DNA of 64,000 nt from Heptranchias perlo (Eukaryota). Positions 1-64,000 of the stretch are shown piece after piece. Under the pieces are notes generated by a model. It saw only the letters and a program-made list of their open reading frames with translations, was not told the origin of the DNA and ran no database searches. The translations under genes were made by a program, and so were the position numbers. Each line of letters opens with the position of its first letter. Within the stretch, counting starts at the first letter, position 1. The stretch lies in contig NW_027139591.1 of assembly GCF_035084215.1 (NCBI RefSeq), forward strand, positions 1 through 64,000. The letters run 5' to 3'.

Positions 1-3000
1 TGTCTCAGACCTTCTCCCTCTGAACAACCGTCTCTCTCCCCCTCACCTGTCCTCCTCTCTCCCCCTCACCTGTCCTCCTCTCTCTCCCTCACCTGTCCTC
101 CTCTCTCCCCCTCACCTGTCCTCCTCTCTCTCCCTCACCTGTCCTCCTCTCTCCCCCTCACCTGTCCTCCTCTCTCTCCCTCACCTGTCCTCCTCTCTCT
201 CCCTCACCTGTCCTCCTCTCTCTCCCCCTCACCTGCCCTCCTCTCTCCCCCTCACCTGTCCTCCTCTCTCTCCCCCTCACCTTTCCTCCTCTCTCTCCCT
301 CACCTGCCCTCCTCTCTCTCTCCCCCTCACCTGTCCTCCTCTCTCTCCCCCTCACCTTTCCTCCTCTCTCTCTCCCCCTCACCTGTCCTCCTCACCTTTC
401 CTCCTCTCTCTCCCCCTCACCTTTCCTCCTCTCTCTCCCTCACCTGCCCTCCTCTCTCTCCCCCTCACCTGTCCTCCTCTCTCTCCCTCACCTGTCCTCT
501 CTCTCTCCCCCTCACCTGTCCTCCTCTCTCTCCCCCTCACCTTTCCTCCTCTCTCTCGCTCACCTGCCCTCCTCTCTCTCCCCCTCACCTGTCCTCCTCT
601 CTCTCCCCCTCACCTTTCCTCCTCTCTCTCCCCCTCACCTTTCCTCCTCTCTCTCTCCCCCTCACCTGTCCTCCTCCCTCTCCCCCTCACCTTTCCTCCT
701 CTCTCTCCCCCTCACCTTTCCTCCTCTCTCTCCCTCACCTGCCCTCCTCTCTCTCCCCCTCACCTTTCCTCCTCTCTCTCCCTCACCTGTCCTCCTCTCT
801 CTCTCCCTCACCTGTCCTCTCTCTCTCTCTCCCTCACCTGTCCTCCTCTCTCTCCCCCTCACCTGCCCTCCTCTCTCTCCCCCTCACCTGTCCTCCTCTC
901 TCTCCCTCACCTGTCCTCTCTCTCTCCCCCTCACCTGTCCTCCTCTCTCTCCCCCTCACCTTTCCTCCTCTCTCTCGCTCACCTGCCCTCCTCTCTCTCC
1001 CCCTCACCTGTCCTCCTCTCTCTCCCCCTCACCTTTCCTCCTCTCTCTCCCCCTCACCTTTCCTCCTCTCTCTCTCCCCCTCACCTGTCCTCCTCCCTCT
1101 CCCCCTCACCTTTCCTCCTCTCTCTCCCCCTCACCTTTCCTCCTCTCTCTCCCTCACCTGCCCTCCTCTCTCTCCCCCTCACCTTTCCTCCTCTCTCTCC
1201 CTCACCTGTCCTCCTCTCTCTCTCCCTCACCTGTCCTCTCTCTCTCTCTCCCTCACCTGTCCTCCTCTCTCTCCCCCTCACCTGCCCTCCTCTCTCCCCC
1301 TCACCTGTCCTCCTCTCTCTCCCCCTCACCTTTCCTCCTCTCTCTCCCTCACCTGCCCTCCTCTCTCTCTCCCCCTCACCTGTCCTCCTCTCTCTCCCCC
1401 TCACCTTTCCTCCTCTCTCTCTCCCCCTCACCTGTCCTCCTCTCTCTCCCCCTCACCTTTCCTCCTCTCTCTCCCCCTCACCTTTCCTCCTCTCTCTCCC
1501 CCTCACCTGTCCTCCTCTCTCTCCCCCTCACCTGTCCTCCTCTCTCTCCCCCTCACCTTTCCTCCTCTCTCTCCCTCACCTGTCCTCCTCTCTCTCTCCC
1601 TCACCTGTCCTCTCTCTCTCCCCCTCACCTGTCCTCCTCTCTCTCCCCCTCACCTGTCCCCCTCACCTTTCCTCCTCTCTCCCCCTCACCTGTCCTCCTC
1701 TCTCCCCCTCACCTGTCCTCCTCTCTCCCCCTCACCTGTCCTCCTCTCTCCCCCTCACCTGTCCTCCTCTCTCTCCCCCTCACCTGTCCTCCTCTCTCTC
1801 CCCCTCACCTGTCCTCCTCTCTCTCCCCCCTCACCTGTCCTCCTCTCTCTCCCCCTCACCTGTCCTCCTCTCTCTCCACCTCACCTGTCCTCCTCTCTCT
1901 CCCCCTCACCTGTCCTCCTCTCTCTCCCCCTCAACCTGTCCCCCTCACCTTTCCTCCTCTCTCCCCTCACCTGTCCTCCTCTCTCTCCCCCTCACCTGTC
2001 CCCCTCACCTTTCCTCCTCTCTCCCCCTCACCTGTCCTCCTCTCTCCCCCTCATCTGTCCTCCTCTCTCTACCTCACCTGTCCTCCTCTCCCTCCCCCTC
2101 ACCTGTCCTCCACTCTCTCCCCCTCACCTGTCCTCCTCTCTCTCTCCCCCTCATCTGTCCTCCTCTCTCCTCCTCACCTGTCCTCCTCTCTCTCCCCCTC
2201 ACCTGTCCTCCTCTCTCTCCCCCTCACCTGTCCCCCTCACCTTTCCTCCTCTCTCCCCCTCACCTGTCCTCCTCTCTCTCCCCCTCACCTGTCCCCCTCA
2301 CCTTTCCTCCTCTCTCCCCCTCACCTGTCCTCCTCTCTCTCCCCCTCACCTGTCCCCCTCACCTGTCCTCCTCTCTCCCCCTCATCTGTCCTCCTCTCTC
2401 CACCTCACCTGTCCTCCTCTCTCTCCCCCTCACCTGTCCTCCTCTCTCTCCCCCTCACCTGTCCCCCTCACCTTTCCTCCTCTCTCCCCCTCACCTGTCC
2501 TCCTCTCTCTCCCCCTCAACTGTCCCCCTCACCTTTCCTCCTCTCTCCCCCTCACCTGTCCTCCTCTCTCTCCCCCTCACCTGTCCCCCTCACCTGTCCT
2601 CCTCTCTCCCCCTCATCTGTCCTCCTCTCTCCACCTCACCTGTCCTCCTCTCTCTCCCCCTCACCTGTCCTCCTCTCTCTCCCCGTCACCTGTCCTCCTC
2701 TCTCCCCCTCATCTGTCCTCCTCTCTCTACCTCACCTGTCCTCCTCTCTCTCCCCCTCACCTGTCCTCCTCTCTCTCCCCCTCACCTGTCCTCCTCTCTC
2801 TCCCCCTCACCTGTCCTCCTCTCTCTCCCCCTCACCTGTCCTCCTCTCTCCCCCTCACCTGTCCTCCTCTCTCTCCTATCCTCACCTGTCCTCCTCTCTC
2901 TCCCCCTCACCTGTCCTCCTCTCTCTCCCCCTCACCTGTCCTCCTCTCTCTCCCCCTCACCTGTCCTCCTCTCTCTCCCCCTCACCTGTCCTCCTCTCTC

Positions 3001-5200
3001 TCTCCCTCACCTGTCCTCCTCTCTCTCCTCCTCACCTGTCCTCGTCTCTCTCCCCCTCACCTGTCCTCCTCTCTCTCTCCCCCTCACCTGTCCTCCTCTC
3101 TCTCCCCCTCACCTGTCCTCCTCTCTCTCTCCCCCTCACCTGTCCTCCTCTCTCTCCCCCTCACCTGTCCTCCTCTCTCTCCCCCTCACCTGTCCTCCTC
3201 TCTCTCCCCCTCACCTGTCCTCCTCTCTCTCCCCCTCACCTGTCCTCCTCTCTCTCCCCCTCACCTGTCCTCCTCTCTCTCCCCCTCACCTGTCCTCCTC
3301 TCTCTCCCCCTCACCTGTCCTCCTCTCTCTCCCCCTCACCTGTCCTCCTCTCTCTCCCCCTCACCTGTCCTCCTCTCTCTCTCCCCCTCACCTGTCCTCC
3401 TCTCTCTCCCCCTCACCTGTCCTCCTCTCTCTCTCCCCCTCACCTGTCCTCCTCTCTCTCCCCCTCACCTGTCCTCCTCTCTCTCCCCCTCACCTGTCCT
3501 CCTCTCTCTCCCCCTCACCTGTCCTCCTCTCTCTCTCCCTCACCTGTCCTCCTCTCTCTCCCCCTCACCTGTCCTCCTCTCTCTCCCTCTCACCTGTCCT
3601 CCTCTCTCTCCCCCTCACCTGTCCTCCTCTCTCTCTCCCTCACCTGTCCTCCTCTCTCTCCCCCTCACCTGTCCTCCTCTCTCTCTCCCCCTCACCTGTC
3701 CTCCTCTCTCTCCCCCTCACCTGTCCTCCTCTCTCTCCCCCTCACCTGTCCTCCTCTCTCTCTCCCTCACCTGTCCTCCTCTCTCTCCCCCTCACCTGTC
3801 CTCCTCTCTCTCTCTCCTCACCTGTCCTCCTCTCTCTCCCCCTCACCTGTCCTCCTCTCTCTCTCTCTCCTCTCTCTCTCCCTCACCTGTCCTCCTCTCT
3901 CTCCCCCTCACCTGTCCTCCTCTCTCTCTCTCCTCACCTGTCCTCCTCTCTCTCCCCCTCACCTGTCCTCCTCTCTCTCTCTCTCCCCCTCACCTGTCCG
4001 CCTCTCTCTCTCCTCACCAGTCCTCCTCTCTCTCCCCCTCACCTGTCCTCTCTCTCTCTCCCCCTCACCTGTCCTCCTCTCTCTCCCCCTCACCTGTCCT
4101 CCTCTCTCTCCCCCTCACCTGTCCTCCTCTCTCTCCCCCTCACCTGTCCTCCTCTCTCTCCCCCTCACCTGTCCTCCTCTCTCTCCCCCTCACCTGTCCT
4201 CCTCTCCCCCCCTCACCTGTCCTCCTCTCTCTCCCCCTCACCTGTCCTCCTCTCTCTCCCCCTCACCTGTCCTCCTCTCTCTCCCCCTCACCTGTCCTCC
4301 TCTCTCTCCCCCTCACCTGTCCTCCTCTCTCTCCCCCTCACCTGTCCTCCTCTCCCCCCCTCACCTGTCCTCCTCTCTCTCCCCCTCAACTGTCCTCCTC
4401 TCTCTCCCCCTCACCTGTCCTCCTCTCCCCCCCTCACCTGTCCTCCTCTCTCTCCCCCTCACCTGTCCTCCTCTCTCTCCCCCTCACCTGTCCTCCTCTC
4501 TCTCCCCCTCACCTGTCCTCCTCTCTCTTCCCCTCACCTGTCCTCCTCTCTCTCTCTCTCCTCTCTCTCTCTCCCCCCTCACCTGTCCTCCTCTCTCTCC
4601 CCCTCACCTGTCCTCCTCTCTCTCCCCCTCACCTGTCCTCCTCTCTCTCCCCCTCACCTGTCCTCCTCTCTCTCCCCCTCACCTGTCCTCCTCTCTCTCC
4701 CCCTCACCTGTCCTCCTCTCTCTCCCCCTCACCTGTCCTCCTCTCTCCCCCTCACCTGTCCTCCTCTCTCTCCCCCTCACCTGTCCTCCTCTCTCTCCCC
4801 CTCACCTGTCCTCCTCTCTCTCTCCCTCACCTGTCCTCCTCTCTCTCCTCCTCACCTGTCCTCGTCTCTCTCCCCCTCACCTGTCCTCGTCTCTCTCCCC
4901 CTCACCTGTCCTCCTCTCTCTCCCCCTCACCTGTCCTCCTCTCTCTCTCTCTCCTCTCTCTCCCCCTCACCTGTCCTCCTCTCTCTCCCCCTCACCTGTC
5001 CTCCTCTCTCTCTCCCCCTCACCTGTCCTCCTCTCTCTCTCCCCCTCACCTGTCCTCCTCTCTCTCTCCCCCTCACCTGTCCTCCTCTCTCTCCCCCTCA
5101 CCTGTCCTCCTCTCTCTCCCCCTCACCTGTCCTCCTCTCTCTCCCCCTCACCTGTCCTCCTCTCTCTCTCTCTCCTCTCTCTCTTTCTCCTTCTCTCTCT
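1..5200. repeat. Pyrimidine-rich minisatellite, ~25-bp unit CTCACCTGTCCTCCTCTCTCTCCCC (~200 copies, runs off window edge)
   Basis: Unit read directly, with variable (CT)n length. A ~419-bp block recurs near 662 and 1081. The minus strand of each unit contains CAG/GTGAG. Confidence 0.97.
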
Positions 5201-8200
5201 CTCCGTGACGGAGCCTCTGACCGTCTCCCCAGAGTGCACCGGGGCCGCGGGCGGACCGCTTTCCGAGCCGCGCGGCCTTGTGGGTAATGAGCACCGCCAT
5301 TGCTGCTCCCAGACTGACCAAAACACCAGACAGACAGGGGGGAATCTCACCATCAGTCACCGCTCCCAGACTGACCAAAACACCAGACAGACAGGGGGGA
5401 ATCTCACCATCAATCACCGCTCCCAGACTGACCAAAACACCAGACAGACAGGGGGGAATCTCACCATCAGTGACCGCTCCCAGACTGACCAAAACACCAG
5501 ACAGACAGAGGGGAATCTCACCATCAATCACCACTCCCAGACTGACCAAAACACCAGACAGACAGGGGGGAATCTCACCATCAGTGACCGCTCCCAGACT
5601 GACCAAAACACCAGACAGACAGAGGGGAATCTCACCATCAGTCACCGCTCACAGACTGACCAAAACACCAGACAGACAGGGGGGAATCTCACCATCAGTC
5701 ACCGCTCCCAGACTGACCAAAACACCAGACAGACAGGGGGGAATCTCACCATCAGTCACCGCTCCCAGACTGACCAAAACACCAGACAGACAGGGGGGAA
5801 TCTCACCATCAGTCACCGCTCCCAGACTGACCAAAACACCAGACAGACAGGGGGGAATCTCACCATCAGTCACCGCTCCCAGACTGACCAAAACACCAGA
5901 CAGACAGGGGGGAATCTCACCATCAGTGACCGCTCCCAGACTGACGAAAACACCAGACAGACAGGGGGGAATCCCTCCATCAATCACCGCTCCCAGACTG
6001 ACCAAAACACCAGACAGACAGGGGGGAATCTCACCATCAATCACCGCTCCCAGACTGACCAAAACACCAGACAGACAGGGGGGAATCTCACCATCAATCA
6101 CCGCTCCCAGACTGACCAAAACACCAGACAGACAGGGGGAATCTCACCATCAGTGACCGCTCCCAGACTGACCAAAACACCAGACAGACAGGGGGGAATC
6201 TCACCATCAGTGACCGCTCCCAGACTGACCAAAACACCAGACAGACAGGGGGGAATCTCACCGTCAATCACCGCTCCCAGACTGACCAAAACACCCGACA
6301 GACAGAGGGGAATCTCACCATCAGTGACCGCTCCCAGACTGACCAAAACACCAGACAGACAGGGGGGAATCTCACCATCAGTGACCGCTCCCAGACTGAC
6401 CAAAACACCAGACAGACAGGGGGGAATCTCACCGTCAATCACCGCTCCCAGACTGACCAAAACACCCGACAGACAGAGGGGGAATCTCACCATCAGTGAC
6501 CGCTCCCAGACTGACCAAAACACCAGACAGACAGGGGGGAATCTCACCATCAGTGACCGCTCCCAGACTGACCAAAACACCAGACAGACAGGGGGGAATC
6601 TCACCATCAATCACCGCTCCCAGACTGACCAAAACACCAGACAGACAGAGGGGAATCTCACCATCAGTGACCGCTCCCAGACTGACCAAAACACCAGACA
6701 GACAGGGGGGAATCTCACCATCAATCACCGCTCCCAGACTGACCAAAACACCAGACAGACAGGGGGGAATCTCACCATCAGTCACCGCTCCCAGACTGAC
6801 CAAAACACCAGACAGACAGGGGGGAATCTCACCATCAATCACCGCTCCCAGACTGACCAAAACACCAGACAGACAGGGGGGAATCCCACCATCAATCACC
6901 GCTCCCAGACTGACCAAAACACCAGACAGACAGGGGGGAATCTCACCATCAATCACCGCTCCCAGACTGACCAAAACACCAGACAGACAGGGGGAGAATC
7001 CCACCATCAGTGACCGCTCCCAGACTGACCAAAACACCAGACAGACAGGGGGGAATCTCACCATCAATCACCGCTCCCAGACTGACCAAAACACCAGACA
7101 GACAGGGGGGAATCTCACCATCAGTCACCGCTCCCAGACTGACCAAAACACCAGACAGACAGGGGGGAATCTCACCATCAATCACCGCTCCCAGACTGAC
7201 CAAAACACCAGACAGACAGGGGGGAATCTCACCATCAGTCACCGCTCCCAGACTGACCAAAACACCAGACAGACAGGGGGGAATCTCACCATCAGTGACC
7301 GCTCCCAGACTGACCAAAACACCAGACAGACAGAGGGGGAATCTCACCTTCAATCACCGCTCCCAGACTGACCAAAACACCAGACAGACAGAGGGGAATC
7401 TCACCATCAGTGACCGCTCCCAGACTGACCAAAACACCAGACAGACAGAGGGGAATCTCACCATCAATCACCGCTCCCAGACTGACCAAAACACCAGACA
7501 GACATGGGGGAATCTCACCATCAATCACCGCTCCCAGACTGACCAAAACACCAGACAGACAGAGGGGAATCCCACCATCAATCACCGCTCCCAGACTGAC
7601 CAAAACACCAGACAGACATGGGGGAATCCCACCATCAATCACCGCTCCCAGACTGACCAAAACACCAGACAGACAGGGGGGAATCTCACCATCAATCACC
7701 GCTCCCAGACTGACCAAAACACCAGACAGACAGAGGGGAATCTCACCATCAGTCACCGCTCCCAGACTGACCAAAACACCAGACAGACATGGGGGAATCT
7801 CACCATCAATCCCCGCTCCCAGACTGACCAAAACACCAGACAGACAGGGGGGAATCTCACCATCAATCACCGCTCCCAGACTGACCAAAACACCAGACAG
7901 ACATGGGGGAATCTCACCATCAATCACCGCTCCCAGACTGACCAAAACACCAGACAGACAGGGGGGAATCTCACCATCAATCACCGCTCCCAGACTGACC
8001 AAAACACCAGACAGACAGAGGGGAATCCCACCATCAATCACCGCTCCCAGACTGACCAAAACACCAGACAGACATGGGGGAATCTCACCATCAATCACCG
8101 CTCCCAGACTGACCAAAACACCAGACAGACAGGGGGGAATCTCACCATCAATCACCGCTCCCAGACTGACCAAAACACCAGACAGACAGAGGGGAATCTC

Positions 8201-11200
8201 ACCATCAGTCACCGCTCCCAGACTGACCAAAACACCAGACAGACATGGGGGAATCTCACCATCAATCACCGCTCCCAGACTGACCAAAACACCAGACAGA
8301 CAGGGGGGAATCTCACCATCAATCACCGCTCCCAGACTGACCAAAACACCAGACAGACATGGAGGAATCTCACCATCAATCACCGCTCCCAGACTGACCA
8401 AAACACCAGACAGACAGGGGGGAATCCCACCATCAATCACCGCTCCCAGACTGACCAAAACATCAGACAGACAGGGCGGAATCTCACCATCAATCACCAC
8501 TCCCAGACTGACCAAAACACCAGACAGACAGAGGGGAATCTCACCATCAATCACCGCTCCCAGACTGACCAAAACACCAGACAGACAGAGGGGAATCTCA
8601 CCATCAATCACCGCTCCCAGACTGACCAAAACACCAGACAGACAAGGGGGAATCTCACCATCAGTGACCGCTCCCAGACTGACCAAAACACCAGACAGAC
8701 AGAGGGGGAATCTCACCATCAGTGACCGCTCCCAGACTGACCAAAACACCAGACAGACAGAGGGGAATCTCACCATCAGTGACCGCTCCCAGACTGACCA
8801 AAACACCAGACAGACAGAGGGGAATCTCACCATTAGTCACCGCTCCCAGACTGACCAAAACACCAGACAGACAGGGGGGAATCCCACCATCAATCACCGC
8901 TCCCAGACTGACCAAAACACCAGACAGACAGGGGGGAATCTCACCATCAATCACCGCTCCCAGACTGACCAAAACACCAGACAGACAGAGGGGAATCTCA
9001 CCATCAGTCACCGCTCCCAGACTGACCAAAACACCAGACAGACAGAGGGGAATCTCACCATCAGTCACCGCTCCCAGACTGACCAAAACACCAGACAGAC
9101 AGAGGGGAATCTCACCATCAGTCACCGCTCCCAGACTGACCAAAACACCAGACAGACAGAGGGGGAATCTCACCATCAGTCACCGCTCCCAGACTGACCA
9201 AAACACCAGACAGACAGAGGGGAATCTCACCATCAATCACCACTCCCAGGCTGACCAAAACACCAGACAGACAGGGGGGGAATCTCACCATCAGACACCG
9301 CTCCCAGACTGACCAAAACACCAGACAGGGGGGAATCCCACCATCAATCACCGCTCCCAGACTGAGCAAAACACCAGACAGACAGAGGGGAATCTCACCA
9401 TCAGTGACCGCTCCCAGACTGACCAAAACACCAGACAGACAGAGGGGAATCTCACCATTAGTCACCGCTCCCAGACTGACCAAAACACCAGACAGACAGG
9501 GGGGAATCCCACCATCAATCACCGCTCCCAGACTGACCAAAACACCAGACAGACTGGGGGGAATCTCACCATCAATCACCGCTCCCAGACTGACCAAAAC
9601 ACCAGACAGATAGAGGGGAATCTCACCATCAATCACCACTCCCAGGCTGACCAAAACACCAGACAGACACGGGGGGGAATCTCACCATCAGTGACCGCTC
9701 CCAGACTGACCAAAACACCAGACAGACAGAGGGGGAATCTCACCATCAGTGACCGCTCCCAGACTGACCAAAACACCAGACAGACAGAGGGGAATCTCAC
9801 CATCAGTCACCGCTCCCAGACTGACCAAAACACCAGACAGACAGAGGGGAATCTCACCATCAGTCACCGCTCCCAGACTGACCAAAACACCAGACAGACA
9901 GAGGGGAATCTCACCATCAGTCACCGCTCCCAGACTGACCAAAACACCAGACAGACAGAGGGGAATCTCACCATCAGTCACCGCTCCCAGACTGACCAAA
10001 ACACCAGACAGACAGAGGGGGATCTCACCATCAGTCACCGCTCCCAGACTGACCAAAACACCAGACAGACAGAGGGGAATCTCACCATCAGTGACCGCTC
10101 CCAGACTGAACAAAACACCAGACAGACAGAGGGGAATCCCACCATCAGTCACCGCTCCCAGACTGACCAAAACACCAGACAGACAGGGGGGAATCTCACC
10201 ATCAGTGACCGCTCCCAGACTGACCAAAACACCAGACAGACAGAGGGGAATCTCACCATCAGTGACCGCTCCCAGACTGACCAAAACACCAGACAGACAG
10301 AGGGGAATCCCACCATCAGTCACCGCTCCCAGACTGACCAAAACACCAGACAGACAGGGGGGGAATCTCATCATCAGACACCACTCCCAGACTGACCAAA
10401 ACACCAGACAGGGGGGAATCCCACCATCAATCACCGCTCCCAGACTGACCAAAACACCAGACAGACAGGGGAGAATCCCACCATCAATCACCGCTCCCAG
10501 ACTGACCAAAACACCAGACAGACAGGGGGGAATCTCACCATCAATCACCGCTCCCAGACTGACCAAAACACCAGACAGACAGGGGAGAATCCCACCATCA
10601 ATCACCGCTCCCAGACTGACCAAAACACCAGACAGACAGAGGGGAATCTCACCATGAATCACCGCTCCCAGACTGACCAAAACACCAGACAGACAGGGGA
10701 GAATCCCACCATCAATCACCGCTCCCAGACTGACCAAAACACCAGACAGACAGGGGGGAATCTCACCATCAATCACCGCTCCCAGACTGAGCAAAACACC
10801 AGACAGACAGGGGGGAATCCCACCATCAGTCACCGCTCCCAGACTGACCAAAACACCAGACAGACAGGGGGGAATCTCACCATCAATCACCGCTCCCAGA
10901 CTGACCAAAACACCAGACAGACAGAGGGGAATCTCACAATCAATCACCGCTCCCAGACTGACCAAAACACCAGACAGACAGAGGGGAATCTCACCATGAA
11001 TCACCGCTCCCAGACTGACCAAAACACCAGACAGACAGAGGGGAATCTCTCCATTAATCACCGCTCCCAGACTGACCAAAACACCAGACAGACAGGGGGG
11101 AATCTCACCATCAGTCACCGCTCCCAGACTGACCAAAACACCAGACAGACAGGGGGGAATCTCACCATCAGTCACCGCTCCCAGACTGACCAAAACACCA

Positions 11201-12762
11201 GACAGACAGGGGGGAATCCCACCATCAATCACCGCTCCCAGACTGACCAAAACACCAGACAGACAGAGGGGAATCTCACCATCAATCACCGCTCCCAGAC
11301 TGACCAAAACACCAGACAGACAGGGGGGAATCCCACCATCAGTCACCGCTCCCAGACTGACCAAAACACCAGACAGACAGGGGAGAATCCCACCATCAAT
11401 CACCGCTCCCAGACTGACCAAAACACCAGACAGACAGAGGGGAATCTCACCATGAATCACCGCTCCCAGACTGACCAAAACACCAGACAGACAGGGGAGA
11501 ATCCCACCATCAATCACCGCTCCCAGACTGACCAAAACACCAGACAGACAGGGGGGAATCTCACCATTAATCACCGCTCCCAGACTGAGCAAAACACCAG
11601 ACAGACAGGGGGGAATCCCACCATCAGTCACCGCTCCCAGACTGACCAAAACACCAGACAGACAGGGGGGAATCTCACCATCAATCACCGCTCCCAGACT
11701 GACCAAAACACCAGACAGACAGAGGGGAATCTCACAATCAATCACCGCTCCCAGACTGACCAAAACACCAGACAGACAGGGGGGAATCTCACCATCAATC
11801 ACCTGTCCCAGACTGACCAAAACACCAGACAGACAGGGGGGGAATCCCACCATCAATCACCGCTCCCAGACTGACCAAAACACCAGACAGACAGGGGGGA
11901 ATCTCACCATCAATCACCGCTCCCAGACTGACCAAAACACCAGACAGACAGGGGGGAATCCCACCATCAGTCACCGCTCCCAGACTGACCAAAACACCAG
12001 ACAGACAGGGGGGAATCCCACCATCAGTCACCGCTCCCAGACTGACCAAAACACCAGACAGACAGAGGGGAATCTCACCATCAATCACCGCTCCCAGACT
12101 GACCAAAACACCAGACAGACAGGGGGGAATCTCACCATCAGTGACCGCTCCCAGACTGACCAAAACACCAGACAGACAGAGGGGGAATCTCACCATCAGT
12201 GACCGCTCCCAGACTGACCAAAACACCAGACAGACAGGGGGGAATCCCACCATCAATCACCGCTCCCAGACTGACCAAAACACCAGACAGACACGGGGGG
12301 AATCTCACCATCAGTCACCGCTCCCAGACTGACCAAAACACCAGACAGACAGGGGGGGAATCTCACCATCAGTGACCGCTCCCAGACTGACCAAAACACC
12401 AGACAGACACGGGGGGAATCTCACCATCAGTGACCGCTCCCAGACTGACCAAAACACCAGACAGACAGAGGGGGAATCTCACCATCAGTGACCGCTCCCA
12501 GACTGACCAAAACACCAGACAGACAGGGGGGAATCCCACCATCAATCACCGCTCCCAGACTGACCAAAACACCAGACAGACACGGGGGGAATCTCACCAT
12601 CAGTCACCGCTCCCAGACTGACCAAAACACCAGACAGACAGGGGGGAATCTCACCATCAGTCACCGCTCCCAGACTGACCAAAACACCAGACAGACAGGG
12701 GGGAATCCCACCATTGATCAGCCGGGATGCGCTGTGAAGCTGGATCGCTTTCATGCCTCGAT
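5148..12762 (-). CDS. Putative TM/cytoplasmic exon of a single-pass membrane protein, interrupted by a 57-bp VNTR (possibly inactivated)
   Basis: Acceptor is the first AG after a pyrimidine tract (ttctcttttctctctc...ggaag/ at 12763). With the repeats collapsed, the phase-1 frame reads RGMKAIQLHSASRLINGGIPPCLSGVLVSLGAAMAVLITHKAARLGKRSARG..., i.e. a hydrophobic span then a basic stop-transfer. It ends at a donor at 5152 or TGA at 5148. Confidence 0.6.
5303..12722. repeat. 57-bp minisatellite, ~130 copies (CACCGCTCCCAGACTGACCAAAACACCAGACAGACAGGGGGGAATCTCACCATCAAT/GT)
   Basis: Unit read directly; 19-aa periodicity in all overlapping ORFs. G-run length variants shift the frames. Confidence 0.98.
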
Positions 12763-12874
12763 CTTCCGTGAATATCCAAGTGGAATTGGATGAGAGAGAA
12801 AAGAGAATCCAGTTCCCGATCAAGAGACATTATTATCCGGGAAGTGTCCAGTTCCCCCATCGATTCCCCGTTAC

Positions 12875-12976
12875 ATTTGAGACTGATGGGCTTCCATGAG
12901 GAATTGTCACTTGGCCCAGGTTGTTCTTCAGCAGCTCGAATTCCATTCCACGCAGAGATTCTTTTTACAGAGAAAA
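12875..12976 (-). CDS. Putative 102-bp stalk exon of the minus-strand membrane protein gene
   Basis: tttacag/ acceptor and /gtaacg donor; phase 1-1; open frame FSVKRISAWNGIRAAEEQPGPSDNSSWKPISLK. It joins in frame to both neighbours across 104- and 112-bp introns. Confidence 0.6.
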
Positions 12977-13080
12977 CTGTAAAATACTTTTAGTTTCAGG
13001 AAAATCAACAAGTTCCCACAAAGTAAATGCGCGACCCACAGGGCTGATTGGAGAGGAATCAGTGGGTGATTGAAACTCAC

Positions 13081-13149
13081 AGCTCAGCAAGGAGTCTTTC
13101 CCCTTCTGAGTGTCAGAGAATTGTCCCCCAACAGCCCGTGACTTTCCAT
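13081..13149 (-). CDS. Putative 69-bp exon of the minus-strand membrane protein gene
   Basis: aatag/ acceptor and /gtgagt donor; phase 1-1; GKSRAVGGQFSDTQKGKDSLLS. A paralogous copy at ~49.8 kb differs mostly at synonymous sites. Confidence 0.68.
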
Positions 13150-13269
13150 CTATTTCAATTAACGATCATAAAATCATGGACTGGAATGTGTAATTTCCTA
13201 ATGTGCCCCCTCTCCCCACACAACCTGCTTCCCCCCCAGTCCAGGGGCGCTGATCGCCGAGGGACACAG

Positions 13270-14760
13270 GACACAGGAACAGGAATCGGCCATTTCGCCT
13301 CTCAAGCCTGTTCTGCCATTCATTGAGATCCTGGCTGATCTGTGAGCTGACTCCAGACACCAGCCTTATCCCCACATCCCTTTATATCTTTGGTTACCAC
13401 AAATCTATCAAACTCAGATTTAAAACCAATGGAGCGAGCATTAACTGCCGATTGCGGAAGAGAGTTCCAAACTTCTACCGCCCTTTGCGTCACTCCTGAA
13501 AGTCCTGGCTCTAATTTTTAGACTGTGTCCCCTCGTCCTGGACTCCCCAACCAGCGGAAATAGTTTCTCTCTGTCCACCCTATCAGTTCCCCTTAATATC
13601 TTGAAAACTTCGATCAAATCACCCCTTAATCTTCTAAATTCCACAGAATACAATTCTAGTTTGTGTAATCACTCCTCGTAATTTAACCCTTGGAGCCCAG
13701 GTATCATTCTAGTAAATCTGCACTGCTCTCCCTTCCTAAGGTGCGGTGCCCAGAACAGTACTCCAGGTGTGGTCTAACCAGGGCTTTGTACAGCTGTATA
13801 ACTTCTACCCTCTTGTATTCTAGTCCTCTAGATATAAAGGCCAGCATCCCATTAGCCTTTTTGATTATTTTCTGTACCTGTCCATCACATTTTAATGATC
13901 TATGTACAGGGGCCCTTAAGTCTCTTTGGACCTCCACTGTTTCCAGCTTTTCACCATTTAGAAAGTACTCTGATCTCTCCTTTTTAGGTCCAAAGTGGAT
14001 GACCTCACACTTGCCTACACTGAAATCCATTTGCCACAGTTTTGCCCATTCACATAATCTATTAATATCTCTGTAATTTTATGCTTCCATCTACACTGCT
14101 TACAATGCTGTCTTTCTTTCTGTCATCATAAATACAGTGAATAGTTGAGGCCCCGACACAGATCCCTGTGGGACACCACTAGTCACATCCTGCCTATTTG
14201 AGTACCTGCCCATTATCCCTACTCCCTGTCTCCTGCCGCTCAGCCAACTTCCTAACCAGATCAATAATTTGCCCTCAATTCCATGAGCTTCAACTTTAGC
14301 TAACATTCTCTTATGAGGGACTTTATCGATTGCCTTCCGGAAGTCCATATAAACAACATCCATAGACATTCCCCCATCCATTACTTTAGTCACCTCTTCA
14401 AGGCATGACCCTTTACAAATCCATGATGGCTCTCTCTGATCAGCTGAAAATTCTCGAGGTGTTCAGTCACTCGATCCTTAATTATAGACTCTAGTAATTT
14501 CCCAACAACAGATGTTAGGCTAACTGGTCTATAATTCCCTGGTTTCTCTCTCTCACCTTTCTGAAATAGCGGAGTGACGTGTGCAATTTTCCAATCTGAA
14601 GGAACGGTTCCTGAATCGAGAGAACTTTGGAAGATTATAGTTTGGGCTTCTGGAATGTTCTCACCGACCTCCTTTAAAACCCTGGGATGGAAACCATCTG
14701 GTCCTGGGGATTTGTTACTCTTCAGTGCCATTATTTTCTTCATTACTGTTAATTATGGTA
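13270..14760 (-). mobile_element. CR1 LINE fragment (RT region to 3' end, with deletions and frameshifts)
   Basis: ORF pieces KSPGPDGFHPRVLKE, PGNYRPVSLTSVVGKLLESI, VYMDFRKA, SGVPQGS, KCEVIHFG, YKALVRPHLEYC, RRLRGDLIEVFKI. Confidence 0.93.
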
Positions 14761-15789
14761 AGTCCCCGTCCCTGATTCAGAATTAGTTTCCTACATAATT
14801 AGATGGAGAATACTGTTGGGAAAATAAAAATGGTCTCTTTCATCCATTAAAAAAAGCCCGGTGCCCGGACGCTGAGGTTCTGCACGAGACTGTAATGCAA
14901 GACTTCTGGCTTGGCACTTGAATTTAAAAGTTCCTTCCTAGGCCCATGATCTGCTTGCCACTCCCTCCCTCTTCAGGCCTCCGTTCTGCTGCTGCTCCCT
15001 ACCTCCACCCCAGGGCCCCATTCTTTACTGGTTTTTCCGTCTCTCACACTGCTCCTCATTTGATTTTTCCCGACTGCTCCCGCTTCTGTTTGCTCTCCTA
15101 TGCTGTACGATCCTTGGCTGCCCCGCTGCCCCCATCTCTCTCCAGGCGGACACCCTCCCCAACCTCTCCCTCTCTCAAGTCGCTGCTTTCCTCACAAAAT
15201 CTGGGCCCGAAATTCCTTTGGGGAGTGGGGTGGTGGCAGAGGCAATGTAATCGGGGCTGGATTCTGGAACTGGACCCGGCTGCTCCAGGTCTCCATCCCT
15301 TTTTTCCCCCAAAGTTGGGAAATTTCACCGAGAGTGTGAGGGGTCACCTCTTGTGTCCTTTCCACCCCCCCTCCACCCCCACTCCATGCGGACATCATTG
15401 GAAGAGATGGGACTGTAAACATGGCACCATCCATCAGAACTCCCTCAGTTCCGCTCCCCAGGGCCCCCCAACACTGAGTACTCCTGTAGGGTCCGTATCA
15501 GGACTAGATCCCCGTGGAAGTGACCAAAAGCACTTTACAGTGAAGGATTTTGGACTTTTAAATACCAGTTTTAAGGATTAATTACCTGCTAAAGGAGCTG
15601 AGTTTGGTTAAAAGTATTAATTCAACATCGGAACTGTTGAACTGACTGTTCAAGGCGGCATGCTGGACAGGTTGGCCACGTTGGAAAAGTGTTATTCGAA
15701 CTGCCTGGAAGGCTGGAGATAAGGAGGCCTTGAAATATTGTGGGAGACCATCGTAAACACCAGGTGATGTTTTTGTAGTCTCAGTCCCC

Positions 15790-16277
15790 TCAGATAATGA
15801 AGCAGTCCGTGCCCGCATACAGCTCGACCTGGACAACATCCAGGCTTGGGCTGATAAGTGGCAAGTAACATTCGCACCAGACAAGTGCCAGGCAATGACC
15901 ATCTCCAACAAGAGAGAGTCTAACCACCTCCCCTTGACATTCAACGGCATTACCATCGCCGAATCCCCCACCATCAACATCCTGGGGCTCGCCATTGACC
16001 AGAAACTTAACTGGACCAGCCATATAAATACTGTGGCTACGAGAGCAGGTCAGAGGCTGGGTATTCTGCAGCGAGTGACTCACCTCATGACTCCCCAAAG
16101 CCTTTCCACCATCGACAAGGCACAAGTCTGGAGTGTGATGGAATCCTCTCCACTTGCCTGGATGAGTGCAGCTCCAACAACACTCAAGAAGCTCGACACC
16201 ATCCAGGACAAAGCAGCCCGCTTGATTGGCACCCCATCCACCACCCTAAACATTCACTCCCTTCATGGCATGCTGTG
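15790..16277 (+). mobile_element. CR1-clade LINE RT C-terminal fragment
   Basis: LDNIQAWADKWQVTFAPDKCQAMTIS...PTINILG..IDQKLNWTSHINTVATRAGQRLGIL. Confidence 0.85.
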
Positions 16278-16298
16278 ACGACGACGATGACGACAACG

Positions 16299-16341
<43 letters not shown>

Positions 16342-16760
16342 CCTGAATTTATATAGCGCCTTTAACGTCCCAAGGCACTTCACAGGAGCGATTATCAAAC
16401 AAGACTTGACACTGAGCCACGTAAGGAGATGTTCGGACAGGTGACCAAAAGCTTGGTCAAAGAGGTAGGTTTGAAAGAGCATCTTAAAGGAGGAGAGAGA
16501 GGTGGAGAGGCGGAGAGGTTCAGGGAGGGAATTCCTGAGCTGAGGGCCGAGGCAGCTGAAGGCACGGCCGCCAATGGTGGAGAGATTAAAATTGGGGATG
16601 CGCAAGAGGCCAGAATTGGAGGAGTGCAGAGATCTCGGAGGGTTGTAGGGTTGGAGGAGGTCACAGGGATAGGGAAGGGCGAGGCCAGGGAGGGATTTGA
16701 ACACATGGAGGAATTTTAAAATCGAGGTGTTCCCGGATCGGGAGCCAATGTAGGTCAGCT
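16278..16760 (-). mobile_element. L2 LINE 3' end with (TTG)n/(TCG)n tail
   Basis: ORF2 C-terminus FKSL.GLA.PY..DLLQPYNPPRSL..S...GGRAFS...LSSFK...TYLF. Microsatellite tail at 16278-16342. Confidence 0.85.
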
Positions 16761-17392
16761 AGCACGGGGTGGGAGGGGAACGGGTGACAGGGAGGGAAGG
16801 GAACACCACATTTTCTGGATGCTATTAGGTAGTTTCTGGGTCATATTTTATAGTTGCCTGAGCAAGAGTAAGTGGGCTTGAGCAATCGAATGATACTCCA
16901 GTACCTCTGGCCAGTGGGGTGACTCGGCTGGTATCTCAGGATTGGAGGTAGACTGGACTGTAACTCAAAGAGACTGTGCACAGAGGGTCACCAGTCACTG
17001 TTTTAGACACTCTCTGTGCTGGGTGGTTAAAAGCCACTTTAAACTGACCTCAACTGGGGTGATGGTAGTAGGGCCGCTACATGTGGCCTCAGGGCCCCTG
17101 GGTTAGGGAGGGGACTGTTATCCCCACTCTTAATCAAACAGTGTTGGAACTGTGCGTGTCTGGACATCGGACGGGCCAGGATCTGGCCAGGCTGTGTTGA
17201 AAAGCCTATTGATGCTTAGTGTCAAGGCTCACAGGTGTTTAATGGTCACTGGGGCGATATACTGGAGAGTGACCCCTGTCTGTGGAACCCTATCCAGCAA
17301 GAGGTTAATGGATTCAAGAGAGGAGGAGGAGGAGAGAAGGGAGTTGGTGAGGGAAGGAGTGTCGAGAATTTGCTTTCGATTCAGCGCTTGAA

Positions 17393-17695
17393 ATCCGTAT
17401 TCTAACTCGCACCAAGTCCCGTTCTCCCATCACCCCCTGTGTTCGCTGACCTACACTGGCCCCCGGTCCGGGAACGCCTCGATTTTAAAATTCTCATCCT
17501 TGTTTTAAATCCTCCCGTGGCCTCGCCCCTCCCTATCCCTGTAACCTCCTCCAGCCCTACAACCCTCCGAGATCTCTGCGCTCCTCCAATTCTGGCCTCT
17601 AACGCAGCCCCGATTTTAATCGCTCCACCATTGGCGGCCGTGCCTTCAGCTGCCTAGGCGCTAAGCTCTGGAATTCCGTCCCTAAACCTCTCTGG
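17393..17695 (+). mobile_element. L2 LINE 3' fragment
   Basis: LHWPPVRERLDFKILIL; inverted homolog of 16500-16750. Confidence 0.8.
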
Positions 17696-17889
17696 TTCTC
17701 CAGCAGTCTCCCTCAGGATTCCTGTCTTCTTCCTTCCTGTCTCCACATGGTTCCTGAATCCCCTTCTGTCCGTGATTCTGGCTCCTCTTAAATCCTCTCT
17801 TTGGTCTCCTTCCTCCTGCCCTGTGCTCTGAGGTGTCTCCCTGTACACTGTGTTATTGTAAGTTGCTGTACACAGTCAAAGCACCTCAT

Positions 17890-18340
17890 TGGAACAAAGG
17901 AACAGGAGGAGGCCATTCAGCCCCTCGATCCTGTTCCGCCATTCAATTAGATCATGGCCAATCTGTATCTTAACTCCACCCACCCGCCTTGGTGCCATAT
18001 CCCATAATACCCTGACCTAACAAAAATCGATCAATCTCAGTTGTGAAATTTTCAATTGACCCCCAGCCTCAACAGCATTTTGGGGGAGAGAGTTCCAGAT
18101 TTCCACTCCCCTTTGTGTGAAGAAATGCTTCCTGACATCACCCCTGAACGGCCTGGCTCTAATTTTGAGGTGACGCCCCCTTGTTCTGGACTCTCCCACC
18201 GGAGGAAATAGTTTCTCTCTATCTACCCTATCAAATCCTTCAATGATCTTAATTACAGCACCCGTTAATCTTCTGCACTCAAGGGAATACAAGCCTCGTC
18301 TGTGCAACCTGTCCTCATAATTTAACCCTTTCAGCCTCCA
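17890..18340 (-). mobile_element. CR1 3' end fragment
   Basis: GLYSLECRRL...FDRVDREKLFP..GESRTRG...FFTQRGVEIWNSLP plus the conserved 3' UTR. Confidence 0.88.
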
Positions 18341-18964
18341 GTATGAAAGTACTTCTCATAATGAATGGCGTTTCCCACATTACAACAGTGATGACACTTT
18401 CACATTACTTCACTTTCTGTGACGCGCTTTGGGACATCCTGAGGTTGTGAAAGGTGATGTATAAAAAGATCTTTTGTTCTTTCCGAACCTTCTTGTGCTG
18501 CTTCAGCAGGGTGACACTGAAATCGAAGCAGATTCGAAGCCTGCCCCCCCGTTCCCACCTTCACCTCACAGCAACACAATGGACTTTGGACTGTCCGATG
18601 TCCGATGTGTTGCTCAGGCCCACGACTGACTTTTATTTCTGAGCAAACACTGCCCGTTTATTATAGTCTCTGAGCGGGTCAAGGCCAAAGTGAACTCTGT
18701 GTGTCCGATTGTGGGGAGAATGAGCTGCTGACTCTTCAATAATCAACTGGTGCTCGAGGCAAAAATACTCACAGTGATGTTGATCTGGGTGAATTAGAAT
18801 AAATTGGCATCGAAGCAAATTCACAGACAGATTTTTATGTTAATTTTCAATGCACCGTCTTCGAGTCGCGCTTAACATGAGGCTCCTCAGAACAGCAATC
18901 CATGAGGATAACAGAACATTGAACAATGTCACCAAATCCAGTCAGTGGACGTCATGCTCAAACT

Positions 18965-19445
18965 GAGGGGGAGGGGGAAAGGGGAAGGGGGAGAGCATGG
19001 GGGAGGCAGAGGGATAGGATGTGGGAGAGCGGGAGGGAGAAGGAGAGGGGGAGGGAGACGGAGAGAGGGTGGGGAGGAGATGGGAGTGGGAGATAGTGAG
19101 GGGTAGGGAGATGAGAGGGAAAGGGATGGGGAGGGAGAGGGGACGGGGAAGGGTCGGGAGAGGGATGAGGAGGGAGAGGGGACGGGGATGGAGAAGGAGA
19201 AAGAGAGGTGGAGGATTGGGTGGAATTGTGCAGGGAGAGTGGGAAGGAGGGGATATGAGGAGGGAGGGGGGAATTGGATGAAGAGAGGGAGAGGAAGGGA
19301 AAGGAGATGGGCAGTGGAAGAGGACAAGAAGGGAGATGAGGAGGGGAGGGAGAGGGAGATGGGAGTGAGAGGGTGGGACAGGGAGAGAGGGATGGTGGGA
19401 GGGAGAGGAGGAGGAGGGGACGGGGAGGGAGAGCGAGTCGGGAGA
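18965..19445. repeat. GA-rich low-complexity tract
   Basis: Near purine-only runs of G/A on the + strand. Confidence 0.85.
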
Positions 19446-19459
19446 TTATCTGGTCATTA

Positions 19460-19620
19460 ACTCGTTGCTATTTGTGGGATCTTGCTGTGCGCAAATTGGC
19501 TGCCGTGTTTCCTGCATTAAAACAGTGACTACACTTCACTAATACTTCACTGTCTGTAAAACTCTTTGGGAGGTCCTGAGGTGGTGAAATCACAATAGGA
19601 ATGTGAGTCTCTCTTTTCTT
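19460..19620 (+). mobile_element. Deu-SINE 3' fragment
   Basis: gtgggatcttgctgtgcgcaaattggctgcc...acagtgactacacttca matches the SINE body at 39255-39330. Confidence 0.7.
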
Positions 19621-20154
19621 TGTGGTCCCATTGCCAGTGAGAGTCGGTGCATTGGGAAGAGAATGGGAGGGGTGAAAGTGGGAGTCTGGAATAGACCATT
19701 GAAATACAGGGGGTGTAAACAGATGCGATGGTTCGGTGTTAATTCTGGGCTGGGCCTCAGTGTGAACCCCTGCTGTAAGATGCAGGCTCAGACTCCACTC
19801 CCTGGGACCCAGTGACCAGAACAAGTCCCTCCATTCTAACTGGATCTGGTTATCAGACCTGCTGCACACAAGCACCAATAAGTAGCTTCAGACTCGAGTG
19901 GTGTTGAAAAGTGCAAGAGATTAAGTTACTGTGACAGCAGCTTCTCTCCTGGTTAATCCGTGTCCATGACTGACATTTATTTCTGGGCAAACACTGCCTG
20001 TTTATTGTAGTCTCTGAGCACGTCAAGGCCAAGGTGAACTCTAAGGGGTCGATTTTAACCCCATGAACGGGTGGGTTTGGGTGCAGGTGGGAAGGTAAAA
20101 ATTGTAAAAATCTAAAACCCGCCTTCAAACCGACCACTTCCGGTTTTAACGGCA

Positions 20155-23100
20155 TGGAACCATACAAAAGATACAGCACAGAAGGGGCCATTCGGCCCAT
20201 CGTGTCCGTGCCGGCTCGAAGAACAACCAGGTGCCCATTCTAATCCCACCTTCCAGCACCCGGTCCGTAGCCCTGCAGCTTACAGCACTTTAGATGCAGG
20301 TCCAGGTACTTTTTAAAAGAGTTGAGGGTCCCTGCCTCTACCACCAATTCGGGCAGCGAATTCCATACACCCACCACCCTCTGGGTAAAAGTGTTTTTCC
20401 TCATGTCCCCTCTAATCCTTCTGCCAATCAGCTTAAATCTATGTCCTCTAGTTCTTGAACTCTCCTCTCGGTGAAACAGGTACTTCCTGTCTACTCTATC
20501 TGGGCCCCTCATAATTTTGTACACCTCAATCAAGTCTCCCCTCAGCCTCCTCTGCTCCAAGGAAAACAACCCCAGCCTATCCAATCTCTCCTCCTAGCTG
20601 CAATTTTCAAGCCCTGGCAACATTCTTGTAAATCTTCTCTGCACTCTCTCCAGAGCAATTACGTCCTTCCTGTAATGTGGTGACCAGAACTGCGCACAAT
20701 ACTCCAGCTGTGGCCTTACCAGCATTTTATACAGTTCCATCATTACATCCCTGATTTATTATTCTATGCCTCTGCTAATAACGGAGATCATTCTGTATGC
20801 CTTCTTCACAACCTTATCTACCTGTACTGCCACCTTCAGGGACCTGTGCACATGCACTCCAAGGTCTCTCACTTCCTCTACCCCTCTCAATATATTCCCG
20901 TTTACTGCGTATTCCCTTTTAATGTTTGCCCTCCCTAAGTGCATTACCTCACACTTCTCCAGGTTGAACTCCATTTGCCACTTTTCCGCCCACTCCACCA
21001 ACCCATTGATATCTTCTTGGAGTCTACAGCTATCCTCTTCACTATCAACTGCACGGCCAATTTTTGTCGTCTATAAATTTGCCAATCATGCCCCCTACAT
21101 TCAAGTCCAAATCATTAATATATACCACAAACAGCAAGGGACCCAACACTGAGCCTTGTGGCACACCACTGGAAACGGATTTCCATTCTCAAAGACATCC
21201 ATCGACTTTTACCATTTGTTTCCTGTTACTGAGCCAATTTTGGATCTAATTCACCACATTTCCCTGTATCCCATGGGCTTTTACCTTTCTGACCAGTCTG
21301 CCATGTGGGACCTTGTCAAATGCCTTACTAAAATCCATGTGGACATCACTCTCATCAATCCTCCTTGTCACTTCCTCAAAGAGTTTAATCAGATTTGTAA
21401 GGCATGACCTTCCCTGAACAAATCCATGCTGACTATCCCTGATTAAACCATGCCTTTCCAAGTGACAGTTTATTCTATCTCTCAGTATTGATTCTAATAG
21501 TTTGCCCACCACCGAGGTAAGACTGACCGGCCTATAATTGTTCGGCCTTTCCCTCGTACCCTTTTTAAACAACGGTACTATGTTGGCAGTCTTCCAGTCC
21601 TCCGGTACCTCCCCTGTATCTGGTGAGGATTGGAAAATGATCCTCAGAGCATCCGCTATTTCCTCCCTGGCTTCCTTCAATAGCCTAGGAAACAATCCAT
21701 CCGGCCCTGGTGACTTATCAAATTTCAAGGATTCCAGTCTCTCTAGTACTTCCTCTCTCGTTATGTTTATTTTATCCAATATTTCACACCTCTCCTCTTT
21801 AACGACTACGTCCAGATCATCCCTTTCCCTTATGAATACAAAGACAAAATATTCATTTAAAACCCTACCCACATTCTCTGCTTCTACACACAAGTTACCC
21901 TTATCATCCCTGATAGGTCCCACCTTTTCCTCAGCTATCCTCTTGTTCTTAATGTACTGATAAAACATCTTTGGGTTTTCTTTAATCTTACTCGTTAATA
22001 TTTCTTCATGCCTGCTCTTTGCTTTCCTTATTTCCTTTTTTACGTCATCCCTGTACTTTCTATACTCCTCCAGGCTTTCTGCAGTATTTAGTTTTCTGTG
22101 ACAGTCATAATCTTTCTTTTCCTGCTTTATCTTGCCCCGTATACTTCTAGACATCCAGGGGGCTCTAAATTTGGCAGTGCCACCCTTTTTCTTTGAGGGG
22201 ACGTGTCTGCATTGTACCCGTAGAATTTCACTTTTTAGTGCCTCCCACTGGCTTGCCACTGATTTCTCCTCAAGGAGTTGTGTCCAGTCCACTTCTGCCA
22301 AATCACCTCTAAGTTCTGTAAAATTTGCCTTCCCCCAATTTAAAACATTTACTCCTGATTTAACACTGTCCTTTTCCATAATAATGCTAAAACTAACTGA
22401 ATTGTGGTCACTATCCCCATTATGGTCACCCACTGTCACTTCACCCACTTGCCCATCTTCATTTCCCAGGACTAAATCTAGAATTGCATCCCCTCTTGTT
22501 GGGCTTGTCATGTACTGGCTAAAAAAGTTCTCCTGGACACCAATCAAGAATTTTGCGCCCTCTGTGCCCCTCACACTGTTTGAATCCCAGTTGATGTTAC
22601 GGTGGTTGAAGTCCCCTACTATTATTGCCCTCTTATTTTTGCACTCAGAAATTTGCCTACATATTTGTTCTTCTATCTCCCTTTCGCTATTCGGGGGTCT
22701 AGAGTACACTCCTAGTAGTGTGACTGCCCCTTTTTTATTCCTTAGCTCAACCCATACGGCCTCGATTGATGATCCATTTCGCATATCATCCCTTCTCACA
22801 ACTCTAATTGATTCTTTAACCAATAATGCTACCCCCCTCCTTTTATATCACCCACTCTATCCTGCTTGAACACTCTATATCCAGGGATATTGAGCTGCCA
22901 ATTATCCCCCTCTTTAAGCCAGGTTTCCATTCTAGCAATGATATCATGCTGCCACGTGTCTATCTGTGCCCTTAGCTCATCTGCTTTGTTTGTAATACTC
23001 CTTGAATTGAAGTATATACCCTTTAACCCCGTCAAATTCCTGTGCTGAACACTATGTAACCTTTGCTTTTTTGCATTTCTGAGTTGCTAACTACGTCACT

Positions 23101-23490
23101 AACTGCTTTTCTACTTTGCGTTTCCTGGTCTGAATTTGTCCTATCTGTACCTGTCCTTTGGTTCCCATCCCCCACCATACTAGTTTAAACCCTCCCCAAC
23201 ACAACTAGCAAATGTCCCCACGAGGATACTGGTCCCGGTTCTGCTTGGGTGCAATCCTTTCATCTTGTACAGGTCCCGCCTTTCCCAGAATCGGTCTCAA
23301 TGCCTCAGGAATTTAAACCCCTCCCTCCGACACCATCTCTCAAGCCACGCATTCATCTGGTCTATTCTCCTATTTTCTGCTCTCGCTGGCATGTGGCACT
23401 GGGAGTAATCCTGAGATTACTACCTCAGAGGTCCTGCTTTTTAATTTATTTCCTAACTCCCTATATTCTGCTTGCAGGACCTCATCTGTT
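20155..23490 (-). mobile_element. Long 5'-truncated CR1 LINE: ORF1 3' part (SGNH-esterase-like) plus near-complete but frameshifted ORF2 (APE endonuclease and RT)
   Basis: YFNSRSITNKADEL..ETWL; IVGDFNHRNINW; SDHN; KSPGPDG; NYRPVSLTS; DFSKAFDKVPH; KCEVMHLG; RRLRGDLIEVYKI. The ORF1 end GLN* lies near 23180. Confidence 0.95.
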
Positions 23491-25044
23491 TTTTTTACAA
23501 TACTTCACACTAAATTGTGGGAGTACGACTTAGGTTCAAACTAGTAAAAGGCGACTTGGGACAGACGTCAGGATGATATCTTCCTCATGCTAAAGCCTCG
23601 ATTTTAACCTAACCTGTCCAGAGGGAATGGGATGGATTTGGTTCAGCTTCAATGGAGCGTAAAATCGGGCAGGGTATAAATAGGGCGAACCATGTGACCT
23701 GTTACTAAACGGGGAACAGAGAGGAGACAATAGGAGGGAGTCCACAGTTAAAGTCAGAGGTCCTGTGGTGGGATAAAGTTGATGTAGATAGGGTGGAGTC
23801 AGCTTGGAGCATCAACCAACTGATGTCCAGGTTCGGTGACAGGGTGTGGAGGGTGAGTGAGTCCAGAAGCTATTTGAAGGGTAGATTATCGGAGGACGCA
23901 CTGCTGGGGGGGATTTCCGTGGGGATGAAGAGTCAGGAGGTTTGGAGAATCGATCGCAGAGCAGAAGAACAATGGTGAAGATGGAGGTCACTGTAAGATC
24001 TAGAAGCAGCGGAGGAATGGACTTCGGCCCAGGGGAGTGAATTTCTGGCCAGGAACCAGACTGTAGAAAAATAAAGCTGAAAAACCAGTAGTACAGTCAT
24101 AAACTCAGCAGGTAATAGCTGGGGGATGGGCTGTGGGCTGGACAAAGTTACCTTAACTCTTAAGCAGCTGAGTCTTCCAGTGGAGTAGCGTAGTGTTGAG
24201 AAGTCGAGGAATTTAGAAGCCAAATTTGAGCAAAGATCCAGTTTTCACTGATGTAAACAAAGAGCAGGCCCGGTCGGGCAATGGGCAGTGGGCCCAGGTA
24301 AGTTTAAACTTGCAGCTTGAACTTGTGGGTAGGGGTAAAATGCACCCACTATTAGAGCCAGGGAACTTAAACAGTGGAAGAGAGGAGATTGGGGGAGAAA
24401 GGGCAAAGGATGGCAATGGATGACCAAGGATAGGATTGTCCAGCAAAGGAGCTCCCGAGGGAGCAGCCAGCCCAGGAGCCATCTTGTTAACAGTAGGAAT
24501 CGTAGGAACATAACATTGTACAGCACAGAAGAAGGCCATTTGGCCCATCATGCTATGCTGGCTCTCTGAAAGCGCTACCCACTTTCTTCTGACCTTTGCC
24601 CAGACTCTTTTAAAAAGAAAAATTAAAAAAAATATTTATCCACTTTCCTTTGAGCAGCTATTGTGGGACCTGCTCCCCCCTCTGGTCGGGCAGTCTGACC
24701 AATGCTTTCCTGCTCCAGAACTCCTGGGAGCTCCGAACGGAAGCTGCCACTTCACCAAGCTCTGAGCTTCTAGCCAGTAAAATGAATGGTGGGAGAATCA
24801 CGGCTGAGGAATTTTCCAACGTGGGCGAGTGGTGTCCGCTTGGAGCATTGAAGCAGGAAATCCCAGCCTCCGTCTCCGAACATCCCTCTCCATTAACAAA
24901 ATTCCCCCTAATCTCTCCCTTTGCTCTTGACCTTAAATTTATGCCCTCTAGTTTCCGACTTACTGACCAACGGAAAGTGTTTATTCTCTTTATTTTACCA
25001 AACCCCTGATAGTTTGGACCCCTCTATCAGATCCCCTTGACCAT

Positions 25045-25700
25045 TAGCAATTAGGAAGGCAAATGGTATGTCGGCCTTTATTACAAGAGGATTTGAGTGC
25101 AGGAGTAAAGATGTCTTACTGCAATTATATAGGGCCTTGGTGAGACCACACCTGGAGTATTGTGTGCAGTTTTGGTCTCCAAGAAAGGATATACTTGCCG
25201 TAGAGGAAGTGCAACAAAGGTTCACCAGACTGATTCCTGGGATGGCGGGATTGTCGTATGAGGAGGGATTGAGTAGACCAGGCCTGTATTCTCTAGAGTT
25301 TAGAAGAATGAGAGGTGATCTCATTGAAACATACAAAATTCTTACAGGGCTCGACAGGGCAGACGCAGGGAGGATGTTTCCCTTGGCTGGGGCGTCTGGA
25401 ACCAGGGGTCACAGTCTCAGAATAAGGGGTAGGTCATTTAGGACTGAGATGAGGAGAAATTTCTTCACTCAGAGGGTGGTAAGTCTTTGGAATTCTCTAC
25501 CCCAGAGGGCTGTGGACGCTCATTCATTGAGTACATTCAAAACAGAGATCGATAGATTTCCAGATATTAAAGGCATCAAGGGATATGGGGATAGTGCAGG
25601 AAAATGGCGTTGAGGTAGGAGATCAGCCATGATCTGATTGAGTGGTGGAGCAGGCTCGAGGGGCCGGATGGCCTACTCCTGTTCCTGTTTCTTATGTTCT
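25045..25700 (+). mobile_element. CR1 3' fragment
   Basis: LYRALVRPHLEYCVQFWSP...RRMRGDLIETYKI...FFTQRVV.LWNSLP with a 3' tail ttcttatgttctt. Confidence 0.92.
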
Positions 25701-25769
25701 TATCTCTGTACCAGTGAAAAGAATCCCAGTCTGTTCTCATAACTCAAGCCTCTCATCGGAACCTCGGTG

Positions 25770-26395
25770 TTGGAGGAGGCCATTCAGCCCCTCGAGCCTG
25801 TTCTGCCATTCAATTACATCATGGCTTGATGCATATCTTAACTCCATCTACCAGCCTTGATACCGTATCCCTTAATACCCTTACCTGACAGAAATCCATC
25901 AATCTCAGTTTTGAAATTTTCAATTGACCCCCAGCCTCAACAGCTTTTTGGGGGAGAGAGTTCCAGATTTCCACTCCCCTTTGTGTGTGGAAGAGTTTCC
26001 TGACATCACCCCTGAACGGCCTAGCTCTAATTTTAAGGTTACGCCCCCTTGTTCTGGACTCCCCCCACCAGAGGAAATAGTTTCTCTCTATCTCCCCTAT
26101 CAAATCCTTTAATCATCTCCAACACCTCAATTGGATCACCCCTTAATCTTCTACACTCAAGGGAATACAAGCCTCGTCGATGCAACCTGTCCTCATAATT
26201 TAACCCTCTAAGCCCGGGTATCATTCTGCTAAATCTCCAAGGCCAATCTATCCCTCCTGAGGTGCGGTTCCCAGAACTGAACACAGTATCTCCAGATGTG
26301 GTCTGACCAGAGCTCCGAACAGCTGGAACATAACTTCCTCCCCTTTGTATTCCAGCCCCCGAGATAAAGGCCAACGTTCCATTCGCCATTCCATT
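25770..26395 (-). mobile_element. CR1 3' fragment
   Basis: GLEYKGEEVMFQLFGALVRPHLE; GLYSLECRRLRGD; WNSLPQKAVEA. Confidence 0.88.
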
Positions 26396-26520
26396 TTTGT
26401 AGCTGTCCACCAGATTCCCTGGGATCGCCCGAGCAAATCTCTTCCCGACCTTCTCCGTGAGCTTGACATCCTCTTCAACACATGGTATCCAAAATCGGAC
26501 GCAACGTCCTCACTGTGGCC

Positions 26521-27328
26521 TAATATGGGAAAATGTGAAGTCATCCACTTTGGGAGGAAAAATAAAAAAGCAAAATATTATTTGAATGGAGAAATAATAC
26601 AAAATGCTGCGGTACAGAGGGATCTGGGTGTCCTCCTACATGAAACACAAAAAGTCAACATACAGGTGCAGCAGGTAATCCGGAAGGCAAACGGAGTATT
26701 GGCCTTTATTTCTAGGGGGATGGAGTATAAAAGCAGGGAAGTCATGCTACAACTGTACAGGGTGCTGGTGAGACCACACCTGGAGTACTGCGTACAGTTC
26801 TGGTGACCTTATTTAAGGAAGGACATACTTGCATTGGAGGCAGTTCAGAGAAGGTTCACGAGGTTGATTCCGGGTATGGAAGGGTTGTCTTATGAGGAAA
26901 GATTGAACAGGTTGGGTCTATACTCATTGGAGTTTAGAAGAATGAGAGGAGATCTTATGAAAAATACAAGATTCTGAGGGGACTCGATAGGGTAGATGCT
27001 GAGAGGACGTTACCCCTCATGGGGGAATCTAAAACTAGGGGGCACAGTCTCAGAATAAGGGGTTGCCCGTTTAAGATGGAAATGAGGAGGAATTTCTTCT
27101 CCCAGAGGGTTGTGAATCTTTGGAATTCTTTATCCCAAAAAGCTGTGGAGTCATTGAATACATTCAAGGCTGAGTTAGACAAATTTTTGATCAGCAAGGA
27201 TATGGGGAAAGGGCGGGAAAGTGGAGTTGAGGTAAAAATCAGATCAGCCATGATCTCATTGAATGGCGGAGCAGGCTCGAGGGGCTGAATGGCCTATTCC
27301 TGCTGCTATCTCTTATGGTCTTATGGTC
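26521..27328 (+). mobile_element. CR1 3' fragment
   Basis: GKCEVIHFGRKN...LYRVLVRPHLEYCVQFW...FFSQRVVNLWNSL; tail (tcttatgg)2. Confidence 0.92.
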
Positions 27329-27416
27329 TAACCAGGCTCAGCATTAGCCGTTTCCACTTTGAGTTACTTATGATTAACGTCATTTTTGAGACTGGTTTCT
27401 GTCTGTGATCCTGCAG

Positions 27417-27677
27417 ATTTCCACATCCTCGCATTTTACTACATACTGAGCCGTGGCGGGGCCGAGATGCCCGAGTACAGCTTGGTCGCGATGCTCGATG
27501 ACTATGAGATAGTGTATTTCGACAGCACCCTGCAGCGGACTGTGCCCAGACAGCAGTGGATGGCCGACTCCTTCGACAACCATCACTGGGACGCCATCGC
27601 CATCACAATGGCGGGGTTCCATGGTCTGGTCAGAGGAAACGCCGAGATATTTTACCGACAGCAACACGGTGCCTCGA
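27417..27677 (+). CDS. MHC class I-like heavy chain, alpha1 exon (nonclassical)
   Basis: ctgcag/ acceptor and /gtgagt donor; 261 bp, phase 1-1. xFHILAFYYILSRGGAEMPEYSLVAMLDDYEIVYFDSTLQRTVPRQQWMADSFDNHHWDAIAITMAGFHGLVRGNAEIFYRQQHGAS has the class I alpha1 motifs H-x-L, PE, LDD..I.YFDS, PR..WM and WD. Confidence 0.93.
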
Positions 27678-27739
27678 GTGAGTATCCTCACAGAGCCGGT
27701 GCAGCTATCGACTGACAGGAGGAAAGGATTTGTATCCAT

Positions 27740-30340
27740 ATAGAGCCTTATCCTGTCTCGGAGAAATGTCCCGAACCACTTTACACCCATTAAATGACTT
27801 GGGATGACCTGGTCATTGGCACTATCTGGGAGTAACATGGCAGACATTTTCAGCACAGCAAATGGCAATGAGATGATTGATTTGTTCATCTGTTTTTATT
27901 GGTGTGGATTGAGGGAGAAATGGGAGCAATTGGTTCTTTTTATGTTCATTTGAACAGGAAGACGGGGCCTCGATTTAACGTCTCATCTGAAGGACGGCAT
28001 CTCCGACAGTGCATCACTCCCTCAGTACTGCCCCTCCGACAATACATCACTCCCTCAGTACTGCCCCTCCGACAATGCATCACTCCCTCAGTACTGCCCC
28101 TCCGACAATGCATCACTCCCTCAGTACTGCCTCTCCGACAATGCATCACTCCCTCAGCACTGACCCTCCGACAATGCATCACTCCCTCAGTACTGCCTCT
28201 CCGACAATGCATCACTCCCTCAGTACTGCCCCTCCGACAATGCATCACTCCCTCAGTACTGCCTCTCCGACAATGCATCACTCGCTCAGTACTGCCCCTC
28301 CGACAATGCATCACTCCCTCAGTATTGCCTCTCCGACAATGCATCACTCCCTCAGTACTGCTCCTCCGACAATGCATCACTCCCTCAGTATTGCCTCTCC
28401 GACAATGCATCACTCCCTCAGTATTGCCTCTCCGACAATGCATCACTCCCTCAGTACTGCCTCTCCGACAATGCATCACTCCCTCAGTATTGCCTCTCCG
28501 ACAATGCATCACTCCCTCAGTACTGCCTCTCCGACAATGCATCACTCCCTCCGTACTGCCTCTCCGACAATGCATCACTCCCTCAGTATTGCCTCTCCGT
28601 CAGTGCAGCACTCCCTCAGTACTGCCCCTCCGTCAGTGCAGCACTCCCTCAGTACTGCCCCTCCGACAGTGCATCACTCCCTCAGTACTGCCTCTCGGAC
28701 AGTGCATCACTCCCTCAGTACTGCACCTCCGACAGTGCATCACTCCCTCAGTACTGCCTCTCTGACAGTGCATCACTCCCTCAGTACTGCCCCTCCGACA
28801 ATACATCACTCCCTCAGTACTGCCCCCCGACAGTGCAGCACTCCCTCAGTACTGCCTCTCTGACAGTGCATCACTCCCTCAGTACTGCCCCTCCGACAGT
28901 GCAGCGCTCCCTCAGTACTGCCCCTCCGACAGTGCAGCGCTCCCTCAGTACTGCCCCTCCGACAGTGCAGCACTCCCTCAGTACTGCCTCTACGTCAGTG
29001 CAGCGCTCCCTCAGTACTGCCCCTCCGACAGTGCAGCACTCCCTCAGTACTGCCCCTCCGTCAGTGCAGCTCTCCCTCAGTACTGACCCTCCGACAGTGC
29101 AGCTCTCCCTCAGTACTGACCCTCCGACAGTGCATCACTCCCTCAGGACTGCCCCAACGTCAGTGCAGCTCTCCCTCAGTACTGCCCCGACGTCAGTGCA
29201 GCTCTCCCTCAGTACTGACCCTCTGAAAGTGCATCACTCCCTCAGTACTGCCCCTCCAACAGTGCATCACTCCCTCAGTACTGCCTCTCTGACAGTGCAT
29301 CACTCCCTCAGTACTGCCCCTCCGACAATACATCACTCCCTCAGTACTGCCCCCCGACAGTGCAGCACTCCCTCAGTACTGCCTCTCTGACAGTGCATCA
29401 CTCCCTCAGTACTGCCTCTCCGACAGTGCATCACTCCCTCAGTACTGCCCCTCCGACAGTGCAGCGCTCCCTCAGTACTGCCCCTCCGACAGTGCAGCGC
29501 TCCCTCAGTACTGCCTCTCCGACAGTGCAGCGCTCCCTCAGTACTGCCCCTCCGACAGTGCAGCACTCCCTCAGTACTGCCTCTCCGACAGTGCAGCGCT
29601 CCCTCAGTACTGCCCCTCCGACAGTGCAGCACTCCCTCAGTTCTGCCTCTCCGACAGTGCAGCGCTCCCTCAGTACTGCCCCTCCGACAGTGCAGCACTC
29701 CCTCAGTACTGCCTCTCCGACAGTGCAGCGCTCCCTCAGTACTGCCCCTCCGACAGTGCATCACTCCCTCAGTACTGCCCCCCCGACAGTGCAGCGCTCC
29801 CTCAGTACTGCCCCTCCGACAGTGCAGCACTCCCTCAGTACTGCCTCTCCGACAGTGCAGCGCTCCCTCAGTACTGCCCCTCCGACAGTGCATCACTCCC
29901 TCAGTACTGCCCCTCCGACAGTGCAGCGCTCCCTCAGTACTGCCCCTCCGACAGTGCAGCGCTCCCTCAGTACTGCCCCTCCGACATTGCGGCGCTCCCT
30001 CAGTACTGCCCCTCCGACAGTGCATCACTCCCTCAGTACTGCCCCTCCGACAGTGCAGCGCTCCCTCAGTACTGCCCCTCCGACATTGCGGCGCTCCCTC
30101 AGTACTGCCTCTCCGACAGTGCAGCACTCCCTCAGTACTGCCCCTCCGACAGTGCAGCACTCCCTCAGTACTGCCCCTCCGACAGTGCAGCACTCCCTCA
30201 GTACTGCCCCTCCGACGGTGCAGCACTCCCTCAGTACTGCCCCTCCGACAGTGCAGCACTCCCTCAGTACTGCACTGGAGTGTCAGCCCGGATTATGCGC
30301 TCAAATCTCTGGAGTGGGGCCTGAAACCACGACCTTCTTA
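27740..30340 (-). mobile_element. Deu-domain tRNA-SINE with an internal 33-bp tandem expansion (28000-30270, ~68 copies)
   Basis: Head remnant near 30300-30340; Deu-like segment (rc of gggcctcgatttaacgtctcatctgaaggacggcatc) at 27965-28000; unit CTCCGACAGTGCAGCACTCCCTCAGTACTGCCC. Confidence 0.85.
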
Positions 30341-31190
30341 CTCTCACCTCTGGTTCAGAAGGTTGTGGGTTCAAGACCCACTCCAGAGACTGGAGCACAA
30401 AATCTCGGCTGGCACTCCCAGTGCAGCACTGAGGGAGGGGCAGCACTGTGGGAGGGGCAGCACTGAGGGAGGGGCAGCACTGAGGGAGGGGCAGCACTGA
30501 GGGAGGGGCAGCACTGAGGGAGGGGCAGCACTGTGGGAGGGGCAGCACTGTGGGAGGGGCAGCACTGAGGGAGGGGCAGCACTGAGGGAGGGGCAGCACT
30601 GTGGGAGGGGCAGCACTGAGGGAGGGGCAGCACTGAGGGAGGGGCAGGACTGAGGGTGGGGCATCACTGTGGGAGGGGCAGCACTGTGGGAGGGGCAGCA
30701 CTGTGGGAGGGGCAGCACTGAGGGAGGGGCAGCACTGAGGGAGGGGCAGCACTGAGGGAGCGCAGCACTGTGGGAGGGGCAGCACTGAGGGAGGGGCAGC
30801 ACTGAGGGAGCGCAGCACTGAGGGAGGGGCAGCACTGTGGGAGGGGCAGCACTGTGGGAGGGGCAGCACTGAGGGAGGGGCAGCACTGTGGGAGGGGCAG
30901 CACTGTGGGAGGGGCAGCACTGTGGGAGGGGCAGCACTGAGGGAGGGGCAGCACTGTGGGAGGGGCAGCACTGTGGGAGGGGCAGCACTGTGGGAGGGGC
31001 AGCACTGAGGGAGGGGCAGCACTGTGGGAGGGGCAGCACTGAGGGAGGGGCAGCACTGAGGGAGGGGCAGCACTGAGGGAGGGGCAGCACTGTGGGAGGG
31101 GCAGCACTGTGGGAGGGGCAGCACTGTGGGAGGGGCAGCACTGAGGGAGGGGCAGCACTGAGGGAGGGGCAGCACTGAGGGATTTGATGT
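30341..31190 (+). mobile_element. Second Deu-SINE head with a 17-bp tandem expansion (CAGCACTGAGGGAGGGG, ~45 copies)
   Basis: B-box-like ggttcaagaccc then ccagagactggagcacaaaatct; array at 30420-31180. Confidence 0.8.
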
Positions 31191-31639
31191 GAGCACCTTG
31201 AACGTTGGAATGAAATCATCGCTGCCACTTGTTTCTCCTCTTCTAAAGCTGCGTTGCCAGGGTTACTAACAAACAGATGAAATCAGGACAGGCGGGTCCA
31301 TCAAGCCTGTCCTGTCTTGGCACGGTGAAACAACACACACACACACACCATCAGCACCCTCTCCCTCCCACAGTCACACAATCTCCTGGGAGAGGCCAAC
31401 GAAAGAGGATGAAACTGAGGCCAAGTTAGGAAAGCAAACACTCTGGGAGATTCCTCTGCGACCCCCCCCCCCAGGGAATCGAGGAAGGTGCAGGAGACCA
31501 CAGTGTCTGATATCACTGGTCCCCATTAACCCCACACACCTCCTATAACTCGAGATACTTTCTATTGGTCGCCAGTCCCCTTTCCAACACTTGCAGTCCA
31601 CCCACACACACTGTGCATGCAGGCAACTTGTTCATCGAA

Positions 31640-33000
31640 TCACAGAAAGGTTACAGCACGGAAGGAGGCCATTCGGCCCATCGAGTCCGTGCTGGCTCTA
31701 TGCAAGAGCAATCCAGCTAGTCCCTCTCCCCTGCCCTATCCCTGTAGCCCTGCAAATTTTTTCCTTTCATTACTTATCCAGTTCCCTTTTGAAGTCCACG
31801 ATTGAATCTGCCTCCACCATCCCCTCGGGCCGTGCATTCCAGATCCTAACCACTCGCTGTGTAAAAAAGTTTTTCCTCAAGTCACCTTTGGCTCTTTTGC
31901 CAATCACCGTAAATCTATGACTTCTGGTTTTTAACCCTTCCATCAATGGGAATAGTTTCTTCATGATTTTAAACACCTCGATCAAATCTCCTCGCAACCG
32001 TCTCTGTTCCAAGGAGAACAACCCGAGCTTCTCCAGTCTATCCACATAACTAAAGTCCCTCATCCCTGGAATCATTCTGGTAAATCAATTCTGCACCCTC
32101 TCCAAGGCCTTCACATCCTTCCTAAAGTGCGGTGCCCAGAACTGGACACAATACTCCAGTTGTGGCCGAACCAGTGTTTTATAAAGGTTCATCATGACTT
32201 CCATACTTTTGTACTCTATGCCTCTATTTAAAAAGCCCAGGATCCAGGATGTTTTTTTAACCGCTTTCTGAACCTGCCCTGCTACCTTGAATGATTTGTG
32301 CACATGTACACCCAGATCTCTCTGTTCCTGTACCCTTTTAGAGTTGTGCCCTCTAGTTTATATTGCCTCTCCTCGTTCTTCCTACCAAAATGTATCACTT
32401 CGCATTTTAAGTACAGCTAGCTTTTCAAGTACCTCTTCTATATCAATTTTTAGCCCATCCAGTATCTTAACTGTATCTTCCTTTACTGAGACTCTGGCAG
32501 CATCTTCTTCCTTGGTAAAAATAGATGCAAAGTGATCATTTAGTACTTTGGCCATCTCCTCTGCCTCCATGAGTAGATCTCCTTTATGGTCCCTAATCGG
32601 CCCCACCCCTCCTCTTACTACCTGTTTACTGTTTCGATGCCTATAGAAGACTTTTGGATTCCCTTTTATGTTGGCCGCCAGTCTGTTCTCAGACTCTCTC
32701 TTTGCCCCTCTTATTTCCTTTTTCACTTCCCCTCTGAACTTTCTATATTCTGCCTGGTCCTCACTTGTATTATCAACCTGACATCTGTCATATGCTCCTT
32801 TTTTCTGTTTCATCTTACTCTCTATCTCTTTTGTCATCCAGGGAGCTCTGGCTTTAGTTGCCCGACCTTTCCCCCTCGTGGAGACTGTACCCGAACCATC
32901 TCCTCCTTAAAGGCCGCCCGCTGTTCAATTGCAGTTTTGCCTGACAATCTTTGATTCCGATTTACCCGGGACCAGATCTGTTCTCATCCCACTGAAATTC
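31640..33000 (-). mobile_element. CR1 fragment with internal deletion
   Basis: NIKGNPKVFYR..VGPIRD; YKTLVRPQLEYCVQFWAPH; LGLFSLEQRRLRGDLIEVFKI. Confidence 0.9.
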
Positions 33001-33104
33001 CAGAGATCGATGACTCTCTGTGACAATCTAACCTATTGCTAAGGTTAAAGTCCAAGACAGCAGGACATAAATGGAACCTCAACGTAACACAGCTGCTTAG
33101 GAGC

Positions 33105-33612
33105 ATCGAAAGAGGAAGAGGCCATTCAGCCCCTCGAGCCTGCTCCACCATTCATTTATATCATGGCTAATCTGCACCGTAACTCCATTTTCCAGCCTTT
33201 GCTTCCTATCCATCGATACCCTTACCTAACAAAAATTTAACAATCTCAGTCTTGAAAGCTCCAATGGGCCCCCAGCATCCCACAGCCTTTTGGGGGAGAG
33301 AGTTCCTGATTCCCACTCCCCTTTGTGTGATAAAGTGCTTCCTGATTTCACTCCTAAATGGCCTGGCTCTAAATCTAAGATCTTGATTCCCCCACCTGAG
33401 GAAATAGTCCCTCTGGAATTCCCTCCCTAAACCTCTCCACCTCTCTCTCCTCCTTTAAGATGCTCCTTCAAACCTACCTCTTTGTCCAAGCTTTTGGTCA
33501 CCTGTCCTAATATCTCCTTATGTGGCTCAGTGTCAAATTTTGTTTGTCAAGTGCCTTGTGATGTTTTACTCCGTGAAAGGCGCTATATAAATGCAAGTTG
33601 TTGTTGTTGTAT
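33105..33612. mobile_element. CR1 3' tail (minus, 33105-33410) abutting an L2 3' end (plus, 33410-33612) with a (TTG)n tail
   Basis: Similar to 17900-18200 and to 16340-16540 respectively. Confidence 0.75.
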
Positions 33613-33665
33613 GTACCCGATCGAACCCTTTTCACATTTTCAATTGACTTGAGTTGTTTTTCCAG

Positions 33666-33941
33666 GTGTTTTCTTTGTCCAGGGAATGTGTGGCTGCGAA
33701 CTGAACAGCGACAATTCCACAGAGGGGTTTATAAAGTTTGGATATGACGGGGAGGACGCGTATGTTTTTGACAAGGACAGATTGAGTTGGATTGCGGTGA
33801 ATCCAGAGTTCCAGACTTTAGCAGACCGGTGGAATGCGAACACCTTCATGAACAAATACTTCAAGACCCTGTTGGAAAAGGACTGTGTGAAGTGGCTGCT
33901 GATATACCTTCGGGCTGGGCGAGAAGCACTACAGAGGAAAG
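33666..33941 (+). CDS. MHC class I-like heavy chain, alpha2 exon
   Basis: tttttccag/ acceptor and /gtacct donor; 276 bp, phase 1-1. SVFFVQGMCGCELNSDNSTEGFIKFGYDGEDAYVFDKDRLSWIAVNPEFQTLADRWNANTFMNKYFKTLLEKDCVKWLLIYLRAGREALQRK has C101/C164, GYDGED, W133, W147, W167 and Y171. Confidence 0.96.
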
Positions 33942-33984
33942 GTACCTCGAGCGAGCGGGAACTGGAGGTGCTGGACAGGCAAAG

Positions 33985-34230
33985 TTTATATTCCCAGTCT
34001 GCACCTGGCCTCAGTACCCCTTGGGGTGGGTGGGGTCGGGATGGGGGAGATAATCGGGCAGGTGACCTAAATCCGATGACCTACTCAGTCTCCCCGGCTG
34101 GAAAGCCCGTGCGTGTTGACATCGGGTGAGAACGGGGTTCAACTAAGTTGTAATACCCCCATGGTTGAATAGTGTCCTGGTCCTCACTGTGAAGGCTCAC
34201 TCGTGAACACTGGGTGCTTGTGTGCGTTAC
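33985..34230 (+). mobile_element. Degenerate LF-SINE-like fragment
   Basis: ggcctcagtaccccttggg...gctggaaag...gacatcgggtgagaac...catggttgaatag resembles the LF-SINE body as recalled; not database-checked. Confidence 0.45.
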
Positions 34231-34548
34231 CGGAACGTGACCCGTTACATGGAATTTACAACACAGAAACAGGCCATTCGGCCCAACAGGTCTATGCCAG
34301 TGTTATTGCTGCACCCTCCCTCCTTCATCTCCCCCGATCAGCATATCCTTCTATTCCTTTCTCCCTCATGTGTTTATCCAGCTTCCCCTTAAAGGCATCT
34401 GTGCTATTCGCCTCAACCACTCCCTGTGAGAGCGAGCTCCACATTCAAACCACTCTCTGAGTTTCTCCTGAATTCCCCATTGGATTTATTAGTGACTCTC
34501 TTATATTTATGGCCCCTCGTTCAGGCCTCTGCCACAAGTGGAAACATC

Positions 34549-36207
34549 GGGGGAAAAATTTGGATGTGGCCGTTTTTGGGCGGGGGCAGCGCGATGTGCT
34601 TTACCCCGTGTCCAATGGTCCCGGCGCAGGCAGGATGCAAGTTTCGACCCACCCGAGGACCGACCTGCGATCAGCGTTCCATCCCAGGCCTTGCACCTGG
34701 AATCAATGCAATTCACACTTTCCACCACCAGAGGGAGGGCAATCTCTTAAAGGGAGGATGTTTGTTGGAAATCTCTTAAAGGTAGCTGGTACCTGTTATT
34801 TGCTGAAAATAACAGTCTGCACGGAGTCTGAACGGAGATCAGACATAGCACATGTAAAACACGATGCAGGTCCCATCCCTATGTTTACACACTGATGAGT
34901 TATGTTAAAACATTGAATAAAGGTTGCGCAATACTAAATCCCACATCCTCCAATCTGCACAACAGACCTCACCAATCTGCCGATCTGAGTTGGTACCAGG
35001 CCTGTGAGAGTACGTGCACCAAGGTTCTCTGCTGATGCACTAGAGGCCTTGGTGCAAGAGGTGGACAGAAGGAGGGACATCCTATATCCACAGTGGGGGG
35101 AAGGGAGGGGGGGGGGCAGAGACCCTCCAGACATATACTCAAAAGCCAGTGGGAGGCAACGGGGGACGAAGTCAATGCCAGGCTCACAGCATCATGAACA
35201 TGGATGCAGTGCAGGAAGAAGTTCAATGCTTTGACATGAGTGGTCAAGGTGAGTGAGGTCAACTGTCAAGTGGTGTCTCCAAACAACTGCTCCACACACT
35301 ACACCCCCATCACCCACATACCAACAAACTCTTTCCATCAGTACTCAACTCTTCCCATCAGATGCTTCCTCTCACCCTTACACATTACCACTGTTTCAAG
35401 CCGCCCACCCACAACTCACAGGCCACACGCACTGGCAGCTATTCAACCATGACAGGCACATCACCCAGACACAGAAGGTGGCGCATATCAAGAGGCAGCA
35501 AGTGGCAGTGACATTCAGCCCCTCGAGCCTGTTCCACCATTCAATGAGATCATGGTGGACCTGTGACCTAACTCCATATACCCACCTTAGCCCCATATCC
35601 CTTAATACCCTTGGTTCACAGAAATCTATCAATCTCAGATTTAACATTCACAAGTGAGCTGGCATCAACTGCTGTCTGTAGAAGAGTGTTCCAAACATCT
35701 CCCACCCTTTGTGTGTAGAAGCATTTCCTAACTTAACACCTGCACATCCTGGCTCTAAATGTTTCGCGATGTCCCCGCGTCCTAGTATTCAAATGTAGGA
35801 GACCTCCGAAAACAGTTATGAATGTTTCGGCAGCCAGAAGCAATAATCCAGCCACTAACCTGTAAATCCTGCATGGTCCCTTTAAATAGAGCCGGTGGGG
35901 GGTCCTCCAGGAACTGTAAGACACGTTCAGATGGTCGGGGTTAAGATTATGCGTTGAGTTGAGCGTTAAGTCCCGAAATGGTGTCTGTCACTTTAAATCA
36001 GCGTTGCACACTGATTGAAGCCATTTTCTCCCTACTTTACATGATTCCAGTGTTCGTTATCTGCGCCTGCACTAACTCCTATACCAAGATGGCGTCTGGC
36101 GCACGTCACGCTGGAAATGTGCGTGCGCATCCAAGACGCCATCTTGGATGTCGGAGAGGCCGTCTAGCGCCGAAACAACGGGCGCTACACGGCCCTATTT
36201 AGCGCCC
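34549..36207 (+). mobile_element. Harbinger-type DNA transposon remnant carrying a decayed Myb/SANT-like exon, inserted in a CR1 tail
   Basis: RAPRFSADALEALVQEVDRRRDILYP...QWE...EVNA....TWMQCRKKFNAL at 35004-35250. GGG...CCC imperfect TIRs; ATC on both sides (34546-48 and 36208-10). The CR1 sequence resumes exactly across the insertion. Confidence 0.75.
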
Positions 36208-36418
36208 ATCTTCCCTACGTCTATCCTATCAAACCCTTTCATAATCTTAACGACCTCTATCAGGTGACCCCTCAGCTGAACTCCGGTGAACTCCAGCTGT
36301 CTCTCAGCATCAGTCATCTGCCTTCAGGCCGAGAAAATTGATGGTGGTGGGCGGGGAAGAAATGAAGGCAAAAGAAGAGAACTTGTCACCGATTGTACTC
36401 TTTGTTTAAATCTCTCAG

Positions 36419-36691
36419 TCGCCCCTGAGGTGTTTATTGGGAAGAGGAGTGACGGGGACAGAGTGCTAAGGGTCTCCTGCCTTGTGTCGGGGTTCTACCC
36501 CTGGGCCATCGAGGTGACTTGGTTGGGGAATGGCGAGGAGATCGCTGACATTGAATCCAGTGACGTGCTGCCCAACCAGGATATGACCTATCGGGTACTG
36601 AAAACGATCGAGCTGAGTGGAGACGACAGGAAGAGCTACTCCTGTCATATCGAGCACGCCAGCCTCCTGCGGGGGATCAACGTACCCTGGG
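36419..36691 (+). CDS. MHC class I-like heavy chain, alpha3 (Ig C1) exon
   Basis: tctctcag/ acceptor and /gtgagt donor; 273 bp, phase 1-1. VAPEVFI...VSCLVSGFYPWAIEVTW...VLPNQDMTY...YSCHIEHASL...VPW. Confidence 0.97.
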
Positions 36692-36719
36692 GTGAGTGGC
36701 AAATTGGGGGGGGGGGCTC

Positions 36720-38155
36720 AGGGTCTTTCCCTGTGTCTCGGGGGGGCCGCAGGGTACTTCCTGGAACTCTGGGTCCTTCCCCGATTCTCGGGAGGGCCGC
36801 AGGGCTTTTCCCCGTGTCTTGGGGGCCCACAGGGTCCTTCCCCATGCCTCTGGGTCATTCCCCGTGCCTCTGGGTCATTCCCCGTGCCTCTGGGTCATTC
36901 CCTGTGCCTCTGGGTCATTCCCTGTGCCTCTGGGTCATTCCCTGTGCCTCTGGATCATTCCCTGTGCCTCTGGGTCATTCCCCGTGCCTCTGGGTCCTTC
37001 CCCATGCCTCTGGGTCCTTCCCCATGCCTCTGGGTCATTCCCCATGCCTCTGGATCATTCCCCGTGCCTCTGGGTCATTCCCCGTGCCTCTGGGTCCTTC
37101 CCTGTGCCTCTGGGTCCTTCCCTGTGCCTCTGGGTCATTCCCCGTGCCTCTGGGTCATTCCCTGTGCCTCTGGGTCATTCCCTGTGCCTCTGCGTCCTTC
37201 CCTGTGCCTCTGGGTCATTCCCCGTGCCTCTGCGTCCTTCCCTGTGCCTCTGGGTCCTTCCCTGTGCCTCTGGGTCCTTCCCTGTGCCTCTGGGTCCTTC
37301 CCTGTGCCTCTGGGTCATTCCCTGTGCCTCTGGATCATTCCCCGTTCCTCTGCATCCTTCCTCCTGTCTCTGCATCCTTCCCTGTGCCTCTGGGTCATTC
37401 CCTGTGCCTCTGGGTCATTCCCTGTGCCTCTGGGTCATTCCATGTGCCTCTGGATCATTCCCTGTGCCTCTGGGTCATTCCCTGTGCCTCTGGGTCCCTC
37501 CCCGTGCCTCTGGGTCCCTCCCCGTGCCTCTGGGTCCCTCCCCGTGCCTCTGGGTCCTTCCCCGTGCCTCTGGGTCCTTCCCTGTGCCTCTGCATCCTTC
37601 CCTGTGCCTCTGGATCCTTCCCCGTGCCTCTGGGTCCTTCCCCGTGCCTCTCGGTCATTCCCTGTGCCTCTGCATCATTCCCCGTGTCTCAGGGTCCTTC
37701 CCCGTGCCTCTGGATCATTCCTCGTACCTCTGCATCCTTCCCTGTGCCTCTGGGTCCTTCCTCGTGCCTCTGGGTCCTTCCCCGTGCCTCTCGGTCATTC
37801 CCTGTGCCTCTGCATCCTTCCCTGTGCCTCTGGGTCCTTCCTCGTGCCTCTGGATCATTCCTCGTACCTCTGCATCCTTCCCTGTGCCTCTGGGTCCTTC
37901 CTCGTGCCTCTGGGTCCTTCCTCGTGCCTCTGGGTCCTTCCCTGTGTCTCAGGGTCATTCCCTGTGCCTCTGCATCCTTCCCTGTGCCTCTGGGTCATTG
38001 CCGTGCCTCAAGGTCCTTCCTTGTGTCTCTGCGTCCTTCCCCACTTCTCTGGATCCTCCCCTGTGACTCTAGATCATTCCCTGTGACTCGAGGTCATTCC
38101 CTGTGCCTCAAGGTCATTCCCTGTGCCGCAGGGTCCTTCCCCGTGTCTCTTCATC
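36720..38155. repeat. 20-bp minisatellite CCCTGTGCCTCTGGGTCATT (~65-70 copies) in the alpha3-TM intron
   Basis: Unit read directly; degenerate at both ends. Confidence 0.96.
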
Positions 38156-38159
38156 CTTC

Positions 38160-39405
38160 GGGGGAGCGCTGCACTGTCAAAGGGGCAGTACTGAGGGAGA
38201 GCGGCACTGTCGGAGGGTCAGTACTGAGGGAGAGCTGCACTGTCAAAGAGGCAGTACTGAGGGAGTGCTGCACTGTCGGAGGGTCAGTACTGAGGGAGAG
38301 CGGCACTGTCGGAGGGTCAGTACTGAGGGAGTGCTGCACTGTCGGAGGGTCAGTACTGAGGGAGAGCTGCACTGTCGGAGGGTCAGTACTGAGGCAGAGC
38401 GGCACTGTCAAAGGGGCAGTACTGAGGGAGAGCGGCACTGTCGGAGGGTCAGTACTGAGGGAGAGCGGCACTGTCGGAGGGTCAGTACTGAGGGAGAGCG
38501 GCACTGTCGGAGGGTCAGTACTGAGGGAGTGCGGTACTGTCGGAGGGTCAGTACTGAGGGAGAGCGGCACTGTCGGAGGGTCAGTACTGAGGGAGAGCGG
38601 CACTGTCGGAGGGTCAGTACTGAGGGAGAGCGGCACTGTCGGAGGGTCAGTACTGAGGGAGAGCGGCACTGTCGGAGGGTCAGTACTGAGGGAGTGCGGT
38701 ACTGTCGGAGGGTCAGTACTGAGGGAGAGCTGCACTGTCTGAGGGTCAGTACTGAGGGAGTGCGGTACTGTCGGAGGGTCAGTACTGAGGGAGCGCTGCA
38801 CTGTCTGAGGGACAGTACTGAGGGAGTGCTGCACTGTCTGAGGGTCAGTACTGAGGGAGTGCTGCACTGTCGGAGGGTCAGTACTGAGGGAGCGCTGCAC
38901 TGTCGGAGGGGCAGTACTGAGGGAGTGCGATACTGTCGGAGGGTCAGTACTGAGGGAGAGCTGCACTGTCGGAGGGTCAGTACTGAGGGAGAGCTGCACT
39001 GTCGGAGGGTCAGTACTGAGGGAGTGCTGCACTGTCGGAGGGTCAGTACTGAGGGAGTGCGGCACTGTGGGAGGTGCCATCTTTCGGATGAGATGTTAAG
39101 TCAAGGCCCCAACTGCCATCTCAGGTGGAGGTGAAACATCCCATGACATTATTTCGAGGATGAGCAGGAGAGTTATCCCCGGTGTCCTGGCCAATATTTA
39201 TCCCTCAATAAACATGAATATAAAAAAAGTGATCTGATCATTATCACATTGCTGGTTGTGGGATCTTGCTGTGCGCAAATTGGCTGCCGGGTTTTCCACA
39301 TCACAACAGTGACGACACTTCAAAATAGTTTAATTGGCTGTAAAGTGCTTTGAGACATCCTGAGCTCATGAAAGGTGTTATATAAATACACCTCTTCCTT
39401 TTCTC
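38160..39405 (+). mobile_element. Headless Deu-SINE with a 33-bp expansion (38160-39070, ~27 copies)
   Basis: The array is followed by ggaggtgccatctttcggatgagatgttaa, gatcttgctgtgcgcaaattggctgcc and an L2-like tail. Confidence 0.85.
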
Positions 39406-39584
39406 TTTCAATAGCACATGCCCACCTTTCATGGTGTTACACTGAGCAAAATCCCCTTCAATTTACCCAATAGCACAATTGGTAAATGACCTGCCCAATC
39501 TGGAACAAAGACGGACAGACCAGAGGGTCCCAGATTTAACCCCTGGCCTCTGCTGAGTGGGAGGATTTCAATTGGAGAGACTGC

Positions 39585-40760
39585 CCTTTCCCCATAGCCC
39601 TGTCACAATCCAAACTAACCCCACTGCCCCACTCTCTCCCCATAGCCGTGTATCAATCCCAAACTAATCCCACTGCCCCACTCTCTCCCCATAGCCCTGT
39701 CACAATCCAAACTAACCCCACTGCCCCACTCTCTCCCCATAGCCCTGTATCAATCCCAAACTAACCCCACTGCCCCACTCTCTCCCCATAGCCCTGTATC
39801 AATCCCAAACTAATCCCACTGCCCCACTCTCTCCCCATAGCCCTGTGTCAATCCCAAACTAACCCCACTGCCCCACTCTCTCCCCATAGCCGTGTATCAA
39901 TCCCAAACTAATCCCACTGTCCCACTCTCTCCCCATAGCCCTGTCACAATCCAAACTAACCCCACTGCCCCACTCTCTCCCCATAGCCCTGTATCAATCC
40001 CAAACTAATCCCACTGCCCCACTCTCTCCCCATAGCCCTGTATCAATCCCAAACTAATCCCACTGCCCCACTCTCTCCCCAGAGCCCTGTATCAATCCCA
40101 AACTAATCCCACTGCCCCGCGCCCTCCCCATAGCCCTGTCTCAATCCAAACTAACCCCACTGCCCCACTCTCTCCCCATAGCCCTGTATCAATCCCAAAC
40201 TAATCCCACTGCCCCGCGCCCTCCCCATAGCCCAGTATCAATCCCAAACTAATCCCACTGCCCCACTCTCTCCCCAGAGCCCTGTATCAATCCCAAACTA
40301 ATCCCACTGCCCCGCGCCCTCCCCATAGCCCTGTCTCAATCCAAACTAACCCCACTGCCCCACTCTCTCCCCATAGCCCTGTATCAATCCCAAACTAATC
40401 CCACTGCCCCGCGCCCTCCCCATAGCCCTGTATCAATCCCAAACTAATCCCACTGCCCCTCGCCCTCCCCATAGCCCTGTATCAATCCCAAACTAATCCC
40501 ACTGCCCCACTCTCTCCCCATAGCCCTGTATCAATCCCAAACTAAACCCACTGCTCTGTATCTCCCCATAGCCCTGTATCAATCCCAAACTAATCCCACT
40601 GCCCTACTCTCTCCCCATAGCCCTGCATCAATCCCAAACTAATCCCACTGCCCCACTCTCTCCCCATCGCCCTGCATCAATCCCAAACTAATCCCACTGC
40701 CCCACTCTCTCCCCATAGTCCTGTATCAATCCCAAACTAACCTCACTGCTCTGTATCTCC
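39585..40760. repeat. 49-bp minisatellite CCATAGCCCTGTATCAATCCCAAACTAATCCCACTGCCCCACTCTCTCC (~24 copies), probably derived from a CR1 tail
   Basis: Period 49 (e.g. 39981 to 40030); followed by CR1-tail-like sequence at 40780-40900. Confidence 0.93.
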
Positions 40761-41224
40761 CTGAGCTTCGAATGTTTAGCCACCCTTCCCTTAAAACATA
40801 CAATGGTCTCTGTCTCAACCACTCCCTGTGGCCAAAAAATTGCAATCTGTAACCATCATCTGTCAAAAGAAATGGCCAATAGTTTCCCCTCCTTGGCATT
40901 GCACTGTTATTTTACAGTGTGTAATTCTGCAGTCTCTATCCCTGATATCAGGTGGTTCGTGTGTTGATTTAATCTGCAGAGTACAGGAATTGCACTTTAA
41001 ACTCTGTAACTAGTCAGGAACTGCCCTGTTTCTGAGAATAATCAATGGTAACTAGTTGTATTCTGCTTATTATTTGTAATGGAGCCAGTTAGGCATGTTT
41101 CAATCCATTTTTAATTGTTCATTACCCTATCAGACATGTACTGTACCAGTGTGCAGCTTAATGAAGCACCTAATGAAATCATTAGGAAATAATTATTGAT
41201 CAACATCATTTTAAAATTCAATAG

Positions 41225-41415
41225 AGAGGGCGACAGAAGGAGGCACGAATGTCGGGATTGGGACTGGAGCAGCAGCCGTCTCACTCACTCTTCTTGGCAT
41301 CATCGTCGGAATTGGCTTCTGGAGCAAGAGGCAAAACAGGAGAGACCAGCAGAGCCCATCAGAGACCAGCAAAACCCATCAGAGACCAGTAGAAACTGGC
41401 AGAGTCCTGCCGTGA
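41225..41415 (+). CDS. MHC class I-like heavy chain, connecting peptide/TM/cytoplasmic exon
   Basis: ttcaatag/ acceptor, phase 1. ERATEGGTNVGIGTGAAAVSLTLLGIIVGIGFWSKRQNRRDQQSPSETSKTHQRPVETGRVLP* (TGA at 41413-41415). Confidence 0.85.
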
Positions 41416-41600
41416 TGAGCAGAGACCGGCAGAGTCCTGCAGTGACCGGCAGAGTCCTGCAGTGACCGGCAGAGACCAGTAAGACCGGCAGAGTTCTGCA
41501 GTGACCAGCAGAGAACATCAGAGACCAGAAGGGACTGGCAGAGACCAGCAGAAAGCGACAGAGTCCAGCAGAGACAGACAATGTCAGAGACGAGCAGAGA
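41341..41600. repeat. Degenerate 10/20-bp repeat (AGAGACCAGC/AGAGTCCTGC/AGTGACCGGC) overlapping the class I tail and 3' UTR
   Basis: Decamer periodicity is visible directly. Confidence 0.8.
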
Positions 41601-41765
41601 ACAGCAGGTTCCTCACCTGCTGACCAACAAGATCCATTTTCAGTAGTTAATTCCACGAACGATATATTTTCTTCCATTCTCCTCCCATATTCTCCTGAAG
41701 TTGCAAACTCTTAACTGGTGTACGTGCCAGGACCACCCATAATATCACCCGTGCTCCATCTTCAG

Positions 41766-42690
41766 ATGTTTGATGGGACAGTGTAGAGGGAGCTTTACCT
41801 GTATCTAACCCATGCTGTACCTGCCCTGGGAGTGTTTGATGGGACAGTGTAGAGGAAGCTTTACTCTGTATCTAACCCATGCTGTACCTGCCCTGGGAGT
41901 GTTTGATGGGACAGTGTAGAGGGAGCTTTACTCTGTATCTAACCCATGCTGTACCTGCCCTGGGAGTGTTTGATGGGACAGTGTAGAGGAAGCTTTACTC
42001 TGTATCTAACCCGTGCTGTACCTGCCCTGGGAGTGTTTGATGGGACAGTGTAGAGGGAGCTTTACTCTGTATCTAACCCATGCTGTATCTGCCCTGGGAG
42101 TGTTTGATGGGACAGTGTAGAGGGAGATTTACTCTCAATCTAACCCATGCTGTACCTGCCCTGGGAGTGTTTGATGGGACAGTGTAGAGGGAGCTTTACT
42201 CTGTATCTAACCCATGCTGTACCTGCCCTGGGAGTGTTTGATGGGACAGTTTAGATGGAGCTTTACTCTGGATCTAACCCGTGCTGTACCTGCCCTGGGA
42301 GTGTTTGATGGGACAGTTTAGATGGAGCTTTACTCTGTATCTAACCCATGCTGTACCTGCTCTGGGAGTGTTTGATGGGACAGTTTAGATGGAGCTTTAC
42401 TCTGTATCTAACCCATGCTGTACCTGCCCTGGGAGTGTTTGATGGGACAGTGTAGAGGGAGCTTTACTCTGTATCTAACCCATGCTGTACCTGCCCTGGG
42501 AGTGTTTGATGGGACAGTGTAGAGGGAGCTTTACTCTGTATCTAACCCATGCTGTACCTGCCCTGGGAGTGTTTGATGGGACAGTGTAGAGGAAGCTTTA
42601 CTCTGTATCTAACCCATGATGTACCTACCCTGGGAGTGTTTGATGGGACAGTTTAGAGGGAGATTTACTCTATCTAGCCCATGGTGTACC
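41766..42690. repeat. 67-bp minisatellite (GTGTTTGATGGGACAGTGTAGAGGGAGCTTTACTCTGTATCTAACCCATGCTGTACCTGCCCTGGGA, ~14 copies)
   Basis: Unit read directly; resembles a LINE-associated tandem tail I recall from shark sequence. Confidence 0.95.
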
Positions 42691-42924
42691 TGGCCATACC
42701 CATGTTTATACCAGCTGTGGTTTGTCCTGTACAGCAAAAGTTCCCACAACCCACACCCACACACCAGAGGCAAGTATTCCGCTAGATGTCAACCCAGAAT
42801 TCAGGGTGAGTCTCCACTCGCTGGGACTGGGGCTCAAACCCTGCCCTTTCTGACTCAGGGGCAAGAATTCTACAGTTAAGCCAAAGGTTCGCTCCCACCG
42901 AGAGGGGACAATTGGATTGAAAGA

Positions 42925-45900
42925 AAGTACTTGCATTTACATAGTGCCTTTCACGACCATAGGTCGTCCCAAACCTTTACAGCCAATGAAGTACTTTTGA
43001 AGTGTAGTCACTGTTGTCATGTAGTAAACATGGCAGCCGATTTACACTCAGCAAGATCCCACAAACAGCAACGTGATAATGAGCAGATCATCTGTTTTTC
43101 AGTGATGTTGGTTGAGGGATAAATATTGGCCAGGACACCAGGGAGAACAGGATACAGCACAAATCCTCGCCATGCTTCCCACCACCTCCAGGGGCTCGGC
43201 CATCAGGTTACATCGTCCACCGCGAATAGCAGGTGAATCCCCCTCGCACGAACCCGTCTACCACCACCCAACGGTGTCAGCTATGGCTCAGTGGGTGGTC
43301 GAAATAGTGTTATGGGATCTTTTACGTCTGCCAGAGACGTTAGACAGGGCCTCGGTTTAACATCTCATCCGAAAGATGGCACCCCGTCAGTGCAGCACTC
43401 CCTCAGTACTGTCCCTCAGATAGTACAGCACTCCCTCAGTACTGACCCTCAGATAGTACAGCACTCCCTCAGTACTGACCCTCCGACAGTGCAGCGCTCC
43501 CTCAGTACTGACCCTCCGACAGTGCAGCGCTCCCTCAGTGCTGACCCTCCGACAGTGCAGCGCTCCCTCAGTCCTGTCCCTCTGACAGTGCAGCGCTCCC
43601 TCAGTACTGCCCCTCAGATAGTACAGCACTCCCTCAGTACTGACCCTCCGACAGTGCAGCGCTCCCTCAGTACTGACCCTCCGACAGTGCAGCGCTCCCT
43701 CAGTGCTGACCCTCCCACAGCACAGCGCTCCCTCAGTGCTGACCCTCCGACAGTGCAGCGCTCCCTCAGTGCTGTCCCTCCGACAGTGCAGCGCTCCCTC
43801 AGTACTGTCCCTCCGACAGTGCAGCGCTCCCTCAGTACTGTCCCTCCGACAGTGCAGTGCTCCCTCAGTACTGTCCCTGCGACAGCGCAGTGCTCCCTCA
43901 GTACTGCCCCTCCGACTGTGCAGCACTCCCTCAGTACTGCCCCTCCGACAGCGCAGCACTCCCTCAGTACTGCCCCTCCGACTGTGCAGCACTCCCTCAG
44001 TACTGCCCCTCCGACAGCGCAGCACTCCCTCAGTACTGCCCCTCCGACTGTGCAGCACTCCCTCAGTACTGCCCCTCTGACAGTGCAGTGCTCTCTCAGT
44101 ACTGCCCCTCCGACTGTGCAGCACTCTCTCAGTCCTGACCCTCCGACTGTGCAGCACTCTCTCAGTCCTGCCCCTCCGACTGTGCAGCACTCCCTCAGTA
44201 CTGCCCCTCCGACTGTGCAGCACTCTCTCAGTACTGCCCCTGCGACAGCGCAGTGCTCTCTCAGTACTGCCCCTGCGACAGCGCAGCACTCCCTCAGTAC
44301 TGCCCCTCCGACTGTGCAGCACTCCCTCAGTACTGCCCCTCTGACAGTGCAGTGCTCTCTCAGTACTGCCCCTCCGACTGTGCAGCACTCTCTCAGCACT
44401 GACCCTCCGACACCGCAGTGCTCTCTCAGCACTGACCCTCCGACACCGCAGTGCTCTCTCAGTACTGCCCCTGCGACAGCGCAGTGCTCTCTCAGTACTG
44501 CCCCTGCGACAGCGCAGTGCTCCCTCAGTACTGCCCCTCCGACAGCGCAGTGCTCCCTCAGTACTGCCCCTGCGACAGCGCAGTGCTCTCTCAGTACTGC
44601 CCCTGCGACAGCGCAGTGCTCCCTCAGTACTGCCCCTCCGACAGCGCAGTGCTCCCTCAGTACTGCCCCTGCGACAGCGCAGTGCTCCCTCAGTACTGCC
44701 CCTCCGACAGCGCAGTGCTCTCTCAGTACTGCCCCTCCGACAGCGCAGTGCTCCCTCAGTACTGCCCCTGCGACAGCGCAGTGCTCCCTCAGTACTGCCC
44801 CTCCGACAGCGCAGTGCTCCCTCAGTACTGCCCCTCCGACAGCGCAGTGCTCCCTCAGTACTGCCCCTCCGACAGCGCAGTGCTCTCTCAGTACTGCCCC
44901 TCCGACAGCGCAGTGCTCCCTCAGTACTGCCCCTCCGACAGCGCAGTGCTCTCTCAGTACTGCCCCTCCGACAGCGCAGTGCTCTCTCAGTACTGCCCCT
45001 CCGACAGCGCAGTGCTCCCTCAGTACTGCCCCTCCGACAGCGCAGTGCTCTCTCAGTACTGCCCCTCCGACAGCGCAGTGCTCTCTCAGTACTGCCCCTC
45101 CGACAGCGCAGTGCTCTCTCAGTACTGCCCCTCCGACAGCGCAGTGCTCCCTCAGTACTGCCCCTCCGACAGCGCAGTGCTCCCTCAGTGCTGCCCCTCC
45201 GACAGCGCAGTGCTCCCTCAGTACTGCCCCTCCGACAGCGCAGTGCTCTCTCAGTACTGCCCCTCCGACAGCGCAGTGCTCCCTCAGTACTGCCCCTGCG
45301 ACAGCGCAGTGCTCCCTCAGTACTGCCCCTCCGACAGCGCAGTGCTCTCTCAGTACTGCCCCTCCAACAGCGCAGTGCTCCCTCAGTACTGCCCCTGCGA
45401 CAGCGCAGTGCTCCCTCAGTACTGCCCCTCCGACAGCGCAGTGCTCTCTCAGTACTGCCCCTCCGACAGCGCAGTGCTCCCTCAGTACTGTCCCTCCGAC
45501 AGCGCAGTGCTCCCTCAGTACTGCCCCTCCGACAGCGCAGAGCTCTCTCAGTACTGTCCCTCCGACAGCGCAGTGCTCCCTCAGTACTGCCCCTGCGACA
45601 GCGCAGTGCTCTCTCAGTACTGCCCCTGCGACAGCGCAGTGCTCCCTCAGTACTGCCCCTCCGACAGCGCAGTGCTCCCTCAGTACTGCCCCTGCGACAG
45701 CGCAGTGCTCCCTCAGTACTGTCCCTCCGACAGCGCAGTGCTCCCTCAGTACTGCCCCTCTGACTGTGCAGCACTCCCTCAGTACTGCCCCTCCGACAGC
45801 GCAGAGCTCTCTCAGTACTGTCCCTCCGACAGTGCAGTGCTCCCTCACTACTGCACTCGGTGTGTCAGGCTAGATTTTGTGCTCAAGTCTCTGAAGTGGG

Positions 45901-45965
45901 ACTTGATCCCATGACCTTGTGACTGAGAGAGGGGAGTGCTACCCACTGAGCCATAGCTGACACCG
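42925..45965 (-). mobile_element. Full-length Deu-domain tRNA-SINE with a 33-bp expansion (43385-45855, ~75 copies)
   Basis: Head ggtgtcagctatggctcagtggg (A box) ... gggatcaagtccc (B box) at 45965-45895; Deu segment at 43345-43385; tail at 42925. Confidence 0.88.
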
Positions 45966-46285
45966 TTGGGTGGTGGTCGAGTCCCCACCACTTATAATAG
46001 ACGGGTTCGTGCGAGGGGGATTCACCTGCTATTCGCGGTGGACGATGTGACCTGATGGCCGAGCCCCTGGAGGTGGTGGGAAGCATGGCGAGGGTTTGTG
46101 CTGTATCCTCACACTGATCAGGGTCAGGCCTCTTGAAACCTGTTGGTATTTTCGAGATATATTTTGTAAACTCACGTCACTCAAGTTTAGATTTAAACAC
46201 TGGCGACAGCATCAATTGTTGGTTTGTGATTGGCCGTTGCCATGCTGTGAGTGTGACCCTTTACTCTACTCTCGCCATTGCAGCC

Positions 46286-47402
46286 GGGGTGGGTTTCCTG
46301 GTGAAGTTTCTAAAGTAGCCGATTGATGTAAGATTCATTACTCGTGATGAGAGTTTACTCTGCGTATCTACTGCTCCGAGTGGGGACACGGGGAGCGTTC
46401 TGCTAAAGAGGTTCTGGAGTTCGGGCTGAAACACGCAGCGGTCCTGGCCAGTTTCATCTCCGGCCCACTCCACCACCACAGCAGGTCAATATTTGTGAGA
46501 AGTAATCGCAGGAGTTATAGCGGCCATGGAGGGGGGCGGGATGGGGGGGTGACAGATGGCAGCAGGGGGCTGCCTGGAAGGACTTAATGACAGGTGATCG
46601 CCCTTTACAGATGTGCGAACAGCTGTTTGAACTGCCCGAAATGGTCGGCCCACTTAATACGGTTTAAGTGGGCACCTTATTACTGATGCTTATGGTGATG
46701 GGAGATGGTTACAGAGGCCGAGTGTGAAAAGACTTAACGATAACCCCATACTGGATATCACCTCGTGTGCAGTCAACTTTCTGGAAGTGCGAGCTGATAA
46801 CGGGCACGGAGAGGGCAACGGGGAATCTGGGACCTCAGTGACTGTCGAGACCAAAAGTCCATCTCCTTAACCATTGAGATTTAAGGATTGAGAAAGAATC
46901 AGAGGAACGACAGAGTGAATTAGTGTCAAATCAGGTACTGAAAGAGAAATAAAGAGGGAAGAAAAGATTGGATTAAAAAGAGACAGAAAGGAAAAGTAAG
47001 GAAAAAGAAGTTAAATTTTAAATTTTAAAAATCTCTAAGAAGAATTTACTACCTGCCGGGTGAGATTCACTTGTTTAAATCGTCCCCTTTCTGGGCTGGA
47101 GAGATTGATTAGCATTAACAATTCTCACATTGTTAAGAGGGTATTTACGATGTTAAGTTCCAGCCCTGACTTTGAGGCGAGTTTAACGGGCGATTAATGT
47201 GCAAATCCAGCAAGTTCTTAAAAATAACGGAGGTTGAGGTCGTGAGAAGCAAATGGCGGAACGGCGTAAATCGACCAGCAAATTCCGGAGATTTGCATCT
47301 CACGGTGTGTCTCTTAATCCCCTGACCTTGCTGGCCGATTTGTGCATTAATAACGACGTGTGTCGTGAGCCCCCCGTTACCTCTCCAGGAGAATTCCGCC
47401 CC
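46286..47402. mobile_element. Possible non-autonomous DNA transposon (GGGG...CCCC ends)
   Basis: Left end ggggtgggtttcctggtgaag versus reverse-complemented right end ggggcggaattctcctggagagg. No TSD seen. Confidence 0.3.
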
Positions 47403-47419
47403 GTTAACTCATTACAGTT

Positions 47420-47950
47420 TCAAATGACGCCGTTTAAAAGAGGTTCCGTGTTTCTCCTACTTTTGTTCAACCAAGGATTAAAGAAAGGGAACAGTTTGTC
47501 TTTGAACGTGTGAGTGAAAAAGTGCAGAGATGGAACATGTCATCAGCATTGTAAAAGGACACCTGTCCTTCCTCATAGACCCTGATCTTCCTGGGCTTGG
47601 TTGTTAGTTTGAGGACAGTGGAGGGTGAGGTCAGAGCCCCTTCGATGTGCTCGTACCTCTGACAGATGGTCCACTACCCAATCGAGGGTCAGCGTGATCT
47701 GCCCCTTCCTGTTAGCCGTCTCCTGGGCCAGTCCCAAGTCCCAGTCGGTCTTGTTGGCCGCCTCCATCTCCCAGTAGTGATTCCCTGAGGTGAATCCCTG
47801 GCTGCTCAGAACGCAGGTGCACTGCTCATACCCCTGGCAGACGTTGTTTAGGTTATTGGCTCAGATCATTGGCGTCCACCATGGTCAGGTCCTCAGGTAC
47901 TACAAGCCTGGACTGCCCGGTTCTGGGATCGAGAGTGATCAGAGCCAGCA
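47420..47950 (-). pseudogene. Decayed PRY-SPRY (B30.2) terminal exon, TRIM/butyrophilin type
   Basis: Phase-1 start VLALITLDPRTGQSRLVVPEDLTMV; CVLSSQGFTSGNHYWEMEAANKTDWDLGLAQETANRKG; G*WTI; [26 protein letters not shown]; FKDKLFPF. Several frameshifts, in-frame stops, and the LDY motif is partly deleted. Confidence 0.92.
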
Positions 47951-48275
47951 CTTTTAATAATAGACAGGGAGAACGTTATAAACATTCGACAATTATAACT
48001 GGAACATGAAAATACTGAAATCCAAGGTGATATATCGAGAAGGTGTTATCGGCTTTGCATACAGTACACAATTCCTTCTGGGGACACGTTCCCCCCTCAT
48101 ATCTTGCCGATAACACCCCTCTTTACGAAACAGTATATCCTCTGACTCGCCCCCTCCACAATCCCGCAGGGGAATCGTTCACCTTTATCAACATTTCCCC
48201 TTCTCTTGATACAGGGGTATTGATACCTTGCTCTGATCTGATTCCAATGGAGCCCTAGTACCTTCAGAATCTTAC

Positions 48276-48302
48276 CCACATGGCCGACCTTCATATATCA
48301 GC
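48276..48302 (-). pseudogene. Possible 27-bp penultimate exon before the B30.2 exon
   Basis: gcag/GCTGATATATGAAGGTCGGCCATGTGG/gtaaga; exactly 27 bp, phase 1-1, joins the B30.2 exon in frame. Contains a TGA (possibly CGA>TGA); weak pyrimidine tract. Confidence 0.35.
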
Positions 48303-48304
48303 CT

Positions 48305-48500
48305 GCACGGGGACTGCTGGCAAGCTATTATTCGACTGTGGAAGGCATCACAGCTCAGCCTGACCTGGGCCCCACCGGATTCCCACACGGGCGAGGGATC
48401 AGGACCAGGAACCGTAGCTCAGAGTCTGACTCACCCCCAGCCCAGGGAGAGCCGAGAATGATTGGTGCTCAGATCAGCTAACTTGGCCCAGGCTAGAAAT
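48305..48500 (-). mobile_element. Degenerate LF-SINE-like fragment
   Basis: Reverse complement contains gttagctgatctgagc and gctgtgatgccttccacagtcgaata. Confidence 0.45.
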
Positions 48501-48744
48501 GCCACAGGAGATAGAGGATCCATAAAGAAAATCACATCAATTGGGGAATATTTTCCTCTGTGTGTTAAGGTACAGAAAGATTCTTCTATTACTAAACTGG
48601 GGAGGTTTATAAGAAAATCTGTCTTTCACCTGAGTTCAAATACAACCCAGATGAAAGGTCGATAAAGGTTTCATGTGAGGAGAGTTTAGGGCCGTCTCAA
48701 GCAATTCTTGTTATTTGTGGGTCCATAGGGGATAGGAATTAATT

Positions 48745-49532
48745 GGGGAGTGGGCCTCAGTCGGGTCAGAGTGGGGAGTGGGATTCAGTCGGGTCAGAGT
48801 GGGGAGTGGGACTCAGTCGGGTCAGAGTGGGGAGTGGGCCTCAGTCGGGTTAGAGTGGGGAGTGGGACTCAGTCGGGTCAGAGTGGGGAGTGGGGCTCAG
48901 TCGGGTGTGAGTGGGGAGTGGGGCTCAGTCGGGTCAGAGTGGGGAGTGGGACTCAGTCGGGTCAGAGTGGGGAGTGGGGCTCGGTCGGGTCTGAGTGGGG
49001 AGTGGGATTCAGTCGGGTCAGAGTGGGGAGTGGGGCTCAGTCGGGTCAGAGTGGGGAGTGGGATTCAGTCGGGTCAGAGTGGGGAGTGGGACTCAGTCGG
49101 GTCAGAGTGGGGAGTGGGATTCAGTCGGGTCAGAGTGGGGAGTGGGGCTCAGTCGGGTCAGAGTGGGGAGTGGGGCTCAGTCGGGTCAGAGTGGGGAGTG
49201 GGACTCAGTCGGGTCAGAGTGGGGAGTGGGACTCAGTCGGGTCAGAGTGGGGAGTGGGACTCAGTCGGGTCAGAGTGGGGAGTGGGGCTCTGTCGGGTCA
49301 GAGTGGGGAGTGGGATTCAGTCGGGTCAGAGTGGGGAGTGGGGCTCTGTCGGGTCAGAGTGGGGAGTGGGGCTCAGTCGGGTCAGAGTGGGGAGTGGGTC
49401 TCAGTCGGGTCAGAGTGGGGAGTGGGGCTCAGTCGGGTCAGAGTGGGGAGTGGGGCTCAGTCGGGTCAGAGTGGGGAGTGGGGCTCAGTCGGGTCAGAGT
49501 GGGGAGTGGGATTCAGTCGGGTCAGAGTGGGA
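48745..49532. repeat. 28-bp G-rich minisatellite CAGAGTGGGGAGTGGGACTCAGTCGGGT (~28 copies)
   Basis: Unit read directly; three G-tracts per unit. Confidence 0.96.
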
Positions 49533-49771
49533 GACTTGTTTTTATGTTCACTGTAATGACCTCACGTATTAGATACACATTGAATGAATGATTTCACTTC
49601 ATCCTTAAAGGAGATCATGTCCGGCTTTATAATAAAAATACAAATGAGTCTCCGTGTGCAGAGTTTATCGAAGTTTGATCCTTGTGCATGTCTCTCCAGT
49701 TGGTTGCGGCATTGAAGGGGGGTGGGGGCGGTGGTATTTTCGGAGTCCCTGCTCCAGCGATGGGACCTCAC

Positions 49772-49825
49772 CCCCAGAGGGCAGTTTATCAGTAAATAGT
49801 CGGCCCACTGCCCGTGATTTTCCAT
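49772..49825 (-). pseudogene. Exon remnant paralogous to 13149-13081
   Basis: GKSRAVGRLFTDKLPSG then G/gtgagg donor (phase 1). The acceptor AG is absent (aatga/atgga). Confidence 0.6.
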
Positions 49826-49944
49826 TCATTAATGGCAATGGACCAAGAATTGTGGACACCTCCAATGATCCACACACTGTGTGCAAGGCTCTGCCAGTGG
49901 CCCAGGGCCCCGATAATCTCAGCTCAACAGGTCTACGTTCCTTC

Positions 49945-50075
49945 AGAGCGTTGGGTAGCTCAGCTGGTTGAGAGCTGGACGAAGGGGTTAAGGGTCCCAG
50001 GTTTGAATCCCAACAACGTCCACTCAGCCTTTCAACTGTCTGAGGTTCATGAAGTGAATACCATATTGCAGGGCG
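49945..50075 (+). mobile_element. Degenerate tRNA-derived SINE
   Basis: A box tagctcagctgg and B box ggtttgaatcc, followed by a cactcagccttt...gaggt core. Confidence 0.55.
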
Positions 50076-50245
50076 TAGGGAGAAATCCAGAGACTGCTCG
50101 CAGTCCTTCCCATTGCGAATGGGGCTGCCCCAGACGGCCCTGACTCCTCAGTAATAGGTATGGGGATGACCAGCTGATTAAAACAGACCAAGGATGGAAC
50201 CTGCAATCTTCATCTGGGGCTCAACCACCTATTTCATAAACTCAC

Positions 50246-50295
50246 TGTGTCATCAGAACAGCTACAGACAACAGCGTTAACACCAAACCTCACAT
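50246..50295 (-). pseudogene. Signal-peptide-like first exon with a premature stop (M*GLVLTLLSVAVLMT)
   Basis: accATG context, hydrophobic run and /gtgagt donor. Codon 2 is TGA (CGA>TGA would restore MRGLVLTLLSVAVLMT). Ends in phase 2, not 1. Confidence 0.45.
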
Positions 50296-53200
50296 GGTAA
50301 ATCTATCGGTGTTCACCGAGAGAGGGGATTAGGGTAAATCTATCGGTGTTTACTGAGAGAGGGGATTAGGGTAAATCTATCGGTGTTTACTGAGAGAGGG
50401 GATTAGGGTAAATCTATCGGTGTTCACCGAGAGAGGGGATTAGGGTAAATCTATCGGTGTTCACCGAGAGAGGGGATTAGGGTAAATCTATCGGTGTTTA
50501 CTGAGAGAGGGGATTAGGGTAAATCTATCGGTGTTCACCGAGAGAGGGGATTAGGGTAAATCTATCGGTGTTCACCGAGAGAGGGGATTAGGGTAAATCT
50601 ATCGGTGTTCATCGAGAGAGGGGATTAGGGTAAATCTATCGGTGTTTACCAGGAGAGAGGGGATTAGGGTAAATCTATCGGTGTTCACCGAGAGAGGGGA
50701 TTAGGCTCAATCTATCGGTGTTCACCGAGAGAGGGGATTAGGGTAAATCTATCGGTGTTCACCGAGAGAGGGGATTAGGGTAAATCTATCGGTGTTCACC
50801 GAGAGAGGGGATTAGGGTAAATCTATCGGTGTTCACCGAGAGAGGGGATTAGGGTAAATCTATCGGTGTTTACCGAGAGAGGGGATTTGGGTAAATCTAT
50901 CGGTGTTTACCAGGAGAGAGGGGATTAGGGTAAATCTATCGGTGTTTACCAGGAGAGGGGATTAGGGTAAATCTATCGGTGTTCACCGAGAGAGTGGATT
51001 GAGGTAAATCTATCGGTGTTTACCAGGAGAGAGGGGATTAGGGTCAATCAATCGGTGTTTACCGAGAGAGGGGATTGGGGTAAATCTATCGGTGTTTACC
51101 GAGAGAGGGGATTTGGGTAAATCTATCGGTGTTTACCAGGAGAGAGGGGATTAGGGTAAATCTATCGGTGTTTACCGGGAGAGTGTATTGCGGTATATCT
51201 ATTGGTGTTTACCGGGAGAGTGTATTGCGGTTTATCTATTGGTGTTTACCGGGAGGGTGTATTGCGGTTTATCTATTGGTGTTTACCGGGAGAGTGTATT
51301 GCGGTATATCTATTGGTGTTTACCGGGAGAGTGTATTGCGGTATATCTATTGGTGTTTACCGGGAGAGTGTATTGCGGTATATCTATCGGTGTTTACCGG
51401 GAGAGTGTATTGCGGTAAATCTATCGGTGTTTACCGAGAGAGGGGATTCGGGTAAATCTATCGGTGTTTACCAGGAGACGGGGTTATGGTAAATCTATCG
51501 GTGTTGACTGAGAAAGGGGATTAGGGTAAATCTATCAGTGTTCACCAGGGGAGAGGTTTATGGTAAATCTACTGGTGTTTACCAGGGGAGAGGTTTATGG
51601 TAAATCTACTGGTGTTTACCAGGGGAGAGGTTTATGGTAAATCTACTGGTGTTTACCAGGGGAGAGGTTTATGGTAAATCTGCCAGTGTTTACCAGGGGA
51701 GAGGTTTATGGTAAATCTACCAGTGTTTACCAGGGGAGAGGTTTATGGTAAATCTACCAGTGTTTACCAGGGGAGAGGTTTATGGTAAATCTACCAGTGT
51801 TTACCAGGGGAGAGGTTTATGGTATATCTATCGGTGCTTACTCGGAGAGTGTATTGCGGTTTATCTATTGGTGTTTACCGGGAGAGTGTATTGCGGTTTA
51901 TCTATCGGTGTTTACCGGGAGGGTGTATTGTGGTATATCTATTGGTGTTTACCGGGAGAGTGTATTGCGGTATATCTATCGGTGTATACCGGGAGAGTGT
52001 ATTGCGGTATATCTATCGGTGTTTACCGGGAGAGTGTATTGCGGTATATCTATCGGTGTTTACCGGGAGAGTGTATTGCGGTATATCTATTGGTGTTTAC
52101 CGGGAGAGTGTATTGCGGTATATCTATCTGTGCTTACCGGGAGAGTGTATTGCGGTAAATCTATCGGTGTTTACCGAGAGAGGGGATTCGGGTAAATCTA
52201 TCGGTGTTTACCAGGAGACGGGGTTATGGTAAATCTATCGGTGTTGACTGAGAAAGGGGATTAGGGTAAATCTATCAGTGTTCACCAGGGGTGAGGTTTA
52301 TGGTAAATCTACTGGTGTTTACCAGGGGAGAGGTTTATGGTAAATCTACTGGTGTTTACCAGGGGAGAGGTTTATGGTAAATCTACTGGTGTTTACCAGG
52401 GGAGAGGTTTATGGTAAATCTGCCAGTGTTTACCAGGGGAGAGGTTTATGGTAAATCTACCAGTGTTTACCAGGGGAGAGGTTTATGGTAAATCTACCAG
52501 TGTTTACCAGGGGAGAGGTTTATGGTAAATCTACCAGTGTTTACCAGGGGAGAGGTTTATGGTATATCTATCGGTGCTTACTAGGAGAGTGTATTGCGGT
52601 TTATCTGTTGGTGTTTACCGGGAGAGTGTATTGCGGTTTATCTATCGGTGTTTACCGGGAGGGTGTATTGTGGTATATCTATTGGTGTTTACCGGGAGAG
52701 TGTATTGCGGTATATCTATCGGTGTATACCGGGAGAGTGTATTGCGGTATATCTATCGGTGTTTACCGGGAGAGTGTATTGCGGTATATCTATCGGTGTT
52801 TACCGGGAGAGTGTATTGCGGTATATCTATTGGTGTTTACCGGGAGAGTGTATTGCGGTATATCTATCGGTGTTTACCGGGAGAGTGTATTGCGGTAAAT
52901 CTATCGGTGTTTACCGAGAGAGGGGATTCGGATAAATCTATCGGTGTTTACCAGGAGAGGGGGTTATGGTAAATCTATCGGTGTTGACTGAGAAAGGGGA
53001 TTAGGGTAAATCTATCAGTGTTCACCAGGGGAGAGGTTTATGGTAAATCTACTGGTGTTTACCAGGGGAGAGGTTTATGGTAAATCTACTGGTGTTTACC
53101 AGGGGAGAGGTTTATGGTAAATCTACTGGTGTTTACCAGGGGAGAGGATTATGGTAAATCTACCAGTGTTTACCAGGGGAGAGGTTTATGGTAAATCTAC

Positions 53201-56200
53201 CAGTGTTTACCAGGGGAGAGGTTTATGGTATATCTATCGGTGCTTACTAGGAGAGTGTATTGCGGTTTATCTATTGGTGTTTACCGGGAGAGTGTATTGC
53301 GGTTTATCTATCGGTGTTTACCGGGAGGGTGTATTGTGGTATATCTATTGGTGTTTACCGGGAGAGTGTATTGTGGTATATCTATCGGTGTTTACCGGGA
53401 GAGTGTATTGCGGTATATCTATCAGTGTTTACCGGGAGAGTGTATTGCGGTATATCTATCGGTGTTTACCGGGAGAGTGTATTGCGGTATATCTATCGGT
53501 GTTTACCGGGAGAGTGTATTGCGGTATATCTATCGGTGTTTACCGGGAGAGTGTATTGCGGTATATCTATCGGTGTTTACCGGGAGAGTGTATTGCGGTA
53601 TATCTATCGGTGTTTACCGGGAGAGTGTATTGCGGTATATCTATTGGTGTTTACCGGGAGAGTGTATTGCGGTATATCTATCTGTGTTTACCGGGAGAGT
53701 GTATTGCGGTATATCTATTGGTGTTTACCGGGAGAGTGTATTGCGGTTTATCTATCGGTGTTCACCGGGAGGGTGTATTGTGGTATATCTATTGGTGTTT
53801 ACCGGGAGAGTGTATTGCGGTATATCTATCGGTGTATACCGGGAGAGTGTATTGCGGTATATCTATCGGTGTTTACCGGGAGAGTGTATTGCGGTATATC
53901 TATCGGTGTTTACCGGGAGAGTGTATTGCGGTATATCTATTGGTGTTTACCGGGAGAGTGTATTGCGGTATATCTATCGGTGTTTACCGGGAGAGTGTAT
54001 TGCGGTAAATCTATCGGTGTTTACCGAGAGAGGGGATTCGGGTAAATCTATCGGTGTTTACCAGGAGAGGGGGTTATGGTAAATCTATCGGTGTTGACCG
54101 AGAAAGGGGATTAGGGTAAATCTATCAGTGTTCACCAGGGGAGAGGTTTATGGTAAATCTACTCGTGTTTACCAGGGGAGAGGTTTATGGTAAATCTACT
54201 GGTGTTTACCAGGGGAGAGGTTTATGGTAAATCTACTGGTGTTTACCAGGGGAGAGGTTTATGGTAAATCTACCAGTGTTTACCAGGGGAGAGGTTTATG
54301 GTAAATCTACCAGTGTTTACCAGGGGAGAGGTTTATGGTAAATCTACCAGTGTTTACCAGGGGAGAGGTTTATGGTATATCTATCGGTGCTTACTAGGAG
54401 AGTGTATTGCGGTTTATCTATTGGTGTTTCCTGGGAGAGTGTATTGCGGTTTATCTATCGGTGTTTACCGGGAGGGTGTATTGTGGTATATCTATTGGTG
54501 TTTACCGGGAGAGTGTATTGTGGTATATCTATCGGTGTTTACCGGGAGAGTGTATTGCGGTATATCTATCGGTGTTTACCGGGAGAGTGTATTGCGGTAT
54601 ATCTATCGGTGTTTACCGGGAGAGTGTATTGCGGTATATCTATTGGTGTTTACCGGGAGAGTGTATTGCGGTATATCTATTGGTGTTTACCGGGAGAGTG
54701 TATTGCGGTATATCTATCGGTGTTTACCGGGAGAGTGTATTGCGGTATATCTATCGGTGTTTACCGGGAGAGTGTATTGCGGTATATCTATTGGTGTTTA
54801 CCGGGAGAGTGTATTGCGGTATATCTATTGGTGTTTACCGGGAGAGTGTATTGCGGTATATCTATCTGTGTTTACCGGGAGAGTGTATTGCGGTATATCT
54901 ATTGGTGTTTACCGGGAGAGTGTATTGCGGTATATCTATCGGTGTTTACCGGGAGACTGTATTGCGGTAAATCTATCGGTGTTTACCGAGAGAGGGGATT
55001 CGGGTCAATCTATCGGTGTTTACCGAGAGAGGAGATTCGGGTAAATCTATCGGTGATAACTGAGAGAGGGGATTCGGGTAAATCTATCGGTGTTTACCGA
55101 GAGAGGGGATTAGGGTAAATCTATCGGTGTTTACCAGGAGAGAGGGGATTAGGGTAAATCTATCGGTGTTAACTGAGAGAGGGGATTAGGGTAAATCTAT
55201 CGGTGTTTACCAGGAGAGAGGGGATTAGGGTAAATCTATCAGTGTTTACCGAGAGAGGGGATCAGGGTAAATCTATCGGTGTTTACCGAGAGAGGGGATT
55301 AGGGTAAATCTATCAGTGTTTACCGAGAGAGGGGATCAGGGTAAATCTATCGGTGTTTACCGAGAGAGGGGATTAGGGTAAATCTATCAGTGTTCACCGA
55401 GAGAGGGGATTAGGGTAAATCTATCGGTGTTTACCGAGAGAGGGGATTAGGGTAAATCTGTCGGTGTTTACCGAGAGAGGGGATTAGGGTAAATCTATCG
55501 GTGTTCACCAGGAGAGAGGGGATGAGGTTAAATCTATCGGTGTTTACCGAGAGAGGGGATTAGGGTAAATCTATCAGTGTTTACCAGGAGAGAGGGGATT
55601 GGGGTAAATCTATCGGTGTTTACCAGTAGAGAGGGGATGAGGGTAAATCTATCGGTGTTCACCGAGAGAGGGGATTAGGGTAAATCTATCGGTGTTTACC
55701 GAGAGAGGGGATTAGGGTAAATCTATCGGTGTTTACCAGGAGAGAGGGGATTAGGGTAAATCTATCGGTGTTTTCCGAGAGAGGGGATTCGGGTAAATCT
55801 ATCGGTGTTTACCGAGAGAGGGGATTAGGGTAAATCTATCGGTGTTTACCAGGAGAGAGGGGATTAGGGTAAATCTATCGGTGTTCACCAGGAGAGAGGG
55901 GATTAGGGTAAATCTATCGGTGTTCACCGAGAGAGGGGATTAGGGTAAATCTATCGGTGTTCACCAGGAGAGAGGGGATGAGGGTAAATCTGTCAGTGTT
56001 TACCGAGAGAGAGGGGATTAGGGTAAATCTATCGGTGTTCACCAGGAGAGAGGGGATTAGGGTAAATCTATCGGTGTTTACCGAGAGAGGGGATTAGGGT
56101 AAATCTATCGGTGTTCACCAGGAGAGAGGGGATGAGGGTAAATCTATCGGTGTTTACCAAGAGAGGGGATTAGGGTAAATCTATCGGTGTTTACCAGGAG

Positions 56201-59200
56201 AGAGGGGATTAGGGTAAATCTATCGGTGTTTTCCGAGAGAGGGGATTAGGGTAAATCTATCGGTGTTTACCGAGAGAGGGGATTAGGGTAAATCTATCGG
56301 TGTTTACCAGGAGAGAGGGGATTAGGGTAAATCTATCGGTGTTTACCGAGAGAGGGGATCAGGGTGAATCTATCGGTGTTTACCGAGAGAGGGGATTAGG
56401 GTAAATCTATCGGTGTTTACCAGGAGAGAGGGGATTAAGGTAAATCTATCAGTGTTTACCGAGAGAGGGGATTAAGGTAAATCTATCGGTGTTTACCGAG
56501 AGAGGGGATTGGGGTAAATCAATCGGTGTTCACCAGGAGAGAGGGGATTCGGGTAAATCTATCGGTGTTTACCGAGAGAGGGGATTGCGGTAAATGTATC
56601 GGTGTTTACCAGGAGAGAGGGGATTAGGGTAAATCTATCGGTGTTTACCAGGAGAGAGGGGATTAGGGTAAATCTATCGGTGTTTACCGAGAGAGGGGAT
56701 TAGGGTAAATCTATCGATGTTACCGAGAGAGGGGATTAGGGTAAATTTATCGGTGTTACCGAGAGAGGGGATTAGGGTAAATCTTTCGGTGTTCACCAGG
56801 AGAGAGGGGATGAGGGTAAATCTATCGGTGTTCACCGAGAGAGGGGATTAGGGTAAATCTATCGGTGTTCACCAGGAGAGAGGGGATGAGGGTAAATCTA
56901 TCGGTGTTTACCGAGAGAGAGGGGATTAGGGTAAATCTATTGGTGTTTACCGAGAGAGGGGATTAGGGTAAATCTATCGGTGTTTACCGAGAGAGGGGAT
57001 TAGGGTAAATCTATCGGTGTTCACCAGGAGAGAGGGGATTAGGGTAAATCTATCGGTGTTTACCGAGAGAGGGGATTAGGGTAAATCTATCGGTGTTCAC
57101 CAGGAGAGAGGGGATGAGGGTAAATCTATCGGTGTTTATCAAGAGAGGGGATTAGGGTAAATCTATCGGTGTTCACCAGGAGAGAGGGGATTAGTGTAAA
57201 TCTATCGGTGTTTACCGAGAGAGGGGATTAGGGTAAATCTATCGGTGTTTACCGAGAGAGGGGATTAGGGTAAATCTATCGGTGTTTACCAGGAGAGAGG
57301 GGATTAGGGTAAATCTATCGGTGTTTACCGAGAGAGGGGATCAGTGTAAATCTATCGGTGTTTACCGAGAGAGGGGATTAGGGTAAATCTATCGGTGTTG
57401 ACCGAGAAAGGGGATTAGGGTAAATCTATCAGTGTTCACCAGGGGAGAGGTTTATGGTAAATCTACTCGTGTTTACCAGGGGAGAGGTTTATGGTAAATA
57501 TACTGGTGTTTACCAGGGGAGAGGTTTATGGTAAATCTACTGGTGTTTACCAGGGGAGAGGTTTATGGTAAATCTACCAGTGTTTACCAGGGGAGAGGTT
57601 TATGGTAAATCTACCAGTGTTTACCAGGGGAGAGGTTTATGGTAAATCTACCAGTGTTTACCAGGGGAGAGGTTTATGGTATATCTATCGGTGCTTACTA
57701 GGAGAGTGTATTGCAGTTTATCTATTGGTGTTTACTGGGAGAGTGTATTGCGGTTTATCTATCGGTGTTTACCGGGAGGGTGCATTGTGGTATATCTATT
57801 GGTGTTTACCGGGAGAGTGTATTGTGGTATATCTATCGGTGTTTACCGGGAGAGTGTATTGCGGTATATCTATCGGTGTTTACCGGGAGAGTGTATTGCG
57901 GTATATCTATCGGTGTTTACCGGGAGAGTGTATTGCGGTATATCTATTGGTGTTTACCGGGAGAGTGTATTGCGGTATATCTATCGGTGTTTACCGGGAG
58001 AGTGTATTGCGGTATATCTATTGGTGTTTACCGGGAGAGTGTATTGCGGTATATCTATTGGTGTTTACCGGGAGAGTGTATTGCGGTATATCTATCTGTG
58101 TTTACCGGGAGAGTGTATTGCGGTATATCTATTGGTGTTAACCGGGAGAGTGTATTGCGGTATATCTATCGGTGTTTACCGGGAGAGTGTATTGCGGTAA
58201 ATCTATCGGTGTTTACCGAGAGAGGGGATTCGGGTAAATCTATCGGTGTTTACCGAGAGAGGAGATTCGGGTAAATCTATCGGTGATAACTGAGAGAGGG
58301 GATTAGGGTAAATCTATCGGTGTTTACCGAGAGAGGGGATTAGGGTAAATCTATCGGTGTTTACCAGGAGAGAGGGGATTAGGGTAAATCTATCGGTGTT
58401 AACTGAGAGAGGGGATTAGGGTAAATCTATCGGTGTTTACCAGGAGAGAGGGGATTAGGGTAAATCTATCAGTGTTTACCGAGAGAGGGGATCAGGGTAA
58501 ATCTATCGGTGTTTACCGAGAGAGGGGATTAGGGTAAATCTATCAGTGTTTACCGAGAGAGGGGATCAGGGTAAATCTATCGGTGTTTACCGAGAGAGGG
58601 GATTAGGGTAAATCTATCAGTGTTCACCGAGAGAGGGGATTAGGGTAAATCTATCGGTGTTTACCGAGAGAGGGGATTAGGGTAAATCTGTCGGTGTTTA
58701 CCGAGAGAGGGGATTAGGGTAAATCTATCGGTGTTCACCAGGAGTGAGGGGATGAGGTTAAATCTATCGGTGTTTACCGAGAGAGGGGATTAGGGTAAAT
58801 CTATCAGTGTTTACCAGGAGAGAGGGGATTGGGGTAAATCTATCGGTGTTTACCAGTAGAGAGGGGATTAGGGTAAATCTATCGGTGTTCACCGAGAGAG
58901 GGGATTAGGGTAAATCTATCGGTGTTTACCGAGAGAGGGGATTAGGGTAAATCTATCGGTGTTCACCAGGAGAGAGGGGATTAGGGTAAATCTATCGGTG
59001 TTTACCAGGAGAGAGGGGATTAGGGTAAATCTATCGGTGTTCACCAGGAGAGAGGGGATTAGGGTAAATCTATCGGTGTTCACCGAGAGAGGGGATTAGG
59101 GTAAATCTATCGGTGTTCACCAGGAGAGAGGGGATGAGGGTAAATCTGTCAGTGTTTACCGAGAGAGAGGGGATTAGGGTAAATCTATCGTTGTTCACCA

Positions 59201-62200
59201 GGAGAGAGGGGATTAGGGTAAATCTATCGGTGTTTACCGAGAGAGGGGATTAGGGTAAATCTATCGGTGTTCACCAGGAGAGAGGGGATGAGGGTAAATC
59301 TATCGGTGTTTACCAAGAGAGGGGATTAGGGTAAATCTATCGGTGTTTACCAGGAGAGAGGGGATTAGGGTAAATCTATCGGTGTTTACCGAGAGAGGGG
59401 ATTAGGGTAAATCTGTCGGTGTTTACCGAGAGAGGGGATTAGGGTAAATCTATCGGTGTTTACCAGGAGAGAGGGGATTAGGGTAAATCTATCGGTGTTT
59501 ACCGAGAGAGGGGATCAGGGTGAATCTATCGGTGTTTACCGAGAGAGGGGATTAGGGTAAATCTATCGGTGTTTACCAGGAGAGAGGGGATTAAGGTAAA
59601 TCTATCAGTGTTTACCGAGAGAGGGGATTAAGGTAAATCTATCGGTGTTTACCGAGAGAGGGGATTAGGGTAAATCTATCGATGTTACCGAGAGAGGGGA
59701 TTAGGGTAAATTTATCGGTGTTACCGAGAGAGGGGATTAGGGTAAATCTTTCGGTGTTCACCAGGAGAGAGGGGATGAGGGTAAATCTATCGGTGTTCAC
59801 CGAGAGAGGGGATTAGGGTAAATCTATCGGTGTTCACCAGGAGAGAGGGGATGAGGGTAAATCTATCGGTGTTTACCGAGAGAGAGGGGATTAGGGTAAA
59901 TCTATTGGTGTTTACCGAGAGAGGGGATTAGGGTAAATCTATCGGTGTTTACCGAGAGAGGGGATTAGGGTAAATCTATCGGTGTTCACCAGGAGAGAGG
60001 GGATTAGGGTAAATCTATCGGTGTTTACCGAGAGAGGGGATTAGGGTAAATCTATCGGTGTTCACCAGGAGAGAGGGGATGAGGGTAAATCTATCGGTGT
60101 TTATCAAGAGAGGGGATTAGGGTAAATCTATCGGTGTTCACCAGGAGAGAGGGGATTAGTGTAAATCTATCGGTGTTTACCGAGAGAGGGGATTAGGGTA
60201 AATCTATCGGTGTTTACCGAGAGAGGGGATTAGGGAAAATCTATCGGTGTTTACCAGGAGAGAGGGGATTAGGGTAAATCTATCGGTGTTTACCGAGAGA
60301 GGGGATCAGTGTAAATCTATCGGTGTTTACCGAGAGAGGGGATTAGGGTAAATCTATCGGTGTTTACCAGGAGAGAGGGGATTAAGGTAAATCTATCAGT
60401 GTTTACCGAGAGAGGGGATTAGGGTAAATCTATCGGTGTTTACCGAGAGAGGGGATTAGGGTAAATCTATCAGTGTTTACCGAGAGAGGGGATTGGGGTA
60501 AATCAATCGGTGTTCACCAGGAGAGAGGGGATTAGGGTAAATCTATCGGTGTTTACCGAGAGAGGGGATTGCGGTAAATGTATCGGTGTTTACCAGGAGA
60601 GAGGGGATTAGGGTAAATCTATCGGTGTTTACCAGGAGAGAGGGGATTAGGGTAAATCTATCGGTGTTTACCGAGAGAGGGGATTAGGGTAAATCTATCG
60701 ATGTTACCGAGAGAGGGGATTAGGGTAAATCTATCGGTGTTACCGAGAGAGGGGATTAGGGTAAATCTATCGGTGTTTACCAGGAGAGAGGGGATTAGGG
60801 TAAATCTATCGGCGTTTACCGAGAGAGGGGATTGGGGTAAATCTATCGGTGTTTACCAGGAGAGAGGGGATTAGGGTAAATCTATCGGTGTTTACCGAGA
60901 GAGGGCATTAGGGTAAACCTATCAGTGTTCACCAGGAGAGAGGTTTATGGTAAATCTACTGGTTTTTACCAGGGGAGAGGTTTATGGTAAATCTACCAGT
61001 GTTTACCAGGGGAGAGGTTTATGGTATATCTATCGGTGCTTACTAGGAGAGTGTATTGCGGTTTAACTATTGGTGTTTACCGGGAGAGTGTATTGTGGTA
61101 TATCTATTGGTGTTTACCGGGAGGGTGTATTGCGGTATATCTATTGGTGCGTACCGGGAGAGTGTATTGCGGTATATCTATCGGTGTTTACCGGGAGAGT
61201 GTATTGCGGTATATCTATCGGTGTTTACCGGTAGAGTGTATTGCTGTATATCTATCGGTGTTTAGCGGGAGAGTGTATTGCGGTATATCTATCGGTGTTT
61301 ACCGGGAGAGTGTATTGCGGTATACCTATTGGTGTTTACCGGGAGGGTGTATTGCGGTATATCTATTGGTGTTTACCGGGAGAGTGTATTGCGGTATATC
61401 TATCGGTGTTTACCGGGAGAGTGTATTGCGGTATATCTATTGGTGTTTACCGGGAGAGTGTATTGCGGTATATATATTGGTGTTTACCGGGAGAGTGTAT
61501 TGCGGTCTATCTATCGGTGCTTACCGGGAGAGTGTATTGCGGTATATCTTTCGGTGTTTACCGGGAGAGTGTATTGCGGTATATCTATCGGTGTTTACCG
61601 GGAGAGTGTATTGCGTTATATCTATTGGTGTTTACCGGGAGAGTGTATTGCGGTATATCTATCAGTGTTTACCGGGAGAGTGTATTGCGATATATCTATC
61701 GGTGTTTACCGGGAGAGTGTATTGCGGTATATCTATTGGTGTTTACCGGGAGAGTATATTGCGGTCTATCTATTGGTGTTTACCGGGAGAGTGTATTGCG
61801 GTATATCTATCGGTGTTTACCGGGAGAGTGTATTGCGGTATATCTATCGGTGTTTACCGGGAGAGTGTATTGCGGTATATCTATCGGTGTTTACCGGGAG
61901 AGTGTATTGCGGTATATCTATTGGTGTTTACCGGGAGAGGGGATTAGGGTAAATCTATCGGTGTTTACCGAGAGAGGGGATTCGGGTAAATCTATCGGTG
62001 TTCACTGAGAGAGGGGACTAGGTTAAATCTATCAGTGTTTACCAGGAGAGAGGGGATTAGGGTAAATCTATCGGTGTTTACCGTGAGAGGGGATTGGGGT
62101 AAATCTATCGGTGATTACAAGGAGAGAGGGGATTGGGGTAAATCTATCGGTGTTCACCAGGAGAGAGGGGATTAGGGTAAATCTATCGTTGTTTACCAGG

Positions 62201-64000
62201 AGAGAGGGGAATAGGGTAAATCTATCGGTGTTTACCAAGAGAGGGGATTGGGGTAAATCTATCGGTGTTTACCAGGAGAGAGGGGATTAGGGTCAAATCT
62301 ATCGGTGTTTACCAGGAGAGAGGGGATTAGGGTAAATCTATCGATGTTTACCGAGAGAGGGGATTGGGTTAAATCTATCGGTGTTTACCAGGAGAGAGGG
62401 GATTAGGGTAAATCTATCGGTGTTTACCAGGAGAGAGGGGATTAGGGTAAATCTATCGGTGTTTACCGAGAGAGGGGATTGGGGTAAATTTATCGTTGTT
62501 TCCCAGGAGAGAGGGGATTAGGGTCAATCTATCGGTGTTTACCGAGAGAGGGGATTAGGGTAAATCTATCAATGTTTACCGAGAGAGGGGAATGGGGTAA
62601 ATCTATCGGTGTTTACCGAGAGAGGGGAATGGGGTAAATCTATCAGTGTTTACTGAGAGAGGGGATTAGGGTAAATCTATCGGTATTTACCGAGAGAGTG
62701 GATTAGGGTAAATCTATCAGTGTTCACCAGGGGAGAGGTTTATGGTAAATCTACTGGTGTTTACCAGGGGAGAGGTTTATGGTAAATCTACCAGTGTTCA
62801 CCAGGGGAGAGGTTTATGGTAAATCTACTGGTGTTTGCCCGGGGAGAGGTTTATGGTAAATCTACCAGTGTTCACCAGGGGAGAGGTTTATGGTAAATCT
62901 ACTGGTGTTTACCAGGGGAGAGGTTTTTGGTAAATCTACCAGTGTTTACCAGGGGCGAGGTTTATGGTAAATCTACCAGTGTTTACCAGTTGTAAACAAT
63001 TTTACAACACCAAGTTATAGTCCAGCAATTTTATTTTAAATTCACAAGCTTTCGGAGATTTTCTCCTTCCTCAGGTAAATGTTTCAAGATCTCCTTGAAG
63101 TGTTTACCAGGGGAGAGGTTTATGGAATATCTATCAGTGCGTACTAGGAAAGTGTATTGCGGTTTCTCAATTGGTGTTTACCGGGAGAGTGTATTGTGGT
63201 ATATCTATTGGTGTTTACCGGGAGGGTGTATTGCGGTATATCTATTGGTGCGTACCGGGAGAGTGTATTGCGGTATATCTATCGGTGTTTACCGGGAGAG
63301 TGTATTGCGGTATATCTATTGGTGTTTACCGGGAGAGTGTATTGCGGTATATCTATCGGTGTTTACCGGGAGAGTGTATTGCGGTATATCTATCGGTGTT
63401 TACCGGGAGAGTGTATTGCGGTATATCTATCGGTGTTTACCAGGAGGGTGTATTGCGGTATATCTATCGGTGTTTACCGGGAGAGTGTATTGCGGTATAT
63501 CTATCGGTGTTTACCGGGAGAGTGTATTGCGGTATATCTATCGGTGTTTACCGGGAGAGTGTATTGCGGTATATCTATCGGTGTTTACCGGGAGAGTGTA
63601 TTGCGGTATATCTATCGGTGTTTACCGGGATAGTGTATTGCGGTATATCTATCGGTGTTTACCGGGAGAGTGTATTGCGGTATATCTATCGGTGTTTACC
63701 GCGAGAGTGTATTGCGGTATATCTATCGGTGTTTACCGGGAGAGTGCATTGCGGTATATCTATCGGTGTTTACCGGGAGAGTGTATTGCGGTATATCTAT
63801 CGGTGTTTACCGGGAGAGTGTATTGCGGGATATCTATCGGTGTTTACCGGGAGAGTGTATTGCGGTATATCTATTGGTGTTTACCGGGAGAGTGTATTGC
63901 GGTATATCTATCGGTGTTTACCGTTAGAGTGTATTGCGGTATATCTATTATTGTTTACCGGGAGAGTGTATTGCGGTATATCTATCGGTGTTTACCGGGA
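50296..64000. repeat. 37-bp satellite array (>13.7 kb, ~370 units) with three subtypes and higher-order repeats
   Basis: A: GAGAGAGGGGATTAGGGTAAATCTATCGGTGTTTACC (39-bp variant also present). B: GGGAGAGTGTATTGCGGTATATCTATCGGTGTTTACC. C: AGGGGAGAGGTTTATGGTAAATCTACCAGTGTTTACC. Confidence 0.98.
62990..63098. mobile_element. 109-bp insertion in the satellite, Penelope-like terminus, with a 12-bp TSD
   Basis: AGTGTTTACCAG at 62978-62989 and 63099-63110. The insert acaccaagttatagtccagcaa...agctttcggag...ccttcctcagg resembles recalled shark Penelope-type ends. Confidence 0.65.

Follow-up and report, generated by a model that had tools for sequence, protein, structure and literature searches.

A nonclassical MHC class I gene of Heptranchias perlo with an apolar groove, placed by phylogeny in a shark-and-ray sister lineage of UGA

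The window, a stretch of 64,000 nucleotides of Heptranchias perlo (positions 1 to 64,000 of contig NW_027139591.1, assembly GCF_035084215.1), carries four exons of an MHC class I-like gene on the forward strand, together with repeats detected by TRF. The features are as follows (positions of the window).

27417 to 27677, + strand: alpha1 exon of 261 nt, codons 27419-27676 (86 aa), phase 1 at both ends, AG acceptor and GT donor
28001 to 31182, no strand assigned: satellite arrays with 33-bp and 17-bp units (TRF), about half of the alpha1-alpha2 intron
33666 to 33941, + strand: alpha2 exon of 276 nt, codons 33668-33940 (91 aa)
33689 to 33691, + strand: TGT codon of Cys99 (HLA-A2 numbering) in the groove floor, two residues ahead of disulfide cysteine C101
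33713 to 33721, + strand: N-S-T glycosylation sequon in alpha2, standing in for the lost N86 site
36419 to 36691, + strand: alpha3 (Ig C1) exon of 273 nt, codons 36421-36690 (90 aa)
36832 to 40749, no strand assigned: satellite arrays with 20-, 33- and 49-bp units (TRF), most of the alpha3-transmembrane intron
41225 to 41415, + strand: exon for connecting peptide, transmembrane and cytoplasmic regions, 191 nt (62 aa), stop codon TGA at 41413-41415
41251 to 41322, + strand: predicted transmembrane helix of 24 mostly apolar residues followed by basic ones (from the translation)
41337 to 41575, + strand: repeat with a 10-bp period (TRF), coding for the last part of the cytoplasmic tail and continuing beyond the stop codon

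AG acceptors, GT donors and phase-1 junctions are found throughout the four exons. The alpha2 acceptor is the AG at 33664-65; use of the nearer AG at 33681-82 would break the frame. Reading of the borders yields 333 codons (1+86+1+91+1+90+1+62), in agreement with the original prediction of an open chain of about 333 residues from four GT-AG, phase-1 exons, and the translation of each exon is found unchanged within the H. perlo RefSeq models P0243 and P0239, with one split codon between successive exons. The gene is thus already present as a RefSeq model, and the novelty lies only in the description of its lineage. It had also been called intact; the four-exon chain is open, but intactness of the gene is not established for this copy, as no leader exon like that of the full-length models lies in the 64-kb window. 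Tail-like repeats in other frames are found downstream (tblastn), and the tails of orthologues have very different lengths but the same motif. CD1 molecules have deep A'/F' lipid pockets and tails with a tyrosine-based endosomal motif; the translated H. perlo tail contains no tyrosine and so is without such a motif.

In Pfam searches, the alpha2 exon matches MHC_I (E 1.8e-18) and the alpha3 exon C1-set (E 1.3e-16), whereas the alpha1 exon alone matches MHC_I at E 3.9e-6 and 27.0 bits, slightly below the 28.3 cut-off; the whole of P0243 reaches 96.6 bits for MHC_I and 57.4 bits for C1-set. The alpha1/alpha2 platform, C1-set alpha3, transmembrane region and phase-1 exon-per-domain plan of the MHC class I superfamily are all found, as are the disulfide cysteines (C101-C164 and the alpha3 pair). 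The AF2 model has the canonical class I fold, with 9ch4 (UGA by its PDB title) as the top Foldseek match and, in P0243, a low-confidence helix at 305-321 in the transmembrane region. Re-ranking by VIA-align puts all structural matches within about 1.5 Z units, hence without discrimination among them. The product would be a type I membrane glycoprotein of the usual class I layout, with an alpha1/alpha2 platform, Ig-like alpha3, a transmembrane helix and a short repeat-derived tail, and would most likely pair with beta2-microglobulin, whose contact residues Q96, D119, G120 and D122 are present on alignments as predicted.

For the groove, HLA-A2 numbering was derived from HMMER coordinate ranges and our own placement of landmarks. 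Nine peptide-end positions were scored (7, 59, 84, 123, 143, 146, 147, 159 and 171). Two of these anchors are kept (W147 and Y171) and seven are replaced, mostly by apolar residues (F7, H59, Q84, A123, L143, R146 and L159). The alignments confirm all nine residues as originally assigned, as well as loss of the N86 sequon (H86) and gain of the alpha2 N-S-T; the proposal of a nonclassical class I gene from a cartilaginous fish is supported, with seven anchors lost. The apolar groove positions proposed earlier are also found at L24, I63, M67, F70, L73, V74, I80, F81, I114, F116, Y155 and F156. The sole mismatch among the residues checked is F152, which is M or F depending on the placement of a one-residue gap in alpha2. 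About two-thirds of the groove lining is apolar, and glycines and small residues occur both in the floor and along the helix of alpha1.

A careful tree separates a 16-row clade (support 100/100) from a UGA clade of 5 rows (100/100), and the two are joined at 99/96. On this phylogenetic evidence, the H. perlo gene is assigned to a separate shark-and-ray lineage, sister of UGA and distinct from UFA and classical class I. Orthologues in 12 further shark and ray species share 54-72% identity with the skate protein, the next matches being at about 34%. The lineage occurs once, rarely twice, per species, with a single cluster in each of 10 of the 13 species, and falls outside a 54-row multicopy clade. 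No name for it was found in the literature searched.

Several known lineages were considered as its identity, and UGA, UFA, UAA and UDA were rejected. Orthology with UGA is contradicted by the score against 9ch4 (241 bits vs 466 bits for the UGA orthologue P0004), by the separate, fully supported clades and by the presence of both lineages in one species: they co-occur in Pristiophorus and Leucoraja, and in little skate the two genes, with consecutive accession numbers, share a 127-kb contig. Membership in UFA, which had been suggested, fails as well. Against 8gm8 (UFA by its PDB title), the alpha1 exon reaches 43 bits and the UFA orthologue P0029, taken over its whole length, 305 bits; the best 60 PDB matches of the whole protein do not include 8gm8, and P0029 falls outside the clade, UFA lying on a long branch outside the group formed by the UGA-sister lineage, UGA and Callorhinchus genes. 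A classical gene of the UAA type is rejected on the anchors. UDA reportedly keeps eight of the nine anchors and is rejected on this feature, compared without a named UDA sequence, as two of nine are kept here. To our knowledge, UEA is confined to sharks. The UGA-sister lineage is found in rays as well as sharks and is near single-copy, a comparison made without named UEA or UBA reference sequences; UEA and UBA are described in a passage of PMC10751288 as multicopy shark lineages.

Several groove features are common to the lineage. Column 99 is cysteine in 16 of 16 members and phenylalanine in 6 of 6 UGA-lineage sequences; this groove-floor cysteine is unpaired in each orthologue. All 15 lineage rows of alignment A1 retain the alpha2 sequon, in Mustelus as N-T-T, and Q96, G120 and D122 are also kept. 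Identity between sharks and rays is 76% in alpha2, 69% in alpha1 and 58% in alpha3. Conservation in the groove does not significantly exceed that elsewhere in alpha1/alpha2 (27 of 44 positions invariant vs 63 of 136; Fisher p 0.12). Over the 44 groove positions, the 16 members have a mean Kyte-Doolittle hydropathy of 1.27 (range 1.04-1.47), compared with 0.50 for 6 sequences of the UGA lineage and 0.24 for 60 further class Ib sequences. The columns are tied to the H. perlo protein, which may put divergent lineages at a disadvantage; the low value of the UFA orthologue, 0.22, probably reflects misalignment. Members of the lineage occupy ranks 1-16 for groove apolarity among the 86 cartilaginous-fish class I sequences compared, and the H. 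perlo groove is the most apolar of all, which bears out the apolar groove claimed for it. Outside the groove, hydropathy is similar between the two groups (-0.63 vs -0.86).

The family appears to be transcribed and spliced, as contigs of three of four runs, presumed to be RNA, contain the alpha2-alpha3 GT..AG joint 33941/36419. One contig of 1,438 letters reaches 350 and 539 letters past the two joined exons, and a spliced piece starts exactly at 33666 while other pieces end exactly at 36691. Relative to the window, the spliced contigs carry differences at two synonymous sites or at one coding site, and therefore may derive from other copies.

One rival reading holds that the copy in the window is a 5'-truncated, non-functional duplicate in a recently expanded array, with the lineage itself functional; without the signal-peptide exon, this locus would yield no secreted or membrane protein. 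A search of all six frames of the whole 64-kb window for the leader of 17 residues in P0161 and P0243, with up to 8 substitutions allowed, gave no match, including in the 27.4 kb upstream of alpha1, where about 27 kb consist of satellite and retroelement debris. Eleven H. perlo models share at least 90% identity, and six of them are without a leader: four start at an internal Met in alpha1, one starts inside the alpha1 helix and one is marked partial. The partial model P0239 is one of the two identical to the window exons. However, the four open exons, the consensus splice sites and the identity to full-length P0243 imply that truncation is very recent at most. Intron 1 may exceed 27 kb, the other introns being 2.5-6 kb and swollen by satellites, and 13 of the 15 lineage rows of alignment A1 are without a signal-like N-terminus, suggesting that the leader exon is generally hard to find. 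We consider truncation of this copy a real possibility, although not the favoured one.

The nature of the ligand can be approached from the groove. As the lost anchors are replaced mostly by apolar residues in an apolar lining, a hydrophobic non-peptide ligand is most likely. Our preferred reading, held with moderate confidence, is that the gene encodes a nonclassical class I molecule of the UGA-sister lineage that holds a conserved hydrophobic non-peptide ligand for lymphocyte receptors. A lipid-like ligand of this kind would be displayed to those receptors in the manner reported for UGA and UFA. Judged from sequence features, binding of lipid or another hydrophobic ligand is probable, and presentation to T cells may follow the same pattern.

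A rather improbable alternative is that a conserved hydrophobic or acylated peptide is bound instead of lipid, as in HLA-E/Qa-1 or chicken YF1*7.1. YF1*7.1 with N-acylated ligands ties with UGA in VIA-align (Z 21.5-21.8 vs 22.2), but in a ranking whose narrow spread does not discriminate. W147 and Y171 are retained and R146 keeps the charge of K146; by sequence, the protein is far nearer to peptide-binding class I than to CD1, with no CD1 among the best 60 PDB matches. Against this, anchors are gone at both groove ends, with Y7F and Y59H at one and Y84Q, T143L and Y159L elsewhere.

Slightly less probable still is a molecule without ligand, a closed-groove class I-shaped receptor or ligand like HFE, FcRn, ZAG and the MIC proteins. 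HFE (Z 21.2) and ZAG (Z 20.6) belong to the group of tied structural matches, and glycines at 69, 72 and 76 of the alpha1 helix and at 97 of the floor could allow the helices to close. The groove could be collapsed. However, a pocket-like lining of large apolar residues (F7, F70, F81, F113, I114, Y155, F156, L159 and L160) is kept from sharks to rays, and the sister UGA has been crystallised and is reported as lipid-bound in a passage of PMC12562908.

A bolder extension of the preferred hydrophobic-ligand reading is speculative and, taken jointly, unlikely. In it, the lineage would be a third, undescribed class I lineage presenting hydrophobic ligands, its near single-copy gene having been kept since before the shark-ray split. 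The invariant Cys99, which is aligned to the MR1 ligand-contact residue I96, would tether ligands covalently by thiol chemistry, as a counterpart of the lysine Schiff base of MR1. The MR1-like alpha2 would then place the common origin of the MR1 and UGA types before the split of cartilaginous and bony fishes.

The MR1 pocket is basic and aromatic, and its ligand residues are presumably R9, K43, Y62, W69, R94 and W156; the PDB titles of 4lcw and 4nqc name MR1 K43 and covalent binding. RefSeq automatically names the whole UGA-sister lineage 'MR1-like', MR1 is the best solved match for alpha2 alone (79 bits, ungapped over 86 residues; UGA 66 bits), and it comes second after UGA for the whole protein (182 vs 241 bits) and from rank 3 onward in Foldseek. 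Nevertheless, an MR1-type molecule, orthologue or early relative of mammalian MR1, catching small metabolites in such a pocket is very improbable: in the HMMER alignment the Schiff-base lysine K43 faces T, and R9, R94, Y62, W69, W156, S24 and I96 face Y, G, I, F, L, L and C, respectively, with only Y152 kept, alpha1 matches MR1 at a weak 27-29 bits vs 83 bits for UGA, and the tree, built without an MR1 sequence, joins the lineage to UGA. The 'MR1-like' label should not be taken as MR1 function.

Among living animals with an MHC, sharks and rays are the oldest. UFA and UGA, newly crystallised, are said to bind lipids, and if this is true, lipid presentation would be as old as adaptive immunity itself. 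The H. perlo gene gives UGA a conserved sister lineage whose groove is more apolar, whose glycan sits at another position and whose groove floor carries an invariant free cysteine. This provides a second independent molecule for testing the age of non-peptide presentation; UGA and its sister lineage form a natural comparison pair for the groove changes that set ligand choice. In a passage of a 2025 review, lipid binding by UGA and UFA is stated on the basis of a personal communication, not of a published data set (PMC12562908).

Among known systems, UGA is the nearest solved relative, with about 40% identity to 9ch4 over alpha1-alpha3, and 9ch4 is also the best PDB match of the alpha1 exon (E 1.2e-22). 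Both lineages have a common alpha2-helix motif, G69/G76/G97, A123, L159, Y155 and F156, whereas UGA has Y7, Y59, F143, F99 and Y/F122 in place of F7, H59, L143, C99 and D122. The N86 sequon is kept in UGA and lost in the sister lineage, which gained the alpha2 sequon. Because UGA is much less apolar at the same groove positions, its function need not carry over to the sister lineage. UFA (8gm8) is likewise an elasmobranch nonclassical class I molecule without peptide anchors and with the RefSeq auto-name MR1-like; it is called CD1-like in a passage of PMC10751288. Mammalian MR1 shares the nonpolymorphic class Ib character and the MHC_I and C1-set layout. CD1 resembles the UGA-sister lineage in an apolar groove without peptide-end anchors, and chicken CD1-1, like YF1*7.1, lies within the tied top structural matches, but no CD1 chain appears among the best 60 PDB sequence matches and Pfam MHC_I_3 reaches 28.9 bits, below its 35-bit cut-off. 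Classical shark UAA (6lup, 148 bits) shares the exon plan, the disulfides and the beta2m contacts Q96, G120 and D122, whereas all nine anchors are present in P0175, the sole classical-like sequence of the set. A further difference is that alpha1 and alpha2 hardly vary across the 11 H. perlo models, with two variable sites.

Direct reading of the sequence, checked by script, gives the following exons of the class I-like gene in the window:

27417-27677, + strand: alpha1 exon, 261 nt, read directly with script check
33666-33941, + strand: alpha2 exon, 276 nt, read directly with script check
36419-36691, + strand: alpha3 exon, 273 nt, read directly with script check
41225-41415, + strand: TM/cytoplasmic exon, 191 nt, terminating in TGA

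Every exon has an AG directly upstream and the first three have a GT directly downstream, with every junction in phase 1. For alpha2, the AG at 33664-65 serves as the acceptor; an alternative AG at 33681-82, closer to the first Met codon, was rejected because it would shift the exon out of frame. When single exons were searched against Pfam, alpha2 matched MHC_I (E 1.8e-18), alpha3 matched C1-set (E 1.3e-16) and alpha1 matched MHC_I slightly below the cut-off (E 3.9e-6; 27.0 bits against 28.3). The fourth exon, which encodes 24 apolar residues followed by basic residues, had no significant Pfam match. Borders and phase are as claimed in the original prediction of four GT-AG, phase-1 exons. In tblastn searches of the 64-kb window, the four exon peptides matched only themselves and no paralogous exons were found, indicating that the window contains no other class I gene.

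The gene already exists as an automatic RefSeq model: the translation of each of its four exons occurs without mismatch in two H. perlo models, with one split-codon residue between successive exons. P0243 is 350 aa long and includes a leader; P0239 (332 aa) is labelled partial and begins at the first alpha1 residue. A further H. perlo model, P0161, differs from the window exons at three residues, and its 90% cluster contains 11 H. perlo models (P0161 and P0234-P0243) on contigs of seven sizes (76-530 kb), with at least three models on each of two contig sizes, 449,286 and 463,596. Among these models, alpha1 and alpha2 are nearly invariant (2 variable sites) and variation is found in alpha3 and the tail. 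Most other sharks and rays have a single gene of this lineage per species, as opposed to 11 models in the H. perlo cluster at the 90% identity level; the many copies may reflect a genuine expansion or redundancy among unplaced scaffolds.

With the alpha1 exon as the query, HMMER returned 143 matches at E 0.001 or better among 1.84 billion representative proteins. Of these, 16 reached 1e-10 and one 1e-30. The latter is the little-skate orthologue P0001, a RefSeq model that is 70% identical; the non-shark matches that were looked up are teleost multi-domain models. With P0001 as the query, 79 proteins were found at E 1e-20 or better. The best are shark and ray models from 11 further species, 54-72% identical to the skate protein and automatically named "MHC class I-related gene protein-like" in RefSeq, and below this group identity to P0001 drops to about 34%. 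A profile search with the alignment of 15 lineage rows (A1), in which the 8000 candidates sharing most words were scored, recovered 21 proteins, with MR1 and UGA absent.

The claim that the gene is intact holds for the four exons with their proper splice borders, but not for the leader exon, which was not found within the window. Full-length models open with a 17-residue signal-like leader that is common to the sawshark orthologue. The leader of P0161 and P0243 gave nothing credible in a tblastn search of the window at E 50, and was not found there by a six-frame fuzzy search tolerating 8 substitutions in 17. A rule-based scan of 12.7-27.4 kb combined three features (ATG, hydrophobic stretch, phase-1 GT donor); its two weak candidates, at 14655-14757, which is antisense to a retroelement ORF, and at 16819-16867, were rejected as unlike the real leader. 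Thus, unless intron 1 exceeds 27.4 kb, the copy is without its first exon, and to judge from the sequence this copy may lack its leader. The leader is present in 5 of the 11 H. perlo models and absent in six. In A1, only two squalomorph sharks of the 15 rows begin with it, suggesting that the first exon is hard to find in every genome; the other 13 rows are partial, start at internal methionines or have odd N-termini. Mis-annotation of the first exon is thus probable throughout elasmobranch genomes.

Most of the remaining window consists of satellite arrays and retroelement fragments, and satellite arrays take up much of the alpha1-alpha2 and alpha3-TM introns. Tandem satellites detected by TRF cover more than half of the window (31-12714, 43384-45854, 48744-49531 and 50296-63997), with units of 25, 57, 33, 28 and 37 bp and a 13.7-kb array at the 3' end. 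Arrays of 33 bp lie within introns 1 and 3 as well as downstream of the gene, with consensus units that look similar by eye and are partly in opposite orientation. A 525-aa ORF on the minus strand (21246-22823) looks by eye like a LINE reverse-transcriptase/endonuclease fragment, several shorter LINE-like fragments lie at 13.7-27.3 kb, the zone where the leader exon would be expected, and neighbouring ORFs are listed at 45.9-50.3 kb. The cytoplasmic tail is encoded by a repeat with a 10-bp period (41337-41575) that extends beyond the stop codon; many more repeat units are read through in the tails of the sawshark and white shark orthologues, and the tail of the H. perlo paralogue P0240 ends in a different frame. 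Tail length seems to evolve through repeat slippage.

Evidence for splicing comes from Logan contigs of four runs of one sample (X1-X4), none of which is recorded as RNA. These runs contain 15-29% of the sampled words of 33666-36691, a stretch of which the two exons make up 18%. When contigs were mapped onto 33500-36800, a GT..AG joint skipping 2,477 bases was found in three of the four runs, and it corresponds exactly to 33941 -> 36419 after a shift by two ambiguous bases; inside the intron, the only contigs that map are short repeats of extreme depth. One contig of 1,438 letters (run X1) contains alpha2 from 33666 and alpha3 to 36691, plus 350 and 539 letters from outside this stretch, as splicing to alpha1 and the leader, and to the TM exon and 3' UTR, would give. 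The joint and this contig indicate that genes of this family are transcribed, with splicing as the models predict. At two synonymous third positions, 33715 and 33721, both within the codons of the N-S-T sequon, the same contig departs from the window, and a second contig (run X2) carries the I-to-V variant of P0161 at the alpha3 site 36541, indicating that more than one copy or allele is transcribed. Spliced transcripts, which had been proposed as a check, are thereby found for the family at the alpha2-alpha3 junction, in contigs that are not specific to this copy.

For phylogenetic placement, 87 sequences were collected and, with P0018 left out for low coverage, a quick tree of 86 rows and a careful IQ-TREE tree of 50 rows picked from those 86 were built on 270 alpha1-alpha3 columns, with P0243 representing the window gene. 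In the IQ-TREE tree, 16 rows including H. perlo form one lineage (support 100/100), within which rays and sharks are two sub-clades. The UGA lineage (5 rows; 100/100) joins it with support of 99/96, and three Callorhinchus genes stand next to both (96/88). The latter, P0188, P0197 and P0203, are class I genes of the elephant shark that share one 49-kb contig and have varying RefSeq names (MR1-like, ZAG-like and F10-like); they could represent the chimaera counterpart to the ancestor of the two lineages.

Among solved structures, whole P0161 matched 9ch4 with 241 bits, MR1 with about 181, a teleost chain with 174, HLA-A2 with about 171 and shark classical UAA (6lup) with 148; the alpha1 exon matched 9ch4 with 83 bits (E 1.2e-22), 8gm8 with 43, a teleost chain with 42, 6lup with 41 and MR1 with 27-29. 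The 9ch4 entry, released 2026-03-18, is titled "Crystal structure of shark nonclassical MHC CLASS I, UGA" and is labelled just "Ig-like domain-containing protein" in the sequence library; 8gm8, released 2024-11-27, has the same title with UFA.

The lineage and UGA form separate clades, and single species carry genes of both. One 127-kb contig of the little skate has P0001 and a UGA-type gene, P0150, with consecutive accession numbers, and a true UGA orthologue, sawshark P0004, matched 9ch4 with 466 bits. UDA reportedly retains eight of the nine anchors that bind peptide ends, against two here, and UEA and UBA, described as multicopy families (PMC10751288), would correspond to a distinct clade of 54 rows in the quick tree; these exclusions, and that of UCA, are softer because the set contains no named reference sequences for UDA, UBA-UEA or UCA. 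UFA, which the original prediction had offered as an alternative to a new lineage, does not fit: a basking-shark UFA orthologue (P0029, whose folding led to 8gm8) matched 8gm8 with 305 bits, as against 43 for alpha1 here, and lies outside the lineage/UGA/Callorhinchus group on a long branch of unsure position. The gene thus belongs to neither the UFA nor the UGA lineage, and the predicted cartilaginous-fish nonclassical lineage is recovered as a separate clade. The phylogeny places the gene as a paralogous sister of UGA that arose before the shark-ray divergence.

The groove was numbered after HLA-A2 by HMMER coordinate ranges and the landmarks W51, W60, C101, Y118, W147 and C164. At the nine end anchors, the window gene has F7, H59, Q84, A123, L143, R146, W147, L159 and Y171, with only two of the nine kept. 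The predicted anchor losses and other listed residues were found as stated except at 152, given as F, which is M or F according to gap placement. The N86 sequon is absent and the alpha2 N-S-T sequon, also predicted, is retained throughout the lineage (A1). Over 44 groove positions, mean Kyte-Doolittle hydropathy is 1.27 (range 1.04-1.47) in the 16 lineage members, compared with 0.50 in six UGA-lineage, 0.39 in three Callorhinchus, 0.28 in a single classical-like and 0.24 in 60 other class Ib sequences, although these columns follow the residues of this protein and may misplace divergent lineages (the UFA orthologue scores just 0.22). The lineage members take ranks 1-16 of 86, in line with the apolar groove first described, and hydropathy outside the groove is similar in both groups (-0.63 versus -0.86). 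Conservation between sharks and rays is 76% in alpha2, 69% in alpha1 and 58% in alpha3; in 11 full-length orthologues, the groove is not significantly more conserved than the rest of alpha1/alpha2 (27/44 versus 63/136 invariant positions, p 0.12). Position 99, two residues ahead of the disulfide cysteine, is C in 16/16 members, and, going by class I geometry, its side chain would be directed upward from the floor into the groove; a second conserved unpaired cysteine to partner it was absent from the lineage alignment.

Taken together, the sequence data identify the gene as a copy of a nonclassical class I lineage, sister to UGA, that is deeply conserved, anchor-less and strongly apolar. As to function, binding of a hydrophobic non-peptide ligand is the reading with most support and a reasonably probable one. 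The observation behind the original prediction was borne out, and its interpretation is right in part. UFA is named as an unpublished CD1-like lineage and mapped with UDA and UEA beside the elasmobranch MHC (PMC10751288); UDA, UFA and UGA are listed as single-copy genes in a review, where crystal structures and mass spectrometry, as a personal communication, are said to suggest that UFA and UGA bind lipids similar to those of human CD1d (PMC12562908). In literature that lacks most subscription journals, these two were the only sources found on UFA, UGA and CD1-like molecules of sharks, and the main texts gave no paper describing this lineage and none citing 8GM8 or 9CH4; the gene may well be already familiar to specialists.

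AF2 folds P0243 into the canonical class I shape (mean pLDDT 70, about 80 across the ectodomain), and Foldseek ranked UGA first and MR1 next. VIA-align Z was 22.2 for UGA, 21.5-21.8 for chicken YF1*7.1 with acylated ligands, 21.3 for both chicken CD1-1 and MR1, and 21.2 for HFE. The 50 rows listed span Z 20.5-22.2 at an rmsd of about 7 Å, which arises because alpha3 orientation differs, and the ranking is non-discriminating; as these proteins are effectively tied, the fold is uninformative on ligand class.

MR1 binds its ligand covalently via a lysine, and its pocket includes R9, S24, Y62, W69, R94, I96, Y152 and W156. In HMMER alignments to MR1 chains, the lysine is aligned to threonine here, and R9 to Y, S24 to L, Y62 to I, W69 to F, R94 to G, I96 to C and W156 to L, with Y152 alone kept. 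The alpha2 domain (33668-33940) aligns gap-free to human MR1 over 86 residues with 79 bits, above 66 for sister UGA (9ch4) and 50 for HLA-A2; alpha1 has no comparable MR1 affinity. The RefSeq name therefore mirrors overall similarity, chiefly in alpha2, rather than the mechanism of MR1. There is no particular sequence affinity to CD1, which is absent from the best 60 PDB chains for P0161, and the tail of the gene has no tyrosine. UGA differs from its sister lineage in groove hydropathy and in having F at position 99 (6/6 members) instead of C.
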